Assembly: GCA_963736115.1 (NCBI GenBank)
Contig: CAVTNR010000010.1
Coordinates: 64,674 to 128,673, forward strand
Source: an uncultured bacterium
GTDB taxonomy: Bacteria; Zhuqueibacterota; QNDG01; DTFT01
Length of the DNA stretch: 64,000 nucleotides
Reading direction: 5' to 3'
Shown in pieces: positions 1 through 64,000 of this stretch. The notes below the pieces were generated by a model that worked only from the letters and a program-made list of their open reading frames with translations, had not been told where the DNA came from and ran no database searches. The stretch's first letter is position 1. Every line of letters begins with the position of its first letter. Made by a program: the position numbers and the translations under genes.

Positions 1-1771
1 TCCGGTAAATGAAATCCATGGTGCCGGCCATCGATTCCAGGCTGGTGCCGGGCGCCCGGTCCACCGTGAACTGCACGTACCCCATGTCGTTCTGGGGCAT
101 GAACTCGCCCCCCCGAAAGACAAGAAACGCGATGGAGGCGGCAACCGCAACGCCGACGATTGCCAGTACGCGTTTGCGGTGCTGAATCGCCCACCGCAGA
201 ATGCGTCTGTAGGATTCATGGAGCCCGGCGAGCCACTGTTCGATGCGGTCTCCGAGCGCCTCGATCCATTCGAACCGGGAGCGCTCCCGGATGCGCGCCC
301 CGGACAGCAGACGCGACGCGAGCAGAGGGACGAGCGTGATGGAGACGATCAGGGAAACCGCCAGGGACACAACGATGGTCAGCACCATGTCGTTGAACAG
401 CTCGCCCGCGATGCCCGGCACGAAAAGCACGGGCACGAACACCACCAGGGTTGTGAGCGTGGACGCGGTGATGGCCATGGCCACCTCGTGCGTGCCCTTC
501 TCCGCCGCGTCGCGCGGCGTTTCCCCCTCCTCGTTGTGCCGGAAAATAACCTCGAGCACCACGATGGAGTTGTCGACGATCATTCCCACGGCGAGCGCCA
601 GTCCCGCCATGGAGATGATGTTCAGCGTCAGGCCGATGTAGTCCATTACCGCGAACGTGACCAGCATTGAAACCGGAATGGACACAGCCACGATGAGCGA
701 ACTCCGCAGGTTCCGGAGAAAGAACAGCAGCACCAGAAATGTGAGCAGAATCGCCTGCCAGGCGGAGGAACCGAGATTGGCCATGGACCGGTTGATGAAA
801 TCGGCCTGGTCGTACATGATTTTGACGTCAATGCCCTTGGGCAGTTCGGACTCGATGTCCGGAAGCGCCTTGCGCACCGCCCGGCTCACGGCCACCGTGT
901 TGGCGTCGGATTGTTTCTGCGCCATTACGAAAACCGATGGCGTTCCGTCGGTGTACACGCGCTGGCGCTGTTCGGCGAATCCGTCCACCACCTTCGCCAC
1001 GTCGCGCACACGCACCACGGCGGCGCCCGATGCCATCACCGGCGTATTCTCGATCTCCGCAAGCGACAGGTATTCGCCGGCCGTCTGGATCGTGTATTCC
1101 TGATGCGGATCCTGAATCCATCCGGAGGCGATCTGCAGGTTGTTCATCTGCAGGGCGCCGAGCACCTGCTGAATCGACACGTTGCGCGCCCGCATGCGGA
1201 TCGGGTCCGCCTGCACCTGAATTTCCCTCTGCAGGCCGCCCGACGTGAACGCCGACGCGACCCCGGCGATGCGTTCGAGCCTCGGCTCCAGTTCGTGCTC
1301 GGAGATGCGCCGGAGCTCCGCCATGCCGTGGACCTTGGATTCGAGCGTGAAATAAATGATCGGCATGTCCGACAGGTCGAAGGCGAAAATCATGGGATTA
1401 CTGACACCCTCGGGAAGCACGTCCTTGATGTACTCGAGCGCGTTCCGCACGTCGATCTGGGCCTGGTCCATGTTCGAGCCCCATTCGAACTCGAGCATGA
1501 CGGCCGCCAGGCCCTGCTGGGACATGGACGTCACTTGCTTGACATTCTCGACGGTCCCGACCGTCTCCTCCATGGGCCGGGTGACCACGGTCTCGATGTC
1601 GGCCGGACCCACGCCCGTGTACGTCGAAATCACGGCGATCATGGGGAATTCGAGGTTCGGGTACAGGTCAAGCTTGAGCCGGATCAGGGAGAACAGGCCG
1701 AAACCCGCGGCCATCAGGTAAATCATGAAGGCCGTGACGCCCCGCCGGACCGATACGCTGGTTAGACTCAT
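1..1771 (-). CDS. RND efflux permease (AcrB/CzcA family), N-terminal ~590 aa; runs off the left edge
   Basis: ATG at 1771 sits 10 nt after the MFP stop, preceded by GGAGCGGAAG. My translation is MSLTSVSVRRGVTAFMIYLMAAGFGLFSLIRLKLDLYPNLEFPMIAVISTYTGVGPADIE..., and near position 100 ...FMPQNDMGYVQFTVDRAPGTSLESM, both typical of RND pumps. The frame has no stop down to position 2, so the ORF track omits it. Confidence 0.85.
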   Translation of the reverse strand, partial: MSLTSVSVRRGVTAFMIYLMAAGFGLFSLIRLKLDLYPNLEFPMIAVISTYTGVGPADIETVVTRPMEETVGTVENVKQVTSMSQQGLAAVMLEFEWGSNMDQAQIDVRNALEYIKDVLPEGVSNPMIFAFDLSDMPIIYFTLESKVHGMAELRRISEHELEPRLERIAGVASAFTSGGLQREIQVQADPIRMRARNVSIQQVLGALQMNNLQIASGWIQDPHQEYTIQTAGEYLSLAEIENTPVMASGAAVVRVRDVAKVVDGFAEQRQRVYTDGTPSVFVMAQKQSDANTVAVSRAVRKALPDIESELPKGIDVKIMYDQADFINRSMANLGSSAWQAILLTFLVLLFFLRNLRSSLIVAVSIPVSMLVTFAVMDYIGLTLNIISMAGLALAVGMIVDNSIVVLEVIFRHNEEGETPRDAAEKGTHEVAMAITASTLTTLVVFVPVLFVPGIAGELFNDMVLTIVVSLAVSLIVSITLVPLLASRLLSGARIRERSRFEWIEALGDRIEQWLAGLHESYRRILRWAIQHRKRVLAIVGVAVAASIAFLVFRGGEFMPQNDMGYVQFTVDRAPGTSLESMAGTMDFIYR

Positions 1772-1781
1772 CTTCCGCTCC

Positions 1782-2888
1782 TTATCGGACGGCCGCGACG
1801 GCCATGCCGTCGCGCAGACTGTTCTGGCCGGACACCACAATGGTATCGCCTTCGGCGAGGCCGGACCGGACCGCGATGTTCACCTGATTCACGTAATCGA
1901 CTTCGATGGATTTCTGGATCGCCTTCCCCGAATCGCTCACGGTGAACACAAAATACTTCTTCACGACGCGTTCTCTTCCATTTTCGGATTCCATGGAGGT
2001 GTTCTCGATGGCCGCGTACCGGGGCACGGTCAGGGCGTTCTTCAGAACGCCGGTCCGGACCTCGACTTCCGCGAACATGCCGGGCTTGAGCAGGCCGCCC
2101 GGATTCGGGGCGATCGCCTCCACCCGCGCCAGACGGGTCATGGGGTCGAGCACCGGGCTGATCTTCCGAACGCGGCCCTTGAAAACCTTTTCCTGATAGC
2201 TTTTCACCCGGATCCCGATCTCCTGGCCGACCGCCAGCCGGCCGAGATCCTGTTCCGCGGCCTGGAACAGGAGCTTGACCCGATCCATCTGCACGATGCG
2301 GACCAGGGGCATGGCCGGATTCGCCATGTCGCCCTCGTCGTAATTACGCTCGCCCACCACCCCGGAAATCGGCGCCTTGACCGTGGTCTCGTCGAACTGG
2401 TCGCGGACGGAAGCCAGGGCGGCTTCTGATGCGCGCGACTGGGCCGCGGCCGCCTCGGACTGGGTGCGGATGGCGTCGTACTGCTGTTTGCTCATGGCGT
2501 TCTCTTTATACAGGCGCTCAGCCCGGAGGAACTCGGCGGCCATGTTCGCCTCCTGCGACCTCGCGGCCGCGAGCCCGGCTTCGGCCTGCAGGACCCCCTG
2601 TTCCAGGGTCGCGGCGTAGATCTTCGCCACGGGCGCGCCGGCCGATACGCGGCTTCCGATGTCGACGTAAAACCGCTCGATCCGGTCCGGTATCTTGGCG
2701 AACACCTGTACCTCGTTCTCGGCCTCTATTTCCCCGGTGTAGGACAGGGATTGGACGACGTCGCCCTTCCCCACCGCGGCGACCTGAACGGGCACCTTGA
2801 TTTCATCTTCCGCCTTCTTTTTTCCGCATCCGGCCAGTGCCAGGGCCAGGCTCAGCAGAAGGGCGGTGGCGATTATGCGCTTTCGCAT
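1782..2888 (-). CDS. Efflux RND periplasmic adaptor (membrane fusion protein, HlyD-like), lipoprotein
   Basis: ORF 1782..2981. The internal ATG at 2888 is preceded by AAGGAGAAATAC and gives MRKRIIATALLLSLALALAGC (lipobox). Coiled-coil region (EAGLAAARSQ...EAALASVRDQ) and beta-barrel motifs (VKAPISGVVGERN). Confidence 0.85.
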   Translation of the reverse strand: MRKRIIATALLLSLALALAGCGKKKAEDEIKVPVQVAAVGKGDVVQSLSYTGEIEAENEVQVFAKIPDRIERFYVDIGSRVSAGAPVAKIYAATLEQGVLQAEAGLAAARSQEANMAAEFLRAERLYKENAMSKQQYDAIRTQSEAAAAQSRASEAALASVRDQFDETTVKAPISGVVGERNYDEGDMANPAMPLVRIVQMDRVKLLFQAAEQDLGRLAVGQEIGIRVKSYQEKVFKGRVRKISPVLDPMTRLARVEAIAPNPGGLLKPGMFAEVEVRTGVLKNALTVPRYAAIENTSMESENGRERVVKKYFVFTVSDSGKAIQKSIEVDYVNQVNIAVRSGLAEGDTIVVSGQNSLRDGMAVAAVR

Positions 2889-2977
2889 GTATTTCTCCTT
2901 TATCGTGTTGATCATTGCCCCATTCGAGTCCCCGAAGGCAGGAACCGGCCCACCGGGCCTCTCAGACGCCGTTCCGC

Positions 2978-4384
2978 TCATTCCAGCACCCCTTTCAGCA
3001 CGCCCGCCGCTTTCCGAAGTCCGTAACGGGCCATCTGGTATTCGTACAGGGATGAAATGGAGTTGAGCCGGGACTGCGTGAGCGCGAGGCGGGCGCCCAT
3101 CACGTCGAGCTGGGTGCTGGCGCCCTCCTCGTACATGAGATTCGCCAGACGCATGGCCTCCTCCGCCAGGACCGCGGATTCACCCGCGGCCTGCACCTTC
3201 TGTTTCGCCTCCAGGTACTTGTTATAGGCCATTTCGGTCTCCGCCGTGACGCCGTCGTCCGCCTGCTTCCAGTTGTCCTTCGCGATCTTCACATCCATGC
3301 GCGCCTTGTGCCAGCCGTACCAGTTGGCGCCGCTGTTGAACAGGGGAATCTGCAGGCTGACCGCGGACGTGAATCCCTTGCTGAAATCGTCCTGCGTGAA
3401 CTTATAATCCGTCCGCATGGCCATGAAGGAGTAATCGGTCTGAAAGAACACCTTGGGCAGAAAGGCGCTCCGCGCGGCCGTGGCCGCTCCGGCGGCGATG
3501 GATTTCTGTCCGCTCAGGGCCTTGTACTCCGGCCGGTTCTTGCGCGCGATCATTCTCAGGTCCGTGAGCGACAGGCTGTCCATGGCGTCGCCCGCATACG
3601 CGAGCCGGCCTTCGAGCGCGATCGGCGCGGATTCCGGCAGTCCCATGACCATGCGCAGTCCGGTCAGGGCCGAGAGATAGGCGTTCCCCGCGGAGATCAC
3701 CTGGGGTTTGAGGTTGGCCACGTCCACCTCGGCCCGCATCCGGTCGAATCCCGACGCGTTTCCAGCGTCGTATTTCTTCCGGACCAGGTCGAGATTCGCC
3801 TGCGATTGCTCCAGCGCCTGTTCCTGCACGGCCTCCACTTCGCGGGCCAGCAGGCAGGCGTAGAACGCGTTGACCGTGCCGTACACGATCGCCTGCTTCC
3901 GGGCTTCCAGCCCGCCCTCGGCCGCGCGCTTCGCTCCGTTCGCGATGCGCACGCCGGCCCATCCCGCGCCACCCAGAAAGACGGGCTGGGTCAGCGCCGC
4001 CCCGTATAAAAAGGTGTTGTCCACGCCGAAGGAGAGCTTGAGGTAATCGGGCATGTCTTCCACGCCGGGCATCACATAGCTGCCGTCCGGGAGCCGCATG
4101 GCGGCCTTGATGAAGTTCGGGATGAGGCTCTCCTGAATCTCCCAGGAATGCTGAAAATTCAGGCTCCCCGTGACCCTGGGCAGGAGCGCCGCAACGGATT
4201 CGGCGACGCCTGACTTCGCCTTGGAGAGTTCCTTCTCCGCGATGCGGATTTCCGGATTCTGTTTCAACGCCGTTTCAACGCTCCGGCCGAGGTCCAGCCG
4301 GAGCGTATCCTGGCTGCGCACCGTTCCGGCCGCGGCGATCCAGATCACGATCACAGCCGTTCCCATGCGTTTCAAACCGCTCAT
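2978..4384 (-). CDS. TolC-family outer-membrane efflux protein
   Basis: ORF 2978..4435. The ATG at 4384 follows GGAGGAGAAG. Signal peptide present, then two TolC-like repeats (LDLGRSVETALKQNPEIRIAEKEL..; LDVMGARLALTQSRLNSISSLYEYQMA). Confidence 0.8.
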   Translation of the reverse strand: MSGLKRMGTAVIVIWIAAAGTVRSQDTLRLDLGRSVETALKQNPEIRIAEKELSKAKSGVAESVAALLPRVTGSLNFQHSWEIQESLIPNFIKAAMRLPDGSYVMPGVEDMPDYLKLSFGVDNTFLYGAALTQPVFLGGAGWAGVRIANGAKRAAEGGLEARKQAIVYGTVNAFYACLLAREVEAVQEQALEQSQANLDLVRKKYDAGNASGFDRMRAEVDVANLKPQVISAGNAYLSALTGLRMVMGLPESAPIALEGRLAYAGDAMDSLSLTDLRMIARKNRPEYKALSGQKSIAAGAATAARSAFLPKVFFQTDYSFMAMRTDYKFTQDDFSKGFTSAVSLQIPLFNSGANWYGWHKARMDVKIAKDNWKQADDGVTAETEMAYNKYLEAKQKVQAAGESAVLAEEAMRLANLMYEEGASTQLDVMGARLALTQSRLNSISSLYEYQMARYGLRKAAGVLKGVLE

Positions 4385-4478
4385 CTTCTCCTCCGTTTGA
4401 CCATTGTGCATCCGATGCATCCTGTTGAAGTCCATTCACCCCGGATCCGCGAGCCGGAAATGCCGAATCCCGCGTTCA

Positions 4479-5129
4479 TCAATTTTCCAGGGACCTTTCA
4501 ACGCCGGAGCCGGTTCCCCGCGCTTCCCCGGCCTTGGCCGCGGACCGTCCGTCATCCGGGCCGGCCAGAATGCCGTAAAAGAAAAAATTCATGATTTCCA
4601 GCAGTAGTTCCCGCCGCGACGCATAATGGGCCAGCAGTTTTTCATCCACGACCATCTCCGTCATCCGGTCGATGAAATAGAGAATGAACTCGGGACGGAT
4701 TTCCGGACGGATGCGGCCTCCGGCCTGGGCGTCGGCGAAGTCGGACATCCAGGCGTCGCGGTTTTTCCGCATCATGTCCTCCAGCATCGGAACGATTTCC
4801 GGATCCGGGCTCCGATACAGATCCTGAATAAAATCGTTCCCGATCGTCTCGGACTGCTCCAGCTTGAGACGGATGATGGAACGGATTTTCGCGGGAAAAG
4901 GATCCTCTGAATTCATGATTGCGTGATGCCGGGCATTCCCGTCTTCGAACAGTCGATGCAGGATGGCCCGAATCAGATCGTTCTTGTCCTTGAAATGTTT
5001 GTAGAACGTCATCTTGCTGATGTCTGCTTCGCGGCATATCTCTTCAATCGAAATCCGGCGCACCCCGTGTTTAAAGAACAGGGTCTGGGCTGTAGAAAAT
5101 ATCTTATCGCGTTTTGGATCAGTTTCCAT
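4479..5129 (-). CDS. TetR/AcrR-family transcriptional regulator, first gene of the efflux operon
   Basis: N-terminal HTH: IFSTAQTLFFKHGVRRISIEEICREADISKMTFYKHFKDKNDL. Co-directional with the TolC/MFP/RND genes. Confidence 0.85.
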   Translation of the reverse strand: METDPKRDKIFSTAQTLFFKHGVRRISIEEICREADISKMTFYKHFKDKNDLIRAILHRLFEDGNARHHAIMNSEDPFPAKIRSIIRLKLEQSETIGNDFIQDLYRSPDPEIVPMLEDMMRKNRDAWMSDFADAQAGGRIRPEIRPEFILYFIDRMTEMVVDEKLLAHYASRRELLLEIMNFFFYGILAGPDDGRSAAKAGEARGTGSGVERSLEN

Positions 5130-5532
5130 GTTTGTCCTGTTTTACGAAAATCGTCTTATAATACTGAATACGTCCAATTATTGATATTTTGTACGGAAGC
5201 TAATATAAAAAGTTGCATGTAATTTTCCAAATCCTCTTTTTGAGATCCTATGCCGATATTGCAATAATAACAAAAGGATAGGTGGATATTGCGAATTATA
5301 CTAAAATATTCGTTTTTGAAATGGAATATCAGGTCCATTTCCAAATATTTCGAAATCTTCATATATACTTTAAGCCGGTGTTTTAAAGCAGGATGGGATG
5401 TGGGGCAAGGCAAGCAGATTCAATAATCAGAATAAGATTCTAATGAATGTTTACCTGATATGGGATATTCCTGTCATCAAGGCACAACACTTGCATAAAT
5501 CATAAGTATTAAAGAAAATAAGGACACTTCCC
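5130..5532. promoter_or_regulatory. AT-rich divergent promoter/operator region between tetR (-) and the chemoreceptor gene (+)
   Basis: About 400 bp that is markedly AT-rich in a GC-rich context. Perfect palindrome TATTGCAATA at 5257..5266, with a related GATATTGCGAATTATA at 5285..5300. Confidence 0.5.
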
Positions 5533-7875
5533 ATGAATCGCATTCCGACATTGCGCAATAGTACGCTGGCGGGATTCATCCTTCTGCTTTTGCAAACCGC
5601 GATATGCGTCGGTCTCGTCATTTTGAACATCGCGAAAGGAACGACCCTTTCCTGGATTCCAGCCGCGGTGATCGGGTTTCTCGGAGCCGCGGCAGCGGCG
5701 CTGATCTGGCAATACCGCATCCAACCCTCGGAATCCCTTATTCAGGCGGGCCGGACACTTCACAGCAATGACCTGAGTCGGCTCACGCAGGCCATCACCG
5801 ATCTGGGCCAGGGCAATTTTCATGTACGCATCGATTCCACGGCAAACAAGCTCCCGGCCGGGACGGATCCGAGATTCGAGGAATTCAAGTCCATACTCAA
5901 CGACCTCACGGCCGTCATCCACAATGCGGCCGGCGAGTTCAACGAACTGACGGATGTTCCCTGTCTCAGACTCTGTTATGTGGGGTCCGACTCCTTTCTC
6001 GAGGGGCGCCTCTGCGGCGAGGCCATGGCCGCGGCCATCGGCGGCCGGGGTAAAATCTCCATTTCCACCGCCCGGCTCAGCACGCCGAACCTCCTCCTGC
6101 GGAGAAAGGGCTTCATCAGCCTGCTGAAGGAAAAATATCCGGAGATTGAAATCGTCGATATTCATGAGAACAAACGTGAAGAACAAACCACCCGGGAACA
6201 GGCGCTTCGCGTCCTGAACGAATTCAGGGATCTGGCGGGATTCTACATGACCGAAGCGGAGTCTCCGGCCCGCGTGGCCGGCGTCCTGGAGGAATCGGGT
6301 CTTGCGGGAAAGGTGAAAATCGTCGGCCATGACCTTCTTCAGTCCACCATGGAATTCCTGGACAAGGGCGTGATCACCTCCACGATCAGCCAGGACCCGT
6401 ATGCCCAGGGCCACGACCCCGTCATCCACCTGTTCAACCACATCGTGGCCGGGTGGCAGCCCCCCACGCCCCGCATGCTCACGCGCATGGAGGTGGTGGA
6501 CCGGTCCAACTACCATCTGCACTGGAACCCGCAGACGCGCCAGGTTCTGTCCGGAACGGATCCGACGCGGCTGGCGCGGCCCGTGGACCGGCGGCCGGAC
6601 AGGCCCCTGCGCCTCGTGTTTGTGGGCCGTGAAGATTCCGAGTTCTGGGTCCCGCTCAAAATGGGGGCGCTGGCGGCCGCGGAGGAACTGAAACCCTACG
6701 GCGTGACCGTGGAATGGCGTCTGCCCAAGAGTGAATCCGTCAAAGCCAAAACCTCGCACGGGAACCTCGAGGGGACCCGCGAATTCCTGATGCTCGAGGC
6801 CCTCATCCGCGAGCGGGTCGACGGCATCGTCACCTATCTGCCCGAAGCCCGGCTGGTCAAGATTGTCAACCGGGCCGTGGAATCGGGAATACCCGTGATC
6901 ACGACCAACGGCGAACCCTTCAACCTCCGGAGTCTGCTCTACACCGTGAATCACCAGGCGCTGAAACTGCTCGACCTGAGCACGCAGCTTTCCCGGAGCG
7001 CATTTGACGTCAGCGAGTCCACGTCCCGGATCGCGGCGTCCATCGAGCGGATCACGTCCGGCATCGTGTCGCAGGACGATCAGCTGCAGGGAACGGAACA
7101 GGAGCTCGGCGTGGTGTCCGACCACATCGAACGCATCCACTGGGAAGCGGACCGGAGCGCCCGGAGCGCATCGGACACCTGGAGCCAGGTGGAGACCAGC
7201 TCGGGGGCCCTCAAGGAATCCATGGAAAGCTTCAAGTCCATCGTCACGGACGCGGAGGAGGCCTGGAAAACCGTTCAGGGGCTGGCCGAAACGTCCGAGC
7301 GGATCGACTCCGTGATGCAGATGATCGACGAAATCGCTTCGCGCGTCAATGTTCTGGCCTTGAACGCCCAGATCGAGGCGACGCGCGCCGGCGAGGCCGG
7401 CCGCGGATTCATGGTGGTGTCCAACGAGATCCGCAGCCTCTCGCGGAATACGACGGCCGCCACTTCGGAGGTTTCGGAGCTGGTGGAACAGATCAAGGAC
7501 GGCATTGCCGGCGTGCAGGATGCCGTCTCCCAGGAAATGAACAAGATGCGGGAGTCGTCCGAGGTGACGGACCGGGCCGAAAGCACCATGGGCGTCATCC
7601 TGACCTCGCTCGGAGAAAACAAACAGCGGCTTCTGCGTATCGTGGAGGCCGTCGACCAGGCGCGGAAGTCTTCGGGTCAGGCGCGCGAGAACATGGAACA
7701 CATGTCGAAACTGAGCGCCCGGAACACGGAATCGCTGAAGGAGATCAACGCGACCACTGAGGCGATGACCCGCCGGTTTCAGGACGTCGCGGACATGGCC
7801 TCGCTTCTGGAAAAAATCGCGGAAGGCGAGAAAGGGCTACTGGCGAAGTTCTCGCTGAAGCCGGAGGATAACTGA
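5533..7875 (+). CDS. Methyl-accepting chemotaxis protein with a cytoplasmic PBP1 (LacI/RbsB-like) sugar-binding module
   Basis: Two N-terminal TM helices separated by about 5 residues. HAMP-like segment, then PBP1-like blocks (VGSDSFLEGRLCGEAMAAAIGGRGKISI..; KVKIVGHDLLQSTMEFLDKGVITSTISQDPYAQG; LRLVFVGREDSEFWVPLKMGALAAAEEL..VDGIVTY..ESGIPVITTNGE). MCP signalling hairpin follows (NVLALNAQIEATRAGEAGRGFMVVSNEIRSLS). Confidence 0.85.
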   Translation: MNRIPTLRNSTLAGFILLLLQTAICVGLVILNIAKGTTLSWIPAAVIGFLGAAAAALIWQYRIQPSESLIQAGRTLHSNDLSRLTQAITDLGQGNFHVRIDSTANKLPAGTDPRFEEFKSILNDLTAVIHNAAGEFNELTDVPCLRLCYVGSDSFLEGRLCGEAMAAAIGGRGKISISTARLSTPNLLLRRKGFISLLKEKYPEIEIVDIHENKREEQTTREQALRVLNEFRDLAGFYMTEAESPARVAGVLEESGLAGKVKIVGHDLLQSTMEFLDKGVITSTISQDPYAQGHDPVIHLFNHIVAGWQPPTPRMLTRMEVVDRSNYHLHWNPQTRQVLSGTDPTRLARPVDRRPDRPLRLVFVGREDSEFWVPLKMGALAAAEELKPYGVTVEWRLPKSESVKAKTSHGNLEGTREFLMLEALIRERVDGIVTYLPEARLVKIVNRAVESGIPVITTNGEPFNLRSLLYTVNHQALKLLDLSTQLSRSAFDVSESTSRIAASIERITSGIVSQDDQLQGTEQELGVVSDHIERIHWEADRSARSASDTWSQVETSSGALKESMESFKSIVTDAEEAWKTVQGLAETSERIDSVMQMIDEIASRVNVLALNAQIEATRAGEAGRGFMVVSNEIRSLSRNTTAATSEVSELVEQIKDGIAGVQDAVSQEMNKMRESSEVTDRAESTMGVILTSLGENKQRLLRIVEAVDQARKSSGQARENMEHMSKLSARNTESLKEINATTEAMTRRFQDVADMASLLEKIAEGEKGLLAKFSLKPEDN

Positions 7876-7925
7876 CCCGTACGATGTGCCGGATGCGGAA
7901 CAGCGCGTGACATTGCAGAAACGGA

Positions 7926-7966
7926 AGACCCGAAAGGTCTGTGAGACCTTTCAGGTCTGATTTTTT
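7926..7966 (+). terminator. Rho-independent terminator after the chemoreceptor gene (two tandem AGACC-N5-GGTCT hairpins plus T6)
   Basis: AGACCcgaaaGGTCT at 7926..7940 and AGACCtttcaGGTCT at 7944..7958, followed by GATTTTTT. Confidence 0.5.
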
Positions 7967-7984
7967 ACGGGGACGACAGAAACC

Positions 7985-8019
7985 AAAACCTGAAAAGTCG
8001 ATCAGACCTTTCAGGTTTT
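7985..8019 (-). terminator. Terminator hairpin for the convergent GH3 gene, possibly bidirectional
   Basis: AAAACCTGAAAAG...CTTTCAGGTTTT gives a stem of about 11 bp with one bulge, flanked by A/T runs. It lies 38 nt downstream of the stop at 8057. Confidence 0.5.
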
Positions 8020-8056
8020 GCGTGTCAATCCGGAGCGGGGATCAACGTCCGGAATT

Positions 8057-10687
8057 TTACGGCGTCACCTCCAGGACGGCTTTGGACCGGATGTCATCCG
8101 ACGCGCCGCCGACACGGATTTCAAAGAGACCCGGCTCCACCACCCATTTCATGTCTCCGTTCAGCATCGCCAGCCGGTCGCGGCCGACCGGGAATTCCAC
8201 GGTCTTCGTTTCCCCGGGTTCCAAAGTGATCCGCCTGAATCCCTTGAGTTCCTGAAGCGGCCTGGAAACGCTCCCCACCCGGTCGTGAATGTACAACTGC
8301 ACGACTTCATCCCCTTTCCGCGTTCCCGTGTTGCGGACATCCACAGAAGCGCGAATTTCCCCGTCCGGGGGCATGGAAGCGGCGGACAGCTTCAATGCGC
8401 CGTATTCGAACGTCGTGTACGACAGGCCTGTGCCGAAAGCGAATTGCGGGCTCCCGGTCAGGTCCACATAATTATACCCGCGGCCCGTGGGCTTGGCATT
8501 GTAGTACAGGGGAACCTGCCCCTCCGAGATCGGGAACGTGATGGGCAGTCTGCCGCCCGGATTGACGTCTCCGAACAGGGCCGCGGCCACGGCGGAACCG
8601 CCTTCCTCGCCCGGATACCAGGATTCGAGCACGGCATCCGCGGAAGCGATCCAGTCCGCGACCGTGACCGCGCTGCCATTGGTCAGCACCACGACCGTCG
8701 GCTTTCCGGTCGCCGCGATTCCGTTGATCGCCCGAACGACATCGGGGTGCAGGCCGAGGTCGGACCGGTCGCGGCCCTCGCCCTCGTTGACGCCCGCCAC
8801 AATCACGGCCGCGTCGCAGGCTTCGGCCGCTTCAACGGCCTCTCGGATCTCAGCCGCGGCTGGGTCCTTTCCCGAAACATCCCATCCCATGGCCGCAAAA
8901 GCCTGGCCCGAATTCTCGTAGTATTCGATGCGGAGGTCGTATCTTCGGCCGGCCTCCAGCACCACGCGCACCGTGTCCGTCGATGGCGCCCGGTCCGACC
9001 AGGTCTGAAGGATCCGTTCGCCGTCCAGATAAACGCGCACCCCGTCGTCCGTGGTGAAGGCCAGAACGCAGGGGCCGCTGACCGGCGCTTCGAGTCTGCC
9101 CGTCCAGCGGGCGGAAAAACGCTCCGCCGCGATGGACGGATCCGGGGATCCGTGCCCCCAGTCGAAAAACAGGTCCCGGTCGATGCGCGTCAGAACCGGC
9201 CGGCCTTCCAGTCCGGTGTTGTCGAAGTATTCCCCGAGCAATCCGCGTTCGCCTTCCTTCCCTCCGGTCGGTGTCAGCCATTCGGAGGGTACCGCGGGAT
9301 AGGTCCGGCTGCCGCCCGCGGGCCCTCTCGCGTAACGCACGTCGGCGGCGGGCACGGCCTTGCGGATGCCGTCCAGTACGGACACCACGGCCATGCCGCT
9401 GCCGGAATAACCGCCCAGCCGGGGAGCCGCGGCCGGCGTGCCGATAATCGCGATGGATTTCAGTTCCTTCCGGAACGGCAGTGTGCCGTCCGCGTTCTTG
9501 AGAAGGACGAGGGATTTTTCAGCGGCCTCGCGGGCCAGGGCCCGGTGCGCCTCGCAGTCATTGAGGCGCGCCGCTTCCTTCGGGTCCGCATAGGGATTTT
9601 CGAACAGCCCCAGCTCGAACTTGACGGTCAGTACGCGCCGCACGGCGCGGTCGAGCACTTCCGGGCTCACCTTTCCGGATCGGACCGCGTCGATCAGGGG
9701 TTTTCCGTACATGACAATGGAGGGCAGTTCCACGTCCAGGCCGGCGGTGATGGCCTGTCTCGCGCACTCCATGGAATCCGCGGCCGTCCGATGCAGGCTG
9801 AATATGCCCTCCACTGACGTGTAATCGGACACCACGTATCCCTTGAAGCCCCATTCGCCCCTCAGCACGTCCGTGAGCAGCCACCGGTTCGAGGAGCTCG
9901 GTGTGCCGTCATAGGAATTGTACGCCGCCATGATGGAGCGCGCGCCCGCCCCGGCGATGGACGCCTGAAAAGCGGGAAAGTAGATTTCGCGCATCAGGCG
10001 CTCGGAAAAATGCGCCGGATTGCTGTCCCGGCCGCCGTCCCCGACATTGGCCGCGTAATGCTTGGGCGTGGTGACGATGCCCCGCTTCTCGAAGGCGGAG
10101 ATAAAAGCGACAGCCATGGCGGATGTCAGGAAGGGATCCTCGCCGTAGGTTTCCTCGACGCGTCCCCAGCGGGGGTCGCGGGCGATGTTGATGGTGGGTG
10201 ACAGCACCTGCCGAATGCCCCGGCTTTTCGTTTCCTCGGCAATGGCGCCGGCCACCCGGCCCATCAACTCCGGTTCCCACGTCGCGGCCAGGCCGATGGC
10301 CTGGGGAAAACTCGTGGCCTTCTCCGCGATGAGCCCGTGCAGGGCTTCGTCGTGCATCATCACCGGTATGCCGAGTCGGGTTTTCGAGGTCATGAATTTC
10401 TGGATGCGGTTCAGTCTTTTCGCGGCCTCGGCTCCCGTGTACGGCCGTAGAATGCACCCCAGACCGCCGATTCCATTCCGCATGGCCGCGTCCGTGACCG
10501 GGTCCTCGCTGATCTGGCACTGGAGCTGGCTGACCTTCTCCTCCATGGTCATGCGGCCGAGAAGGTCGTCAACCCGTCGCTCTACGGAAAGGTTCGGATT
10601 TTGATAATCGGGGACAACCGAGAATACCATCGCCGGGATGACGAGAAACGATATCGCCGCCAGCACTCTTTTGACAGACTGGTTCAT
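8057..10687 (-). CDS. GH3 beta-glucosidase-type glycoside hydrolase with inserted PA14 domain, secreted
   Basis: Signal peptide. GH3 motifs RWGRVEETYGEDPFL, KHYAAN, GYVVSDY. PA14 block GLLGEYFDNTGLEGRPV...RFSARWTGRLEAPVSG...YDLRIEYYENSG. SD ACGGAGG upstream. Confidence 0.9.
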   Translation of the reverse strand: MNQSVKRVLAAISFLVIPAMVFSVVPDYQNPNLSVERRVDDLLGRMTMEEKVSQLQCQISEDPVTDAAMRNGIGGLGCILRPYTGAEAAKRLNRIQKFMTSKTRLGIPVMMHDEALHGLIAEKATSFPQAIGLAATWEPELMGRVAGAIAEETKSRGIRQVLSPTINIARDPRWGRVEETYGEDPFLTSAMAVAFISAFEKRGIVTTPKHYAANVGDGGRDSNPAHFSERLMREIYFPAFQASIAGAGARSIMAAYNSYDGTPSSSNRWLLTDVLRGEWGFKGYVVSDYTSVEGIFSLHRTAADSMECARQAITAGLDVELPSIVMYGKPLIDAVRSGKVSPEVLDRAVRRVLTVKFELGLFENPYADPKEAARLNDCEAHRALAREAAEKSLVLLKNADGTLPFRKELKSIAIIGTPAAAPRLGGYSGSGMAVVSVLDGIRKAVPAADVRYARGPAGGSRTYPAVPSEWLTPTGGKEGERGLLGEYFDNTGLEGRPVLTRIDRDLFFDWGHGSPDPSIAAERFSARWTGRLEAPVSGPCVLAFTTDDGVRVYLDGERILQTWSDRAPSTDTVRVVLEAGRRYDLRIEYYENSGQAFAAMGWDVSGKDPAAAEIREAVEAAEACDAAVIVAGVNEGEGRDRSDLGLHPDVVRAINGIAATGKPTVVVLTNGSAVTVADWIASADAVLESWYPGEEGGSAVAAALFGDVNPGGRLPITFPISEGQVPLYYNAKPTGRGYNYVDLTGSPQFAFGTGLSYTTFEYGALKLSAASMPPDGEIRASVDVRNTGTRKGDEVVQLYIHDRVGSVSRPLQELKGFRRITLEPGETKTVEFPVGRDRLAMLNGDMKWVVEPGLFEIRVGGASDDIRSKAVLEVTP

Positions 10688-10831
10688 GATTCAGTGCCTC
10701 CGTTATTAAATCTCGGATCAATGATGAAGTCTTCCCTGTCTCCGTGAGATCCGCTTCCCTGCGGGGCAGGGAGTGCCGGATGAGGGGCTTGTCGCCCGAA
10801 AGGCGATTTGCACACGAAGGGCCTCCTGAAG

Positions 10832-10907
10832 ATTGAAGCTCCCCGCCGCCCGCTGCGCGGGACCAAGCTATTATATGCCTTCTGTTTGAAGGCAAGCGGC
10901 GGGGAAT
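10832..10907 (+). repeat. Intergenic GC-stemmed repeat, copy 1
   Basis: ATTGAAGCT box, then 9-bp stem CCCCGCCGC (10841..10849) pairing with GCGGCGGGG (10896..10904). The stem encloses hairpin CCCGC-TGC-GCGGG and the core ACCAAGCTATTATAT...TTTGAAGGCAAG. Confidence 0.7.
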
Positions 10908-10947
10908 CTTCTATCTGTAGAGAAAAGACATCTTATATTCGCTCGCT

Positions 10948-11018
10948 TACCCCGGGGCCCGCTGCGCGGGATCAAGCTATTCTATTTTTGAATTGTTGAA
11001 GACAAGCCCCGGGGAATG
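10948..11018 (+). repeat. Intergenic GC-stemmed repeat, copy 2 (tandem to copy 1)
   Basis: Same core (CCCGCTGCGCGGGATCAAGCTATTCTAT...GTTGAAGACAAG) but the stem is CCCCGGGG (10950..10957) pairing with CCCCGGGG (11007..11014). Flanked by direct repeat CGCTCGCT (10940..10947 and 11019..11026). Confidence 0.7.
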
Positions 11019-11045
11019 CGCTCGCTGTCAGATTCGATCCAGTTT

Positions 11046-11534
11046 TTATACCGGGAAATCTTCCGCGATGCGCCGGGCCCATTCCGCCGCGCGCTCCAGT
11101 TCCCCTTCCTTCAGCGGCCCTTCGGACGCGCGGACTATAAATCCCACAGCCGGCGCGGCCGGAACCCCGCCCTTGCCCGTGAGGCGCTTGTGCATCGATT
11201 CCGCCGCGTATCCGAAACGCGTCACCACGAAACGGCCGATCCGAGAGCGGATGTCCTCGGGCGCCATCCGCGTATCGAAGGACAAGATCCGGACACCCTT
11301 CAATTCGTCCGCGGGAATTTCCGAAATCCATCGGACGACGGAAGGCATTGGCCTGAAGCCGCGCGTGGGAGAACCCATCACCAGCAGGTCCGGCCATCCG
11401 CCGGATGCCGGCCGGCCGAAGGCCGAAGGCCTGGCCGCGGTCACGTCCATGCGGCCGGATAGCCCGGCCTTCACGGCCATGGCGATCTTTTCAGTGTTAC
11501 CGAAAAACGAGTCGTAGACGATGAGGGCTTTCAT
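11046..11534 (-). CDS. Flavodoxin-family protein
   Basis: ORF 11046..11594. The ATG at 11534 (GGAGAG upstream) gives MKALIVYDSFFGNTEKIAMAV..., the classical flavodoxin FMN-binding N-terminus. Confidence 0.75.
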   Translation of the reverse strand: MKALIVYDSFFGNTEKIAMAVKAGLSGRMDVTAARPSAFGRPASGGWPDLLVMGSPTRGFRPMPSVVRWISEIPADELKGVRILSFDTRMAPEDIRSRIGRFVVTRFGYAAESMHKRLTGKGGVPAAPAVGFIVRASEGPLKEGELERAAEWARRIAEDFPV

Positions 11535-11680
11535 GGAAATCGCTCTCCGGGGAAGGAATGCGGAAGACTCGGGAGTTACCGAAGGACACCGCAACCGGTC
11601 TCAAATATTACGACGGCCGCGGCATAAAAGCAAGGGGAAATAGGATTGCGGAACAACAGAGAAGCCGGGTTCGGCCTCGA

Positions 11681-12907
11681 TCACCGGGTCTCCGCCTCGA
11701 TCATCGCCGCCCACTTCATCCGCCAATTAGGATATTCATCCGACAGCAGATCCGCCGGCCAGTCGCCCAGCCAGCCGTACGCGTTCCGCCGCTCGGCCGA
11801 GATCTCCGACAGATCGAAAACCATGCGCCCGTCCCGGTCGCTGAAGAATGGCCGGTCCGATCCGATCTGGTAGAACCGGGCCCACAGGGACGGCGCCTCC
11901 GGGTCGGCGATGACCACCCGGTTCCATCCGGTCGGGCTCGAAGGATCCGTCTCCCGGACCACGCGGATACCGCGGATGCGCGCACTGTCCAGCCAGGCGG
12001 CCGCCGCGGTCACGGCCCGGATGATTTCCGGGGTCGGGGGCTCGATGCGCATCAGAAAGCGGACGATCCCCGTGGTTTCCTGGCCGCTGAGGCCGGGCAG
12101 TTCGTACCGGCGGGCGCCGGCCGGCTGCAGGGTGTGCTCGTCATACTGGGCGCACCAGGCGGTCAGCCGGCCGCCTGTTTCCACCTGGGTCCGCAGGATG
12201 CAGCCGATCCCTCTCTGTATCGCTTTCCTGACCCGTTTCCTGCGGCCGCTGTCCACGAAGGCGTATTCCGGCCTGTCAAGGTCCACATCGTGCAGGAGCC
12301 GCAGGACGCCGATCATAGCGTCGTCGTTGAAGGTAATGCGTGAAAAGTATCCCTGCCGGCGCGGGTAGTACTGCGGCCATCCCCCGTTTCTGTACTGGGC
12401 CTTAAGCAGGTAATCCAGGCCCTTTAAAAATGACCGCGTCAACCGCGTGTCGTGGGTTTTACCGAACACGCGGCCGAGAAAAACCATCTGGGTGTAAGTG
12501 GCGCCGTTGTCGATTGTGGACAGCGGTTCGTCGGGGTGTTCCGCCAGCTCCCGTTTTTCCGCCTCGCTCAGGACACCGGCCATGTCCAGGTTCTTGGGCC
12601 AGCCGCCCGAGCGCCGCTGAAAGAGAATCATGTTGTCCGCGATCCCGACCGCTTCCGCGGTCCCGTACCAGGCCTCCGGACGGTTCAGGAGATCGTGGGC
12701 CAGCCTGGACTGGGCTGTTTCGCGGACGTCCGCTCCCCGGGCATCGGGTTCCCGCCGCTCCTGTCCGGCCGCGTATGCGGGAAGGAGCAGAACCAGCAGT
12801 CGGACAGCCGTTGAATGAATGAGGCCGCGGATGGGCTTGGGTCCGACATTCCGGACCGAAGCCCATTCGGAAAACCGAACCGTTGAATGGCAAATGGCTT
12901 TCAACAC
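11681..12907 (-). CDS. Pectate lyase, PelA/Pel-15E family (PL10)
   Basis: Motifs GGWPKNLDM, STIDNGATYTQMVFL, YRNGGWPQYYP, ITFNDDAMIGVLRLL. GTG/TTG start at 12907/12904; hydrophobic signal-like segment LLVLLLPAYAAGQ. Confidence 0.8.
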   Translation of the reverse strand: MLKAICHSTVRFSEWASVRNVGPKPIRGLIHSTAVRLLVLLLPAYAAGQERREPDARGADVRETAQSRLAHDLLNRPEAWYGTAEAVGIADNMILFQRRSGGWPKNLDMAGVLSEAEKRELAEHPDEPLSTIDNGATYTQMVFLGRVFGKTHDTRLTRSFLKGLDYLLKAQYRNGGWPQYYPRRQGYFSRITFNDDAMIGVLRLLHDVDLDRPEYAFVDSGRRKRVRKAIQRGIGCILRTQVETGGRLTAWCAQYDEHTLQPAGARRYELPGLSGQETTGIVRFLMRIEPPTPEIIRAVTAAAAWLDSARIRGIRVVRETDPSSPTGWNRVVIADPEAPSLWARFYQIGSDRPFFSDRDGRMVFDLSEISAERRNAYGWLGDWPADLLSDEYPNWRMKWAAMIEAETR

Positions 12908-12975
12908 ATTGCTCCGTTTTTATCCGTCAGGACCGGACCGGAAACCGATGGGTTCGGGAAACCCGGGGGCGTGAA

Positions 12976-13038
12976 CCTCCCGCGGGGACTTCAATAATGC
13001 ACAAATATTATAGCTTGATCCCGCATTGCGCGGCGGGA
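12976..13038 (-). repeat. Intergenic repeat family, copy 3 (inverted orientation)
   Basis: The minus strand reads TCCCGCCGCGCAATGCGGGATCAAGCTATAATATTTGTGCATTATTGAAGTCCCCGCGGGAGG. It shares GCGGGATCAAGCTAT and TTGAAG with copies 1 and 2. Confidence 0.6.
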
Positions 13039-13168
13039 CCATCGCGCCCACAGATGTTCCTCTCAATTATACTAAAACCGCCAATCAAATTCAAATCATT
13101 TCGGGACCTGCTTCCCTGCCCCCCGTTCCGGCTCAGGCCCGTTCCGGCCTACGGCGGCCGATACAAAT

Positions 13169-13221
13169 AAACCGGCTTTCGGATTCCGCCGCTCCATCGC
13201 GGAAAATCCGAAAGCCGGTTT
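13169..13221 (-). terminator. Strong terminator hairpin ending the TBDT/giant protein/PorV-like unit
   Basis: Perfect 17-bp stem AAACCGGCTTTCGGATT / AATCCGAAAGCCGGTTT with a 19-nt loop. On the minus strand it is followed by ATTTGTAT. It lies 75 nt after the stop at 13296. Confidence 0.7.
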
Positions 13222-13295
13222 TATTACGCGGCCCGTCCGTTCAACGCCGGGCCCTTTACAATCCGGAGAGAAAGGACCGAGACAACAGGACCCGA

Positions 13296-14312
13296 TCAAA
13301 ATCCGATTCCGACCGTGAATTTCTGGATGTCGTTCAGGCGCCCGAATTCGTGATACGCGTAATCGATGGTCAGGCGGACGCCGCGTCCGACGGAATATTG
13401 AAGACCCGCGCCGACGCTCAACCCCTCCTCAGAATCCTCCGCGAAAAGCGACTTGTACCCCGCCCGGATCGACACCATGCGGTCAAAAACGTATTCACAG
13501 CCCACGTTGACGCTTTCCACGTCGTCGTTCGGATGCAGCGCGTCCACCGCCAGGATGAGATTGCTCCTCCCGTATCCCTTCAGCACATCCGCCGAAACGC
13601 CGACCCGGAACAGCAGGGGAAGGTCGAAGGCGTCCGTCTGGAAGTAAGCCGGGATGTTCTCATTGTTCCCTGTGACCGTCGGGTCCGGATCCTTCTGCGT
13701 CTGCATGTCCCGTCCGCCCAGCCGCATTTTCGTTCCGTAGTTGGTGACGCTCATGCCGATCTTCATGCCGTGAAACTGCGTGTCGAACAGTGCGCCGAAG
13801 TCCAGCGCCGCGCCCTTCGCCGCGGAATGGTAGATTTTCTCATGGATGAATTTCCCCGACAGGCCGATGGAAAACCGGTCGGTCAGATTCCGGGCATAGG
13901 AGAGACCGAACGCGAAACTCCCGGCACCGAACATCTCACCGGTGCCGTCCGGCTCCAGTATCGTCGTCCGCTCCATCTCATCCATGGTCTGGAACTGGCC
14001 GCTCACGCCGATGGCGCCGATGTTGCCGAGATTCATCGCCACCGCCGCGTAACTCATGCGGATGTCCGCGAACCACCGGGCGTGGCTGAAAACAGCCTCG
14101 TTTCCACTGATCCTCGCCAACCCGGCCGGATTCCAGTACATGGCCGTGGCGTCCTCGACCACCGAGACGTACGCGCTGCCCATTGCCACGGCCTGCGCGC
14201 CCACGTCCACTTTCAGCAGCGGTACCGCCGTCGTTCCGGCCTTCGTGACCTGTTTCGCCCCGAGTCCGGTTGCCGCGGCGACCGCCAGCAGGATGCACAA
14301 TCCTTTTCTCAT
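13296..14312 (-). CDS. PorV/PorQ-like outer-membrane beta-barrel (T9SS-associated, FadL-like)
   Basis: Signal peptide, then the signature GTTAVPLLKVDVGAQAVAMGSAYVSVVEDATAMYWNPAGLA. Alternating beta-strand pattern; C-terminal ...FTVGIGF. SD AAGGAGA. Confidence 0.7.
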   Translation of the reverse strand: MRKGLCILLAVAAATGLGAKQVTKAGTTAVPLLKVDVGAQAVAMGSAYVSVVEDATAMYWNPAGLARISGNEAVFSHARWFADIRMSYAAVAMNLGNIGAIGVSGQFQTMDEMERTTILEPDGTGEMFGAGSFAFGLSYARNLTDRFSIGLSGKFIHEKIYHSAAKGAALDFGALFDTQFHGMKIGMSVTNYGTKMRLGGRDMQTQKDPDPTVTGNNENIPAYFQTDAFDLPLLFRVGVSADVLKGYGRSNLILAVDALHPNDDVESVNVGCEYVFDRMVSIRAGYKSLFAEDSEEGLSVGAGLQYSVGRGVRLTIDYAYHEFGRLNDIQKFTVGIGF

Positions 14313-14379
14313 CGTCCAGTCTCCTTGGTTGTTTCCTGGAGACGGGGTCCGGTCCGGCCGGAACCCCGTTCCGGACCGC

Positions 14380-17300
14380 TCACTTGATCACCGCGAATTT
14401 GCCGATTTTATTTCCCAGTTTGCCCGCATCCACGTGGTACACATAGACGCCGAAGGCGATGGACAGCTGGTCCCGGGTCAGCATGTCCCAGATTTCCGTG
14501 CCGTCGCTCAGACTGGGCGTGTCATGTTCGAGGGTGGCCACCAGCTGACCGCTGGAGCTGTAGATCCGGATCGTGCACACGGGCGGCAGGTGGGTGAAAT
14601 GGATCTGACGTTCCCCACGCCCGTCCGCGTACGGATTGGTCGGTTCCCAGCCGTTCGCCACGATGTAGGGATTCGGCACAACCCGGATGTCGTCCAGAGA
14701 GGCCTTCGCGGCCGGCAGGTCCAGCGCCTCTCCGTGCATCGTGAATTCGAACACGTCCCGCGACAGGAAGGGTTTGAACATGCGGATGCGGAGCGTGTCG
14801 CCCATGCCGGGCTTTCTGCGGGTGTCGTCGTCCTGGCTGCGCTTCATGGAGACGGACAGCGCGGGCCGGAGTGTGTCGGCCTCGGAGGGATTCAGGATGA
14901 GGATTTCGTCCTGCTTGGTCTTCGAGCGGGAGAACTCCCCGTCACCGCCGTCGGCGTCCAGGAAGCCGAAGGGCAATCGTTCTCCCGAAACGGCGTCCAG
15001 AACCAGAAAATTGACATCCTTGGCCGCCAGCGCCCGTCCTTTCCGGAAGCAGGGAACCGCGGTGTCGAGCACCGCGGCGCTGTCGCCGAAAATGATGTCG
15101 ATGTCGCGGGAGATCGGGCTTTCCGCCTCCAGCCGGTAGAAGTACGGCGCCACGCTCGGAACGAATATTTCCGCGTGGTTGTATTTCGTCCGGGCGGTGT
15201 CGATCGCGGATTCGGCCTCATTCCGCAAGGACAGCTCGAATCCATGGATCATGGGGAGTTTGACCTCCAGACCGGCCGGTTTCAGGCGTCCAACTAGAGT
15301 GTCGGGAGAGGCGGGATTCGTCACATCGACGAGACTGAGGTTCCGGGTGTACACGGTGTCCGGCGCGTTCGCGACGACCGTCATGGTGTCCTCGAACGAG
15401 ACGCGGTAAATATGACCGTCCCGGACCGCGGCCGGATCGATCAGTTCCAGCGTCACATCGCCCGAGGTGGTGCCGCCGGGCAGGAGATGCGGAATATCGG
15501 CGCGGCTGGGCACAAAGCCCGCGGACGGGGCCTCCGGACGGACCACGACCACATTGGAGCCTTTTTCCATGACCTCGCCGTTCTGACCGATGGAGATGAA
15601 TTTGGTGCACTCGGTGGGCGGAATCCTCTTTTCCGCGTCCCCGTGGTCATAGGCGGTGACGGCGTAGTAATACTGGTACCCGTTCACGGCCGTGGTGTCG
15701 GTCCAGGAATGCCGGAGTCCGGTGTCATTTCCCAGATCAAACAGAATCCCCTTCACATCGACCGTGGCGTACCCGCTGATTCCATTTTTCAGATCAAACT
15801 GGGCAACGGGTTTGCGGTAGGCGTAGGACCCCTGGCCGTCCGTGATCTGGGCCATGTCTCTCCAGGCCGCGTCCGTGGAGCGGTAGATCCGGTATCCTTC
15901 GAAATCCTTTCCCGTGATGGGGTCTTCCGAATCCTCCGCCCAATCGTCCCAGAACAGCGTGACGCGGTTGTTTCCACGCACCGCCTGAAGGGTCGGAATG
16001 TTCGGCGCGCGGGAGAAGTTGTAATTCTCGGCGTACGCCGTGTTCATCCAATGCTTGTTGACGGTCAGTTCGTCCAATGTAACCGCGAGCACGAGACCCA
16101 TGGAAAACCTCTCGACTTCGCCCGGGGCCAGCGGGAAATAGCCGGATCCCCAGAAGAGCTCGACATTGACGTTTTCGAGTCTTCCGTCCAGTTTTCCCGG
16201 CCGGCATTTTTCCCATGTGGCCTCATCGTCATCGTGGGCATACGTCGCCCAATCGTAGAGGTTGAAGCTGGTCAGACCCAGCATGTCCGTTTCGTGGATG
16301 TCGGTCTTGTCGAAATGGGGTTCTCCGGCGGTCGGCCTTCCGTCCTTTTCGCCCGGGTCGCTCGTGAAGGGCGCGCCGTCCTGGCCGAGGTCGTCCAGCG
16401 TGACGTCCCAGTCGCCGTCGTTGTCGATGCTGTCGTCCCGCTGCTCGTCGATGAGCGGGTTGTCCCGGCCTTCGCCCGTGAAGTAATCGATGTATTTGAG
16501 GCCGGTGTACAGGTAACGATGGCTCACGTTCGGCGGGGCTCCGAACCGGGTGCCGTTGTTTTCATCGATCAGTCCGTTCAGGTTGTCGTCTATAAGGTTG
16601 TTCTCGACTTCCTCGCGCTTATATCCCGGATAGATCTTGATGACCTGGTCCTCGTAATGGATCAGAAGCGTGTCATCCGGCATGGTCACCTGGGTGCGCC
16701 CGAAGGTCCTGTAGTCGATGAGGATGATCGGGTCGCCGGCCAACAGCACCTTCGCCCGGAACATCGCCTCGGTGATGACGGGGCCGCTGCCGTTCACGCC
16801 GTCGCCGTCATTATCGATGCCGTCCACCGGGTTGCCCGGGCTTTCGAGGAACGCGCCCCCGATGTAACCCACGGGCGAATAGCCCCCGCCGCCGATATTG
16901 TCATTGTCCCACATGTACGCCATGTCCTCCGCCAGGTCATAGGCGCCGCAATCATCGCCCGAATCGCCCGCGGTCGACGTATCGCCGATATTGTTGCCGA
17001 TCTTGTACCCGAAGGCCATTTTATCGTGATGATAGGTGCCGATGTTCTCAATGTCAAACAGCAGAAACAGGACATTCTGCACCAGCAGGTTGGACCATTG
17101 AAAGCTCCGGACCCACATGCGCATGCCCAGACCCTTCCGGCTGAGGTCGCGGCTGTCCGGGAAGAAGTTGAATTCCTTCTTGTTATAATCATCGGACACG
17201 AAAAAAGCCTCTTCGTCCGCGTTCAACTGGCCCTTGCCGAAATAGCCGTTCCACTTGCCTCCCCAGCCCGGATCCACCGGGTCGTCCGACCTGTCAGGCC

Positions 17301-17790
17301 AGTAAGCCGGCCAGGAGGCCGGCCATTTGCTCATGGCGAGAGAGTCGCCGGGGTGTTTGGCGAAGCCGGGCAGGGGCAGGAATGTCCACCATTCGCCCGT
17401 GACGGGATCGGCGTCTCCCCTGGAATAATTGCCGGAACTCGTCGGCAGGGAAGGATCCCCGTTGCTCTGTACCGTGGAATTGATGTGCTTCATTTCGCCG
17501 TTGGCGTCGATCACCTCGGAAACCACGAATTCGTCGCCGTCGATGAGCCACAAATGGCCCGAATTGATCGGCCATTCGCCCGCGATGGCGTCGGACGACC
17601 CGCTCGGATGGGACGCGTTGGTTCCGTAGGTGCCGTCGTTGAAGAAGGTGGTGCGGATCTGATTCCCCGCATGCAAGCCCATTTTCATGTACTGAAAATC
17701 GCCGTGCAAACCCTCCATCGCCGATTGGGCCGACAGCATGGGTGCCAGACCCATGAACAGAATGCCAGCCAGTGCGGATTTAAGTTTCAT
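14380..17790 (-). CDS. 1136-aa secreted protein of unknown function with acidic Ca-binding-type loops, an FN3-like module and a variant T9SS-like C-terminal domain
   Basis: ORF 14380..17886. The ATG at 17790 (AAGGAG upstream) gives MKLKSALAGILFMGLAPMLSAQ. Acidic loops DGIDNDGDGVNG, IDDNLNGLIDENNG, DDSIDNDGDWDVTLDDLGQDG. FN3-like GYRIYRS...YQYYYAVTAYD. Tail VVPNPY...IRIYSSSGQLVATL...GVYVYHVDA...KFAVIK. Confidence 0.8.
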   Translation of the reverse strand: MKLKSALAGILFMGLAPMLSAQSAMEGLHGDFQYMKMGLHAGNQIRTTFFNDGTYGTNASHPSGSSDAIAGEWPINSGHLWLIDGDEFVVSEVIDANGEMKHINSTVQSNGDPSLPTSSGNYSRGDADPVTGEWWTFLPLPGFAKHPGDSLAMSKWPASWPAYWPDRSDDPVDPGWGGKWNGYFGKGQLNADEEAFFVSDDYNKKEFNFFPDSRDLSRKGLGMRMWVRSFQWSNLLVQNVLFLLFDIENIGTYHHDKMAFGYKIGNNIGDTSTAGDSGDDCGAYDLAEDMAYMWDNDNIGGGGYSPVGYIGGAFLESPGNPVDGIDNDGDGVNGSGPVITEAMFRAKVLLAGDPIILIDYRTFGRTQVTMPDDTLLIHYEDQVIKIYPGYKREEVENNLIDDNLNGLIDENNGTRFGAPPNVSHRYLYTGLKYIDYFTGEGRDNPLIDEQRDDSIDNDGDWDVTLDDLGQDGAPFTSDPGEKDGRPTAGEPHFDKTDIHETDMLGLTSFNLYDWATYAHDDDEATWEKCRPGKLDGRLENVNVELFWGSGYFPLAPGEVERFSMGLVLAVTLDELTVNKHWMNTAYAENYNFSRAPNIPTLQAVRGNNRVTLFWDDWAEDSEDPITGKDFEGYRIYRSTDAAWRDMAQITDGQGSYAYRKPVAQFDLKNGISGYATVDVKGILFDLGNDTGLRHSWTDTTAVNGYQYYYAVTAYDHGDAEKRIPPTECTKFISIGQNGEVMEKGSNVVVVRPEAPSAGFVPSRADIPHLLPGGTTSGDVTLELIDPAAVRDGHIYRVSFEDTMTVVANAPDTVYTRNLSLVDVTNPASPDTLVGRLKPAGLEVKLPMIHGFELSLRNEAESAIDTARTKYNHAEIFVPSVAPYFYRLEAESPISRDIDIIFGDSAAVLDTAVPCFRKGRALAAKDVNFLVLDAVSGERLPFGFLDADGGDGEFSRSKTKQDEILILNPSEADTLRPALSVSMKRSQDDDTRRKPGMGDTLRIRMFKPFLSRDVFEFTMHGEALDLPAAKASLDDIRVVPNPYIVANGWEPTNPYADGRGERQIHFTHLPPVCTIRIYSSSGQLVATLEHDTPSLSDGTEIWDMLTRDQLSIAFGVYVYHVDAGKLGNKIGKFAVIK

Positions 17791-17809
17791 GGTCTGCTCC
17801 TTGCCCTTG

Positions 17810-20764
17810 TTAAAATCCGACCGACAAACCGGCCTGAACCTGGCGCGGCGCCGAATACCAGCTCGGCTGTTTGGCCCATTCCTCAACCGTGCCGATCCGC
17901 GAGGCGACGTATCCCTGCTTCTCCGGATCGATGGTGGAGGTGACGTCCGCCTTTTCCGTGTCGCCGTATACGCTCAGCGCGTCGCGGAAATCGAGGAGAT
18001 TGTACACGTTGACGAACGCGTTCATCCGGAGCTTTCCGACCGTGATCCCGCGGTTCACGGTCAGGTCGATGTTCCGCCGCATGGGCGTGTATTCGCTGTT
18101 CTGCAGGAGGCCTTTGGAGGCGGCGCTGCCGAACACTTCCCCGGAGGGGAACGAGGGGGTATACGGCGTGCCGCTGGTCAACTGCCCGATCGCCGAGAAC
18201 AGCCACTGCCCGAGCTGATAACGGACCAGCGCGTTCAGGGTATGCGGCTGGTCGAAGCCCATCGGGATCAGCGCGAGCCGCTTCTGCTCGTGGTTGGCGT
18301 AGGCGGTGTAGGCGTCGGTCGGGCTGGTGTAGGTGCCCTCCGCCTTCTGGTAGGTGTAATCCACCCTCACTGACCAATTCCTGGACATCCGCTTGTCAAG
18401 CTTCACCGTGACACCACGGACATTTTCATAGTCCAGATTCATGAACATCACGTACTGGACGGCGGGGTTGACCGTCGGCTGGAGCGGTGTCTGGCCGACC
18501 CAGTCGCGCACGTCGCGGTAGAACAGCGATATGTCCACGCCCAGATCGTTCGACAGCTGCTGCTGCAGGCCGATCTCATACTGAACCGTCCGCTGGGGTT
18601 TGAGTTCCGCGTTCGACAGGGTGAAGTTGCCGCCGCCCATGCCCAGCTTGAAGTCGGGGCTGCTGTACAGATACTGGAAATCGGGGATCTGGAAGAAATG
18701 ACCGTAGGAAAAGTGGATCACGCCGCGGTCGGTGATGGGGAAAGACAATCCCAGACGCGGGCTGACCGCGTAGCTGGCCTCGGCCTTCTTCTCCATGAGC
18801 GCCCTGCGCTCGGCCACGGAGAGCGAATCCGTCGTGCCCGGCCGGAAAGTGTGCTCCGGTTTCATGGGCGTGTAAATGCTCGGGTCCGTCGGATCGGCCG
18901 GGACCACGCCTTTGGAGTCGAAATAATCGAACCGGAGGCCGAGGTTGACGATCAGATCCTTGAGCTCGATCTTGTCCTGGGCATAGGCCGAAAACTCGAA
19001 GGGATTCCGGGTGTAGAGCAGCCGCTGCACGCTCGAAACGCCCGGAACGTCCGGTTCGAACGGGATGACGGCCTCGCTCGTCCCCGGAACGGTTTTGGGC
19101 GTGATCGTGTAGGAATCGAGCGTCAACTCATGAAACCGGGCCTCGACGCCCGACTTGATCTGGTGGACCCGGTTGATCTGGCTGGTCAGGTCCAATTTTC
19201 CGACCCAGTAAGCGGTGCTCCGCTCGTAATGGTTCATCAGATTGCCGCTTTTATTGAAACTGTAGCTGGTCGGCGCCGAATTGGAATCGGGGCTGACGTA
19301 CCCGCTCGGGCCGGCTGGATCAGGGATAAAATCGTAAGTCCGCCTGTCGGACCGGATGGCCTGTAACCGGGCCTGGCCTTCAGCCGTGTTCGGATCGAAT
19401 TCGAAACCCGTCAAACCGGCATCGGCATCGGGATACACGCGAACGAAGTAATTCGGCTTCGTGGTGGGATCCTCAAAGAGGAATTGCCTGTATTCGTTGT
19501 AGAAATGGTTGACCCGCAGTTCATAAAAAGTTTTAGCCGAGAGCATGTGGTTCAGCTCCAGGATGTGCGTCAAGCCGGTACCCTTCTGCTGGGGGATGCC
19601 GTCCGGCGCATAGGTGTACGCCTTGTTGTAAATCCGGTCATTGTTCCAGCGGTTCCCGAACACGTTGTATTTGACGGTGATGTTCCGGCTGAGCCGGTAG
19701 ACCAGTTTCCCCTGGAGGCTGACCCGCTCGTAGGGATTCATGGAGACGAGCGAACTGTCTCCGGCTGTGCCGGCCGGCGTGAACCACTTCCGGCCGTAGA
19801 GATATCCCTCGTTCGAAAAGAAGCGGCCGTTGACGAAAAACGACAGTTTGTCCCCGGCGAAGGGAACCGGACCATTCAGGTTGGCTTCGAAATTATAAAC
19901 GGGATTGAAACGCTTCAGCGGATTTTCCGTCACGCCGTCCGCGCGCAGGACACCCCGCGCGTCGGAAACGACGTTGACCCGCTTCAACAGGGAGAATTGT
20001 TCGCCGCCGCCGAGATAGTCCCCCACGTATCCGCTCACGTCCCCCGTCAGCTTGTTCCCGCCCTCCTTGGTGATGACCTTCACGATGCCGGACATGGCCT
20101 GCCCGTACTCGGCGTTGAACGTGCCGCTGACCACCTGCAGCTCCTGGATAGCCGAATTTTCGACCGTGACGCCGCTCGATCCGTTGAACACGTCCGTGGT
20201 GGATACGCCGTCCACCCAGTACGCGATCTCGCTCGAACGGCCGCCGCGGATATGCACCTGTCCGCCGGTTCTCACGACACCGGCCTGCAGCGCCAGAATG
20301 TCCTCCATGCTCTGCACGGGCAGGTCCCGGATCTCATCGGCACCCACGCTGGACAGCGACGACGTCATGTCTTTCCGGACCAGGGGCCGTTCGGCCGTTA
20401 CCGTGACCGCCTCTCCGGATTCAATCACCGCAGGCGATAGTTCAGCGTCGCAGGCCGCGGTCATGTCGATGGACACCCGGAGATCCTCGGTCACCCGGGT
20501 CTGATACCCCATCATGCTGATCCGGACGCTGACCATGCCGGGCGGCACGTTGAGGATCATGTAATAGCCGTCCATGTCGGTCACCGCGCCGGCGGAAGTG
20601 CCGACGACCAGCACGTTGGCTCCGATCAACGGCTGCCGGGTGGAGCGGTCGACCACGGTGCCCGCGATCTTGCCGGTGGTGCCCGCGGCCAGACGGCCCG
20701 CGACCGAGATCAGGCAGACCCCGAGGATCGCCGCAACAATCCGGAGCTGGCGGTTACGCTTCAT
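17810..20764 (-). CDS. TonB-dependent outer-membrane transporter with N-terminal carboxypeptidase-regulatory-like domain (SusC-like architecture)
   Basis: ORF 17810..20797. The ATG at 20764 follows GAGGAG. Sequence has GKIAGTVVDRSTRQPLIGANVLVVGTSAGAVTDMDGYYMILNVPPG, a plug region (SSVGADEIRDLPVQSMEDILALQAGV) and the barrel terminus ...QAGLSVGF. Confidence 0.9.
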   Translation of the reverse strand: MKRNRQLRIVAAILGVCLISVAGRLAAGTTGKIAGTVVDRSTRQPLIGANVLVVGTSAGAVTDMDGYYMILNVPPGMVSVRISMMGYQTRVTEDLRVSIDMTAACDAELSPAVIESGEAVTVTAERPLVRKDMTSSLSSVGADEIRDLPVQSMEDILALQAGVVRTGGQVHIRGGRSSEIAYWVDGVSTTDVFNGSSGVTVENSAIQELQVVSGTFNAEYGQAMSGIVKVITKEGGNKLTGDVSGYVGDYLGGGEQFSLLKRVNVVSDARGVLRADGVTENPLKRFNPVYNFEANLNGPVPFAGDKLSFFVNGRFFSNEGYLYGRKWFTPAGTAGDSSLVSMNPYERVSLQGKLVYRLSRNITVKYNVFGNRWNNDRIYNKAYTYAPDGIPQQKGTGLTHILELNHMLSAKTFYELRVNHFYNEYRQFLFEDPTTKPNYFVRVYPDADAGLTGFEFDPNTAEGQARLQAIRSDRRTYDFIPDPAGPSGYVSPDSNSAPTSYSFNKSGNLMNHYERSTAYWVGKLDLTSQINRVHQIKSGVEARFHELTLDSYTITPKTVPGTSEAVIPFEPDVPGVSSVQRLLYTRNPFEFSAYAQDKIELKDLIVNLGLRFDYFDSKGVVPADPTDPSIYTPMKPEHTFRPGTTDSLSVAERRALMEKKAEASYAVSPRLGLSFPITDRGVIHFSYGHFFQIPDFQYLYSSPDFKLGMGGGNFTLSNAELKPQRTVQYEIGLQQQLSNDLGVDISLFYRDVRDWVGQTPLQPTVNPAVQYVMFMNLDYENVRGVTVKLDKRMSRNWSVRVDYTYQKAEGTYTSPTDAYTAYANHEQKRLALIPMGFDQPHTLNALVRYQLGQWLFSAIGQLTSGTPYTPSFPSGEVFGSAASKGLLQNSEYTPMRRNIDLTVNRGITVGKLRMNAFVNVYNLLDFRDALSVYGDTEKADVTSTIDPEKQGYVASRIGTVEEWAKQPSWYSAPRQVQAGLSVGF

Positions 20765-21046
20765 AGCCTGACTCCTCTGCTTTAAGGTGTTTGGCATAAC
20801 GCACTGGTTCAGAAAAATGCATGGAATCCGGAAATCGGATTCTTCGAGAACGCGATTTTTTTCGAATGAGACACACGAGGGAGGAAACCACTTCCACTCA
20901 ACGGGACCGTATCAGGCCGGCCATTCGTTCCGACAGGCGGGTCCATCAGGGAAGACCGCCCGCCGTCCGGAATCAGTCAGCGGGAAAACCCGCGTTTTCC
21001 GCAATCGCCTCCGGATTCCGTTCACTTCCGCGGATGAAGCGGATCA

Positions 21047-21104
21047 GAAACGAAACAGCGGCGCACGTCACAAATGACTGATTCGTACGCCGCTGTTCCG
21101 TTTC
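21047..21104. other. Long imperfect hairpin in the untranslated gap upstream of the TBDT gene
   Basis: GAAACGAAACAGCGGCG (21047..21063) pairs with CGCCGCTGTTCCGTTTC (21088..21104): 16 of 17 bp, 24-nt loop. Confidence 0.4.
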
Positions 21105-21263
21105 ATCGGCTTGTTCCACCCGGGTTCTCGGGCGGTATGCCGGACCGCGATCCGCACGGCCCAATGGATTTGACCGAAACCTCGAACCGTCCGCGATAGC
21201 GGTTTCCCGGTCACCCGGCCAGCCACTTGTGACGCACTTCGAAGGTGCGTCGCAAGCAGATGC

Positions 21264-22292
21264 CTACTTCATCAACATCATCTTCTGCGTCAGGGTCTGC
21301 CTGCCGTCGATCTGCATCCTGCACATATACATCCCGCCCGCGAGATTCGAAGCGTCGAATTGAACGCTGTGCTGACCCGCATCCCGGACTTCATCGAGGA
21401 GTGCGGCCGCCTGACGGCCGAGCATGTCGAATACATCGATCGTGACTCTGGATCTTTTATTGAGATTGAAGGGAATGGTCGTCCCGGGGTTGAACGGATT
21501 CGGATAGTTCTGTAGAAGGCCGAATCCCGCGGGAAGATCGGCGAAGGGTTGATCGTCAACGCCGACGGTGGGATCCTGCAGGGAGAGAAAATCGACCTCT
21601 TCGGCGCTCAGGGCTTTGTTGAAGATGTTGCACTCGTAAATGAACCCCCTCCACGTGGCATCGCCGTCGTAGCCGCTCTTGGCCAGGTAGCAGAACAGCG
21701 GCTCCAGCGCGTCGATGGTGTTGGTCGAGGCGAGGTCGGTCCGGCCCGTTTCCACGCCGTCGACGAACAGGGCGATCTGCGATTCGTTGATGGTGGCCAC
21801 CATGTGATGCAGATTGCTGTCGTCGTATTCCGGCCCGTCCGCGCCGGTTTCACCCTGATAGGGCGTGTCCGCCCAGCACGAAATGGCGGCTCGGCTCTTG
21901 TCGTCCCCTCTGACGGGAGTCAGAAAGAAGCCGTTGTACCCCATGCCGTTCTTCGATCCCCCGAAATAGAAGAACATGTGATAGCTGGCGTTCATGCCTT
22001 CAAAGGGCAGGAACCAGATCTCGACGGAAAACTCGGTGAGGGAGTTGAGTCCGACCGCTTCGGCATCCATTTCCATGTACTGGCCCAGATCGGCCGTGAC
22101 CAGCGCGCCGTCCTCGACGATCGCATCTCCCTGGAGGATGCCGTGCGCGTCGCCCACTGCGTCATTGGCGGTTCCGTCGTCGAATGTCCAGGAGTGAATG
22201 AGATTTTCGGTGCCCGGATCGACGCCCTGGGCCGAGGCGCCGATCGCCAGCATCATCAGACACGGCAGCAGGAACAATAGCATTCGTTTCAT
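21264..22292 (-). CDS. LamG/concanavalin-A-like lectin-domain protein with T9SS C-terminal sorting domain
   Basis: Signal peptide MKRMLLFLLPCLMMLAIGASAQ. LamG-like pattern (WTFDDGTANDAVG...SVEIWF...HHMVATINESQIALFVDGVE...IYECNIFNKALSAEEV). Tail LLQNYPNPFNPGTTIPFNL...GMYMCRMQIDG...KMMLMK. Confidence 0.8.
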   Translation of the reverse strand: MKRMLLFLLPCLMMLAIGASAQGVDPGTENLIHSWTFDDGTANDAVGDAHGILQGDAIVEDGALVTADLGQYMEMDAEAVGLNSLTEFSVEIWFLPFEGMNASYHMFFYFGGSKNGMGYNGFFLTPVRGDDKSRAAISCWADTPYQGETGADGPEYDDSNLHHMVATINESQIALFVDGVETGRTDLASTNTIDALEPLFCYLAKSGYDGDATWRGFIYECNIFNKALSAEEVDFLSLQDPTVGVDDQPFADLPAGFGLLQNYPNPFNPGTTIPFNLNKRSRVTIDVFDMLGRQAAALLDEVRDAGQHSVQFDASNLAGGMYMCRMQIDGRQTLTQKMMLMK

Positions 22293-22626
22293 CTTTTTGC
22301 CTCCTCTTCCTGTGGATAATGGATGTTCAAGGGATAATTAGCGTACTTATTTTATGGATGGAAATCAAGCCACTTATTTCCTTTTTATAACCAGATTGCG
22401 CAAATCCTGCCGCGCCGCAGCCTCCGGCCGGGCCGTTTCTGCGCATCAGTACATTGGGCGGGAGTGCCGCCTGAAAATGCGGGAATCGGTATTTTTTTCC
22501 AATTCGGGAGGATTTGCGGGTTTTACAGCCGCGCCGGACCGCACGCGGTCGCGGGGAACGGATCCGGGGCTTACACCACTTGTGTACTTTTCAATTACCA
22601 TATTGCCCAAATACAGACCGCCGCGT

Positions 22627-22656
22627 AAAAACCGGCATTTTCTTCGTTTCTGCCGG
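22627..22656 (-). terminator. Candidate rho-independent terminator about 135 nt after the CotH-like gene
   Basis: Minus-strand RNA CCGGCA-gaaacgaagaaaa-UGCCGG followed by UUUUU. The stem is only 6 bp. Confidence 0.4.
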
Positions 22657-22788
22657 CACCACAACAGGTTCCGCCTGAACCCCGAAAATCCGGTCCGTTC
22701 TCGAGTCCCGGCTTCGGTCATCGACAGCCGGATTCTCCGCGGAGCCGGCATCCCCAGTCTATGCCCCCCCCTTGAAAATCAATAGAAC

Positions 22789-25700
22789 TTACTGTATATA
22801 AAGTAGTTTCCGGACAGTCGAGAATCCGTCGGAAGCAGTCAGTCTGCAAAAGTAGACGCCGCTGGCCAGACCAGAAGCGTCCCATTGGAAAGAATGCACG
22901 CCGGGTTCAAAATCCCGTGAAACCAGTGCGGCCGCCTCACGGCCCAGAATGTCATACACTTTAATCGTAATGGACGCGGGCCTGGGCACATGAAATACAA
23001 GGGTCGTCATAGCATTGAACGGATTCGGGAAATTCTGCGCCAGCCTGAATTCAATCGGAGCCGCCGGACGCCCCGGTTCCGTTACCGAGACGGGGATGTT
23101 GTCATGACCGGGATTTCCGTGAATACCGGCCGAGGCCGTCCAGTTTCCCGCGTCCTCCGGATCCCCGGATGGATCCGGCTCCCGCGGCACGAGCGAAAAC
23201 CCGTCTCCGTCCGCCGAACGGGGCCACGGATACCGGTCATTGTACCGAATCCGGAGGATCGTGTCCCCCGATGCCGCGCTCAGCGCGATTGTTTCTCCGC
23301 TGTTGTCCAATTGCCCCTCATATTCGCCGAAAGCCTGGAATCCGTACCGGCCGGAGAAGGCATTGCGGTTGGAGGCCAGCACGATGAAGTTTTCCGGGCC
23401 GATCGCCGTTTGGACCGGGAACTCGAAAGAAACACCCGCCGAAAAAAACATCCCGGACAAATCCAGCGTTTCATGTCCGATATTCTTGAACTCGATGAAC
23501 TCATATTCCCCGCTCTCGTTCGCGGTGTCTCCCAGGGGGTGGTAGTGCAGTTCGGTGATCCGGAGGTTTTCCGTGCCGTTCAAAATCCGGAATTCCGCTT
23601 CCTGACCGGCGCTCCAGTCCATTCCGTCCAGCACGCGCGCCCGGACGCAGGTTGTTTGATGGATCACCAGCGGTTCCGTGTACAAGCGCGCCTTTTCGGA
23701 CAATCGGGCCGGGTTCGATGAAACGCCCGCCGTCAGCTCCGCCCCGATCAGAAAATCGGAACTGTTTGCCCCGTTATTCAGGCCCTGGATTGCCAGCAGA
23801 TTCAAGCCGGGCACCAGCAGATCGACGAATCCGGAGACGTCGAAAGGCTCCCATGCCTCGGCTTCGTGGTCCGCGGTGGCCGCGGCATTCCACGCCGGAC
23901 CGGCCGGCGCGTTGGCTTCGGCGACCTTCACACCGTTCAGCCAGGCCGCAAAACCGTCGTCGTAACGCATCCGGAGGGTCAGGACATTGAGGCTGTCGAT
24001 CCATGACGGCTCCGCGGAAAAGGGTATCCTCACGCAGCAGCTGGTTCTCTTCTGAACCATCTCGGCGGCCACGTTGATGCCGATCGTGTTTTCATACCCC
24101 TGCCCCCTTTCGTATCCCACATTTCCGGAGCCGGATCGCCACGCCGAATCGTCGAATCCCGCGGACAGCCTCCAGCCGGCCGAGACCGCCGCCTGGGGAA
24201 CGATCACCTTTTTAGACGCGCTTTCCGCGATGAGCGCCGTCATCCGGGTCTCCGCGTCCAGGGGCAGAACCGGATCGGTCCCGTCCGTCGTGTAATGTAT
24301 CTGACCTCGCGGCGCAGTCATCGCGAGTTGAAATCCCGGTTGAACCCGCCGGCTTTCCGAGCTGAATTCCGGCGGTTGGACCCGCGAAACCCATCCCCTG
24401 GCCCGCAATTGGCCCAGTACGCGTTCCGTGCGATCCGGAAAAAACTGTTCGAGGATACGGTTGATCTCCGGAAGCCAGGCATTGTCGCGCGTAAAGGCGG
24501 GTTCGCGCTTGGAATCGCCCCAGCGTGCGGATTCCGCGATGATGGCCAGATCGATCATTTTCTTCCGGGCCAGGAATCGATCGATATTCGCCTGAGGTGT
24601 CAGCGCGCCGCCGTTGAAAAAATGCCTGTGGACGCGATCGGCGAACCGGGACCGGTAAAGGGGATTCTCGCAGAGTTTCTGATGGAACCACTGCGGGTTC
24701 GATTCCAGAAAAACGGATCCGCCGGGAAACGGCCCGGTCCGATCGTCTCCGAAAGACTGCGCGCCCAGCGTGTGCTCCGCATCATGCCGGATGAAGATAA
24801 AACCCCGGTTTTTTTCCCGGTGATTGTAAATGGCATAAAAATTATTGGGCTCCTGATTGTTGCGAAATCCGGAAACCGGGCCATCCGCCTCGCCGGTGAT
24901 GAAAATAGTCAGCATGAAATCGATCAGATCGTCCACGTCCAGCAGAACCTCGTATTCCGGGTTCCGCGTGCCGTCCGGATTCAGACCCTGCACGTGATGG
25001 TAGGCCTCGGTCGTCGCGAAACCCGCCATGGAGGCTTCCCACAGCCGCCTCCAGGCGTCCAGGGTTCCGTCTGTGGCTTCGATGTCGAAAGCGCCCATAT
25101 ACCCGGCATCGACCTTGATCACGTCGTAGTCCTCCGGGTCGCCGCCGAAATAGGAAGCCGCGTACGAAGCCTCCGGACGCTCCTCGGTTTCATACAGCCC
25201 CCAGTAGGTGCCGTTGATATACAGATGGGCGGCCCGGCTTCGCGTATAGGGCCGGCCCATGTCGCGCTGCATGTCCCTGCAAAAGACGTCGCGGATCATC
25301 GTGTTTTTACTCGGGTCTTCCGCGCCGTAGCTCCAGGAATAATTCATGGCCGTGCGCAGATCCACGTTGTCGAATGCGTCGACGCCTTCGTCGCCGAACA
25401 GGGGAACCTTCAGTTTGCCTTCGCCGTATTCCTGACGAAAAAACCAGCGGAAGGCGCGTTTGGGATTGGTGTTGTTCCGGCTCCATCCGCCCCGGATGCG
25501 CACGCCGCAATTGATCTGAAAGCCGTCCGTTCCGTCCGGATGAATCAATTCGACTGAGCACGGACGCTCCCATTCCCTGCCGTGTTCCAGCGCATTGACG
25601 TAGATTCCGGTCCGCGGGTCGAAAAGATCCTTCAAATCCATGACCATGGAAAACGTGGGAAGTTCGGTCAGCGCCGCGACGATTTTATCCTTGTACAGAC

Positions 25701-26277
25701 CGCTGTTGCAGACTTCCGGATCCATTCCATAGCTGATGGCCTGCCCGTTGGCGTTGTTCAGGCCGAGCCAGCCGGGCCCCGGCAGAGCGCCGTCCGGGGA
25801 AAGCTCCACCGCCCGATCGGCGAACAGATAGGTATGGGTCTTGACCCTTGTCGCGGCTGTATCCGCGGCCATGGCCACGGCTCGAACGCAGAAACCGGGC
25901 GCCCGGTCCCGCCCCCGCGTATTCGCTGGATCCACGCGGACCGCAACGGGCGATGTCCCGGAAAAAGCGGTGGACGACGTGACCGGATCGGTTCCGTCCA
26001 GGGTGTACCGGATCGTCAAACCGGGAGGCGTGGTGGAGAGCGTCAGATCGAAATTGTCCCGGTAAAAACCGCGATCGGGATCGAAGTGCAGAACGACGTC
26101 TTCCGTGTCCTGGCCGTACGACAGACACGCGAAAAGGAGCAGCAGGCCGGCTGCACGGTTCCTGAAATCGATCACTTCGACATCCCTTCCGATTGACTTC
26201 GATGCGTCATCAACCGCTTCTCCCGTCCGCGGTTCCATTCCCGGGTCGGCGATGCGCTCCGGTGTTTCCGCGCGCAC
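22789..26277 (-). CDS. CotH-family protein with CHB_HEX_C-like and lamin-tail (LTD) domains and a T9SS C-terminal sorting domain
   Basis: CotH core RDVFCRDMQRDMGRPYTRSRAAHLYINGTYWGLYETEERPEASYAASYFGG. LTD LRITELHYHPLGD...EYEFIEFKNIG. Tail LAQNFPNPFNAMTTLVFHV...GVYFCRLTA...KLLYIQ. The true start is probably internal, e.g. GTG at 26175 giving (M)IDFRNRAAGLLLLFACLSYGQ. Confidence 0.8.
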   Translation of the reverse strand: MRAETPERIADPGMEPRTGEAVDDASKSIGRDVEVIDFRNRAAGLLLLFACLSYGQDTEDVVLHFDPDRGFYRDNFDLTLSTTPPGLTIRYTLDGTDPVTSSTAFSGTSPVAVRVDPANTRGRDRAPGFCVRAVAMAADTAATRVKTHTYLFADRAVELSPDGALPGPGWLGLNNANGQAISYGMDPEVCNSGLYKDKIVAALTELPTFSMVMDLKDLFDPRTGIYVNALEHGREWERPCSVELIHPDGTDGFQINCGVRIRGGWSRNNTNPKRAFRWFFRQEYGEGKLKVPLFGDEGVDAFDNVDLRTAMNYSWSYGAEDPSKNTMIRDVFCRDMQRDMGRPYTRSRAAHLYINGTYWGLYETEERPEASYAASYFGGDPEDYDVIKVDAGYMGAFDIEATDGTLDAWRRLWEASMAGFATTEAYHHVQGLNPDGTRNPEYEVLLDVDDLIDFMLTIFITGEADGPVSGFRNNQEPNNFYAIYNHREKNRGFIFIRHDAEHTLGAQSFGDDRTGPFPGGSVFLESNPQWFHQKLCENPLYRSRFADRVHRHFFNGGALTPQANIDRFLARKKMIDLAIIAESARWGDSKREPAFTRDNAWLPEINRILEQFFPDRTERVLGQLRARGWVSRVQPPEFSSESRRVQPGFQLAMTAPRGQIHYTTDGTDPVLPLDAETRMTALIAESASKKVIVPQAAVSAGWRLSAGFDDSAWRSGSGNVGYERGQGYENTIGINVAAEMVQKRTSCCVRIPFSAEPSWIDSLNVLTLRMRYDDGFAAWLNGVKVAEANAPAGPAWNAAATADHEAEAWEPFDVSGFVDLLVPGLNLLAIQGLNNGANSSDFLIGAELTAGVSSNPARLSEKARLYTEPLVIHQTTCVRARVLDGMDWSAGQEAEFRILNGTENLRITELHYHPLGDTANESGEYEFIEFKNIGHETLDLSGMFFSAGVSFEFPVQTAIGPENFIVLASNRNAFSGRYGFQAFGEYEGQLDNSGETIALSAASGDTILRIRYNDRYPWPRSADGDGFSLVPREPDPSGDPEDAGNWTASAGIHGNPGHDNIPVSVTEPGRPAAPIEFRLAQNFPNPFNAMTTLVFHVPRPASITIKVYDILGREAAALVSRDFEPGVHSFQWDASGLASGVYFCRLTASDGFSTVRKLLYIQ

Positions 26278-26295
26278 GCGCCGCCGAGCTTTTCG

Positions 26296-27825
26296 TCATT
26301 TCCGGATGCCGGCCCGGATCTGGGTGATCGAATGCGGCGGGAAGGCGAATGAAAGGGTTTTCCCTTGCGGCTTCAACTCCCGGGTGACCGGCATGTACTG
26401 CTCCCGCTTTCCGTAAACGAACGGCTCGTTCAAGGATTCGGCCGTCAGAATGTCGGCCGCGGCCTTTCCCGTCCAATCGCCGGACTGGCTGATGATTTCG
26501 GCCGGTATGGCCTTGTCCCTGTGACGGTTCACGACAGTGACGACAACCTCGCCCTTCTCCTTCGAATACACCGACGTCACGTCCAGGTAGGGAATCCCCT
26601 TGTACCGTTCCGTGTTAAAGGTGTCGCATTGCACGTGCGCGTCGAGCGAAACGCCGAGGCAGTTGTTCGAGAACAGCTTGAACGCATGGAAGAGCGGCGA
26701 CTTGTATGTCCCCTTTTCCCGGTCGGACCCGAGAAGCGACGTCAGCATGGTGAAATTGGTCATTTTCACCACGTCCGCGTGGCGGATGAACGCGTTGAGG
26801 CACTGCGCGACCGGCAGGACGGACCTGAAATCCCTGCCGAAGGTGCCCCATTCGTCGAAAGAAATCGCGATCGGATTCCGGAAACCCTTCATCGCCCGGG
26901 CCGCTTCGATCTCGGCGGCCGTGACCGTGATTTTTTCCTCGAAATCCATGGCGCTCTGCCCCATGAACGTGTAGTAGTCCGGTGAATTTTCCCAGTACCG
27001 GTGGATGGAGATGTAATCGATCAAGTCGCCGAGCCCCTCGAGCACTTTCCGGTTCCAATCGACCCAGATTCCGGTGCTCTCGTAGTGCGAGGATCCGGAG
27101 GCGACAAAACGGATGTCCGGATCCACAGACCGCATGGCCTTGGCCGCTTCCCGGCCGATCTTGACGTAGTCGTCCGCGTTTTTGTATCCCAGTTCCCACG
27201 GCGCGCCGTCCACCTCATTGCCCAGATCCCAGATGCGGATGCCGTACGGCTTCGCGTTCCCGGTCCGGACGCGCAGGTCGGAATAATGGGTGCCTTTCGC
27301 ATAATTGCAGTACTCGACCCACCCCACCGCGTCCTTGATGCCGGCCAGGCCCAGGTTGACGCAGACGATATTCTCGCTTCCGATGGCCCGGTTCAACTGA
27401 ACCCACTCGTCCGTTCCGACATGGTTGTTGTCGATTCCGCCCCAGGCGAGATTGATGCGGCGGGGACGCTCGGCCTTGGGTCCGATGCCGTCCTGCCAGT
27501 CGTATCCCATGACGAAATTACCGCCCGGCCAGCGCATGTTGGTGATCTTCAGCTCCTGCATGGCCTCGATGTAGTCCCTGCGGAATCCGTTTTCGTCCGC
27601 CAGAGGGGAGGACGGATCGTACAGGTTGCCGTACAGGGTGTTGAAACGCGCCGAGTCCGGCATTCCCATCCGCCTGCCGCTGAATTCGATGGGTTCCATG
27701 AATACGCCGTAGATTTTAGAATCGATCTCGCCGATCTTCCTGTCGACATCGATCTTGATTCGTGCGGTCTGGGCGGAAGCGGACATCGATAACGCCAGCA
27801 TCAGCGGAACAAGGCATTTCTTCAT
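26296..27825 (-). CDS. GH51 alpha-L-arabinofuranosidase, secreted
   Basis: ORF 26296..27897; ATG at 27825 gives MKKCLVPLMLALSMSASAQ. Motifs MRWPGGNFVMGYDWQDGIGP..RP, VEYCNY, IWDLGNEVDGAPWELGY. Confidence 0.85.
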   Translation of the reverse strand: MKKCLVPLMLALSMSASAQTARIKIDVDRKIGEIDSKIYGVFMEPIEFSGRRMGMPDSARFNTLYGNLYDPSSPLADENGFRRDYIEAMQELKITNMRWPGGNFVMGYDWQDGIGPKAERPRRINLAWGGIDNNHVGTDEWVQLNRAIGSENIVCVNLGLAGIKDAVGWVEYCNYAKGTHYSDLRVRTGNAKPYGIRIWDLGNEVDGAPWELGYKNADDYVKIGREAAKAMRSVDPDIRFVASGSSHYESTGIWVDWNRKVLEGLGDLIDYISIHRYWENSPDYYTFMGQSAMDFEEKITVTAAEIEAARAMKGFRNPIAISFDEWGTFGRDFRSVLPVAQCLNAFIRHADVVKMTNFTMLTSLLGSDREKGTYKSPLFHAFKLFSNNCLGVSLDAHVQCDTFNTERYKGIPYLDVTSVYSKEKGEVVVTVVNRHRDKAIPAEIISQSGDWTGKAAADILTAESLNEPFVYGKREQYMPVTRELKPQGKTLSFAFPPHSITQIRAGIRK

Positions 27826-27888
27826 GTCGGTTCTCTCTTTGGATGGTGAATGGACTCGAGGCCGGATTTCCGAAAATCCATTGAAGCT

Positions 27889-27928
27889 GAAAAACAATCT
27901 CCGTCCCGAGTCGGCCCCGGGACGGAGA
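27889..27928 (-). terminator. Rho-independent terminator after the esterase gene
   Basis: Perfect 11-bp stem TCTCCGTCCCG (27898..27908) / CGGGACGGAGA (27918..27928). On the minus strand it is followed by TTGTTTTTC. An ATTGAAGCT box lies at 27880..27888. Confidence 0.7.
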
Positions 27929-27960
27929 TGGAAGCGTGCGTTCCTGTCTTTCCGGCCCGG

Positions 27961-30459
<2,499 letters not shown>

Positions 30460-30476
30460 CTGACTGCCTCCTTTGA

Positions 30477-32876
30477 TTAACGGATTTCTTCGAAAACCAT
30501 ACTGTCCAGGTTCACATTGTCCGCATCAATCACGAGTTTCAGCTCATGCGCACCCGTTTCGAGTTTCACGGTTCTCTCGATCTTCGTCCAGTTCTGATAC
30601 GCGCCGGTGAAGGGGACCGGAACGATCCCGGTGATATCCCTGCCGTCGCATTCGAGATGCATTTGGCCGCCTTCGCTGCCGGAGGCGACGGAGAATGAAA
30701 CCTTGTATGCCGCGGATCGATCGATGGTGACGGAATACGCCATCCATTCCCCGGCATGGGTCCAGCCCACGTTATAACCGCCCGTGGAGCATCTTTCGAT
30801 GTCCACGGCCTGATTGAGACGGTATTGCCCGCCTTCGTTCACTTCATTCCGGTCCGAATAGGCGTTTTCGGGACATCCGGCGTCGAAATCCTCGGCTTCC
30901 ACGGTTCCGGGAATCCTGTGGGGTTTGAAGGCGGTTTGAGGCGTCTCGCAGACTTCCGCGAGATTCCACCCGGAAACCGGTCCGCTTTCATCGCCGGACA
31001 GCCCGGCTTTACTGCCTTCGGCCGGGGCGGCGCCCGCGGTCAGGAGCAGACCGGGGAACCGGCCATTGGAAATCCGGAGCAGTCCGCTGTTCCCGTTCTC
31101 GATTTTCCAGAGCTGACCGTCCTCTCCCGTCCATGCCGACAGAATCGGGGACTGACCGGCCTCGTCGCACCCGATGACAAGGCCGCTTTCCCGGTTGGCG
31201 ATTTGATAGATACCCCTCCCCTTGCACTCCAGTTTCCATTGACCGGATGGGTTCCTTCGTTTCCCGGTCAGGCTTAAATCCGAACCCAGCACCAGCCCTC
31301 TCGTCCGGCCTCCGGGGACCAGGACATAATGCGGACTGCAGTTCAGATCGGCGTATTTGTCCAGTTTCGGAATCCGGCCGTCGAAGCTGAGTTTCAGCGC
31401 GTAGGCCGTCTCCTGAAAGGGCCTTTCAGGCAGGCGGACGGTCAGCCCCTCGGACGTCTGTTTGAAGGGTAGAGAAAGGTACTGTCCGGCTCCGCCGTTG
31501 ATCAGCTCGACCGACTTGAGGTTCGCGCAGTCGATCCTGTCTGAGGACAGAGAACGGAGCGTGACCTCCATCCGGTCATCGTCCCATCCGAGCAGAATGG
31601 CGTACAGGGTCGAATTGTCCTTCGACCGGGTGTACCGGATGTCATCGGCCGTCCCTTCGGCCGGAGCCGTGAACACGCCGTGACCGGCTCCCATGGCGGT
31701 GGGACCTTCTCCGTATTGCACCCAGGCGCGGGTGGCGTACACCGCTTCGCCGTATTTTTTCAGCCACGCGCCCATGGTGAGCAGGACGTCCCTCTGTTCC
31801 TGCGGGATGGATCCGTCCGCCTTCGGGGATATGTTAAGGAGCAGGTTGCCGTTCTTGCTGATCCGGTCCAGAAACCCGTGAAGGACCTGCTTCGGGGAAT
31901 AATATCCGATTCCCTCGGTGTAGCACCAGCTCGAGGAGCTGATGGCGTCGTCGGTCAGCCAGTAATTGTCCGTGATGTCTACCGGTCCTCCGCGCTCGTA
32001 ATCCAGCACGGCGCATCGGTCGTTCAGGCCGTCCTTGTATGTGGCCACGACTTCCTTCCCCCACCCGGAAGCCGCATTATAATAGTCAGCGAGGAATTGC
32101 AGGAGAACCGGCTGGGACAGGATGTGCAGATTGAAATCCTGCCAGATGATGTCGGGCTTGTAGCCGTTGATGATTTCCCTGTGTTTTTCCAGCCAGAAGG
32201 CCTCGTTCTTTTCCTTCCCCTGCTGGCCGAAAAGCTTCCGGAGATTCGGATCGTCGGTTTGGGGAACCGCGGAGTAAAAACCGGTGATGTTGTAAGCGTG
32301 ATGCATGGAAAGAATGATTTTCATGTTCTTTTTACGGATGGCCTCCGTCAGCAGGCCGACCAGGTCGAGTTTCGGCCCCTGGTCCTTCGCGTTCCAGGGA
32401 TTGACCCGGCTCGCCCACATCGAAAAGCCGTCGTGGTGCTCGGCCACCGGCCCCGCGAATTTCGCTCCCGCGTCGGCGAACAACTGCGCCCATTCGTCCG
32501 GGTCGAACTGCCCGCCTTGGGACTTGAGCCTGGGCGCGAATTGCGTGAATCGGCCCTGTTTGTCCTTCGCCCCCGTGATAAAATAGTTGTAAGGCCAGAC
32601 GGAGGGATCTCCGTACGTCTCCGTATGGTGGCGTTTCTCCCCCGATCCCTGAAGATACATGCTTCGCGGATACCATTCATTCGCGAAAGCTGGGACCGTG
32701 TAGACGCCCCAGTGAAAATAGATGCCGAACTTGGCGTCCTTGAACCACTCGGGAACGGGATTCGCCTTCTCCAGCGACTCGAAGGATGGTTCGAACACCC
32801 GCGGATTGGTTGCGGGTTGAGCGGTCAGGAGTCCCGCAAGAATGAAACACGGGATCACCGGGATTCGGATTCTCAT
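30477..32876 (-). CDS. GH29 alpha-L-fucosidase with ricin-type lectin-like and CBM6-like C-terminal domains
   Basis: GH29 core AKFGIYFHWGVYTVPAFANEWYPRSMY...AEHHDGFSMWAS. Beta-trefoil-like GQWKLE..GIYQIANRESGLVIG..GQLWKIEN. CBM6-like IPGTVEAEDFD...GYNVGWTHAGEWMAYSV. Confidence 0.85.
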   Translation of the reverse strand: MRIRIPVIPCFILAGLLTAQPATNPRVFEPSFESLEKANPVPEWFKDAKFGIYFHWGVYTVPAFANEWYPRSMYLQGSGEKRHHTETYGDPSVWPYNYFITGAKDKQGRFTQFAPRLKSQGGQFDPDEWAQLFADAGAKFAGPVAEHHDGFSMWASRVNPWNAKDQGPKLDLVGLLTEAIRKKNMKIILSMHHAYNITGFYSAVPQTDDPNLRKLFGQQGKEKNEAFWLEKHREIINGYKPDIIWQDFNLHILSQPVLLQFLADYYNAASGWGKEVVATYKDGLNDRCAVLDYERGGPVDITDNYWLTDDAISSSSWCYTEGIGYYSPKQVLHGFLDRISKNGNLLLNISPKADGSIPQEQRDVLLTMGAWLKKYGEAVYATRAWVQYGEGPTAMGAGHGVFTAPAEGTADDIRYTRSKDNSTLYAILLGWDDDRMEVTLRSLSSDRIDCANLKSVELINGGAGQYLSLPFKQTSEGLTVRLPERPFQETAYALKLSFDGRIPKLDKYADLNCSPHYVLVPGGRTRGLVLGSDLSLTGKRRNPSGQWKLECKGRGIYQIANRESGLVIGCDEAGQSPILSAWTGEDGQLWKIENGNSGLLRISNGRFPGLLLTAGAAPAEGSKAGLSGDESGPVSGWNLAEVCETPQTAFKPHRIPGTVEAEDFDAGCPENAYSDRNEVNEGGQYRLNQAVDIERCSTGGYNVGWTHAGEWMAYSVTIDRSAAYKVSFSVASGSEGGQMHLECDGRDITGIVPVPFTGAYQNWTKIERTVKLETGAHELKLVIDADNVNLDSMVFEEIR

Positions 32877-32891
32877 TGGATACCTCTCTCG

Positions 32892-35312
32892 TCACTGCTT
32901 TTCGGAATGAATGGTGATAGACGCGGATGACAGACCCTTCGAATCCGCCTCCAGCCTGATTTTTCCGGCCTCGCGGGCGCTTCGGACCACCACCAGGGCG
33001 CGTCCGTGGAAGGCGTTCCGATCAGGCCCGGTGTATGGATCCGGATCCTTTCCGTTTCCATTGTCCACGCCTGCGATGACACCAGGGCCGCTGATCGCGA
33101 AATGCAGCCGGTTTCCGGCATTGGGCTGAATGTTCCCTGCCGCGTCCGTGATTTCAACGGTCACGAAGGACAGGTCCTGACCGTCCGCGGATATCCGGGA
33201 CCGGTCGGCAGTCAGCCGGATGCGGGCCGGGGGACCCGCGGTTTTCAGGGTCACGGATTCCGTCTCCCTGCCGTCTTTCACGCCTGCGGCTTTGAGCATG
33301 CCGGGAGCGTACGGCAGGGTGAAAACAGCCTTGAATTCCTGTTCCGGGCCGGTGGGCAGCTCGCCAATTCGATTCCCGTTCAGAACCAGACGGACGGCCG
33401 GGTATTTTGAAACCACTTCGACCTGTATGTCCTTCCCTTCCCGTCCCGGCCATGTCCAGCTTTCCCATGCCGGCCACACGGACCAGAGCGTTTCCTGGAT
33501 GGCGCCGTCGTTGGGATTGGGTTCCCGCACGGACATATGGATCTTCGGCGTTTCGTTCCAGAGCAGGGACCGGTAATGGGAGACGGGTTTCCGCCACCCG
33601 GTTAAATCGATGTCCCCGCAATAGGAGGCGTGCCAGGGATACACGTCATTCTCCCAGGATTCCCCCTTCGGTTCGCCCGGATAAAAGGTGCGGCCTATGC
33701 CCGATTCACCCAGATAATCGATCGCAGTCCACACAAAATCACCGATAATGTAAGGGTGGCCCTGTACCGCGCTCCAGTTGCTGAACGCGTCCCGCGGAAA
33801 CGATTCCGTCTGCGCGATGATCCGCGAAGGAACCCGTTCATGATCGGACACAGCCCGGTGCATCTGATAATTGTAACCGCACACGTCATGCGCCGCCATC
33901 AGCGGGTCGAAGATCTCCCAACCCTGGTCCCAGGTGGTCATGGCGGATGTCACGGGACGCGTCGGATCGATCCGGCGGATGCAGCCGGCGAGCATTTTCG
34001 CGGTTTCAACCGCCCCCGGATCGGTCCTCTCGATGATTTCGTTGCCGGTGCTCCACATCACGATCGAGGGATGGTTCCGGTCACGCATCACCATGGATTC
34101 GAGGTCCCGCTGCCACCAGTCATTGAAAACAACCGCGTAGTCCCGCGGATTCTTGCCGGTTTTCCAGCAGTCGAACGATTCGTCGATGACCATCAATCCC
34201 AGCCGGTCGCACGCGTCCAGAAACGCCTCCGAGGGCGGATTGTGGGCGGTCCGCACGGCGTTGAACCCGGCCGCTTTCAGCAGTTCCGCCTTCCGCTCCT
34301 CTGCACGGTCGAACGCGGCCGCGCCCAGGCATCCGTTGTCGTGGTGCACGCACCCGCCGTTCAGTTTCAGCGTTTTCCCGTTCAATTGGAACCCGTTTTC
34401 CGGGGTGAATTTCAGCGAGCGGATGCCGAAGGCGGTCCGGACGTCGTCAAGATTCCTGCGTCCCTGAAGCACGGAGATACGCGCCTCGTACAGATCGGGC
34501 GTTTCCGGCGTCCAGAGCCGCGGGCTGTGGACGGTCAAGATCCTCAGCACATCTCGGCTGCCTGCCGCTGCCAGTTCGACGGTGACCGTGTCGGCCGCCG
34601 CGATCCTGCCTTTCCGGTCCGCGACCTGAACGTCGAGGAGGACTCTTTGAGGTGTATCGGACCTGTTCTCCACCGTTGTGCGGATTTGAACGACCGCCTC
34701 TTCCGGCCGGACATCCGGAGTCGTGACGCACACGCCCCACGGCGCGACATGAACGGGATCGGTCACGATGAGCCGGACCGGCCTGTAAATGCCCGACCCG
34801 CTGTACCAGCGGGAGTTGAGGTGACGCGAATTGTCCACACGCACGGCGAGGACATTATCCGAATTCAGCCGGAGATGCTCCGTGAGGTCATGAAAAAAGG
34901 GCGTGTAACCGTAGGGATGAACGCCAAGGGAATGTCCGTTGATGAACACCTCGGCGTTCATGTAAACGCCTTCGAAATACACGGATACGTGTTTGTCCAT
35001 CCACTCGGATGGGGCACGAAAATGTTTTCGATACCACCCGACTCCCGCGGGAAAAAATCCACCGGGCTGGCCGGTCGGGTTCTGACGGTCGATCCGGCCC
35101 TCGATGCTCCAGTCGTGCGGAAGGTCGAGCGACCGCCAGCCCTGATCATCGAAATCAGCCGCGGCGGCTGTCGGATCGTCCTTCAGGCTGAATTTCCAGT
35201 CATCGCCGAAAAACAACCGGCGATCGGTTCCGCCTGAATGGCGGATGCCGCCCGTCCCACAGGCGGATGAAACCAGCATCGCCGCAATCAGCCAGGATAA
35301 CATTTTTTGCAT
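32892..35312 (-). CDS. GH2 glycoside hydrolase (beta-galactosidase/beta-glucuronidase type), secreted
   Basis: ORF 32892..35330; the likelier start is the ATG at 35312 (MQKMLSWLIAAMLVSSACG). Motifs DLPHDWSIEG, GWYRKHF, RWYSGSGIYRPVRL, AVRTAHNPPSEAFLDACDRLGLMVIDE, RNHPSIVMWSTGNEI. Confidence 0.85.
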   Translation of the reverse strand: MQKMLSWLIAAMLVSSACGTGGIRHSGGTDRRLFFGDDWKFSLKDDPTAAAADFDDQGWRSLDLPHDWSIEGRIDRQNPTGQPGGFFPAGVGWYRKHFRAPSEWMDKHVSVYFEGVYMNAEVFINGHSLGVHPYGYTPFFHDLTEHLRLNSDNVLAVRVDNSRHLNSRWYSGSGIYRPVRLIVTDPVHVAPWGVCVTTPDVRPEEAVVQIRTTVENRSDTPQRVLLDVQVADRKGRIAAADTVTVELAAAGSRDVLRILTVHSPRLWTPETPDLYEARISVLQGRRNLDDVRTAFGIRSLKFTPENGFQLNGKTLKLNGGCVHHDNGCLGAAAFDRAEERKAELLKAAGFNAVRTAHNPPSEAFLDACDRLGLMVIDESFDCWKTGKNPRDYAVVFNDWWQRDLESMVMRDRNHPSIVMWSTGNEIIERTDPGAVETAKMLAGCIRRIDPTRPVTSAMTTWDQGWEIFDPLMAAHDVCGYNYQMHRAVSDHERVPSRIIAQTESFPRDAFSNWSAVQGHPYIIGDFVWTAIDYLGESGIGRTFYPGEPKGESWENDVYPWHASYCGDIDLTGWRKPVSHYRSLLWNETPKIHMSVREPNPNDGAIQETLWSVWPAWESWTWPGREGKDIQVEVVSKYPAVRLVLNGNRIGELPTGPEQEFKAVFTLPYAPGMLKAAGVKDGRETESVTLKTAGPPARIRLTADRSRISADGQDLSFVTVEITDAAGNIQPNAGNRLHFAISGPGVIAGVDNGNGKDPDPYTGPDRNAFHGRALVVVRSAREAGKIRLEADSKGLSSASITIHSEKQ

Positions 35313-35444
35313 GGAACTCTGTCCTTTCATCCGATGCGTGTCAGCCCCGGTGTTTCCACCATGGAAATCCGCGCCGGCCGCAAACCGATTCCCGGACGCA
35401 TCGATCTCGCGTCTACGGATCGACCGGGCACCCGGCCGCGCCCG

Positions 35445-38294
35445 CTATTTTGCCGTAATGGAAACGCGGGCGGTCCGCAATCCTTCGGATTCAGCGGAAA
35501 TCCGTATTTCGCCCGCATCGCCATTCGATCGGATCACGGCCAGACACAGGCCGTGAAAAGCCTTCCGGTGATCCCGGTTGAAATATTCATGACTGACCGG
35601 GTTTCCGTTGTCCACTCCGGCGATCCCACCGGCGCCGGATACCGAGAATCGCACGAGCGGATCGGCGTCGGGACACAGGCGCCCTTCACTGTCCGCGATC
35701 TCCACCCGGACGAACGAAAGGTCTTTTCCGTCCGGCCGGATTTCGGTGCGATCGGGCTTCAGGATGATTTGCGCGGGGACGCCCGCGGTAACTACTGAAT
35801 CCGTGCACACCGCTTCCCCGTTTTTCCCGGCGACGGCCCGCAATGTCCCCGGAACATAGGGAACTTTCCATTCCAGGTACAGTCGCTCCGTATCCCGGAA
35901 ACTTTTTTCGCCGAGGGAGCGTCCATCCAGGAACAGTTCCACTGATCCGCAATTGGTATAACAGCGGACCGGTATCTCTTTTCCCTCAAAACCCGGCCAG
36001 TTCCAATGCGGAAGGATGTGGATCATCGGCTTATCCGTCCATCGGCTCTGGTACAGGTAGAACCGGTCCTTCGGAAACCCGCCCCGGTCGACGATTCCGA
36101 AATAGGAGGAGACTGAGGGCCAGCTGAAGGGCGACGGCTCGCCGATGTAGTCGAAGCCGGTCCACACGAACTCTCCGGCGATCCACGGGGCCGCGGCAAC
36201 CGCCTTCAGCGTGTTTTCCGCGGTGTCGTCGTCGTAGGAGGACCGCTGATTGTCCAGGGCCTGAACGATTTTCGGGTTCCCGCTCCCTTCGGCAACCAGG
36301 TTGTAATGGCCCCGCGTGCTGACGGCCGAGGCGGTTTCGGACGCGACCAGGGGCGTCTTCCCCTTCAGGGTCGGGTAAAAGGGCAGGGAATAATTGATGC
36401 CGAACACGTCGAGCGGTTTTGAAAAACCGCTTTTCACCGCGGCGTCCGGCGAGTTGCAGCCCGAGGTGACGGGACGCGTCGGATCCTCCCGCCGGCAGAT
36501 GTCCGCGAGCCGTTTCGACATTTCGAACGCGTCCGCGTTATCCTGCTCGGGAATCTCGTTGCCGATGCTCCAGAGGATGATGCTGGGATGGTTCCGGTCG
36601 CGTCGGATCATGTCCGCCAGGTCCCGTTCGCTCCAGGCGTCGAAAAACCGGTCGTATCCGAACATCGTCTTCGCCCGTTTCCACTCGTCGAACGCTTCGT
36701 CCATGACGAGGAATCCCATTCGGTCGCAGGCATCCAACAGCTCTGGAGCGGGCGGATTGTGGCTCGTTCGAACCGCGTTGCAGCCCATGGTCTTCATGAT
36801 TTCCAGCTGGCGCTCGATGGCGCGGCCGTTCACGGCCGTTCCGAGGCATCCCAGGTCGTGGTGGAGGTTCACTCCCCGGATGGGGACATGCCTGCCGTTC
36901 AGGAAAAATCCGCTGTCCGCGGTGAATTCGAAAGTCCGGATGCCGAACGGGGTTTCGGCCGCGTCCGTGACGCGCCCGTTCAGCAGGACCGTGGACCGGG
37001 CGCGGTACAACGCCGGATTCTCCAGGGACCACAGATTCGGCCGGCGGACGCTGAGCGTGTGATCGAAACGGCCTGCGCTGTCCGGTTCGACCCGCTGTGC
37101 GGAACGGGTCACGGCCATTTCGCGGCCGGCCCCGTCCACGATGACGGTCTCACAGATGACGGACCGTGAAACAGTCGACTGGTTCAGGACCCGGGTCTGC
37201 ACGCGGACTTCCGCCTGGTCGGCCGAAACGGACGGCGTGGTCACGAAGACCCCCCAATGCGCGACATGAACCGGATCGGTCTTCGTCAGACGCACGTCCC
37301 GGTAAATGCCCGCCCCGGAATACCATCTTGAACAGGGTTGACGGACGTCAGCCCGCACGGCCAGCACATTTTCCCCGCCGCCGAACCGGACATGGTCCGT
37401 CAATTCGTACTGAAAGCTCGAATAGCCGTATGGACGGTTGCCGAGGTGGTTTCCGTTGATCCAGACGTCGCTGTTCATGTAGACGCCGTCGAATTCCATG
37501 AAAACTCTTTTACCCCGGTCGCTGTCCGGCAGTTCGAATGTTTTTCTGTACCATCCGGTTCCCCCGTTGATGTAACCCGCTCCGCTGCCCCCGGGGCAGG
37601 CGGAATCGAAAGGTCCCTCAACCGTCTTTTCCCCCTCCGCGTAGAGGCCGCCGCCGAACACGCCGTCGAACACCCGGACTGCGATGCTGTTGCTTTCTCC
37701 GTACCGGATGATGCCGCCGGGAACCCGGTACCGTCTGGGCTGGTCCCAGGCGGTCACATACCGGGGCGGAAAGGAACCCAGGCCGCCCACCTTCACGCCG
37801 TTGAAAAAGGTCTCGTCCGCATCGTCGATTTTTCCCAGATTGACGAGGATGTCCTTTCCCTTTGCATCTGCCGGGACTGCCAACTCACGCCGATACCAGC
37901 CGATCACGTTGTCATCCGTGTAGTCCGAGTGTGTCTCCCAGTTCGACGGAAGCGTCACGGTCTGCCAGGAACCGTCCTTCAGTCCGGGATTTTTCCACGA
38001 CGGATCGTCGCCCCTGTTGAACTTCCACTCGCCGGCCGCGGCACGGATCTCGGGTATCGAATCCGCTTCCGTCCCGGACGGTGACAGTCCCTCGATACTC
38101 CAGTCATGGGGAAGGTCGAGAACGCGCCAGGACGAATCATCGAATGAAGTCGCCTGTCCGTCCGGCGCGTCTCCGAGGTGAAACCGCCAATCGGAGTGGA
38201 AAGGCCGAATGACCTGCGCATGACCGGAGACCGCGGTGCAGGCCGCGAGCCAGGCGGCTCCCGCGAGGATGGATCGCTTCGGCAGACGAGGCAT
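35445..38294 (-). CDS. GH2 glycoside hydrolase paralogue with an extra jelly-roll domain nested in the N-terminal sugar-binding domain
   Basis: ORF 35445..38741, but the first 149 codons overlap the upstream gene and are R/G-rich junk. The ATG at 38294 gives MPRLPKRSILAGAAWLAACTAVSGHAQ. Same GH2 motifs as the neighbour, plus an insert of about 155 aa between DWSIEG and GWYRK. Confidence 0.85.
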   Translation of the reverse strand: MPRLPKRSILAGAAWLAACTAVSGHAQVIRPFHSDWRFHLGDAPDGQATSFDDSSWRVLDLPHDWSIEGLSPSGTEADSIPEIRAAAGEWKFNRGDDPSWKNPGLKDGSWQTVTLPSNWETHSDYTDDNVIGWYRRELAVPADAKGKDILVNLGKIDDADETFFNGVKVGGLGSFPPRYVTAWDQPRRYRVPGGIIRYGESNSIAVRVFDGVFGGGLYAEGEKTVEGPFDSACPGGSGAGYINGGTGWYRKTFELPDSDRGKRVFMEFDGVYMNSDVWINGNHLGNRPYGYSSFQYELTDHVRFGGGENVLAVRADVRQPCSRWYSGAGIYRDVRLTKTDPVHVAHWGVFVTTPSVSADQAEVRVQTRVLNQSTVSRSVICETVIVDGAGREMAVTRSAQRVEPDSAGRFDHTLSVRRPNLWSLENPALYRARSTVLLNGRVTDAAETPFGIRTFEFTADSGFFLNGRHVPIRGVNLHHDLGCLGTAVNGRAIERQLEIMKTMGCNAVRTSHNPPAPELLDACDRMGFLVMDEAFDEWKRAKTMFGYDRFFDAWSERDLADMIRRDRNHPSIILWSIGNEIPEQDNADAFEMSKRLADICRREDPTRPVTSGCNSPDAAVKSGFSKPLDVFGINYSLPFYPTLKGKTPLVASETASAVSTRGHYNLVAEGSGNPKIVQALDNQRSSYDDDTAENTLKAVAAAPWIAGEFVWTGFDYIGEPSPFSWPSVSSYFGIVDRGGFPKDRFYLYQSRWTDKPMIHILPHWNWPGFEGKEIPVRCYTNCGSVELFLDGRSLGEKSFRDTERLYLEWKVPYVPGTLRAVAGKNGEAVCTDSVVTAGVPAQIILKPDRTEIRPDGKDLSFVRVEIADSEGRLCPDADPLVRFSVSGAGGIAGVDNGNPVSHEYFNRDHRKAFHGLCLAVIRSNGDAGEIRISAESEGLRTARVSITAK

Positions 38295-38317
38295 TCGGTT
38301 TCTCAAGGCGCCGCTCC

Positions 38318-40258
38318 TTATTTGACCAAGGTCAGTTTTCTGCTGAGTGAAAAGTGATTCCCCTGCAGCCGGCACAGATATATTCCGGCCGGCAGAGAAC
38401 CCGCGTTGAACGACACCGAATACGCGCCCTGCGCCTTGACCTCGTCCACCAGCGTGGCCATCTCTTCGCCCGCCAGATTGAACACTTTCAGTGAAATACG
38501 GCCTTTTTGAGGTACGCTGTACCGGATCGTGGTCGACGGGTTGAAGGGATTCGGATAGTTCGGGTACAGCTGATGAAAGCGCGGTGCCGCGTCGGCCGCC
38601 GGATCGTCGATCGACTGCGGTTTGTCGCCCGCTTCGATCATGACCATCTGAATCGACCGCGGCGGAGACGAAAACTTGATTTCTCCCGCGACCGGATAAG
38701 CATCCGCCGGAATGCCGTACAAATCGTCGTACGGACCCCAATGGTTCTCCGCAGGTCCGAATCCGTTGATGCTCACGTTCGGCGAGAAATCCCCGGTGTC
38801 CGTCCCTCCGGTGAAGGAGTAGACGTAGTATCGGCTTCCGGCTCCGACCGCTGACGCGTCGACGCCGATCGTCTTTTCGGTTGTTCCCTTGTTCACGGTC
38901 ACCAGGCCGGTCTCACCCGAAGCGAACCGGGTTGCGTAGCAGAGCATGTCCTTGTCGGACGAGGCCGCCGGAACCGCATGGTCTCCAGTCATCGTCTGCA
39001 GGTAGGCCAGGGTATAAAAGTCGGCGTGTGGATGATGGGAAAAATCGGCGTCTGATCCGCCGTAGAACATGGTCGTTTCTCCCGACAGCAGAAGCCAGCG
39101 GGCGCCCAGACCGTAATTGTTTTTCATCAGTTCGCAGACGAGAACGACCGCCTGCATCCCATTCACGAACGAGACGGCCCTGTCGACATTGCCGTTGTCG
39201 CTCATATTATACTCGGTCAGCGCGATCGGCTTCGGAGCGGCGTTTCTGCTGACAAAGTCCCGATTTAAAAAATCCCTGCACCTTTTCAGCTCCGTGGAGG
39301 CGAGAGTCAGGATGTCTTTCACGTTGTTCGACGAGCTGAAATAATTGTGGATGACGTAAAAGTCCGCGGAATCCCCTACTTCCCTGAAAAACTCCTCGTT
39401 CCACGTCCAGTCCGGGAAATTCCAGCTGGACGGCCCGTCGATCACGACCTGGCCTCCGATGTAAATCGTGACGCCGATTTCCTCGGCCGCGGATTTCATT
39501 GAATCGACAAAAACCTTGAAATGCTTTCCGTACAGAGCTCCGGTAATGATTTGCGGTTGTCCGTCCCGGTTCAGGGTTGTATCGATCATCCACCCGTATT
39601 CCCAGGGACCGCCGTTTTCGTTCCCGATTTCCCAGAAACGGGTCCGTCCGTCGTCATAACGCACCCAATCCGCTGCCAGATGCGCGGCCTTTGCGACCGG
39701 GTCCGCGCTCGTTCCATAACGCGCGTATCCGTAATTCACGGTGATCAATCCTTCCTCCACCAGGGTGTTCTCGCGGAGCGCGTAATACTGGTCCGTCGTT
39801 GTCTGCCAGCCGCCCTTTCCCGTCTGGCCCCAGAATTTGTTCTTTTTCGCGATTTTCGTCGTTTTGTTGTAGGTGGTGCCGTCATAAATGGAATCCGGCA
39901 CGTCCGTCGGCACTCCGTTCCAGAAGTAACCGTTCGACCAGCTTCCCCCCGGAAACCGGATCAGTGTGGGCGCCAGCAATTCGACGCCTTCCACGAATGC
40001 GCGGTTGGTGTGCGCCCCGGCCCAGGCGGCGATGGCGTTCCCGAATACGTATTCGGATATCGGTCCGATCGTGTCGTTTCCGACGGTCACGATAACCGAT
40101 GCCGCCTCAGTCGGTTTGACCGCGGACACCGCCGGAGGAAGATCCGCTGTTTTGGGCTCGAAGTTCTCCAGAAAGCAATTGGGCTGGCTCTGGCCGTTGA
40201 GGCCGTCAGGGATGAGAATGGACACTCCCAACAGAATGGAACAGACGGTGTTCTTCAT
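38318..40258 (-). CDS. Clan GH-A (beta/alpha)8 glycoside hydrolase, family unassigned, with T9SS C-terminal sorting domain
   Basis: ORF 38318..40300; ATG at 40258 (AAAGGGGAAG upstream) gives MKNTVCSILLGVSILI. Motifs LIRFPGGSWSNGYFWNG, RFWEIGNENGGPWEYGW, IALTEYNM. Tail YPNYPNPFNPSTTIRYSV...GIYLCRLQG...KLTLVK. Confidence 0.75.
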   Translation of the reverse strand: MKNTVCSILLGVSILIPDGLNGQSQPNCFLENFEPKTADLPPAVSAVKPTEAASVIVTVGNDTIGPISEYVFGNAIAAWAGAHTNRAFVEGVELLAPTLIRFPGGSWSNGYFWNGVPTDVPDSIYDGTTYNKTTKIAKKNKFWGQTGKGGWQTTTDQYYALRENTLVEEGLITVNYGYARYGTSADPVAKAAHLAADWVRYDDGRTRFWEIGNENGGPWEYGWMIDTTLNRDGQPQIITGALYGKHFKVFVDSMKSAAEEIGVTIYIGGQVVIDGPSSWNFPDWTWNEEFFREVGDSADFYVIHNYFSSSNNVKDILTLASTELKRCRDFLNRDFVSRNAAPKPIALTEYNMSDNGNVDRAVSFVNGMQAVVLVCELMKNNYGLGARWLLLSGETTMFYGGSDADFSHHPHADFYTLAYLQTMTGDHAVPAASSDKDMLCYATRFASGETGLVTVNKGTTEKTIGVDASAVGAGSRYYVYSFTGGTDTGDFSPNVSINGFGPAENHWGPYDDLYGIPADAYPVAGEIKFSSPPRSIQMVMIEAGDKPQSIDDPAADAAPRFHQLYPNYPNPFNPSTTIRYSVPQKGRISLKVFNLAGEEMATLVDEVKAQGAYSVSFNAGSLPAGIYLCRLQGNHFSLSRKLTLVK

Positions 40259-40315
40259 AATCTTCCCCTTTTCGGTGACTACCGCTTCCTCATTCTTCAT
40301 GCCGCGGGTTTACCC

Positions 40316-41905
40316 CTACTGTCTTTTCAGGACAATCAGAAATACGTCGTTCTCTCTGATCGGCAGTGTGCGCTCGAAACTGTTTTTGTTCCCGATAAGG
40401 ATCGTTTCACTGGAGATGGGGGAACCGTCATTGATCGTTATTATTTTCCGCACCTGCTCTTTTGTCAGCTGACCGGGCCTTCCTATATCGAAATACGTCG
40501 TATAGGGATCGTTCGCCCGATAACCGACCTTGAAGGTTTCAAGATTGTACGTTCCCGCGGGAATGTGGGTCATTCGTATCCGCACGTCTCCCTTGTCTCG
40601 AGCCGGCAAATCGCGGATGTAGTATTCCTGGTTGTTGACGGAATCCTCCGGAAGGGTCACGGTAAAATCCCAGAGCAGAACCTGAACGCCTCCCTGGTCA
40701 TCCTTGCACGCCCAGGAGCAGGAATCGGCGTTCATCAATTCCGTATTTCCGAGGCGGTTCATGAACTGGTACGAATAGAAAGCGGGTTTACGGATGGACT
40801 GATAATTGATGAGACCAAAGCCGCCGTGAAACGGCGTGAAGCGCGGTCCGGGTTCCTCGAATATGTCCGTGAACACCCAGTACGACATCGATTGCGCCGC
40901 GTCTCCAACCCGTTTGATTTTGTCCAGAATGTACGCGGCCTCATGATAACTGTCGTGTATCGGATCGGCGGGCGTGTAGGAAGAGCTCCATTCCGTGTAA
41001 TGGAGCTCGAGACCGGGCATGGCCGAACCATCGATTTCCTTCCGGGAATTCAGGACATCGCCGCTCAGACTCATCGGATTCCGATCCAGAACCGTTCCCG
41101 TATTTCCGAATTCGTCGAGATACCCCTGTTTGACGCCGTAGGCATGGGTGCTGATGAAATCCAGCGGAAGATTGTTCTTACGGCAGAAATCGATCAATTC
41201 GACTTCCCACGCGGCGCCCGCGGTGGCGGGACCGCCGACGCGGTATTCCGGGTTGACGCTTTTAACGGCAATTGCGGAATATCGGTATAATTTGAAATAC
41301 TCCTCCTGCGTGCCCGCCCAGAAGCCGTCCAGGTTCGGTTCGTTCCACACCTCAAAATACCAGGTCTTGACCTCGTCGGCGCCGTAGCGTTCCGTGAAAT
41401 GCTCCGTCAGATTGCGGATCAGCGCCTCCCATTTCGAATAGTCCTTGGGAGGAGTGACATTCCCCCTCCACCAGAATATCGTCTTTCTGCCGCTGGCCAT
41501 GGCTTCGGGCATGAACCCCAGTTCGACAAACGGCTTCATGCCGATGCTGACGATATAATCGGTTAACTCGTCGATGTATTGATAATTATATTCCGGATTT
41601 CCATGCTTGTCCTCACGATAAACCCCCATGTCATCGGTCAGCAGTCCGTGCATCCGGATGAATTTGAACCCGCACTCCTTCCGGACTTCGGCCAACTGCC
41701 GCTGCCAGTCGGCCCGCAGTCCTTCGTTGGCCCTGCCCGCGCCCACGCATTCCCTGAACATCGTATTCATGGGGCCCTTGATCCGGTCATAGTCGAGTCG
41801 TATCGTCCGTTCCGTCGGGGAGGATTGCGCGTTCGCGTCCGCCGGCCGGCAAACGGCCGGGATGACCGTCAACAGCGCGAGCATTATCCATTTAATTCGC
41901 ATCAT
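40316..41905 (-). CDS. GH39 beta-xylosidase-type glycoside hydrolase, secreted
   Basis: ORF 40316..41923; the ATG at 41905 is preceded by GGAAAGGAA. Motifs FKFIRMHGLLTDDMGVY, KTWYFEVWNEPNLDGFW, ELHYTEWSSSY. Confidence 0.85.
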   Translation of the reverse strand: MMRIKWIMLALLTVIPAVCRPADANAQSSPTERTIRLDYDRIKGPMNTMFRECVGAGRANEGLRADWQRQLAEVRKECGFKFIRMHGLLTDDMGVYREDKHGNPEYNYQYIDELTDYIVSIGMKPFVELGFMPEAMASGRKTIFWWRGNVTPPKDYSKWEALIRNLTEHFTERYGADEVKTWYFEVWNEPNLDGFWAGTQEEYFKLYRYSAIAVKSVNPEYRVGGPATAGAAWEVELIDFCRKNNLPLDFISTHAYGVKQGYLDEFGNTGTVLDRNPMSLSGDVLNSRKEIDGSAMPGLELHYTEWSSSYTPADPIHDSYHEAAYILDKIKRVGDAAQSMSYWVFTDIFEEPGPRFTPFHGGFGLINYQSIRKPAFYSYQFMNRLGNTELMNADSCSWACKDDQGGVQVLLWDFTVTLPEDSVNNQEYYIRDLPARDKGDVRIRMTHIPAGTYNLETFKVGYRANDPYTTYFDIGRPGQLTKEQVRKIITINDGSPISSETILIGNKNSFERTLPIRENDVFLIVLKRQ

Positions 41906-41938
41906 AATCGGGTTCCTTTCCATAAAATTGCGAGCCGA

Positions 41939-41971
41939 ATTGAAGGCTCCCGCCGCCCCGCTGCGCCGCGG
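41939..41971 (+). repeat. Intergenic repeat family, partial copy 5
   Basis: ATTGAAGGCTCCCGCCGCCCCGCTGCGCCGCGG fills most of the 55-nt gap between the GH127 stop and the GH39 start. It matches the 5' half of copy 1. Confidence 0.5.
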
Positions 41972-41978
41972 TTTATGA

Positions 41979-44369
41979 TCAATGACCGGACTGGAGCAGC
42001 CTGACCGCGTACACGGCGCCTGCCGTCGATCCGGGAGACGCCTGGAATTTCACCCGGACATGCGTTTTCCCCAAAACCATGGAGTCTGGGATGGAATAAA
42101 CGCAATCCCTGAACAACGACTGGTTCCATCTGCCCGTATTATCCTCGGCCACCAATGGCGCGTCGTCTATGAGGATGTCGAACTTCCGGCTGCCCCATTC
42201 CGCTCCCCAGTACCGCACCAGCAAAGTCAAACCGGTTTCCGAACGCGTCGCCAGATCGTAGCTGAAGAAACCGCCGTCCGCCGCATCGCGCCAGAATTCA
42301 TTCAGATTGTTTCCCGTCCGCGACTTCTCCTTACGCATGGCATGGTCCGTTTCCGGCTGCTGTTCGCCCGCCGCGACATAATCGATGGTGCGTTTTTCCA
42401 GCGCCAGTTTTTCCGCCTCGATCCGCGCCAGAGAATCCAGGTAGGTTTTATAACCGGCAGGAGTCAGAGCCAGCCAGTACAGCATATACCGGGAGTCATG
42501 AATCCCGTAAAACGGCTCCAATTCCAGGTCCATCGGATTGATCATGTTGACGTTCAGCTTGAAGTGCAGGGGCTTGTCCTGCACCGGCGCCAGCCGATCC
42601 GCGATATTCCGGATGTCCTCTTCGATCAGAATCGGCGCCTGATCCACGGCTAGGAGTTCACCAGCCGCGTACTGCGCCCAGCGGCCGTCATCGGCAATGA
42701 GGCCCTTCAAATCCTCGGTTCCGGTCCTTGCGCCGAGCACGATCGGCCCGTGCATGAATGCGATATACTCCGGAACATGGGGCAGGGGTTCCACGCGATT
42801 GCGCATGGGAAGTTCGATCTGAACCGTGTCTCCTTTTTTCCACTTCCTGCGTATGCCGACATAGGACGACGGAATGGATTCGAATGCCCATTCCTTTCCA
42901 TTCACCGTCACTTTCAAGGCGGCTTCAGCCACCCAGCCGGGATACCGGACCGCCAGCGTGAAACGGGATGAACCTTCCATGACCGTGAGTTTCGTCCTTT
43001 CCTCGTACGGGAACCGGGTCTCCTGCCTGATTTTCAGCCCCTTTTCCTTCCAGAGGAGTTCAGACGCGATAAACAGGTTCACAAACAGGGAGTCCTGCGA
43101 TCGGGTGTAGATGAAGCGGTTGGCCTGGCCGTGGTTCTCCATGCCTGTGCCGACACAGCACCACATGGCCTCATTCGGCGCGGAATAAACCCTGTAATGA
43201 CGGGGCCGGCCGGGCGTAAAATAGACGTATCCGCCGTGTTCCGGGTGCTGGGTCGACAGGATATGATTGAACAATGTCCTCTCGTAATAATCCGCGTAAT
43301 GGGCGGACGGACGCGACCGGAACAGATGCTCCGTCAATTTTAGCATATTGTATGAATTGCACGATTCCGGGCCGTCCACCACATTGACGAAATCGACACA
43401 GGCGTCATTGGCGGGAAAGTGCTCCCTTCTGCTGTTGCCCCCGAAGGCCAGCGACCGGTTCGCCGTGACCGTTTCCCAGAAAAAACGGGCGGCCCTGCCG
43501 AATCGGACGTCCGGGTCGAGTTCCGCGATTCTCTCGAAACCCGTGAACTTGGGGATTTGCGTGTTGGCATGCTTGTTGTCCAGATTGTCGATTCCCTCCG
43601 ACAGGGGATCGAGAAGCGCGCGGTGCGAGAACCGCTTCGCCGCGGCCAGGTATTTGGGGTCGCTGGTCATCTGAAATGCATCCGCGAACATTTCGTTCAT
43701 GCCGCCGTGCTCCACGCCGAGCATCCGCTCCATCTGATCGTCGGACAACGCCGAAGTGAGATGGATGCCCCAGCCACAGAACTGTAAAAACATGGCTTTT
43801 GCTTCTTCGTTTCCGCAATAGAGCCAGGCATCCCTCAAACCCGCGAACATCTTGTGCAGGTTGTAAAAGGGCGCCCATGACGAGTAATAAACGCTGAAAT
43901 CTCCATTCTTGAAGGTGGACCACAGCTTTTCGCTGTTCGGGAAACCGCCCGCGTACCCGGTTCCCCAGTCCGCGTGATTCGCGGTATGGGCGTCCTGGCA
44001 CACCTTGAGTTCCGAAAGCATATAGTACATGCGTTTTCCGCATTCCGCGTTGCCGGTGGCCGCGAAATTCATGGCCATGGCGGAGAGGTAATGTCCGGCC
44101 ACATGCCCGTCCAGGCCGTCCCAGTTGGGATAACATTCGGCCTTTTTGGGCAATCCGGCTTCCTTTCGATAGGGCGCCAGCAGGCGGTCTACATCGTATT
44201 GGAGCAGGACCTCGATGTTCAGGTCGCTGGCCTGCTTGAAGGGCCCGTCCAGAAGCGATACATCCCCCAGCGGGAATTCATTGGGATACAGCCGGGTCTG
44301 CGCGTTCAATCCGAACTGCGCCAGAAGAAACCAGTGAAATGCCATGACGGCGATGGTTCTGTGTTTCAT
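41979..44369 (-). CDS. GH127-family (DUF1680) beta-L-arabinofuranosidase-type hydrolase, secreted
   Basis: ORF 41979..44396; ATG at 44369 follows GAGGAGA. Motifs DGLDGHVAGHYLSAMA, WAPFYNLHKMFAGLRDAW, GVEHGGMNEMFAD, EAMWCCVGTGMENH (Cys cluster). Confidence 0.8.
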   Translation of the reverse strand: MKHRTIAVMAFHWFLLAQFGLNAQTRLYPNEFPLGDVSLLDGPFKQASDLNIEVLLQYDVDRLLAPYRKEAGLPKKAECYPNWDGLDGHVAGHYLSAMAMNFAATGNAECGKRMYYMLSELKVCQDAHTANHADWGTGYAGGFPNSEKLWSTFKNGDFSVYYSSWAPFYNLHKMFAGLRDAWLYCGNEEAKAMFLQFCGWGIHLTSALSDDQMERMLGVEHGGMNEMFADAFQMTSDPKYLAAAKRFSHRALLDPLSEGIDNLDNKHANTQIPKFTGFERIAELDPDVRFGRAARFFWETVTANRSLAFGGNSRREHFPANDACVDFVNVVDGPESCNSYNMLKLTEHLFRSRPSAHYADYYERTLFNHILSTQHPEHGGYVYFTPGRPRHYRVYSAPNEAMWCCVGTGMENHGQANRFIYTRSQDSLFVNLFIASELLWKEKGLKIRQETRFPYEERTKLTVMEGSSRFTLAVRYPGWVAEAALKVTVNGKEWAFESIPSSYVGIRRKWKKGDTVQIELPMRNRVEPLPHVPEYIAFMHGPIVLGARTGTEDLKGLIADDGRWAQYAAGELLAVDQAPILIEEDIRNIADRLAPVQDKPLHFKLNVNMINPMDLELEPFYGIHDSRYMLYWLALTPAGYKTYLDSLARIEAEKLALEKRTIDYVAAGEQQPETDHAMRKEKSRTGNNLNEFWRDAADGGFFSYDLATRSETGLTLLVRYWGAEWGSRKFDILIDDAPLVAEDNTGRWNQSLFRDCVYSIPDSMVLGKTHVRVKFQASPGSTAGAVYAVRLLQSGH

Positions 44370-44426
44370 GTCGGTCTCCTCATATAGACGGCTCATCCGC
44401 CCGTCAAATCACCGAACTTCAATCCG

Positions 44427-46475
44427 CTACCGAATCATCTCGATAAACTCGGGTTCATGCGGCGGGATCATGAAATGATCGGAAACCGCCCTGTCGAAGA
44501 GTAGGCTTCTGGCCGGCGCAGGCATTCGAATTTCCTTCGGCTCGGCCGTGCAATTCAGGTACAAAACATGTTTGGCGTCGATACGCCTGGCCATGACGCC
44601 CGCGGGCGTGTCCGGCCCTTTTTTAAGCGAAAGCGCTTCGATCAAATCGTCCAGCAGGGGGCTCAGGATCTCGCCTCTCGCGGGCAGTCCGAGATAGACA
44701 GCCCTGCCCTTGCCGTACCGGTGGGATGTGATCACCGGGACATCCTGATCCAGACTGGTGATATGCCCGATGACTTCCGCGCCTTTCGGTTCGATGACGT
44801 CGACCCTCGGCGATTCGGATTCCAGATCCTCTCCCCGGTAACGCACCCGGATCTTCTTTCCTTTATAGGAGAGCCGTGAAAGTTCGTTCATGCTCTCGAC
44901 CTCTTCGAATGCCCCGATCCGCACGCCGAAGACATCCTCCAGGAGTCCGGGACGGGAAGAGGCAAACACGCGGCTGGTCGTATCCACGAACGCCGAGTAA
45001 GCGGTCATGACCGCGGTTCCGCCCTTTTTCACGAAATCGCGGATTTTTCCCGCGGTTTCAGGGTCCATGACGGTGACGCCGGGAATGATCAGCAGTTTGT
45101 AGTCCAGATCGCTCCTGCGGATGTCCACCATCCGGACGTCCATGTTGCGCTCGTAAAACTGCCGGAAGCAGGTTCCCGCCTGGCTCTCATGCGGTTCCGG
45201 AAAGGAAGCGCTGACGATCTGGCTCGGAAACGAAAACGCCAGACCCGCCTCCGGACGCGGTTTGTACGGTAAAAACTTTTCGATCTTCTTGAATTCCTCT
45301 GCGATCTTCCGGTACTCATCGTATTTGCGGTTCGGGATGCCGTCCCAGTCGACCAGTCCCTGCAGGTACTGTTCCTCTCCGCTGAGCATGCTTTGCCAGG
45401 TCCATCCGCAGACCATCTGGTTGCCGAACATCAGGGAGGCGAACGCCTGCTTCCGGCAGGATCCTGGAACCGCGGTCATGGTCGTGAATTCATTGCACCA
45501 GAAGGGATTTTCGCTCTCGTACTGTATGCGGACGATGCCGAAAGACGCCCAAAGGATCCCCTCGTTGTTGAGCAGGGACGTGCCTGCGTAGAATCCGTTT
45601 CCCTCCCGGGTCATCAGGCCTGAATAGGCGATGGGCGCATAGTCGAAATATTTCATCTGGCTGTAATACCAGGCATTCGTGGTGATCAGGGCGCCGGGCG
45701 CCTCCGCGTTCACCTTGCGGATGACGCTGAAAAGCAGTTGGTTGATTTCATCCGAAACGAATCGCCTGAAATCGAGCATCCGTTCGGGGACGTCGTTGTA
45801 ATGGGCGGACACCGGGAAACCGACTTCCTCGAACTCGTTGATGCGTCTGGACCATCGCTGGGTCGCCCAGGCTTCGTTCAAACGCCCGACCGTGGCGTAT
45901 TTCCGCTTCAGCCAGCCGATGAATCGCTGCCGGGCTGTTTCGGAATAGGAAATGCGGCCGTCGCCCGATTCGTTGTCGATTCCGAAGGCCAGCAGTGCCG
46001 GATGCCCGGCGTAGCGTCTCGCGATCGTTTCGGCGAAACGCAGGGCGTATCGCTGATAATCCGGATCCCCGACATCCTCCATGTACCTGTGATTCGGGTA
46101 CTGCGGGTCGCCGTTCGAGTCCACAATGCCGATGGAGGGATATCGGTGATGCAGCCAGATCGGGGCCGGCCGTATGGCGATGTCCAGAACAACCTTGATT
46201 CCGGCCTCGTTCATCCGGTCCATCACCTGATCGAACCATTCGAAGTCGAACCGCCCCTCGGACGGCTCGACACTGTCCCAAGCCAGGTGTCCCATGCGGA
46301 CGACCTTGAATCCGGCCTCCCGCATGAGTTGAATGTCGGCCGCGATTTTGACGGGATCCTTGTCGTCGTGCGGGTGATAATTGACGCCGACGTACAGTTC
46401 CTGGCCGCTCAGCCGGGAGCCGGTCAGGAACAGGATCGCCGCTGAAAACAGAACGTGCCGCATCCGGTTCTTCAA
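44427..46475 (-). CDS. GH42 beta-galactosidase with a signal peptide
   Basis: TTG start at 46475, 6 nt after GGAGG. Motifs GVNYHPHD, VRMGHLAWDSVEPSEGRFDFEWFD, LAFGIDNESG. Confidence 0.85.
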   Translation of the reverse strand: MKNRMRHVLFSAAILFLTGSRLSGQELYVGVNYHPHDDKDPVKIAADIQLMREAGFKVVRMGHLAWDSVEPSEGRFDFEWFDQVMDRMNEAGIKVVLDIAIRPAPIWLHHRYPSIGIVDSNGDPQYPNHRYMEDVGDPDYQRYALRFAETIARRYAGHPALLAFGIDNESGDGRISYSETARQRFIGWLKRKYATVGRLNEAWATQRWSRRINEFEEVGFPVSAHYNDVPERMLDFRRFVSDEINQLLFSVIRKVNAEAPGALITTNAWYYSQMKYFDYAPIAYSGLMTREGNGFYAGTSLLNNEGILWASFGIVRIQYESENPFWCNEFTTMTAVPGSCRKQAFASLMFGNQMVCGWTWQSMLSGEEQYLQGLVDWDGIPNRKYDEYRKIAEEFKKIEKFLPYKPRPEAGLAFSFPSQIVSASFPEPHESQAGTCFRQFYERNMDVRMVDIRRSDLDYKLLIIPGVTVMDPETAGKIRDFVKKGGTAVMTAYSAFVDTTSRVFASSRPGLLEDVFGVRIGAFEEVESMNELSRLSYKGKKIRVRYRGEDLESESPRVDVIEPKGAEVIGHITSLDQDVPVITSHRYGKGRAVYLGLPARGEILSPLLDDLIEALSLKKGPDTPAGVMARRIDAKHVLYLNCTAEPKEIRMPAPARSLLFDRAVSDHFMIPPHEPEFIEMIR

Positions 46476-46495
46476 TCTGAACCTCCTCTGTTCCG

Positions 46496-49708
<3,213 letters not shown>

Positions 49709-49777
49709 TCATTCTGCCGGAATCCAACTCACCGCCGTCCCATTATCAGAATCCGGGATGACGCACCGGCGGAATGT

Positions 49778-52213
49778 TCACCGAACCGCGACCCGGACGG
49801 TTTTCAGGCTATTCCCGTCCGAGCTGGTGCCGTACCGGATTTCGTACTCCCCGGGCGTGACGGTCATTTGCCGTCCGGCCCTGTCGTAGAACTCGAACGC
49901 CCGGTACGGCAGTTGGATGACGGCCGCGCCCTTCTTTCCGGCTTTCACTTCAACCCGTTGAAAACCCCTCAGCGTTTTCAGCGGTCCGTCCGCGTCGCCC
50001 GTCTTCCGCACATAGACCTGGACGATTTCGGTTCCGTCCCTTTTGCCGGTATTGGACACGGGCACCGACAGCTCGAGCGTCTCCCCGGTGCCGAGCGTGG
50101 TCCTGTCGACTTTCGCGTCTCCGATCGAAAACTGTGTATAGCTCAAACCGAACCCGAACGGAAAAAGGGCGTCGGACATGAACCGGTAGGTGCGGCCCTT
50201 CATGGAATAGTCCTCGAAATCCGGAAGCTGGTCCGAGCGCTTGTAGAAAGTGACGGGCAGTTTGCCCGAGGGGTTGATGTCTCCGAATAGCGCGTCCGCC
50301 ACGGCCTGTCCGCCTGATTCGCCCGGGTACCACGCCTGGAGGATGGCGTCGCAGGTCTCCGTCTCCGGCGTCAGTGCGATGGCGGAACCGGAGCAATTGA
50401 CGAAAACGACCTTCTTTCCCGCCTGCTTGAGCGCCTTCAGGCAGTTGCGCTGAACCGCGGGAAGCTCGATGTCGGTCCGGTCTCCGCCCTTGAAACCCGG
50501 GAGCGTCACGGGCATTTCCTCGCCTTCCAGCAGAGAGGACAGTCCGCCGACGAACACAACCACGTCCGTGCCGCTGATTTTCCGGAGCAACCCCGAAAAA
50601 TCCACGTCGACTTCCCTGCCGAAATTCAATTCGATGTTGGCCTGCCAGTTGAAAAGCTGGGCGTACCGGATCTCGATTTTATATGTCTTGCCGGCCTCGA
50701 AACGGTAAGGCATTCTCGCCGGAAGCGTGCGCCAGGTGTCATAACGCGACAGGGACTGGCCGTTGATCAGCAGTTCGAAATGCCCGGTCGCGCCGCCCTT
50801 GAACACGAGTTCCTCGTCCGCGGCGGGCGTGAATTCCGTTTCATACCGGGCCGAAAAACCCTCGAGCCTTACGCCGGGCGCGAATTCGTGGTTTCCGGCA
50901 GTGGTCATCTTCATCGGATTGACGATCCACTGGGTGACGACGCTGTCGCCCTTCCATTCGGGATTGTTCCAGTACGTGGCCCTGAAACCCTTCTGTCCGC
51001 CCAGTCCGCATCGGGTGAAAAAGGGTTCCGTCACCTTGTCGTCCACCAGGTCGCATGCCTTGTCAAACAGGATGCGGTCGGCCGGCAGTTTCGAGGCGAT
51101 GCCGTCGAGCACCGTGATCGTCCGGACCGGCGTCCCGTTGTAATTGCCCCACAGCACGGGCTCGTCGTCCGCGTTCGGGCCGATGACCGCCAGCCCGCGG
51201 ATGGACTTCTTCAGCGGCAGAATACCGCCCTTGTTCTGCAGCAGGGTCATGGTTTCACGCGCCATGTCCAGGGCCAGCTGACGGTGCGCCTCGCAGTTCA
51301 CGATCGACATCGGAATACGCGACCAGGGGACGATCGCGTCGTCGTCCATCTCGCCCAGTTCGAACCGGCCCGTCAGAACGCGCGTCAGGCTGGCGTCGAC
51401 GTCCTCTTCGAGGACCAGGCCCTTCGCGACGGCTTCGGGCAGCGTCTGGTAGGGATAGTTCTCCCAGACGCACTCCAGGTCCGTGCCCGCCAGAAGACCC
51501 TTGGATGCCGCGTGCATCGGGCTGGAGGAAACCTTGTGGCTGTTGAAGAAATCCGTGATGGCCCCGCAGTCGGAACCGACGACGTGCTTGAAGCCCCATT
51601 CCTCCCTCAGGATTCTCCTCAGCAGACGGGTGTTGCCGCAGCAGGGCTCGTCGTCCAGGCGCTGGTACGCGCACATCACCTGGCGCACGTCCGCCTCCCG
51701 GACCAGGGCTTTGAATGCCGGCAGATAGGTTTCCCTGAGGTCGCGCGGATCGACGTTGTTGAGGTTGAGCGAATGACGGCTCCACTCGGGGCCGGAATGC
51801 ACCGCGTAATGCTTGGCGCAGGCCAGGAGTTTCCGGTACCGGGCGTCCGGCGGGCCCTGCAGGCCCTTCACCACGGCGACGCCCATGCGGGACATCAGGT
51901 AGGGGTCCTCTCCGTAGGTTTCCTGCCCGCGGCCCCAGCGCGGGTCGCGGAAGATGTTCACGTTCGGCGTCCAGACCGAAAGACTCATGAACCTGCGGTT
52001 TTCCAGGCCCCTCCTCTTCTCGTCATGGTACTTGGCGCGGGTCTCGTCCGAAACGGCGTCGAAAATCCGGTATACCAGGCCGTCGTCGAACGAAGCGGCC
52101 ATGGCGACCGGTTCCGGAAAAACCGTGACGTCTCCGTTATTGGCGAGACCGTGCAATGCCTCGGACCACCAGTTGAACTTGCGGATGCCCAGCCTCGGAA
52201 CGGCCTCGGACAC
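49778..52213 (-). CDS. GH3 glycoside hydrolase with PA14 insert (paralogue of 54983..57571); its N-terminal signal peptide is in another frame
   Basis: Motifs RWGRGQETYGEDPYL, KHYAVHSGPE, VGSDCGAI. PA14 block FRATYWNNPEWKGD...YKIEIRYAQ. As sequenced, the frame opens only at GTG 52213. The ATG at 52397 with SD AAAGGAG encodes MKSIMLRILRKGILPAA.. in a different frame. Confidence 0.85.
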   Translation of the reverse strand: MSEAVPRLGIRKFNWWSEALHGLANNGDVTVFPEPVAMAASFDDGLVYRIFDAVSDETRAKYHDEKRRGLENRRFMSLSVWTPNVNIFRDPRWGRGQETYGEDPYLMSRMGVAVVKGLQGPPDARYRKLLACAKHYAVHSGPEWSRHSLNLNNVDPRDLRETYLPAFKALVREADVRQVMCAYQRLDDEPCCGNTRLLRRILREEWGFKHVVGSDCGAITDFFNSHKVSSSPMHAASKGLLAGTDLECVWENYPYQTLPEAVAKGLVLEEDVDASLTRVLTGRFELGEMDDDAIVPWSRIPMSIVNCEAHRQLALDMARETMTLLQNKGGILPLKKSIRGLAVIGPNADDEPVLWGNYNGTPVRTITVLDGIASKLPADRILFDKACDLVDDKVTEPFFTRCGLGGQKGFRATYWNNPEWKGDSVVTQWIVNPMKMTTAGNHEFAPGVRLEGFSARYETEFTPAADEELVFKGGATGHFELLINGQSLSRYDTWRTLPARMPYRFEAGKTYKIEIRYAQLFNWQANIELNFGREVDVDFSGLLRKISGTDVVVFVGGLSSLLEGEEMPVTLPGFKGGDRTDIELPAVQRNCLKALKQAGKKVVFVNCSGSAIALTPETETCDAILQAWYPGESGGQAVADALFGDINPSGKLPVTFYKRSDQLPDFEDYSMKGRTYRFMSDALFPFGFGLSYTQFSIGDAKVDRTTLGTGETLELSVPVSNTGKRDGTEIVQVYVRKTGDADGPLKTLRGFQRVEVKAGKKGAAVIQLPYRAFEFYDRAGRQMTVTPGEYEIRYGTSSDGNSLKTVRVAVR

Positions 52214-52493
52214 GTCGCACAGCAGGGAGGCTTTCTCGGTCAGGGTCAGGCGGGAAACAAGGTCCCGGGCACGCGCTTCGGAGGACAGATCGGGGTTCTG
52301 ATACGGGTAAGTCTGGGCCTGCGACGCAGCGGCGATCCAGACACACCGCGGCCGGGAGGATTCCCTTGCGGAGGATGCGGAGCATGATCGATTTCATCGG
52401 TTGGACTCCTTTTTGGGGACAACCCTGGGCGCGGCTGAACCGGGCCCTGGACTCGTTTATTTCCGTCATCCGGGACGAATGCGGACCCGGGGA

Positions 52494-54911
52494 TTACAGC
52501 CGCACGACGGTTTTCCTGCCGGAGTATTTCACGGTTTTCGCGTCCTTTCCCGACTCTTCCGTTCCGATGCCGGCTCCCTTCCCGACCCGCACGACGCGGA
52601 ACGTACGCGTTTCGAGCATTCCGGGATAGCGGCCCTTGCGGGCCCCGATGGTCAGTGTGCCCGCGGTATCGTCCCAGCGGAACGGGATTTCCGTGTACAG
52701 ACCCTTTTCGTAATTGTAATTGTCGTTCTCGTCTTCGTACAGGGTGAACCCGCCGTCCGCGCCCGGGTACACCCGTATTTCGAGATCGTCCCATTTTTTC
52801 TCTGTCGCGTACTGCACATCCGGCCCGACTGGCAGAATGGCGCCGGACCGGACGAACAGGGGAATGATGTCGATCGGGGTTTCTTTCATAACGGTCCGGC
52901 CGCCCGTGGATGTCTCTCCGGTCCAGAAATCGATCCAGTTTGTTCCTCCGGGAAGATAAAGCGAGTCGCTTCGGATCGCGCTGAAATCCTCGACGCGGGT
53001 CGTATCCTTTCCGTCGGAGCGTAGCGCCGAATACATCGGCCGGGTCACCGGACAGACAAGAAGCGATTTCCCGAACAGGTACTCATCGTTGATGTCGAGC
53101 GCCCGCGTGTCCCCGGGAAAATCCATCATCAGGGCGCGCATCAGGGTCGATTGGCGTGCCGTCACATCCCATGAGGCCGAATAGATGTAGGGCAGCAGCC
53201 TGTAGCGCAGGCGGATGCTATTCTCGACCGCGTCATACACACGGTCGCCTTTGCGGCCGAATTGCCAGATCTCGCGGGGCGCGTCCGTGCCGTGCGACCG
53301 CATCATGGGGCAGAAGGCCCCGAATTGCATCCATCGGGCGTAGAGCTCCCGGTAATCGGGATCCTCGAGCCGTTTCGGGAAATTCCAGAGAAAGAACCCG
53401 CCGATGTCGCTGTTCCAGTGGGGGATGCCGCACAGCGAGAAATTCAGGCCCGCGGAAATCTGGTTCCGGAGCGCGTCCCATGAGGCGACCACGTCGCCGG
53501 ACCAGGTGTTGGCGGCGTACCGCTGCTGGCCGGCGAATGCCGAGCGGGTCAGGATGAAAACGCGCTTGTCCGAAGTCACGGAACGCTGATGGTCGTAAAC
53601 GCCCCCCACGGCCGCAAGGGGAAAGGCGTTCCGCACGCTCCGGAACGAACCGAGGAAGGTGCGGTTGTCGAAATCCGAGGGTTTGAACTGCAGGTGGTCC
53701 GGATCCGTGGAATCCATCCACCATCCGTCCATTCCGGTCGAGAAAACGCCCTGGTTCAGATATTTCCAGTAGATGTCGCGGCACGCGGGGTGGAAGGGGT
53801 CGTAGACGCGGACCCCGGAGGGATACTCCAGGTTCGGCGGCCATTTTTCCGAGCCGGACTCCGGCCACGTCCAGAAATCCATGAGGCCGCCGATTTTCTC
53901 CATTTCCCGATAGGGCTTGGTCTGGGGCCCGAAGGAGCTCCAGATGGAGATGATGACGTGCGCACTCAGGCCGTGGATGTCGTCCACCATCCGTTTCGGA
54001 TCCGGGAATTCCGGGTTCAGGAATTCCATGGCGTTCCACAGGTAATTGTTGCCCCAGTACTGCCAGTCCTGGATGATGCCGTCCAACGGAACGCCGAGAT
54101 CGCGGTATTTCCGGACCACGCCGACCAGTTCGTCCTGGCTCCTGTACCGCTCCTTGCTCTGCCAGTATCCGTACGTCCACAGGGGGAACATCGGCGCCTG
54201 GCCGGTCAGTTCGCGCATGGCCGCGATCACGCCGTCCGCGCTGCCGCCGTTCATGAAGTAATAGTCGATGCCCTCCCCCACCTCGGAGCGGAAGGACGTC
54301 TCCGCGGGCCCGTCCTCGAACACCGTGGGCGAGGGGTTGTCCCAGTACACGCCGTATCCCCTCACCGACAGGAAGAACGGAACGAAGTCCTCGGTGTTGT
54401 TCTGCACCATGTGCAGCTTCAGGTTCCTCTGGACCATTCGTCCCTGCTGCTGCTGGCCCAGGCCGTAAATGGGCTCGTCCTTTCCGAGCACGAAGGACTG
54501 GCTGACGCGGAGCGTCTTCCGGCCCGCATCGTCGAAATCCTCGAACGCGGCGCCGGAGGGCTTCTCCCGGAAAAGCGGTCCGCCCGCCGCGTCCTGAAAG
54601 GAGACCGTTCCGTCCCCGAGGTCGAGCCGCACCTGCAGGTTTTCGCTCCGCACCGAAACCTGCTGGTCGTCCCTCCGGACCCGGAGGGGCGTCTCTTCCG
54701 GCTCCCGGATCACGGAAAAACTCCTGGAGGAGAAAACCCGGCCTGCCGGCGTTTTTACGACACGAACCGTGGACGGATCGACAAACCGGATCTCCACGTC
54801 CATGGAAGCCACCGTGGCCTGGATGCCGGCCGCGGTTTCGGTGTAGGTGCCCGTTTGTGCGGCCGCGGCCGCAGCCGCGAGCAGCAGGATTGCCGGAATT
54901 CGCTTGTGCAT
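52494..54911 (-). CDS. GH31 alpha-xylosidase/alpha-glucosidase-type hydrolase, secreted
   Basis: Motifs LDGIIQDWQYWG, GMDGWWMDSTDPD, WSGDVVASWDALRNQISAGLNFSLCGIPHWNSDIGGF. Confidence 0.85.
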   Translation of the reverse strand: MHKRIPAILLLAAAAAAAQTGTYTETAAGIQATVASMDVEIRFVDPSTVRVVKTPAGRVFSSRSFSVIREPEETPLRVRRDDQQVSVRSENLQVRLDLGDGTVSFQDAAGGPLFREKPSGAAFEDFDDAGRKTLRVSQSFVLGKDEPIYGLGQQQQGRMVQRNLKLHMVQNNTEDFVPFFLSVRGYGVYWDNPSPTVFEDGPAETSFRSEVGEGIDYYFMNGGSADGVIAAMRELTGQAPMFPLWTYGYWQSKERYRSQDELVGVVRKYRDLGVPLDGIIQDWQYWGNNYLWNAMEFLNPEFPDPKRMVDDIHGLSAHVIISIWSSFGPQTKPYREMEKIGGLMDFWTWPESGSEKWPPNLEYPSGVRVYDPFHPACRDIYWKYLNQGVFSTGMDGWWMDSTDPDHLQFKPSDFDNRTFLGSFRSVRNAFPLAAVGGVYDHQRSVTSDKRVFILTRSAFAGQQRYAANTWSGDVVASWDALRNQISAGLNFSLCGIPHWNSDIGGFFLWNFPKRLEDPDYRELYARWMQFGAFCPMMRSHGTDAPREIWQFGRKGDRVYDAVENSIRLRYRLLPYIYSASWDVTARQSTLMRALMMDFPGDTRALDINDEYLFGKSLLVCPVTRPMYSALRSDGKDTTRVEDFSAIRSDSLYLPGGTNWIDFWTGETSTGGRTVMKETPIDIIPLFVRSGAILPVGPDVQYATEKKWDDLEIRVYPGADGGFTLYEDENDNYNYEKGLYTEIPFRWDDTAGTLTIGARKGRYPGMLETRTFRVVRVGKGAGIGTEESGKDAKTVKYSGRKTVVRL

Positions 54912-54982
54912 GGCGTCATCCCCGATAAAGGTTCGGACACCGGATCAGGCCGCGGTCCGCGGGACTCCGATCCGGGTTCGGC

Positions 54983-57571
54983 TTACAGAATGGTGACCCG
55001 GGCCATTTTCAGGTCCTTCGCGTCCGAGCTGTTGCCGTAAAAGATCTCGTACGGCCCGGGCGTCACGGTCATTTCGCGGCCGGCCCTGTCGTAGAACTCG
55101 AACGCGCGGAACGGCAATTCGATGACCGCCATGCCTTTCTTTCCGGCTTTCACGTCGATGCGCTGGAATCCTCTCAGGGTTTTCAGCGGCCCGTCCGTGT
55201 CATTCCCCTTGCGGATGTATACCTGGACGATCTCGGTTCCGTCCCGCTTGCCGGTGTTGGTCACGGGAACCGTCAGTTCGACGCTTTCGGCGGTGCGGAT
55301 TTCGGTTCCGCTGATCCGGGCCTCTCCGATCGAGAAGGTTGTATAGCTCAGGCCGAACCCGAACGGGAACAGGGCATCGGACATGAACCGGTACGTGCGG
55401 CCCTTCATGGAATAATCCTCGAAATCGGACAATTGCCCGACGTTCTTATAGAAGGTGACCGGCAGTTTGCCCGACGGATTGGTGTCGCCGAACAGCACGT
55501 CGGCCACAGCCGTGCCGCCCGATTCGCCCGGATACCAGGCCTGGAGTATGGCGTCACAGGTCTGCGTTTCCGGAACCAGCCCAATGGCGGACCCCGAGCA
55601 GTTCACGAAAACAACTTTCTTGCCCGCGGCTTTCAGCGCTTTGATGCAGTCCCGCTGAATTTCCGGAAGCTCGATATCCGTGCGGTCCCCGCCCTTGAAA
55701 CCGGGCAGTTCCACCGGCATCTGCTCCCCTTCCAGCATGGAGGAAATGCCGCCCGCGAATACGACCACGTCGATTCCCCTGAGTTTCTCGACCAGGCTGT
55801 CGAACCGGACCGGCTTTTCAATGCCGAAATTCAGGGTCAGACTGGCAGGCCAGGTGCGCAATTGCCTGAAATTGGCCTCGATCCGGTACGATTTGCCTTT
55901 TTCGACCGCCAGGGCAACCCGGTTGAAACGTGATCCCCACCTTCTGTTCTTATAGAGGGTATCCGCGTTGACGAGAATCTCAAGCCCGCCCCGGGCCTCC
56001 ATCTTGAATACAATCTCCCCGGACTCCGCGGGCGTGAAAACCGTTTCGTATTTCCCTGTGAATCCCTGCAGATTCACGCCCGGGCTGAATGCATACGCCC
56101 CGTCCGTGGTCAGCTGGATGGGATGGTCGATCCACTCGACCGCCGCGGGGGTGCCGCTGAATTCCCGGTTGTTCCAGTAGGTCGCCCGGATACCGGGCTT
56201 TCCATCTATGGCGCATGCGCTGATCACGGATTCGACAATCATCTTTTCCGTCAGGTCGCAACCCCGTTCATAGACCACCGTTTCAGCAGGAAGTTTGGCC
56301 TTGATGCCTTCCAGAATGGTGACGGTCCTCACCGGCGTGCCGTTGTAATTGCCCCACAGCATGCGGCCGTTGTCCGCGTTCGGGCCGATCACGGCCAGTT
56401 TCCGGACGGATTTTTTCAGCGGGAGGATGTTACCCCGGTTCTGCAGAAGGGTCATCGTTTCTCTCGCCATATCCAGGCTGAGTTTCTGATGCGCCTCGCA
56501 ATTCATGACCGAATACGGAATCTTCGTCCAGGGCACGAGAGAATCGGCGTCCATCTCCCCCAGTTCGAAGCGTCCGGCCAGAATCCGCTTCAGACTGCGG
56601 TCGACGTCCGCTTCGTCGAGTAATTCCCGCTTCACCGCCTGCGGAATCTGACGGTAGGAGGGGCTGGCGCAGTCGACATCCGTTCCCGCCAGAACGCCTC
56701 TGGCTGCCGCGTGCACCGTGTCCGACGATGTCTTGTGGCTGGTGTAGAAATCGGATATGGCGCCGCAGTCGGACACCACCAGATACTTGAATCCCCACTC
56801 GTCCCGAAGAATCCTCTGGAGAAGCCGGGTGCTCCCGCAGCAGGGCTCGTCGTCCAGCCGCTGGTAGGCGCACATCACCTCCCGCACGCCCGCATTCTGA
56901 ACGAGCGCCTGGAACGCAGGCAGGTAGGTTTCCCTGAGATCCCGCGGATCGACGTTGTTGACGTTGAGCGTGTGTCGGCTCCATTCGGGCCCGGAGTGGA
57001 CTGCGTAGTGCTTGGCGCAGGCCAGGAGTTTTCTGTACCTGGAGTCGGACGGCCCCTGAAGGCCCCGGACCACGGAAAGCCCCATCCGGGTCATCAGGTA
57101 CGGATCTTCTCCGTAGGTTTCCTGGCCCCGTCCCCATCGCGGATCGCGGAAAATGTTGATATTGGGCGTCCACACGGAGAGTCCCAGGAAACGGCGGTTT
57201 TCCTGGCCCCGCCGCTTCATTTCCTGATATTTCGCGCGGACCTCGTCCGACACGGCGCTGAAAACCCGAAGAACCAGCGCGTCGTCGAAAGAGGCCGCCA
57301 TCGCGATGGGCTGGGGGAATACCGTGACGCTGTCGTTGTTGGCCAGGCCGTGCAGGGCCTCGCTCCACCAGTGAAACTTCGCGATGCCCAGCCTGGGGAC
57401 GGCCTCGGACACGTCGCACATCAGAAGCGCTTTTTCATCGAGCGTCAGACGGCCGGTCAGATCCGCGGCCCTCGCCTCAGGGCTCAGATCCGGATTCTGA
57501 TAGGGCAGGATCTGCGCTTTGATCTGAACCGCCAGAACCAGGCACGCGGCAAACAGAATGGCCTTTTTCAT
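54983..57571 (-). CDS. GH3 glycoside hydrolase with PA14 insert, secreted (intact paralogue)
   Basis: MKKAILFAACLVLAVQIKAQILPYQNPDLSPEARA... followed by the same GH3/PA14 motifs as 49778..52213. SD AGGAGA. Confidence 0.9.
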   Translation of the reverse strand: MKKAILFAACLVLAVQIKAQILPYQNPDLSPEARAADLTGRLTLDEKALLMCDVSEAVPRLGIAKFHWWSEALHGLANNDSVTVFPQPIAMAASFDDALVLRVFSAVSDEVRAKYQEMKRRGQENRRFLGLSVWTPNINIFRDPRWGRGQETYGEDPYLMTRMGLSVVRGLQGPSDSRYRKLLACAKHYAVHSGPEWSRHTLNVNNVDPRDLRETYLPAFQALVQNAGVREVMCAYQRLDDEPCCGSTRLLQRILRDEWGFKYLVVSDCGAISDFYTSHKTSSDTVHAAARGVLAGTDVDCASPSYRQIPQAVKRELLDEADVDRSLKRILAGRFELGEMDADSLVPWTKIPYSVMNCEAHQKLSLDMARETMTLLQNRGNILPLKKSVRKLAVIGPNADNGRMLWGNYNGTPVRTVTILEGIKAKLPAETVVYERGCDLTEKMIVESVISACAIDGKPGIRATYWNNREFSGTPAAVEWIDHPIQLTTDGAYAFSPGVNLQGFTGKYETVFTPAESGEIVFKMEARGGLEILVNADTLYKNRRWGSRFNRVALAVEKGKSYRIEANFRQLRTWPASLTLNFGIEKPVRFDSLVEKLRGIDVVVFAGGISSMLEGEQMPVELPGFKGGDRTDIELPEIQRDCIKALKAAGKKVVFVNCSGSAIGLVPETQTCDAILQAWYPGESGGTAVADVLFGDTNPSGKLPVTFYKNVGQLSDFEDYSMKGRTYRFMSDALFPFGFGLSYTTFSIGEARISGTEIRTAESVELTVPVTNTGKRDGTEIVQVYIRKGNDTDGPLKTLRGFQRIDVKAGKKGMAVIELPFRAFEFYDRAGREMTVTPGPYEIFYGNSSDAKDLKMARVTIL

Positions 57572-57610
57572 CTCGGTCTCCTATGCATCATGATCTGATG
57601 ATCCGGACGG

Positions 57611-59551
57611 TCAGAATGTCCGTATGACGAATCCGCCGTGCGGCCGCAGTGTCAGTTCAACCGGCGCCTTCAGGCTGATGGGCTTCTCGATCATTCCGCC
57701 CGAATCCGCGGAATCCGTGATCAGCTTCGCCTTTGGGGAACCGCCCGGCACAGGGAACCGGAAGGATATCGTCCGTTCCTTGTTCTCCCCGTTGATTCCC
57801 GCGATGAACCACCGATTTCCCTTTTTTCTGGCCAGGACGACGTATTCACCCGGAACCCCGTCGATGAATTTCACATCATCCCAGGTTTCCGGAAGGGACC
57901 GCATGTATGCGCGGACGAATTCCTTCTGACCCGCCATGCCTTCCGGCGTCTCGGCGATGTGCTGAATGCCAGAGATGAAGAGCACGGCCGAGGCCGCCTC
58001 GAACCCGCCCGTCGTCCTGCGCTTGATGTTCGGTATGCCGGAAAAGTTCACGGGCGTGAAGTCCATGGGATCGAACAGGTTCCGGGTGAACGGAAGCATC
58101 GTGCAGTGTGAGGGCTGCTGGTCCGCGAAAAACTGGCCGAAGGTGACGTATTCCTCCCCCTTGATCCCCTCCATGCTGACGAGGTTCGGGTAGGTCCTCA
58201 CCCATCCCCTGGGATAGGTCGAACCGTGAAAATTGACCGCAAGGCCGAACGCAGCCGCGTCGATCAGGATGTTCTGATAGTACTTCATCATGGACTGGCC
58301 GTCGCCGCCGAAGAAATCGATCTTGATTCCGGCGATGCCCATGTCCTTCAGCTTCCCGAACTCGGACCGTCTCGATTCTCTCGTCAGCATCTTGTCGCGC
58401 GGCGTGAGCGGCGTCGTGTTCCAGTCTCCGGCCGAGTTGTACCAGAGCAGAATCTTCACGTTTCGCGTCGCTGCGTAATCCGCCAGTTCCTTCATCTTCT
58501 CGTATCCGATTTTCGAATCCCAGAAAGCGTCGATGAGGCAGTACCGCCATTTCATGTCCGCTGCGAAATCAATGAACCGTTTCTGACAGCCGAAAACCGT
58601 GGAGTCGTCCTTCAGGATGACCCAGCTCCACGAGGCCAGACCGGGCTTCAGCCATGCCGAGACGTCGGTTCGGGCCGGAATCGCGAGGTCCGTTCCCAGT
58701 GTGGATTCCACCAGGCCCGCGAGACCCTCGGAGACCGCGATCACGCGCCAGGGCGTGGACCAGGGCAGGACCGATTGCGGCAAGGCCGGTTCGTTTCCGC
58801 GGCATTCCTGCGGCTGGGGAAATTGGACGGTGTATTCGCCGTCCGGGGACAGCTGACTCAGCCGCGTTCCGCAGTAATTCGTGTCCACCGCGGTTTCCGT
58901 GAGGCTGATCCAGATTTTTCCGGAATGGAAAAGCGCGGGCATCACCCATCCCGCCTGGTCCGGCGACGCCGTTCCGACCGGGATGTCCCGCTGATAGTAT
59001 TCCTCGTAGGACGGCTGGGAAAAATTCCATCCCGTCCTGGCGTCCGGGCAGTGCTGGAGAAAAGCTTTCGCGGAAAGATCGAAATGAAAGGAAGTGGTTT
59101 CGCGGAGGATACGGACAGCCGAATCCGTCTGACCCGGAAAATGGTACCTGAAGGCGACGCCGTCATTCGACACCTGAAAGACGACCTGCATCGGCTTTCC
59201 CTGGCCGTTCTTCAGGTGAAAGACGCGCCGGTTGGCCGCATAGGAGCAGTCGAGCCGCTTGCCGTGCGTCAGCGTATACCGGTCGGACACCGCGGCAGGC
59301 GCGGAAACCGAATCAACGGCCAGGCCGGCAGTAAAATCCCCGTCGAGCCGCAGAACCCCCAGCCGTGACGGTTTCAGAACGACCGATCCCGAATGGGAGA
59401 CCGTGTAAACCGGGACTCCGCCTTCGGCAAGGCGGACGTGAACCGCGATTTTTCCGTTCGGGCTGTGGATCGCATCATTCTCCGGCTTGCCGGCTTGCGC
59501 CAGGGAAACCTGCAGCAGGAACATGAGCGCGAGTACGATCATTCTCTTCAT
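57611..59551 (-). CDS. GH97 alpha-glucosidase/alpha-galactosidase-type hydrolase, secreted
   Basis: ORF 57611..59698; ATG at 59551 gives MKRMIVLALMFLLQVSLAQA. Motifs IAGIKIDFFGGDGQ, VNFHGSTYPRGWVRTYPNLVSMEGIKGEEY. Confidence 0.8.
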   Translation of the reverse strand: MKRMIVLALMFLLQVSLAQAGKPENDAIHSPNGKIAVHVRLAEGGVPVYTVSHSGSVVLKPSRLGVLRLDGDFTAGLAVDSVSAPAAVSDRYTLTHGKRLDCSYAANRRVFHLKNGQGKPMQVVFQVSNDGVAFRYHFPGQTDSAVRILRETTSFHFDLSAKAFLQHCPDARTGWNFSQPSYEEYYQRDIPVGTASPDQAGWVMPALFHSGKIWISLTETAVDTNYCGTRLSQLSPDGEYTVQFPQPQECRGNEPALPQSVLPWSTPWRVIAVSEGLAGLVESTLGTDLAIPARTDVSAWLKPGLASWSWVILKDDSTVFGCQKRFIDFAADMKWRYCLIDAFWDSKIGYEKMKELADYAATRNVKILLWYNSAGDWNTTPLTPRDKMLTRESRRSEFGKLKDMGIAGIKIDFFGGDGQSMMKYYQNILIDAAAFGLAVNFHGSTYPRGWVRTYPNLVSMEGIKGEEYVTFGQFFADQQPSHCTMLPFTRNLFDPMDFTPVNFSGIPNIKRRTTGGFEAASAVLFISGIQHIAETPEGMAGQKEFVRAYMRSLPETWDDVKFIDGVPGEYVVLARKKGNRWFIAGINGENKERTISFRFPVPGGSPKAKLITDSADSGGMIEKPISLKAPVELTLRPHGGFVIRTF

Positions 59552-59589
59552 GATGAGTCCGCCTTTTTGGATTGGTTTTCCGCCTGCCA

Positions 59590-60477
<888 letters not shown>

Positions 60478-60520
60478 TTAATCGCATAAGCCGTTAGGCC
60501 GGCCGGAATGCAGTATATAT

Positions 60521-60602
60521 ATCCTGTTACAATTCATTCAGCGGTTTCTTGGATTGATTGATAAACGGCTGGTTCACAAGGCGTTACATCTTGTTACAAA
60601 TC
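60521..60602. promoter_or_regulatory. Pair of 15-nt direct repeats (ATCYTGTTACAAWTC) upstream of the array's first gene; candidate operator
   Basis: ATCCTGTTACAATTC at 60521..60535 and ATCTTGTTACAAATC at 60588..60602 (13 of 15 identical). Each holds the near-palindrome TTGTWACAA. They lie 98-180 nt upstream of the ATG at 60423. Confidence 0.35.
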
Positions 60603-60927
60603 GGATTCCGACCCGGACAACAGAAGATATGATAAACACCCAGAGGATAAAAAAAAAACCAATATTTGCATTTTTTTAACCAAATCACGCAGAGCCTTCG
60701 AACCGGGCTGTTCTATTCCGATGCCTCGGTCCCTTGCCGAATCTGCTCTTTGGGTAAATTAGACATACCGCGGCATGAAATCAAGGGTAATCCAGCCCGG
60801 TGCTTTTCTCGGATCCAGCCGCGATCCGGCTTCACTTCTGTCGCCGGAGCCCTGAGGCGGAGACAGGGTAAGATCGAGCATGAATAGGGCTTGCAATCGC
60901 TTGAAATTGTTGTTATTTTTCCCCCGG

Positions 60928-61010
60928 ATTGAAGCTCCCCGCGGCTTGTATTGAACCCGAAGGCATACGATGGCCTGATCCCGCTTCGCGGGACGGTTGG
61001 GAGCTTCAAT
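60928..61010 (+). repeat. Intergenic repeat family, copy 6, with perfect 12-bp terminal inverted repeats
   Basis: ATTGAAGCTCCC (60928..60939) and GGGAGCTTCAAT (60999..61010) flank TCCCGC-TTC-GCGGGA, the same inner hairpin type as copies 1 and 2. Confidence 0.65.
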
Positions 61011-61101
61011 AACGGCGCCGATCCTTCGGCCTTTTCCGGCTGAAACCGCTTCCCCTGATGCATTTAAAATAAAACCCCCATTCAAGGAAGGAAAACCTGC
61101 G

Positions 61102-61863
61102 ATGAAAAAGACCGCCCTCCTGGTCCTGCCTTTGGCCCTGATTCTGGCGCTCGACGGTGCGGCCGCGCCGGCACAACCGGATACGGCATCCGCCGAGGAA
61201 TCGATCTGGAGCGCCGGATGGGAGCTCAATGCCGGCGACAATTACATCTGGCGCGGCATCCCCTGCTACGAAAACCTGGTCATCCAGCCCGACGTCTGGG
61301 TGACGGTCAGGGATTTCACCCTTGAATTCTGGAGCACCGTCACAACCTCGGAAAAGGACATCTCGCCCCGCAGGCACGAGATCAACTTCATTCTGACGCA
61401 CGCGTTCGAGCTGAAAGGCCTGACGATCGAGAATGCCTTCGATTACTATCACTATATACATCAGCCGGACGTGCCCGCGACAGGCGAATGGATCGGCACC
61501 GTCGGAGTCCCGATCGGCGCCTTCAAGGTCACCGCGTCAGTGGCGGTGGATGTGATCGAATACGCGGGCGCCGTTCACATGGAACAGGGCGTGTCTTACG
61601 AGACGGAAATACAACCGCCGTTCTCCCTCTCCACCGCGCTGAAACTGGGGACCGGATTCAGTAAATTCAATGAGGCCTATGCGGGTCTCTCCCGTTCCGC
61701 GCTCAATTTCGCCTCCTGGGAAGGCCGCCTGACCTGGTCCCTGGACAACGGGCTCTATTTTCAGCCTTACCTCCTGCTGACCAAGACCCTCGACAACCGC
61801 CTGAGGGATGCGTACAACAGCCGCAACACCGGTTTCGGCCTGACAATCGGCATGGAATACTGA
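61102..61863 (+). CDS. Putative outer-membrane beta-barrel protein (253 aa) upstream of the pot transporter genes
   Basis: ORF 60997..61863; the ATG at 61102 (AAGGAAGGAAAA upstream) gives MKKTALLVLPLALILALDGAAAPAQ. Alternating amphipathic strands; aromatic C-terminus ...GLTIGMEY. Confidence 0.6.
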   Translation: MKKTALLVLPLALILALDGAAAPAQPDTASAEESIWSAGWELNAGDNYIWRGIPCYENLVIQPDVWVTVRDFTLEFWSTVTTSEKDISPRRHEINFILTHAFELKGLTIENAFDYYHYIHQPDVPATGEWIGTVGVPIGAFKVTASVAVDVIEYAGAVHMEQGVSYETEIQPPFSLSTALKLGTGFSKFNEAYAGLSRSALNFASWEGRLTWSLDNGLYFQPYLLLTKTLDNRLRDAYNSRNTGFGLTIGMEY

Positions 61864-61972
61864 TGCGGAAGACGGCCGCGACCATGACTATCCGGCTGCG
61901 TTCAGCCGATCTTCTGCCGCGCCGCGGCCCGGTCCTGCTTTTCGGACGGTTCTGCCGGAAAGCCGGCTGACG

Positions 61973-63136
61973 ATGGAATTCGTCGAAATCGAGGACGTTT
62001 CCAAGCACTACCGGAACATCCGCGCCGTGGACCGCGTCACCTTGTCGATCCGCAAGGGCGAATTCTATTCCCTTCTCGGGCCGAGCGGATGCGGCAAAAC
62101 GACTTTGCTCCGGATGCTGGCCGGATTCGAGCGGCCCGACCGCGGCCGCATCCGGCTCGACGGCCGGGACATCACGGATCTTCCCCCGCACAAGCGCACC
62201 GTCAACACGATCTTCCAGAATTACGCCCTGTTCCCCCACCTCACCGTGAGGCAGAACATCGCCTTCGGCCTCCAGGTGCAGAAGAAAATGCCCCGGAAAC
62301 AGATCGACGAAGCCGTCGACCGGATGCTGGGCCTGGTTCAGCTCGAATCCCAGGCGGACAAGAAACCCGCGCTCCTGAGCGGCGGGCAGAAACAGCGCGT
62401 GGCCGTGGGCCGCGCCCTGATCCTGAAGCCCCAGGTGCTCCTGCTGGACGAGCCGCTGGCGGCATTGGACCTGAAACTCCGCCAGAAAATGCTCATGGAA
62501 CTGGACCTCATCCACGACCAGGTCGGCATCACTTTCATCTACGTGACGCATGACCAGGGCGAGGCCATGAGCCTGAGCGACCGGATCGCGGTGATGAACA
62601 ACGGACGGATCGAGCAGGTGGGGAAACCCGCCGAGATCTACGAGGCGCCCCGGAGCAGTTTCGTCGCCGCCTTCATCGGCGACACCAACTTTTTTGAAGG
62701 CCAGGTGCTGGAGCTCGTGGGCGATGAGTACTCCCGGCTGAACATCGCGGGATTCGCCGACCTGGTGTGTTTCAACGACAAGAAAATTTCCGCGGGCAAT
62801 CCGGTGTTCCTGAGCATACGGCCCGAAAAATTCCACATCGGCCGGAACCGGCCGGAGTTGAGCCCCAAGCACAACCTCGTCCGGGGCCGCGTGGAGGACA
62901 TCATCTATCTCGGCGGGACGACCAAGTACTGGGTTCAGGCGGAGGGGCACAAGATTTCCATCACCCGCCAGCACGCACGCTTCTTTCTGGACGAGGAGCC
63001 GATCCGCTGGAACGACGACGTCTGGGTCTGGTGGCACGCGGATGACGGGTTCATGCTGGAACGGTACAGCGAGGCCGACGAGAGCCTGATCAGCCTCTCA
63101 CCCGAGACGGCGGAGCCGTCACAGGCGGCGCCTTGA
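61973..63136 (+). CDS. potA: Spermidine/putrescine-type ABC transporter ATP-binding protein
   Basis: Walker A GPSGCGKTT, signature LSGGQKQRVAVGRAL, Walker B LLLDEPLAALD. PotA-like FQNYALFPHLTVRQNIAFGL and a C-terminal TOBE-like region. Confidence 0.85.
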   Translation: MEFVEIEDVSKHYRNIRAVDRVTLSIRKGEFYSLLGPSGCGKTTLLRMLAGFERPDRGRIRLDGRDITDLPPHKRTVNTIFQNYALFPHLTVRQNIAFGLQVQKKMPRKQIDEAVDRMLGLVQLESQADKKPALLSGGQKQRVAVGRALILKPQVLLLDEPLAALDLKLRQKMLMELDLIHDQVGITFIYVTHDQGEAMSLSDRIAVMNNGRIEQVGKPAEIYEAPRSSFVAAFIGDTNFFEGQVLELVGDEYSRLNIAGFADLVCFNDKKISAGNPVFLSIRPEKFHIGRNRPELSPKHNLVRGRVEDIIYLGGTTKYWVQAEGHKISITRQHARFFLDEEPIRWNDDVWVWWHADDGFMLERYSEADESLISLSPETAEPSQAAP

Positions 63137-64000
63137 CCGGCGGCCGGAAAAGCGGCGAATGGGCGGTCACCGCCCCGACCTTCACGTGGCTGATTCTGCT
63201 GTTCGTGATCCCGACCTTCCTGGTCTTCATGATCATGTTCAAGCCGTCCGATCCGTACGGGGGCATCGGGTCCGGCTGGACCCTCCGGACGCTGTTCAGC
63301 CTCGGCAACCCGAATTATCCGGCCATTCTCTGGCGCACCGCGTGGCTCAGCGGCCTGACCACGGCGCTCTGCCTGGCCCTGGCCGTGCCGACCGGCTACT
63401 GCATGGCGCGAGCCGACCGCCGGTTCCGGAACACGCTGATGCTCCTGGTGATCATTCCGTTCATGACGAGCTTTCTCGTCCGCATCTTCGCCTGGAAGGT
63501 GCTCCTGCATCCCGAGGGCCTGATCAAGCGCGGCCTGGTCCTGCTGGGACTGGCGCAAGCCGACACCTCCCTGCTGTACACACCCGGGGCCGTGCTCCTG
63601 GTGATGGTGTACACGTCCCTGCCGTTCGCCATTCTGCCGGTCTTCGCGGCCGCCGAAAAGTTCGACTTCCACCTGATCGAGGCGGCCCGCGACCTCGGCG
63701 CCAGTCCGACCGGGGCCTTCTTCCGCGTTTTCATTCCGGGCATCAGCCGCGCGCTCTTCACCTCCATCCTGGTCGTCCTGATCCCGTGCCTGGGGTCTTA
63801 CGTCATCCCGGACGTCGTCGGCGGTCCCAACAGCGAAATGCTCGGCAATAAAATCGCCCAGCGGACCTTTTCGGACCGGAACCTGCCGCACGCGAGCGGA
63901 TTGTCGGCGATCCTGACCCTGGCCGTCCTGATTCCCATGATCTGGGTGGTGATGTCTCAGCGGAAGCGCGAAACGGGCGGCGGCGGATCCATTTTCAAGG
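63133..64000 (+). CDS. potB: ABC transporter permease (PotB-like); runs off the right edge
   Basis: My translation from TTG 63133 (TTGA overlap with the potA stop) is TGGRKSGEWAVTAPTFTWLILLFVIPTFLVFMIMF...LMLLVIIPFMTSFLVRIFAWK...IEAARDLGASPTGAFFRVFIPG (EAA loop). No stop before 64000. The ORF track instead shows a wrong-frame ORF at 63159..63851. Confidence 0.8.
   Translation, partial: MTGGRKSGEWAVTAPTFTWLILLFVIPTFLVFMIMFKPSDPYGGIGSGWTLRTLFSLGNPNYPAILWRTAWLSGLTTALCLALAVPTGYCMARADRRFRNTLMLLVIIPFMTSFLVRIFAWKVLLHPEGLIKRGLVLLGLAQADTSLLYTPGAVLLVMVYTSLPFAILPVFAAAEKFDFHLIEAARDLGASPTGAFFRVFIPGISRALFTSILVVLIPCLGSYVIPDVVGGPNSEMLGNKIAQRTFSDRNLPHASGLSAILTLAVLIPMIWVVMSQRKRETGGGGSIFK

Follow-up and report, generated by a model that had tools for sequence, protein, structure and literature searches.

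The window (the whole 64,000-nucleotide stretch of DNA analysed) carries at 5533..7875 on the forward strand, stop codon included, a gene for a 780-aa receptor of the MCP type whose PBP sensor is permuted and cytoplasmic; the initial annotation had likewise read this open reading frame as a 780-aa MCP. The gene is monocistronic, flanked on one side by a divergent tetR-efflux operon and on the other by a convergent GH3 gene, and lies on the strand opposite to a glycoside-hydrolase array of ~50 kb. Pattern scans gave it promoter-like and terminator-like sites of its own. The sigma-70-like promoter candidate (TTGAGA-17-AATAAT with a TG extension, 5240..5268, forward strand), from a consensus scan only, is inside the AT-rich 400-bp intergenic region 5′ of the gene. 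Just past the stop codon comes a terminator-like hairpin and then a T-run (7944..7958, forward strand), with a second long hairpin downstream (7984-8020), both from a pattern scan only.

Hydropathy marks two N-terminal TM helices, at residues ~12-33 (5566..5631, forward strand, like all parts of the receptor given below; AF2 helix 4-35) and ~41-61 (5653..5715; AF2 helix 41-92). This agrees with the initial annotation, which had also seen that the receptor has no periplasmic sensor; the loop between the helices, put there at about 5 residues, counts 7 (34-40, AKGTTLS). Such a two-TM hairpin with a short loop is found in most of 98 homologues. A putative, divergent HAMP follows (residues 62-139, 5716..5949). 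Its Pfam match in the receptor itself is weak (PF00672, 11.7 bits where the cut-off is 25, E=0.35), Pfam HAMP matches are recorded in the homologues P0067, P0069, P0072 and others, and AF2 gives a helix-loop-helix after TM2, 62-92 and 113-139, with a 20-residue connector at 93-112. AS1 has P65 and a G94-N95 motif, and the AS2 helix (113-139) terminates in a relic motif, EFN.

Hydropathy of the full protein gave no hydrophobic segment from residue 61 up to 780. Because no such segment separates the PBP module from the signalling domain, the predicted topology necessarily puts the module in the cytoplasm, between HAMP and the kinase-control module; the cytoplasmic location first proposed thus survived the topology check, membrane crossings being absent after residue 61. 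PBP-type domains are usually extracytoplasmic, and canonical close relatives of this one have signal peptides (P0217), which would suit a periplasmic module and a conventional extracellular sugar sensor. We give that reading a vanishingly small probability, as the only two hydrophobic segments lie 7 residues from each other at the N-terminus, the chain from HAMP through the module to the signalling domain does not cross the membrane, and one family member, P0226, has no N-terminal membrane region.

The sensor was confirmed as one complete type-I PBP fold (CUT2 / Peripla_BP_4, RbsB-like) in permuted order. At ~325 aa (140-462) it is shorter than the ~370 aa first allotted to the middle region. 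Pfam Peripla_BP_4 (PF13407) matches it with 129.4 bits, above the cut-off of 35.1; the match falls into two stretches, which jointly cover the profile in swapped order. Block A (residues 140-326, 5950..6510) was delimited by Pfam and by matches to PDB entries and P0217. It corresponds to canonical PBP residues ~93 to the end and contains N-lobe strand beta5, hinge segment 1, the entire C-lobe, the return helix and strand, and the final C-lobe strand. Block B (residues 359-462, 6607..6918; alignments and AF2) corresponds to canonical residues ~1-92, that is, N-lobe beta1-alpha1-beta2-alpha2-beta3-alpha3-beta4, with T-N-G-E-P as its last motif. Between the blocks, a linker (residues 327-358, 6511..6606; alignments and AF2) bridges the former C- and N-termini as a fourth lobe crossover, and its end, RPVDRRPDRPLR, is like the mature N-terminus of canonical relatives.

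The swapped blocks were described in the initial annotation, and domain mapping bears them out: they are complementary and non-overlapping on two canonical proteins. Against GanP (PDB 6gq0), query residues 140-313 align with chain residues 120-292 and residues 361-460 with 33-120. Against the canonical secreted P0217, residues 136-326 align with 158-347 (37% identity, E 9e-39) and residues 340-473 with 49-173 (34% identity, E 4e-16). The fold, at first called LacI/RbsB-type, is better placed with the RbsB/CUT2 binding proteins (Peripla_BP_4) than with LacI specifically. With Foldseek, a sequential aligner, no more than 180-220 columns could be matched to canonical sugar binders (2h3h, 6gq0, 3c6q and others), against 370 columns for the known permutant TpMglB-2 (6bgc). 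A tandem PBP-PBP protein, P0263, is colinear with query residues 140-525. Among NCBIfam models we found partial matches to MCP and sugar-SBP equivalogs, all far under cut-off, and no model specific for a permuted-PBP receptor family.

The Foldseek alignments span only about two thirds of the canonical targets, as might be expected of independent truncated PBP remnants in a region that is merely a spacer or dimerisation element. We consider this very improbable, because the blocks are exactly complementary on 6gq0 and P0217, with no gap or overlap, and are modelled by AF2 as a single confident fold (sensor-only model, pLDDT 87, pTM 0.85, both blocks above 90, with a consistent full-length model). 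The module is also conserved above the signalling arms, and its pocket residues are near-invariant in 233 proteins.

This complete but permuted fold is cut at the lip of the binding cleft, where beta4 connects to beta5 in the N-lobe. A junction motif is present at both module ends: the module opens with EFNELTDVPC and closes with TTNGEP (family consensus EFNxxTDxPCxRL and TFNSEP), and on P0217 the two swapped HSPs abut at the motif FNSE/TD. Retention of FNSE at both ends reads as the footprint of duplication and truncation. Most likely the permutation goes back to a single event, in which a binding-protein domain was duplicated in tandem and both outer ends were then lost; the single origin is proposed because a branch with 100/99 support splits the canonical-order proteins from all the permuted ones in the tree. 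Permutation would have left the two ends adjacent, so that the domain fits in line between HAMP AS2 and the first signalling-hairpin helix.

The nearest known parallel is TpMglB-2 (Tp0684) of Treponema pallidum, a "Type Ic / Cluster Bc" circularly permuted glucose-binding lipoprotein (PMC4990184; PDB 6bgc). It too is a type-I sugar fold with its first N-lobe strands moved to the C-terminal side, needing a fourth lobe crossover, and it was the only PDB entry that Foldseek aligned over nearly the whole module. TpMglB-2, however, is a free, lipid-tethered periplasmic transporter protein, unlike the in-line cytoplasmic sensor here, and it is cut before N-lobe beta4 with three strands moved, whereas the receptor is cut after beta4 with four moved; the Type Ic N-lobe strand order 5-4-6-1-2-3 therefore has a permutation point that the receptor does not share. 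A phmmer search gave no sequence match between the two at E<=1, and identity in the Foldseek alignment is 13%. The different cut and the lack of detectable sequence similarity argue that the permutation is independent of that in TpMglB-2.

The receptor shares the Peripla_BP_4 fold with CUT2 binders such as the T. maritima glucose-binding protein (2h3h/2qvc), Geobacillus GanP (6gq0), E. coli RbsB and the closer, uncharacterised secreted relatives like P0217, with 28-37% identity per block and with the aromatic pair/Arg/Asp/Gln/Asn pocket positions kept. Those canonical proteins have the native order and are secreted, as free-standing partners of ABC transporters or of periplasmic receptor domains; in contrast, the receptor's module is permuted and cytoplasmic, is joined covalently and in line to a signalling helix, and shows additional conserved Cys and His residues. 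The receptor thus shows neither the native strand order nor the extracytoplasmic location that go with Peripla_BP_4.

RbsB contact positions were mapped onto the module after in-silico un-permutation. F15/F16, R141, D215, Q235 and D89 of RbsB fall on F371/W372, R190, D267, Q287 and N459; the mapped positions are kept in 203-226 of 233 permuted proteins (W372 in 187 of 233) and are also conserved in canonical relatives. Since these RbsB-type sugar-contact residues are retained in the pocket, an intracellular sugar-like molecule is our best guess for the ligand. Of the earlier proposal that the receptor senses an intracellular sugar, then, the sugar-type contacts and the cytoplasmic setting stand, and the ligand class is a prediction. 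A second conserved set comprises C144, C148, C161, H266 and H299, found in 149-215 of the 233 permuted proteins, where canonical secreted relatives have N, F, A, F and R. These three Cys and two His, specific to the family, hint at an additional or different input, for example metal or redox.

Because a free sugar is usually phosphorylated fast once inside the cell, what actually binds could be a sugar phosphate or some other metabolite. The cytoplasmic cores of the LacI family share this fold, and they take sugar phosphates, nucleobases or proteins as ligands. A permuted PBP fold that is real but receives such a metabolite, or a metal or redox signal through the Cys/His cluster, in place of a free sugar would also account for the conservation of that cluster in the permuted family and its replacement in secreted canonical relatives. 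This is unlikely, though it carries appreciable weight: the sugar-contact positions are equally conserved in the permuted family and the secreted canonical relatives, and every one of the closest relatives with a solved structure binds neutral monosaccharides.

The kinase-control (signalling) hairpin occupies residues 463-780 (6919..7872). It scores 104.6 bits with Pfam MCPsignal (PF00015, cut-off 34.6) and matches Tm1143 (2ch7) over residues 485-762; AF2 gives signalling helices at 465-618 and 620-770, or ~22 heptads per arm. The conserved tip, DEIASRVNVLALNAQIEATRAGEAGRGF (residues 598-628, 7324..7416), was located from invariant columns, its motif being invariant in 98 homologues at I601, L608, N611, A612, E615, A616 and F626, and is expected to be the CheA/CheW-binding region. 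The strict methylation consensus [ASTG][ASTG]xx[EQ][EQ]xx[ASTG][ASTG] has no match in this receptor, which has the looser TEQEL and DAEEA, and at least one match in 68 of 121 homologues.

In the mechanism that we favour, a small sugar-like molecule inside the cell would bind the conserved cleft formed by the F371/W372 aromatic pair, R190, D267, Q287 and N459. Closure of the cleft, or a LacI-like re-packing of the two N-lobes in a receptor dimer, would then move the output helix, which begins five residues past the predicted ligand-contact position N459, and its shift would alter the activity of a CheA-type kinase at the hairpin tip. Both new termini are on the N-lobe, so clamshell closure alone does not move one helix relative to the other, and the coupling mechanism is put forward purely as an inference. 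The joint best explanation, to which we attach a fairly good probability, is a membrane-anchored MCP with a permuted cytoplasmic PBP of single origin, a sugar-like ligand and CheA-type output.

Aer2-type chemoreceptors have the arrangement HAMP-PAS-HAMP-signalling and a membrane-anchored topology with no periplasmic domain. The receptor resembles them in its short or absent periplasmic loop and in a sensor for an intracellular cue placed between HAMP and the kinase-control module, but differs in having a permuted PBP instead of PAS/haem, with a sugar rather than gas or redox as presumed ligand. The LacI core works in the cytoplasm and carries its output element on the N-subdomain. LacI/GalR proteins and the Bacteroides hybrid two-component protein BT1754 (PDB 2x7x) likewise use a type-I PBP core as sugar-sensing input; unlike LacI/GalR, the receptor is permuted in order and gave no HTH match in profile searches, and whereas the BT1754 sensor is periplasmic with native order, that of the receptor is cytoplasmic and permuted.

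We found no CheW, CheR, CheA, FlhA or T2SSE ATPase gene in the receptor's own MAG, which is 87% complete. All three congeners examined have both receptor paralogues and CheW-domain genes. FlhA was not found in 10 of 11 relatives, and we score flagellar and pilus ATPase genes as absent from the genus. Pieces of a chemosensory cluster in the congeners G003 and G001 read CheW-CheR(TPR)-CheW-MCP-Hpt and CheA-REC-CheB-multi-REC hybrid kinase, the CheA-REC and CheB having been read in G001. This is the sole chemosensory cluster seen in the congeners, and it is Wsp/Frz-like. Judging from these congeners, the kinase used in the genus is probably that of a Wsp/Frz-like, non-flagellar pathway, and on that account the output may be other than swimming. 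The MCP encoded in the cluster may differ from this receptor in heptad class.

The array beside the gene includes GH3, GH2, GH29, GH31, GH39, GH42, GH97 and GH127 enzymes, pectate lyase, esterases and a TonB receptor, and no regulator was found among the array ORFs scanned, small ORFs being covered in part. The receptor abuts this array and could be its dedicated regulator or sensor, an imported breakdown sugar acting through a chemosensory-like phosphorelay on array expression. The multi-REC/Hpt hybrid kinase at the end of the congener cluster, the lack of flagellar FlhA in the genus and the use of the same cassette by an AraC-type hybrid two-component protein, P0181, would all suit such a role. 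We nevertheless think it quite improbable. The receptor gene forms a monocistronic unit on the strand opposite to the array and converges with the first GH3 gene there. When ORFs of 79 homologous loci were clustered, no glycoside hydrolase or other glycan, sugar-catabolic or transporter gene emerged as a recurrent neighbour; the only recurrent ones were tandem paralogues, assorted response-regulator or kinase genes and, in Anaerolineae loci, CheW. Moreover, a paralogue (41% identical) lies on another contig, C14, in an unrelated context. The functional tie to the array suggested by the initial annotation was accordingly not upheld, given the opposite strand, the gene's own signals and the 79 loci; nor is the receptor the only sugar-sensor-like protein, in view of the paralogue. 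With no recurrence of sugar-catabolic or transporter genes, gene context yields no clue to the ligand. The context of canonical P0217 was also considered as a clue and discarded as uninformative, its contig being just 2.4 kb.

The architecture proved common and widely spread among uncultured bacteria, at 306 loci in species genomes with at least 7 phylum-level labels, besides the paralogue in the same genome. The cultivated Rosettibacter primus is one carrier of the module, and a MAG labelled Melioribacter is another. As to its being already characterised, a full-text literature search, with subscription journals outside its coverage, found no paper describing it; the yield was limited to TpMglB-2 and reviews of free binding proteins. 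The cassette also occurs on a hybrid histidine kinase, P0181 (HisKA-HATPase-REC-AraC). A wider reading, which we offer as speculative and on the whole doubtful, is that 2TM-HAMP-permuted PBP is a portable cytoplasmic input cassette, with a single duplication/truncation origin, that would let chemoreceptors as well as hybrid histidine kinases across many phyla read the intracellular level of an imported sugar. The Cys/His set would provide a second (redox or metal) input, and non-flagellated lineages would use a Wsp/Frz-like phosphorelay for carbohydrate-use behaviour, not swimming. If so, the cassette has gone previously unrecognised.

Direct sugar sensing by chemoreceptors is rare, and classic sugar taxis goes via free periplasmic binding proteins or the PTS. 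Here the natural design would have the binding protein itself rearranged by permutation and built into the signalling path inside the cell, which would offer a distinct way of coupling sugar sensing to transport or metabolism. Engineered biosensors have reporters inserted near the binding-protein hinge, and the cassette resembles them as a natural insertion point that would couple a clamshell domain to a helical output. It is present in hundreds of species-level genomes from poorly studied phyla, with at least two output types, and this wide spread means that one biochemical characterisation would annotate a large family. The gene for the kinase-type P0181 has a CUT2 ABC transporter 4 kb away, a weak hint from a single contig.

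The receptor is a 780-aa MCP-type protein encoded by the + strand ORF 5533..7875. Pfam matched Peripla_BP_4 with 129 bits, split over two stretches, and MCPsignal with 105 bits, in each case far over cut-off, while HAMP scored only 11.7 bits; NCBIfam has no family-specific model for it, giving only partial sub-threshold matches to MCP and sugar-binding-protein equivalogs. The initial annotation described two N-terminal TM helices joined by a short loop, with no periplasmic sensor, and hydropathy bears this out: two segments (residues ~12-33 and ~41-61) are separated by the spacer AKGTTLS, and no hydrophobic stretch follows from residue 61 on to 780. By the same measure most of 98 homologues have this hairpin with a short loop, and in one relative, P0226, the membrane part is entirely missing. 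The HAMP and kinase-control domain of an MCP are necessarily cytoplasmic. As the chain does not cross the membrane between them and the intervening type-I periplasmic binding protein (PBP) module (residues ~140-462), sequence and established MCP biology together place the module in the cytoplasm, as had been proposed. The strict consensus methylation motif, present in 68 of 121 homologues, is absent from the signalling domain of this receptor (window 6919-7872), where only looser EQ/EE pairs occur (TEQEL, DAEEA).

The swapped order that had been read in the PBP region was recovered by both phmmer and BLASTP. Among PDB chains, GanP (6gq0) residues 120-292 pair with receptor 140-313 and residues 33-120 of the same chain with receptor 361-460; this swapped pairing recurs with the T. 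maritima glucose-binding protein (2h3h/2qvc). A closer relative than these, from a library of representative proteins, is P0217, a canonical secreted protein of 356 aa with a lipoprotein-like signal, to which BLASTP aligns receptor 136-326 with 158-347 (37% identity, E 9e-39) and receptor 340-473 with 49-173 (34% identity, E 4e-16). The blocks abut on the canonical sequence, meeting at TFNSE|TDTPNNRLFFVGAD. Receptor-family modules begin EFNxxTDxPCxRLCYVGAD and finish TFNSEPxSLRGL; thus the junction motif is retained at both ends, the footprint expected of a tandem duplication trimmed at either outer end. A tandem PBP-PBP protein, P0263, is colinear with receptor 140-525 and is a plausible precursor form.

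Modeling favors one fold rather than two fragments. For the isolated module (21-sequence alignment), AF2 gave a pLDDT of 87 and a pTM of 0.85; the two blocks are mostly >90, and a variable loop (397-414) is the sole weak part. The full-length model agrees. The top Foldseek matches in PDB are canonical monosaccharide binders (2h3h, 2qvc, 5dkv, 3c6q, 6gq0, AraP, XylFII), aligned over only 180-220 columns, whereas the known circular permutant TpMglB-2 of Treponema pallidum (6bgc) aligned over 370, as a sequential aligner should behave if the modeled fold is permuted.

The cut was mapped by comparing the module with E. coli RbsB and with the AF2 secondary structure. N-lobe strand beta5 (residues 146-151) comes first; the chain then enters the C-lobe via the hinge (154-286), returns to the N-lobe for a helix (289-306) and a strand (314-316), and reaches at 320-323 the C-lobe strand that ends the canonical chain; a 32-residue linker (327-358) then leads into N-lobe beta1, with beta1-beta4 occupying 359-458. 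The cut therefore falls in the beta4-beta5 connection, which carries ligand contacts in RbsB (D89/R90) and GGBP (N91). Both new termini map to the N-lobe, so a simple mechanism in which clamshell closure directly shifts the two flanking helices, as a cut in the hinge would allow, is less likely. The AS2 helix of HAMP (113-139) comes in six residues ahead of R146, and the output helix begins at L465, five residues past N459. TpMglB-2 has three N-lobe strands relocated to the C-terminal end (PMC4990184), so its cut precedes beta4, whereas four strands are moved here. It was not among the sequence matches of the receptor in the phmmer search of PDB chains, and the two permutations are analogous yet independent.

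With the module un-permuted in silico, RbsB residues F15/F16, R141, D215, Q235 and D89 correspond to F371/W372, R190, D267, Q287 and N459. These are well kept among 233 permuted proteins (F, Q and N in 203 each, W in 187, R in 225, D in 226), and 11 canonical relatives keep the same pocket positions. Because the RbsB-type contact positions are conserved, our best guess is that the ligand would be a neutral monosaccharide or close analogue. The permuted family is distinguished by six residues, C144, C148, C161, H266, H299 and W308; the canonical relatives carry N, F, A, F, R and V/Q/T, respectively, in their place. The five cysteines and histidines (window codons 5962-5964, 5974-5976, 6013-6015, 6328-6330 and 6427-6429) are each kept in 149-215 of the 233 permuted cytoplasmic modules, and this cluster could possibly be a metal site or redox switch. 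The initial observation is confirmed, and its central reading, a permuted, cytoplasmic, putatively sugar-type sensor inside an MCP, is supported.

A word-indexed search, limited to 8000 candidates, yielded at least 158 matches; the 120 listed are 662-868 aa long, span 88% or more of the sensor region, and without exception have PF00015 and PF13407. An exhaustive profile search found 574 representatives (E<=1e-30); most of the best 150 are proteins of 700-880 aa in which the complete module lies at around residue 130. Scanning species genomes gave 306 loci, whose labels include KSB1, Acidobacteriota, Ignavibacteriota (among them the cultivated species Rosettibacter primus and a MAG labelled Melioribacter), Chloroflexota/Anaerolineae, Spirochaetota, Fibrobacteres and Kryptoniota. 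The initial annotation had allowed that the architecture might prove common and already characterised; it is common, but apparently uncharacterised. The family is a variant, itself new, on two known kinds of protein: MCPs that have a cytoplasmic sensor, and type-I binding proteins in permuted order. Tandem paralogues are common at homologous loci, and CheW adjoins homologues in Anaerolineae loci. Variants include P0148 (a MASE11 membrane domain, then module, then MCP), P0181 (2TM-HAMP-module-HisKA-HATPase-REC-AraC) and P0249 (an MCP with a C-terminal native-order PBP of the same clade). In a tree of the re-ordered blocks, a 100/99 branch splits ten canonical-order proteins from 72 permuted ones, compatible with a single origin of the permutation.

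The source MAG (3.34 Mb, 31 contigs, 87% complete) has three MCP genes, two of them with the permuted-PBP architecture. The second receptor (C14:128000-130330, on another contig) is 41% identical to the first and has two receiver-domain genes directly upstream (C14:126725-127908). No CheW, CheR, CheA core, FlhA or T2SSE (PilB/PilT-type) ATPase was found in the 87%-complete assembly. The che genes of this MAG most likely lie in the unassembled 13%. All three congeners have both paralogues and CheW-domain genes; FlhA was found in none of the three, one of which is 96% complete. Two congeners, G003 and G001, have a cluster in pieces, one with CheW, CheR with TPR, CheW, HAMP-MCP and Hpt, the other with CheA-REC, CheB and a GAF-kinase with four receivers and Hpt; this arrangement resembles Wsp/Frz-type systems. 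The missing flagellar and pilus ATPase genes and the Wsp/Frz-like cluster point to a non-flagellar chemosensory pathway, and receptor output in the genus may not be flagellar.

Upstream of the receptor gene on the opposite strand are tetR and an RND efflux operon (OEP, HlyD_D23, ACR_tran), and downstream is a convergent GH3 gene; the receptor gene therefore stands alone. An AT-rich 400-bp divergent intergenic region (5130-5532) separates it from tetR and contains a promoter-like site (5240-5268); a terminator-like hairpin (7944-7958) lies downstream of the gene. The intergenic region has promoter-like sites on either strand and the palindrome TATTGCAATA. GC is 0.52 over positions 4001-6000 vs ~0.61 elsewhere.

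The glycan-degradation array noted in the initial annotation is present, as GH-rich - strand genes from 8 kb to 60 kb: GH3 (four genes), pectate lyase, a TonB-dependent receptor, T9SS-sorted proteins, a GH51-like arabinofuranosidase, esterases, GH29, GH2 (three genes), GH39, GH127, GH42, GH31 and GH97. The suggested link of the receptor to this array is not supported: proximity is all that ties them, and across 79 homologous loci such glycan-degradation genes do not recur beside the homologues. A 1168-aa ORF (14380-17886, -) that lies between the region of the pectate lyase and the gene for the TonB-dependent receptor has no Pfam match at E<=1e-5. At the far end of the array, on the + strand, are a MalK-like ABC ATPase (ABC_tran and TOBE_2) and a BPD_transp_1 permease (61973-63999).

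Follow-up and report, generated by a model that had tools for sequence, protein, structure and literature searches.

We describe three adjacent genes, encoding a TonB-dependent transporter (TBDT), a giant protein and an outer-membrane barrel of the PorV family, that form a conserved, co-inherited outer-membrane module of FCB-group phyla, as seen from strict synteny and co-divergence. We think it somewhat probable that the trio acts as a SusD-less, PUL-like device for glycan capture and import, in which the giant protein would be anchored on its barrel as PorZ is on PorQ. No published description of such a trio was found in the literature; the idea of a cognate PorV-like barrel that holds an uncleaved C-terminal domain (CTD) has already been published (PorQ-PorZ; PorP/SprF with type B cargo; PMC10202324, PMC9143113). 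The window, 64,000 nucleotides of DNA from an uncultured bacterium, is a CAZyme array. An earlier note on it had proposed that the giant protein and its barrel replace SusD; this is partly supported overall, and none of the three checks run here (barrel family, synteny, enzyme match) spoke against it.

A conserved three-gene unit

The genes run in one direction on the minus strand, in the order TBDT, giant, barrel, with intergenic gaps of 19 nt (TBDT/giant) and 67 nt (giant/barrel), and ribosome-binding sites (GAGGAG, AAGGAG and AAGGAG, respectively) lie 7-9 nt 5' of the ATGs; coordinates and Shine-Dalgarno (SD) motifs thus agree with the spacing and separate SDs noted earlier. The TBDT gene also has an alternative, longer in-frame ATG at 20797, and only from there is the upstream gap 466 nt, as had been reported; from the SD-supported start at 20764 (GAGGAG) it is 499 nt. 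The minus strand of this leader gave no convincing match to a sigma-70 promoter, which is uninformative, as these phyla may use other promoter types. At the other end, the perfect 17-bp hairpin of the earlier note was found again; the folding energy of the 91-nt region, -53.3 kcal/mol (z = -6.0), was equalled by none of 200 shuffles. A simple terminator scan missed the hairpin because its loop is longer than 8 nt. A unit is supported by the tight spacing, by an SD before each gene, and by the single long leader and single strong terminator.

Features of the unit and its surroundings (window coordinates; aa, amino acids)
Feature	Position	Strand	Basis or remark
342-aa LamG-like lectin-fold protein, probable accessory gene	21264..22292	-	PF13385 63.5, PF18962 40.2 (canonical T9SS CTD)
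Non-coding leader, probable promoter region, 5' of TBDT	20765..21263	-	sequence inspection
TBDT gene	17810..20764	-	984 aa; 984 aa also in public gene calls
Giant protein gene	14380..17790	-	1136 aa
Predicted beta-supersandwich (galactose-mutarotase-like), giant residues 33-595	16006..17694	-	AF2 + Foldseek
Predicted FN3-like beta-sandwich, giant residues 596-725	15616..16005	-	AF2 strands; motifs DFEGYRIYRS, YYYAVTAYD
Beta-rich variable domains, giant residues 790-1025	14716..15423	-	conservation + AF2 secondary structure
Variant T9SS type-A-like CTD, giant residues 1030-1136	14383..14703	-	VVPNPY...CTIRIY...GVYVYHV...KFAVIK
PorV/PorQ-family barrel gene	13296..14312	-	338 aa, PorQ-sized
Intrinsic-terminator-like hairpin ending unit	13169..13221	-	perfect 17-bp stem + T-rich tail

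The arrangement is kept in every related locus examined, whether the search starts from the giant or from the barrel. Among 81 loci anchored on the giant, 56 have the order TBDT-giant-PorV, and 4 more have it with frameshift-split genes; 10 show TBDT-giant and 6 giant-PorV only, consistent with a contig end inside the unit, one has a frameshift-split TBDT followed by the giant, and in 4 the gene order varies while adjacency is kept. No locus with enough contig room misses a partner. These loci span KSB1, Calditrichota, Ignavibacteria, Marinimicrobia, Rhodothermales and others, and all three barrel homologues found on long contigs in a barrel-anchored search sit in the same trio. Cultured carriers are Ignavibacterium album, Melioribacter roseus and Caldithrix. 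The distance matrices of the three proteins correlate (r = 0.86, 0.77 and 0.83, with none of 999 permutations reaching the observed values), and their mean divergence is about equal (0.60-0.62). Two copies can occur on one contig, and there are up to three per MAG, a paralogy that resembles that of PULs. The description of the trio as discrete stands as regards spacing, terminator and synteny, but the unit often holds more than three genes: commonly a CBM protein with a canonical CTD, represented here by the LamG-like gene, and elsewhere a SurA-like PPIase. In a close relative, too, the same LamG+CTD gene stands ahead of the trio.

Transporter, giant protein and barrel

The transporter consists of a signal peptide, a CarboxypepD_reg-like N-terminal domain, a Plug and a 22-strand-type barrel (PF13715 65.7, PF07715 42.8, PF00593 111.3 and PF25183 52.2 bits), with a candidate TonB box, VTVTAERP, spotted by eye. 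The SusC-like architecture noted earlier holds for this domain order and for the N-terminus; membership of the SusC/RagA family does not, with TIGR04056 reaching 67.9 bits, over the N-terminus only, vs a cutoff of 368. The PDB sequence match to RagA spans residues 33-238 only. Oar of Myxococcus, a CarboxypepD_reg-type TBDT, is reportedly needed for secretion of the protease PopC, and one might imagine that here, too, export or insertion of the giant is the task of the TonB-dependent barrel, with the PorV-like barrel as acceptor. The PF25183 match, the CarboxypepD_reg N-terminus and the co-divergence of the trio are compatible with this; we nonetheless regard it as extremely improbable, given that these phyla already have an established route for a folded protein of 1136 aa whose tail is T9SS-like, that the window itself encodes canonical T9SS cargo, and that such transporters are not known to pass proteins this size.

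The giant has a signal peptide of the signal-peptidase-I type and lacks a lipobox cysteine, in keeping with the earlier statement that it is not a SusD/RagB-like lipoprotein. It matched nothing in Pfam, NCBIfam or PDB sequences, characterised enzyme families included, and belongs to an uncharacterised family with more than 2342 matches (1056 clusters at 50% identity, E<=1e-30). The three acidic loops, FN3-like module and C-terminal beta-sandwich noted earlier are all borne out, the loops in the sequence and the folds in the AF2 model. For residues 33-595 (126 sequences; pLDDT 93.7, pTM 0.91) the model predicts a conserved supersandwich, with many conserved Trp/Tyr residues, that incorporates calcium loops of the DxDxDG type and a small beta insert; the loops, DGIDNDGDG, DDNLNGLIDE and DDSIDNDGDWD, are near-invariant in the family. 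The top Foldseek match is the N-terminal supersandwich of dextran dextrinase (9ju0, E 9e-6, prob 1.0), and the other best matches are the N-terminal supersandwich domains of GH94, GH116 and GH149 enzymes and YidC P1, all at low TM-scores (0.2-0.33). The model therefore supports a fold class, that of the sugar-binding N-domains of glycan enzymes in a protein that has no catalytic domain, and not a specific binding site. The most conserved residues of the giant are the acids of the predicted calcium loops, whose role could be structure or docking and not sugar binding. Downstream, Pfam fn3 gave no match to the predicted FN3-like sandwich, while a Foldseek search with the full-length protein returned FN3 arrays. 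The family varies most in residues 790-1025, a candidate specificity region, where identity to the window residue averages 0.37 (vs 0.62-0.75 for the N-domain and 0.68 for the CTD).

Might the giant instead be a calcium-dependent glycan-cleaving enzyme, a lyase or hydrolase of an undescribed supersandwich family that makes oligosaccharides at the surface for the transporter? Weak Foldseek matches to a GH174 fucanase, a PL26 rhamnogalacturonan lyase and another polysaccharide lyase point that way; supersandwich domains are catalytic in some enzymes, such as mutarotase, the invariant acidic clusters are predicted to bind calcium, which many lyases use, and the window holds pectin and arabinan-type CAZymes. 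We find this distinctly unlikely, since by sequence the giant matches no family of CAZymes or other enzymes, its best structural matches are non-catalytic N-domains whose (alpha/alpha)6 catalytic partner it is missing, and its invariant acids sit in loops typical of structural calcium sites. The occurrence of the same N-domain beside starch, xylose, mannan and pectin CAZymes also argues against one bond specificity.

The barrel, which the earlier note took to be PorV/PorQ-like, passes the family model NF033709 PorV_fam by a wide margin (206.6 bits vs cutoff 90) as well as PF19572 (35.1 vs 27), and fails as a generic FadL (Toluene_X 20 vs 29.7). As PorV2, PorQ or PorV proper it stays below the cutoffs (97.4/325, 94.9/220 and 80.9/250, respectively). 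Its only PDB sequence match is PorV from F. johnsoniae (6h3i_F, E 4.4e-7), and NCBI names its relatives 'PorV/PorQ family protein'. Judged by these profiles, it is a distinct subfamily of the PorV/PorQ family.

The variant tail and its barrel

The tail of the giant had been described as T9SS-like but different from the canonical tails of three other proteins in the window. Those three indeed match Por_Secre_tail, whereas the giant tail, with an insertion of ~15 residues following NPY, scores below the curated threshold in each T9SS CTD model tried, and the full protein has no Pfam match at E<=0.01. TIGR04183 comes close (15.6 bits, and 16.7-22.7 in three relatives, vs a cutoff of 23); Por_Secre_tail and CHU_C are sub-threshold in Pfam (CHU_C 13.4 vs 27), and there are weak matches to the PorU CTD and, in relatives, also to the PorZ CTD. 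With an HMM of the tail subtype, every giant reaches at least 89 bits and a 717-aa protein 35-40, while canonical CTDs stay below 27: the tail is a distinct, highly conserved CTD subtype. The 717-aa protein is otherwise unrelated and is flanked by a TBDT and a PorV-like gene of its own, forming a second type of trio; neighbours with canonical CTDs have no such companion barrel. The tail is among the best conserved parts of the giant (0.68 identity, vs 0.37 in the variable region), which is more easily reconciled with a permanent protein contact than with a signal that is discarded. T9SS core families were found in none of the large ORFs scanned in the window, as noted before, so that dependence of the giant on this system rests on analogy and on the three canonical-CTD proteins nearby.

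Such a pairing has precedents. The CTD stays uncleaved and barrel-bound in PorQ-PorZ and PorV-PorU, and cognate PorV-like barrels have been proposed to shield CTDs from cleavage (PMC10202324). Like these pairs, the trio combines a family barrel of PorQ size with a putative surface protein whose type-A-like CTD weakly resembles those of PorZ and PorU; unlike them, its barrel is under the PorQ and PorV equivalog cutoffs, the giant is unrelated to PorZ and PorU, and the pair lies in an operon with a TBDT, in many paralogues by CAZymes, and is not a single housekeeping secretion component. As in SprB-SprF, the cargo gene adjoins that of its cognate outer-membrane barrel; PorP-like barrels anchor type B cargo (PMC9143113), and a double role, in secretion and in holding the cargo at the surface, has been proposed for PorP/SprF-like barrels (PMC9143113, PMC10202324). 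The giant tail is type-A-like, however, its barrel is PorV/PorQ and not PorP/SprF, and a transporter is included. BamG-BamH similarly brings together a 14-strand FadL/PorV-fold barrel, a surface protein and another large barrel, with BamG (FadL fold) lying against BamA and holding BamH via extracellular loops (PMC12578637); here the differences are that BamG is of the FadL/Toluene_X family, that BamH is a lipoprotein, and that the two serve to assemble outer-membrane proteins, not to import nutrients.

It could be argued that the barrel is a dedicated T9SS export shuttle only, which extracts the giant from the SprA translocon, in a role comparable to that of SprF as partner of SprB; the giant would then either be cleaved and joined to LPS or be released, and would bind glycans while free or in loose attachment, in no stable complex with barrel or transporter. 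PorV is a shuttle and PorP/SprF-like barrels serve specific substrates (PMC10202324), the unusual tail makes a private carrier plausible, and barrel and giant are always adjacent. We consider this rather unlikely, as it leaves both the co-divergence and the locking of the TBDT to the pair in essentially every locus unexplained; anchoring is at least as good a fit to the strongly conserved tail and to a barrel of PorQ-like size, and the roles of shuttle and anchor can coexist.

Glycan context and a proposed route of import

Carbohydrate genes dominate the flanks of the trios. The commonest neighbours are canonical-CTD proteins (44 of 237 flanking ORFs), several with CBM-like domains. CTD proteins of the CBM20, CBM9 or X25 type flank trios, as do GH13 (22 flanking ORFs), LacI (12) and GH3 (5), together with GH94, xylose isomerase, xylulokinase and parts of sugar ABC transporters. 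LacI-type sugar regulators stand directly next to several trios, and the CAZyme sets differ between loci (starch, xylose, mannan, pectin). From such neighbours a glycan context can be read, but not what this transporter carries. A module that imports peptides, metals or a cofactor, or a giant that is a general surface-coat or adhesion protein, with the CAZymes coincidental, would be in line with the JGI label of the transporter ('outer membrane receptor protein involved in Fe transport'), with its best partial NCBIfam matches to haem and siderophore receptors, and with unrelated neighbours (GcpE, GDSL/TPR proteins) at some loci. We believe this to be very unlikely: the receptor matches are generic barrel similarity, 3- to 20-fold below cutoffs, the flanks and regulators are those of sugar metabolism, and the predicted N-domain fold is carbohydrate-associated.

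The trio is reminiscent of SusC/SusD (RagA/RagB) and utilisomes in that a TBDT with a CarboxypepD_reg-like extension is directly followed by the gene for a large, possibly surface-exposed protein, and of PULs in its setting: CAZymes, sugar regulators and additional glycan-binding proteins surround this pair, and genomes have several paralogues of it. In addition to the different transporter family, it departs from SusC/SusD in its giant, which has neither the fold nor the sequence of SusD/RagB and is an all-beta protein of twice the size of SusD with a T9SS-like tail, and in its obligatory third member, the barrel. Carbohydrate uptake by a TBDT without a SusD homologue is also found in the Cytophaga hutchinsonii chu_1276-1280 and Xanthomonas CUT loci; in C. 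hutchinsonii, a non-homologous surface binding protein matters more by its presence than by its binding (PMC12016534). CHU_1279 is, however, a 375-aa two-CBM protein, PMC12016534 describes no PorV-family barrel or variant CTD partner, and chu_1276-1280 is limited to a few Cytophaga relatives whereas the trio spans many phyla.

For the glycan device that we favour, the following route may be envisaged. The giant, with its signal peptide, would be exported by Sec and pass the T9SS via its variant CTD. Its tail would be neither cleaved nor linked to lipopolysaccharide, and would stay on the cognate barrel, fixing the giant on the cell surface by analogy with the PorZ tail on PorQ. The calcium-studded supersandwich and the variable C-terminal beta domains may then bind a glycan or oligosaccharide, which would be handed to the adjacent TBDT for import through a presumed giant-TBDT contact, while neighbouring T9SS-secreted CBM proteins and CAZymes would do the first capture and cutting. 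As the trio is kept together in dozens of genomes, usually beside sugar-degrading genes, we suggest that it probably replaces the missing SusD partner.

Layout and conservation of the trio

The genes for the TonB-dependent transporter (TBDT), the 1136-aa secreted protein (the giant) and the PorV/PorQ-family barrel had been read in the earlier note as one closely spaced unit, and this layout is borne out: they run in the same direction, 19 nt (TBDT/giant) and 67 nt (giant/barrel) apart, each behind its own Shine-Dalgarno sequence. The hairpin reported downstream is present, and its region folds with -53.3 kcal/mol (z = -6.0); a simple terminator scan misses it because the loop is long. No promoter stood out upstream of the trio in a simple scan. 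The 466 nt of non-coding sequence placed upstream of the TBDT is found only when counting from an alternative ATG at 20797, while the supported start leaves 499 nt. The inverted repeat in the spacer between the giant and barrel genes could tune the expression of the two relative to each other.

Features of the trio, its surroundings and related loci (window coordinates, unless giant residues or a locus from another genome, L001 to L086, are named)
Feature	Position	Strand	Description
TBDT	17810..20764	-	984 aa from ATG with GAGGAG ribosome-binding site; public gene calls agree on start
Giant	14380..17790	-	1136 aa; AAGGAG before ATG
FN3-like module	giant residues 596-725
Beta domains	giant residues 790-1025		lowest conservation in the giant (identity 0.37 in alignment A1)
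PorV/PorQ-family barrel	13296..14312	-	338 aa; AAGGAG before ATG
Giant/barrel spacer	14313..14379	-	67 nt, with G+C-rich inverted repeat (CGGTCCGGAACGGGGTTCCGGCCGGACCGGACCCCG)
Terminator-like hairpin	13169..13221	-	perfect 17-bp stem, T-rich tail; downstream of trio
LamG-like protein	21264..22292	-	342 aa, canonical Por_Secre_tail; just 5' of trio
CotH protein	22789..26277	-	1162 aa; CotH, lamin-tail domain, CHB_HEX_C, Por_Secre_tail; T9SS cargo inside CAZyme array
660-aa protein	38318..40300	-	Por_Secre_tail the only recognisable part; T9SS cargo inside CAZyme array
Methyl-accepting chemotaxis protein	5533..7875	+	periplasmic sugar-binding (Peripla_BP_4) sensor domain; edge of CAZyme array
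G+C dip	4001..6000		51.6%, against ~60% elsewhere
SurA-like/PPIC-type isomerase	e.g. L017:1480-3021, L063:1252-3066, L001:5294-6835		~510-600 aa; immediately 5' of TBDT
Tandem giant-family genes	L032:4989-11845, L072:601-6416		two in one unit
Second trio type	L082:11891-19020, L086:11982-19020		LacI, TBDT (1064-1067 aa), 711-717-aa protein, PorV-family barrel

Six-frame ORFs of 81 related loci were searched with the three window proteins. The order TBDT-giant-barrel was found in 56 of the 81, and in four more after joining frameshift-split genes; 16 loci carry TBDT-giant or giant-barrel alone, which would fit a contig that breaks off within the unit, one has the giant after a TBDT split by a frameshift, and in four the order varies (TBDT-barrel-giant or giant-TBDT) with the genes still adjacent. 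None of the 81 loci has room for a trio partner that it lacks. In the reverse direction, the three barrel homologues on long contigs that served as starting points all sit in a trio of TBDT, ~1140-aa protein and barrel. The trio is thus syntenic in related genomes whether approached from the giant or from the barrel. Across 49 complete trios the distance matrices of the partners are correlated (r = 0.86 for TBDT-giant, 0.77 for giant-barrel and 0.83 for TBDT-barrel), with part of this correlation coming from shared species history; none of 999 permutations reaches the observed values, and mean divergences are near-equal (0.60-0.62). This fits a module that is inherited and duplicated as a whole, and two or three paralogous copies are present on several contigs and MAGs. 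In our view the trio is virtually certain to be a functional unit that has been conserved. Some loci carry a tandem pair of giant-family genes; one of the L032 copies is frameshift-split.

The three proteins and the variant tail

The barrel is a member of the PorV/PorQ family (NF033709, 206.6 bits against a cutoff of 90, residues 27-338 covering model positions 1-326 of 326) and also scores 35.1 on PF19572 (cutoff 27). Its sole match among PDB sequences is Flavobacterium johnsoniae PorV, FadL chains are absent from those matches, and the FadL/OmpP1/TodX model PF03349 (Toluene_X) gives 20.0 bits against 29.7, with only a 56-residue stretch aligned; the suspected PorV/PorQ relationship is thus upheld over a generic FadL/OmpP1 barrel. 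Within the family, the protein is neither PorV proper (NF033710, 80.9 against 250), nor PorQ (NF033711, 94.9 against 220), nor PorV2 (NF052325, 97.4 against 325); at 338 aa it has the size of PorQ, not of PorV.

The TBDT contains CarboxypepD_reg, Plug and TonB barrel domains by Pfam, with PF07715 at 42.8 (cutoff 23.9) and PF00593 at 111.3 (cutoff 27), and a candidate TonB box, VTVTAERP, is visible by eye in the translation directly before the Plug. The description of this transporter as SusC-like holds for the N-terminal architecture and fails for family membership: the SusC/RagA model TIGR04056 gives 67.9 bits against a cutoff of 368.25, over model positions 2-207 only, and similarity to RagA among PDB sequences is limited to TBDT residues 33-238. 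Judged from its sequence, the TBDT is SusC-like in N-terminal architecture and lies outside the SusC family.

The giant has a signal peptide and no lipobox cysteine. SusD/RagB was taken to mean a SusD-like, TPR-rich lipoprotein encoded beside the transporter; neither giant nor barrel matches that family, and the giant is all-beta, which agrees with the earlier statement that the gene after the transporter does not encode such a lipoprotein. Also as expected, the giant matches no characterised enzyme family by sequence, with no match in Pfam, NCBIfam or PDB sequences; a PDB profile search by sequence returned EspB matches only, at chance level. It is not a TSP_3 protein (no Pfam match at E<=0.01), sharing only the general DxDxDG calcium-loop pattern. 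The acidic D-x-D-x-D-G loops nevertheless mark the family, whose invariant columns cluster there (LESPGN..DGIDNDGDG, DE.RDD.IDNDGDWD, DD.G.DG, GEP.FD.TD..E.D); Trp/Tyr-rich motifs are invariant as well (GEWPINSGH, W.W.P..WPD, DPGW.G.WNGYFGK).

The family is large: among 1.84 billion representatives, 1056 clusters (50% identity) matched its profile at E<=1e-30, and homologues numbered more than 2342 in one search and at least 3903 in a second. Members are ~1100-1300 aa long, and all named ones are 'hypothetical' except one that NCBI calls a 'T9SS type A sorting domain-containing protein'. Some 90%-identity clusters from Marinimicrobia hold 125-216 member sequences, and one also occurs in the TARA collection. 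A scan of one genome per species confirmed at least 263 relatives; the best 80 of these belong to KSB1, Calditrichota, Ignavibacteria, Marinimicrobia, Rhodothermales/Balneolaceae, Krumholzibacteria and Stahlbacteria, and among them are MAGs classified as Ignavibacterium album and Melioribacter roseus. MAGs assigned to the genus Caldithrix also carry trios.

An AF2 model of the full-length giant from 25 sequences reached a pLDDT of 69, and Foldseek returned uninformative FN3/Ig strings at TM <0.12 (e.g. the insulin receptor), with PorZ at rank 11. The N-terminal 563 residues (33-595, the N-domain) were therefore remodelled with a deeper alignment of 126 diverse sequences (pLDDT 93.7, pTM 0.91). 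The best Foldseek matches of this model are N-terminal beta-supersandwich (galactose-mutarotase-like) domains, led by dextran dextrinase (E 9e-6, prob 1.0) and including cyclic glucan synthase and cellobiose phosphorylase (GH94), GH116, GH149 and the YidC periplasmic domain. E-values for the enzyme N-domains range from 9e-6 to 0.05, and TM-scores are low (0.2-0.33), with large insertions in the query and extra domains in the targets; we therefore assign the N-domain to the beta-supersandwich fold class and claim no specific relationship. Such matches could also be taken to mean that the giant is an enzyme, for instance a supersandwich glycoside hydrolase or phosphorylase (GH94, GH15-like, GH116 or GH149). 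Enzymes of this kind join the N-domain to an (alpha/alpha)6 or other catalytic domain, but the giant has no counterpart of that domain, the remainder being beta-sandwiches, and no GH match by sequence; we therefore prefer a non-catalytic surface protein.

The C-terminal domain (CTD), formed by the last ~105 residues, is among the best conserved parts of the giant, with an identity of 0.68. On TIGR04183, the model for type-A CTDs, it scores 15.6 bits (cutoff 23; three relatives 16.7-22.7), and it has no match to PF18962 (two relatives 12.8-16.6, cutoff 27); further weak matches are to the PorU CTD and, in relatives, to the PorZ CTD. Assignment to T9SS type B was rejected (PF13585 CHU_C, 13.4-17.7 bits against 27). 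By eye, the tail follows the pattern PNP ... G.Y.Y ... K..(I/V)K, and NPY is followed by an insertion of ~15 residues. A subtype-specific HMM gives at least 89 bits on all giants in the examined loci and less than 27 bits on the canonical CTDs of neighbours, in keeping with the original description of a tail that differs from the canonical ones. The same HMM gives 35-40 bits on a 717-aa protein of the second trio type, which has no Pfam family and whose gene, adjoining a giant-type trio, is flanked by another TBDT gene and another gene of the PorV family. This protein and the giant have only the FN3-like part and the tail in common, the tails being 42% identical (E 3e-13). The variant tail is therefore accompanied, regardless of the protein body, by a TBDT and a PorV-family barrel of its own.

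Genomic neighbourhood

Besides the trio, the window (G+C ~60%) consists of a one-strand CAZyme array with GH3, pectate lyase, GH2, GH29, GH39, GH127, GH42, GH31, GH97 and esterases. Near the boundary of a TetR/efflux operon and the start of the chemoreceptor gene the G+C content dips, and a long spurious ORF overlaps the chemoreceptor gene on the opposite strand. As the earlier note had observed, no T9SS core genes were found among the window ORFs scanned; three window proteins carry the canonical Por_Secre_tail, and these tails imply that the organism should have a T9SS. Of the genes with such a tail, the one for the LamG-like protein corresponds to the accessory canonical-tail genes beside related trios and keeps its position in the close relative L084 despite rearrangement of other neighbours; its product could be an SGBP-like accessory and thus make up a fourth component of the unit.

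The survey of CAZyme co-occurrence proposed in the earlier note covered the 237 ORFs, each 250 aa or longer, that flank the unit in the 81 loci. Canonical T9SS tail proteins recur most (44 ORFs, several with CBM-like domains: CBM20, X25, DUF5689), along with SurA-like PPIC-type isomerases (22, mostly immediately 5' of the TBDT), GH13 amylases (22), LacI regulators (12), GDSL/TPR proteins (10), FG-GAP proteins (9, at least one with a CTD) and GH3 (5); sugar ABC permeases and binding proteins are also recurrent. One trio adjoins LacI, GH3, xylulokinase and xylose isomerase, and another a CBM9+CTD protein, with a GH26+CTD protein in a related locus. A function unrelated to glycans is an improbable alternative; the flanking gene families place the trio in a context of carbohydrate use, with polymers that differ between trios, as for polysaccharide utilisation loci (PULs). 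The position of the isomerase gene suggests a dedicated periplasmic chaperone as fourth component of many trios; the window has none. In Melioribacter roseus, Mros0761-0759 were named 'SusC, SusD, SusE' of a starch operon in 2013 (PMC3534657) and may be either genuine Sus homologues or a trio under the wrong name; the trio of the M. roseus MAG (L027, order TBDT-barrel-giant) adjoins a CBM9+CTD protein and not the GH13 genes of that operon.

Proposed mechanism and relation to known systems

We suggest that the giant would be a T9SS-type surface protein whose tail stays on the cognate barrel, as the uncleaved PorZ CTD does on PorQ and the PorU CTD on PorV; cognate PorV-like barrels have been suggested to shield CTDs from cleavage (review, PMC10202324), and PorP-like barrels anchor type B cargo (PMC9143113). 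Positioned beside the transporter, it would bind glycan fragments and hand them to the TBDT, with canonical-CTD CBM proteins and CAZymes working ahead of that. Because the N-domain is evenly conserved among trios whose CAZyme neighbours differ, while residues 790-1025 vary, the two parts may share the work: the former may dock or cap and the latter may give specificity. Less probably, the barrel might act only as a shuttle, a role that its PorV/PorQ membership would allow; the strong conservation of the tail fits a lasting attachment. Export of the giant through the TBDT is a further, improbable alternative; the T9SS-like tail points to the other route. Gene anatomy, family membership, synteny, co-divergence, genomic context, N-domain fold and tail subtype are shown by the analysis, and from them we infer the tail-barrel and giant-TBDT contacts, the T9SS dependence and the substrate class. 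Overall, we lean slightly towards SusD-less, PUL-like capture and import of glycans by the trio. The interpretation in the earlier note is partly supported, since none of the three refuting outcomes examined (a generic FadL barrel, loss of synteny, a characterised enzyme family for the giant) came about, and the replacement of SusD is its proposed part.

The proposed working resembles that of the SusCD pair, but the trio falls outside both the SusC and the SusD families. Under the operational definition of a PUL (an adjacent susC/susD pair) the locus does not qualify, having no susD and a transporter that is not susC; it is PUL-like by context. The relation of barrel and tail resembles PorQ-PorZ, except that the barrel stays below the equivalog cutoffs for PorQ and PorV and that its putative cargo is not a relative of PorZ. 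TBDT loci without SusD include the C. hutchinsonii chu_1276-1280 cluster (PMC12016534), where the trio's composition is not described, and the Xanthomonas CUT loci. We found no description of the trio in the full-text literature, in which subscription journals are thinly covered, so that an earlier mention is possible; nor does it figure in the papers on the Caldithrix and Melioribacter genomes. We see the trio as joining two systems of known kinds, a glycan locus built on a TBDT and a T9SS pair of cargo and barrel; its distribution is unusually wide and its central protein wholly unannotated.

More tentatively, and with the balance somewhat against it, we speculate that the trio is a general glycan-import machine of non-Bacteroidia FCB phyla (KSB1, Calditrichota, Ignavibacteriota, Marinimicrobia, Rhodothermia), in which a T9SS-delivered supersandwich protein on a private PorQ-like barrel caps or feeds a non-SusC TBDT. 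It would then be an independent evolutionary counterpart of the SusD lipoprotein, its tail would form a third T9SS class, never cleaved and one-to-one with its barrel, and the second trio type would indicate a whole family of modules. Because MAGs assigned to the cultured species Ignavibacterium album and Melioribacter roseus, and MAGs of Caldithrix, carry trios, the idea that the trio is a functional counterpart of SusCD is directly testable.

SusC/SusD pairs serve as the marker for finding and counting PULs, and CAZyme-rich, SusD-poor relatives of Bacteroidota therefore appear to be without organised glycan uptake. The neighbours of the trio include genes for starch, xylan, mannan and pectin. 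Should the trio be the functional counterpart of SusCD, it would serve as a new genomic marker for bacteria of sediment, subsurface and ocean that use glycans, and nutrient import would be tied to type IX secretion. What is seen in PorQ-PorZ, where a barrel keeps an uncleaved tail, would widen from one housekeeping pair to a large family of paralogues.
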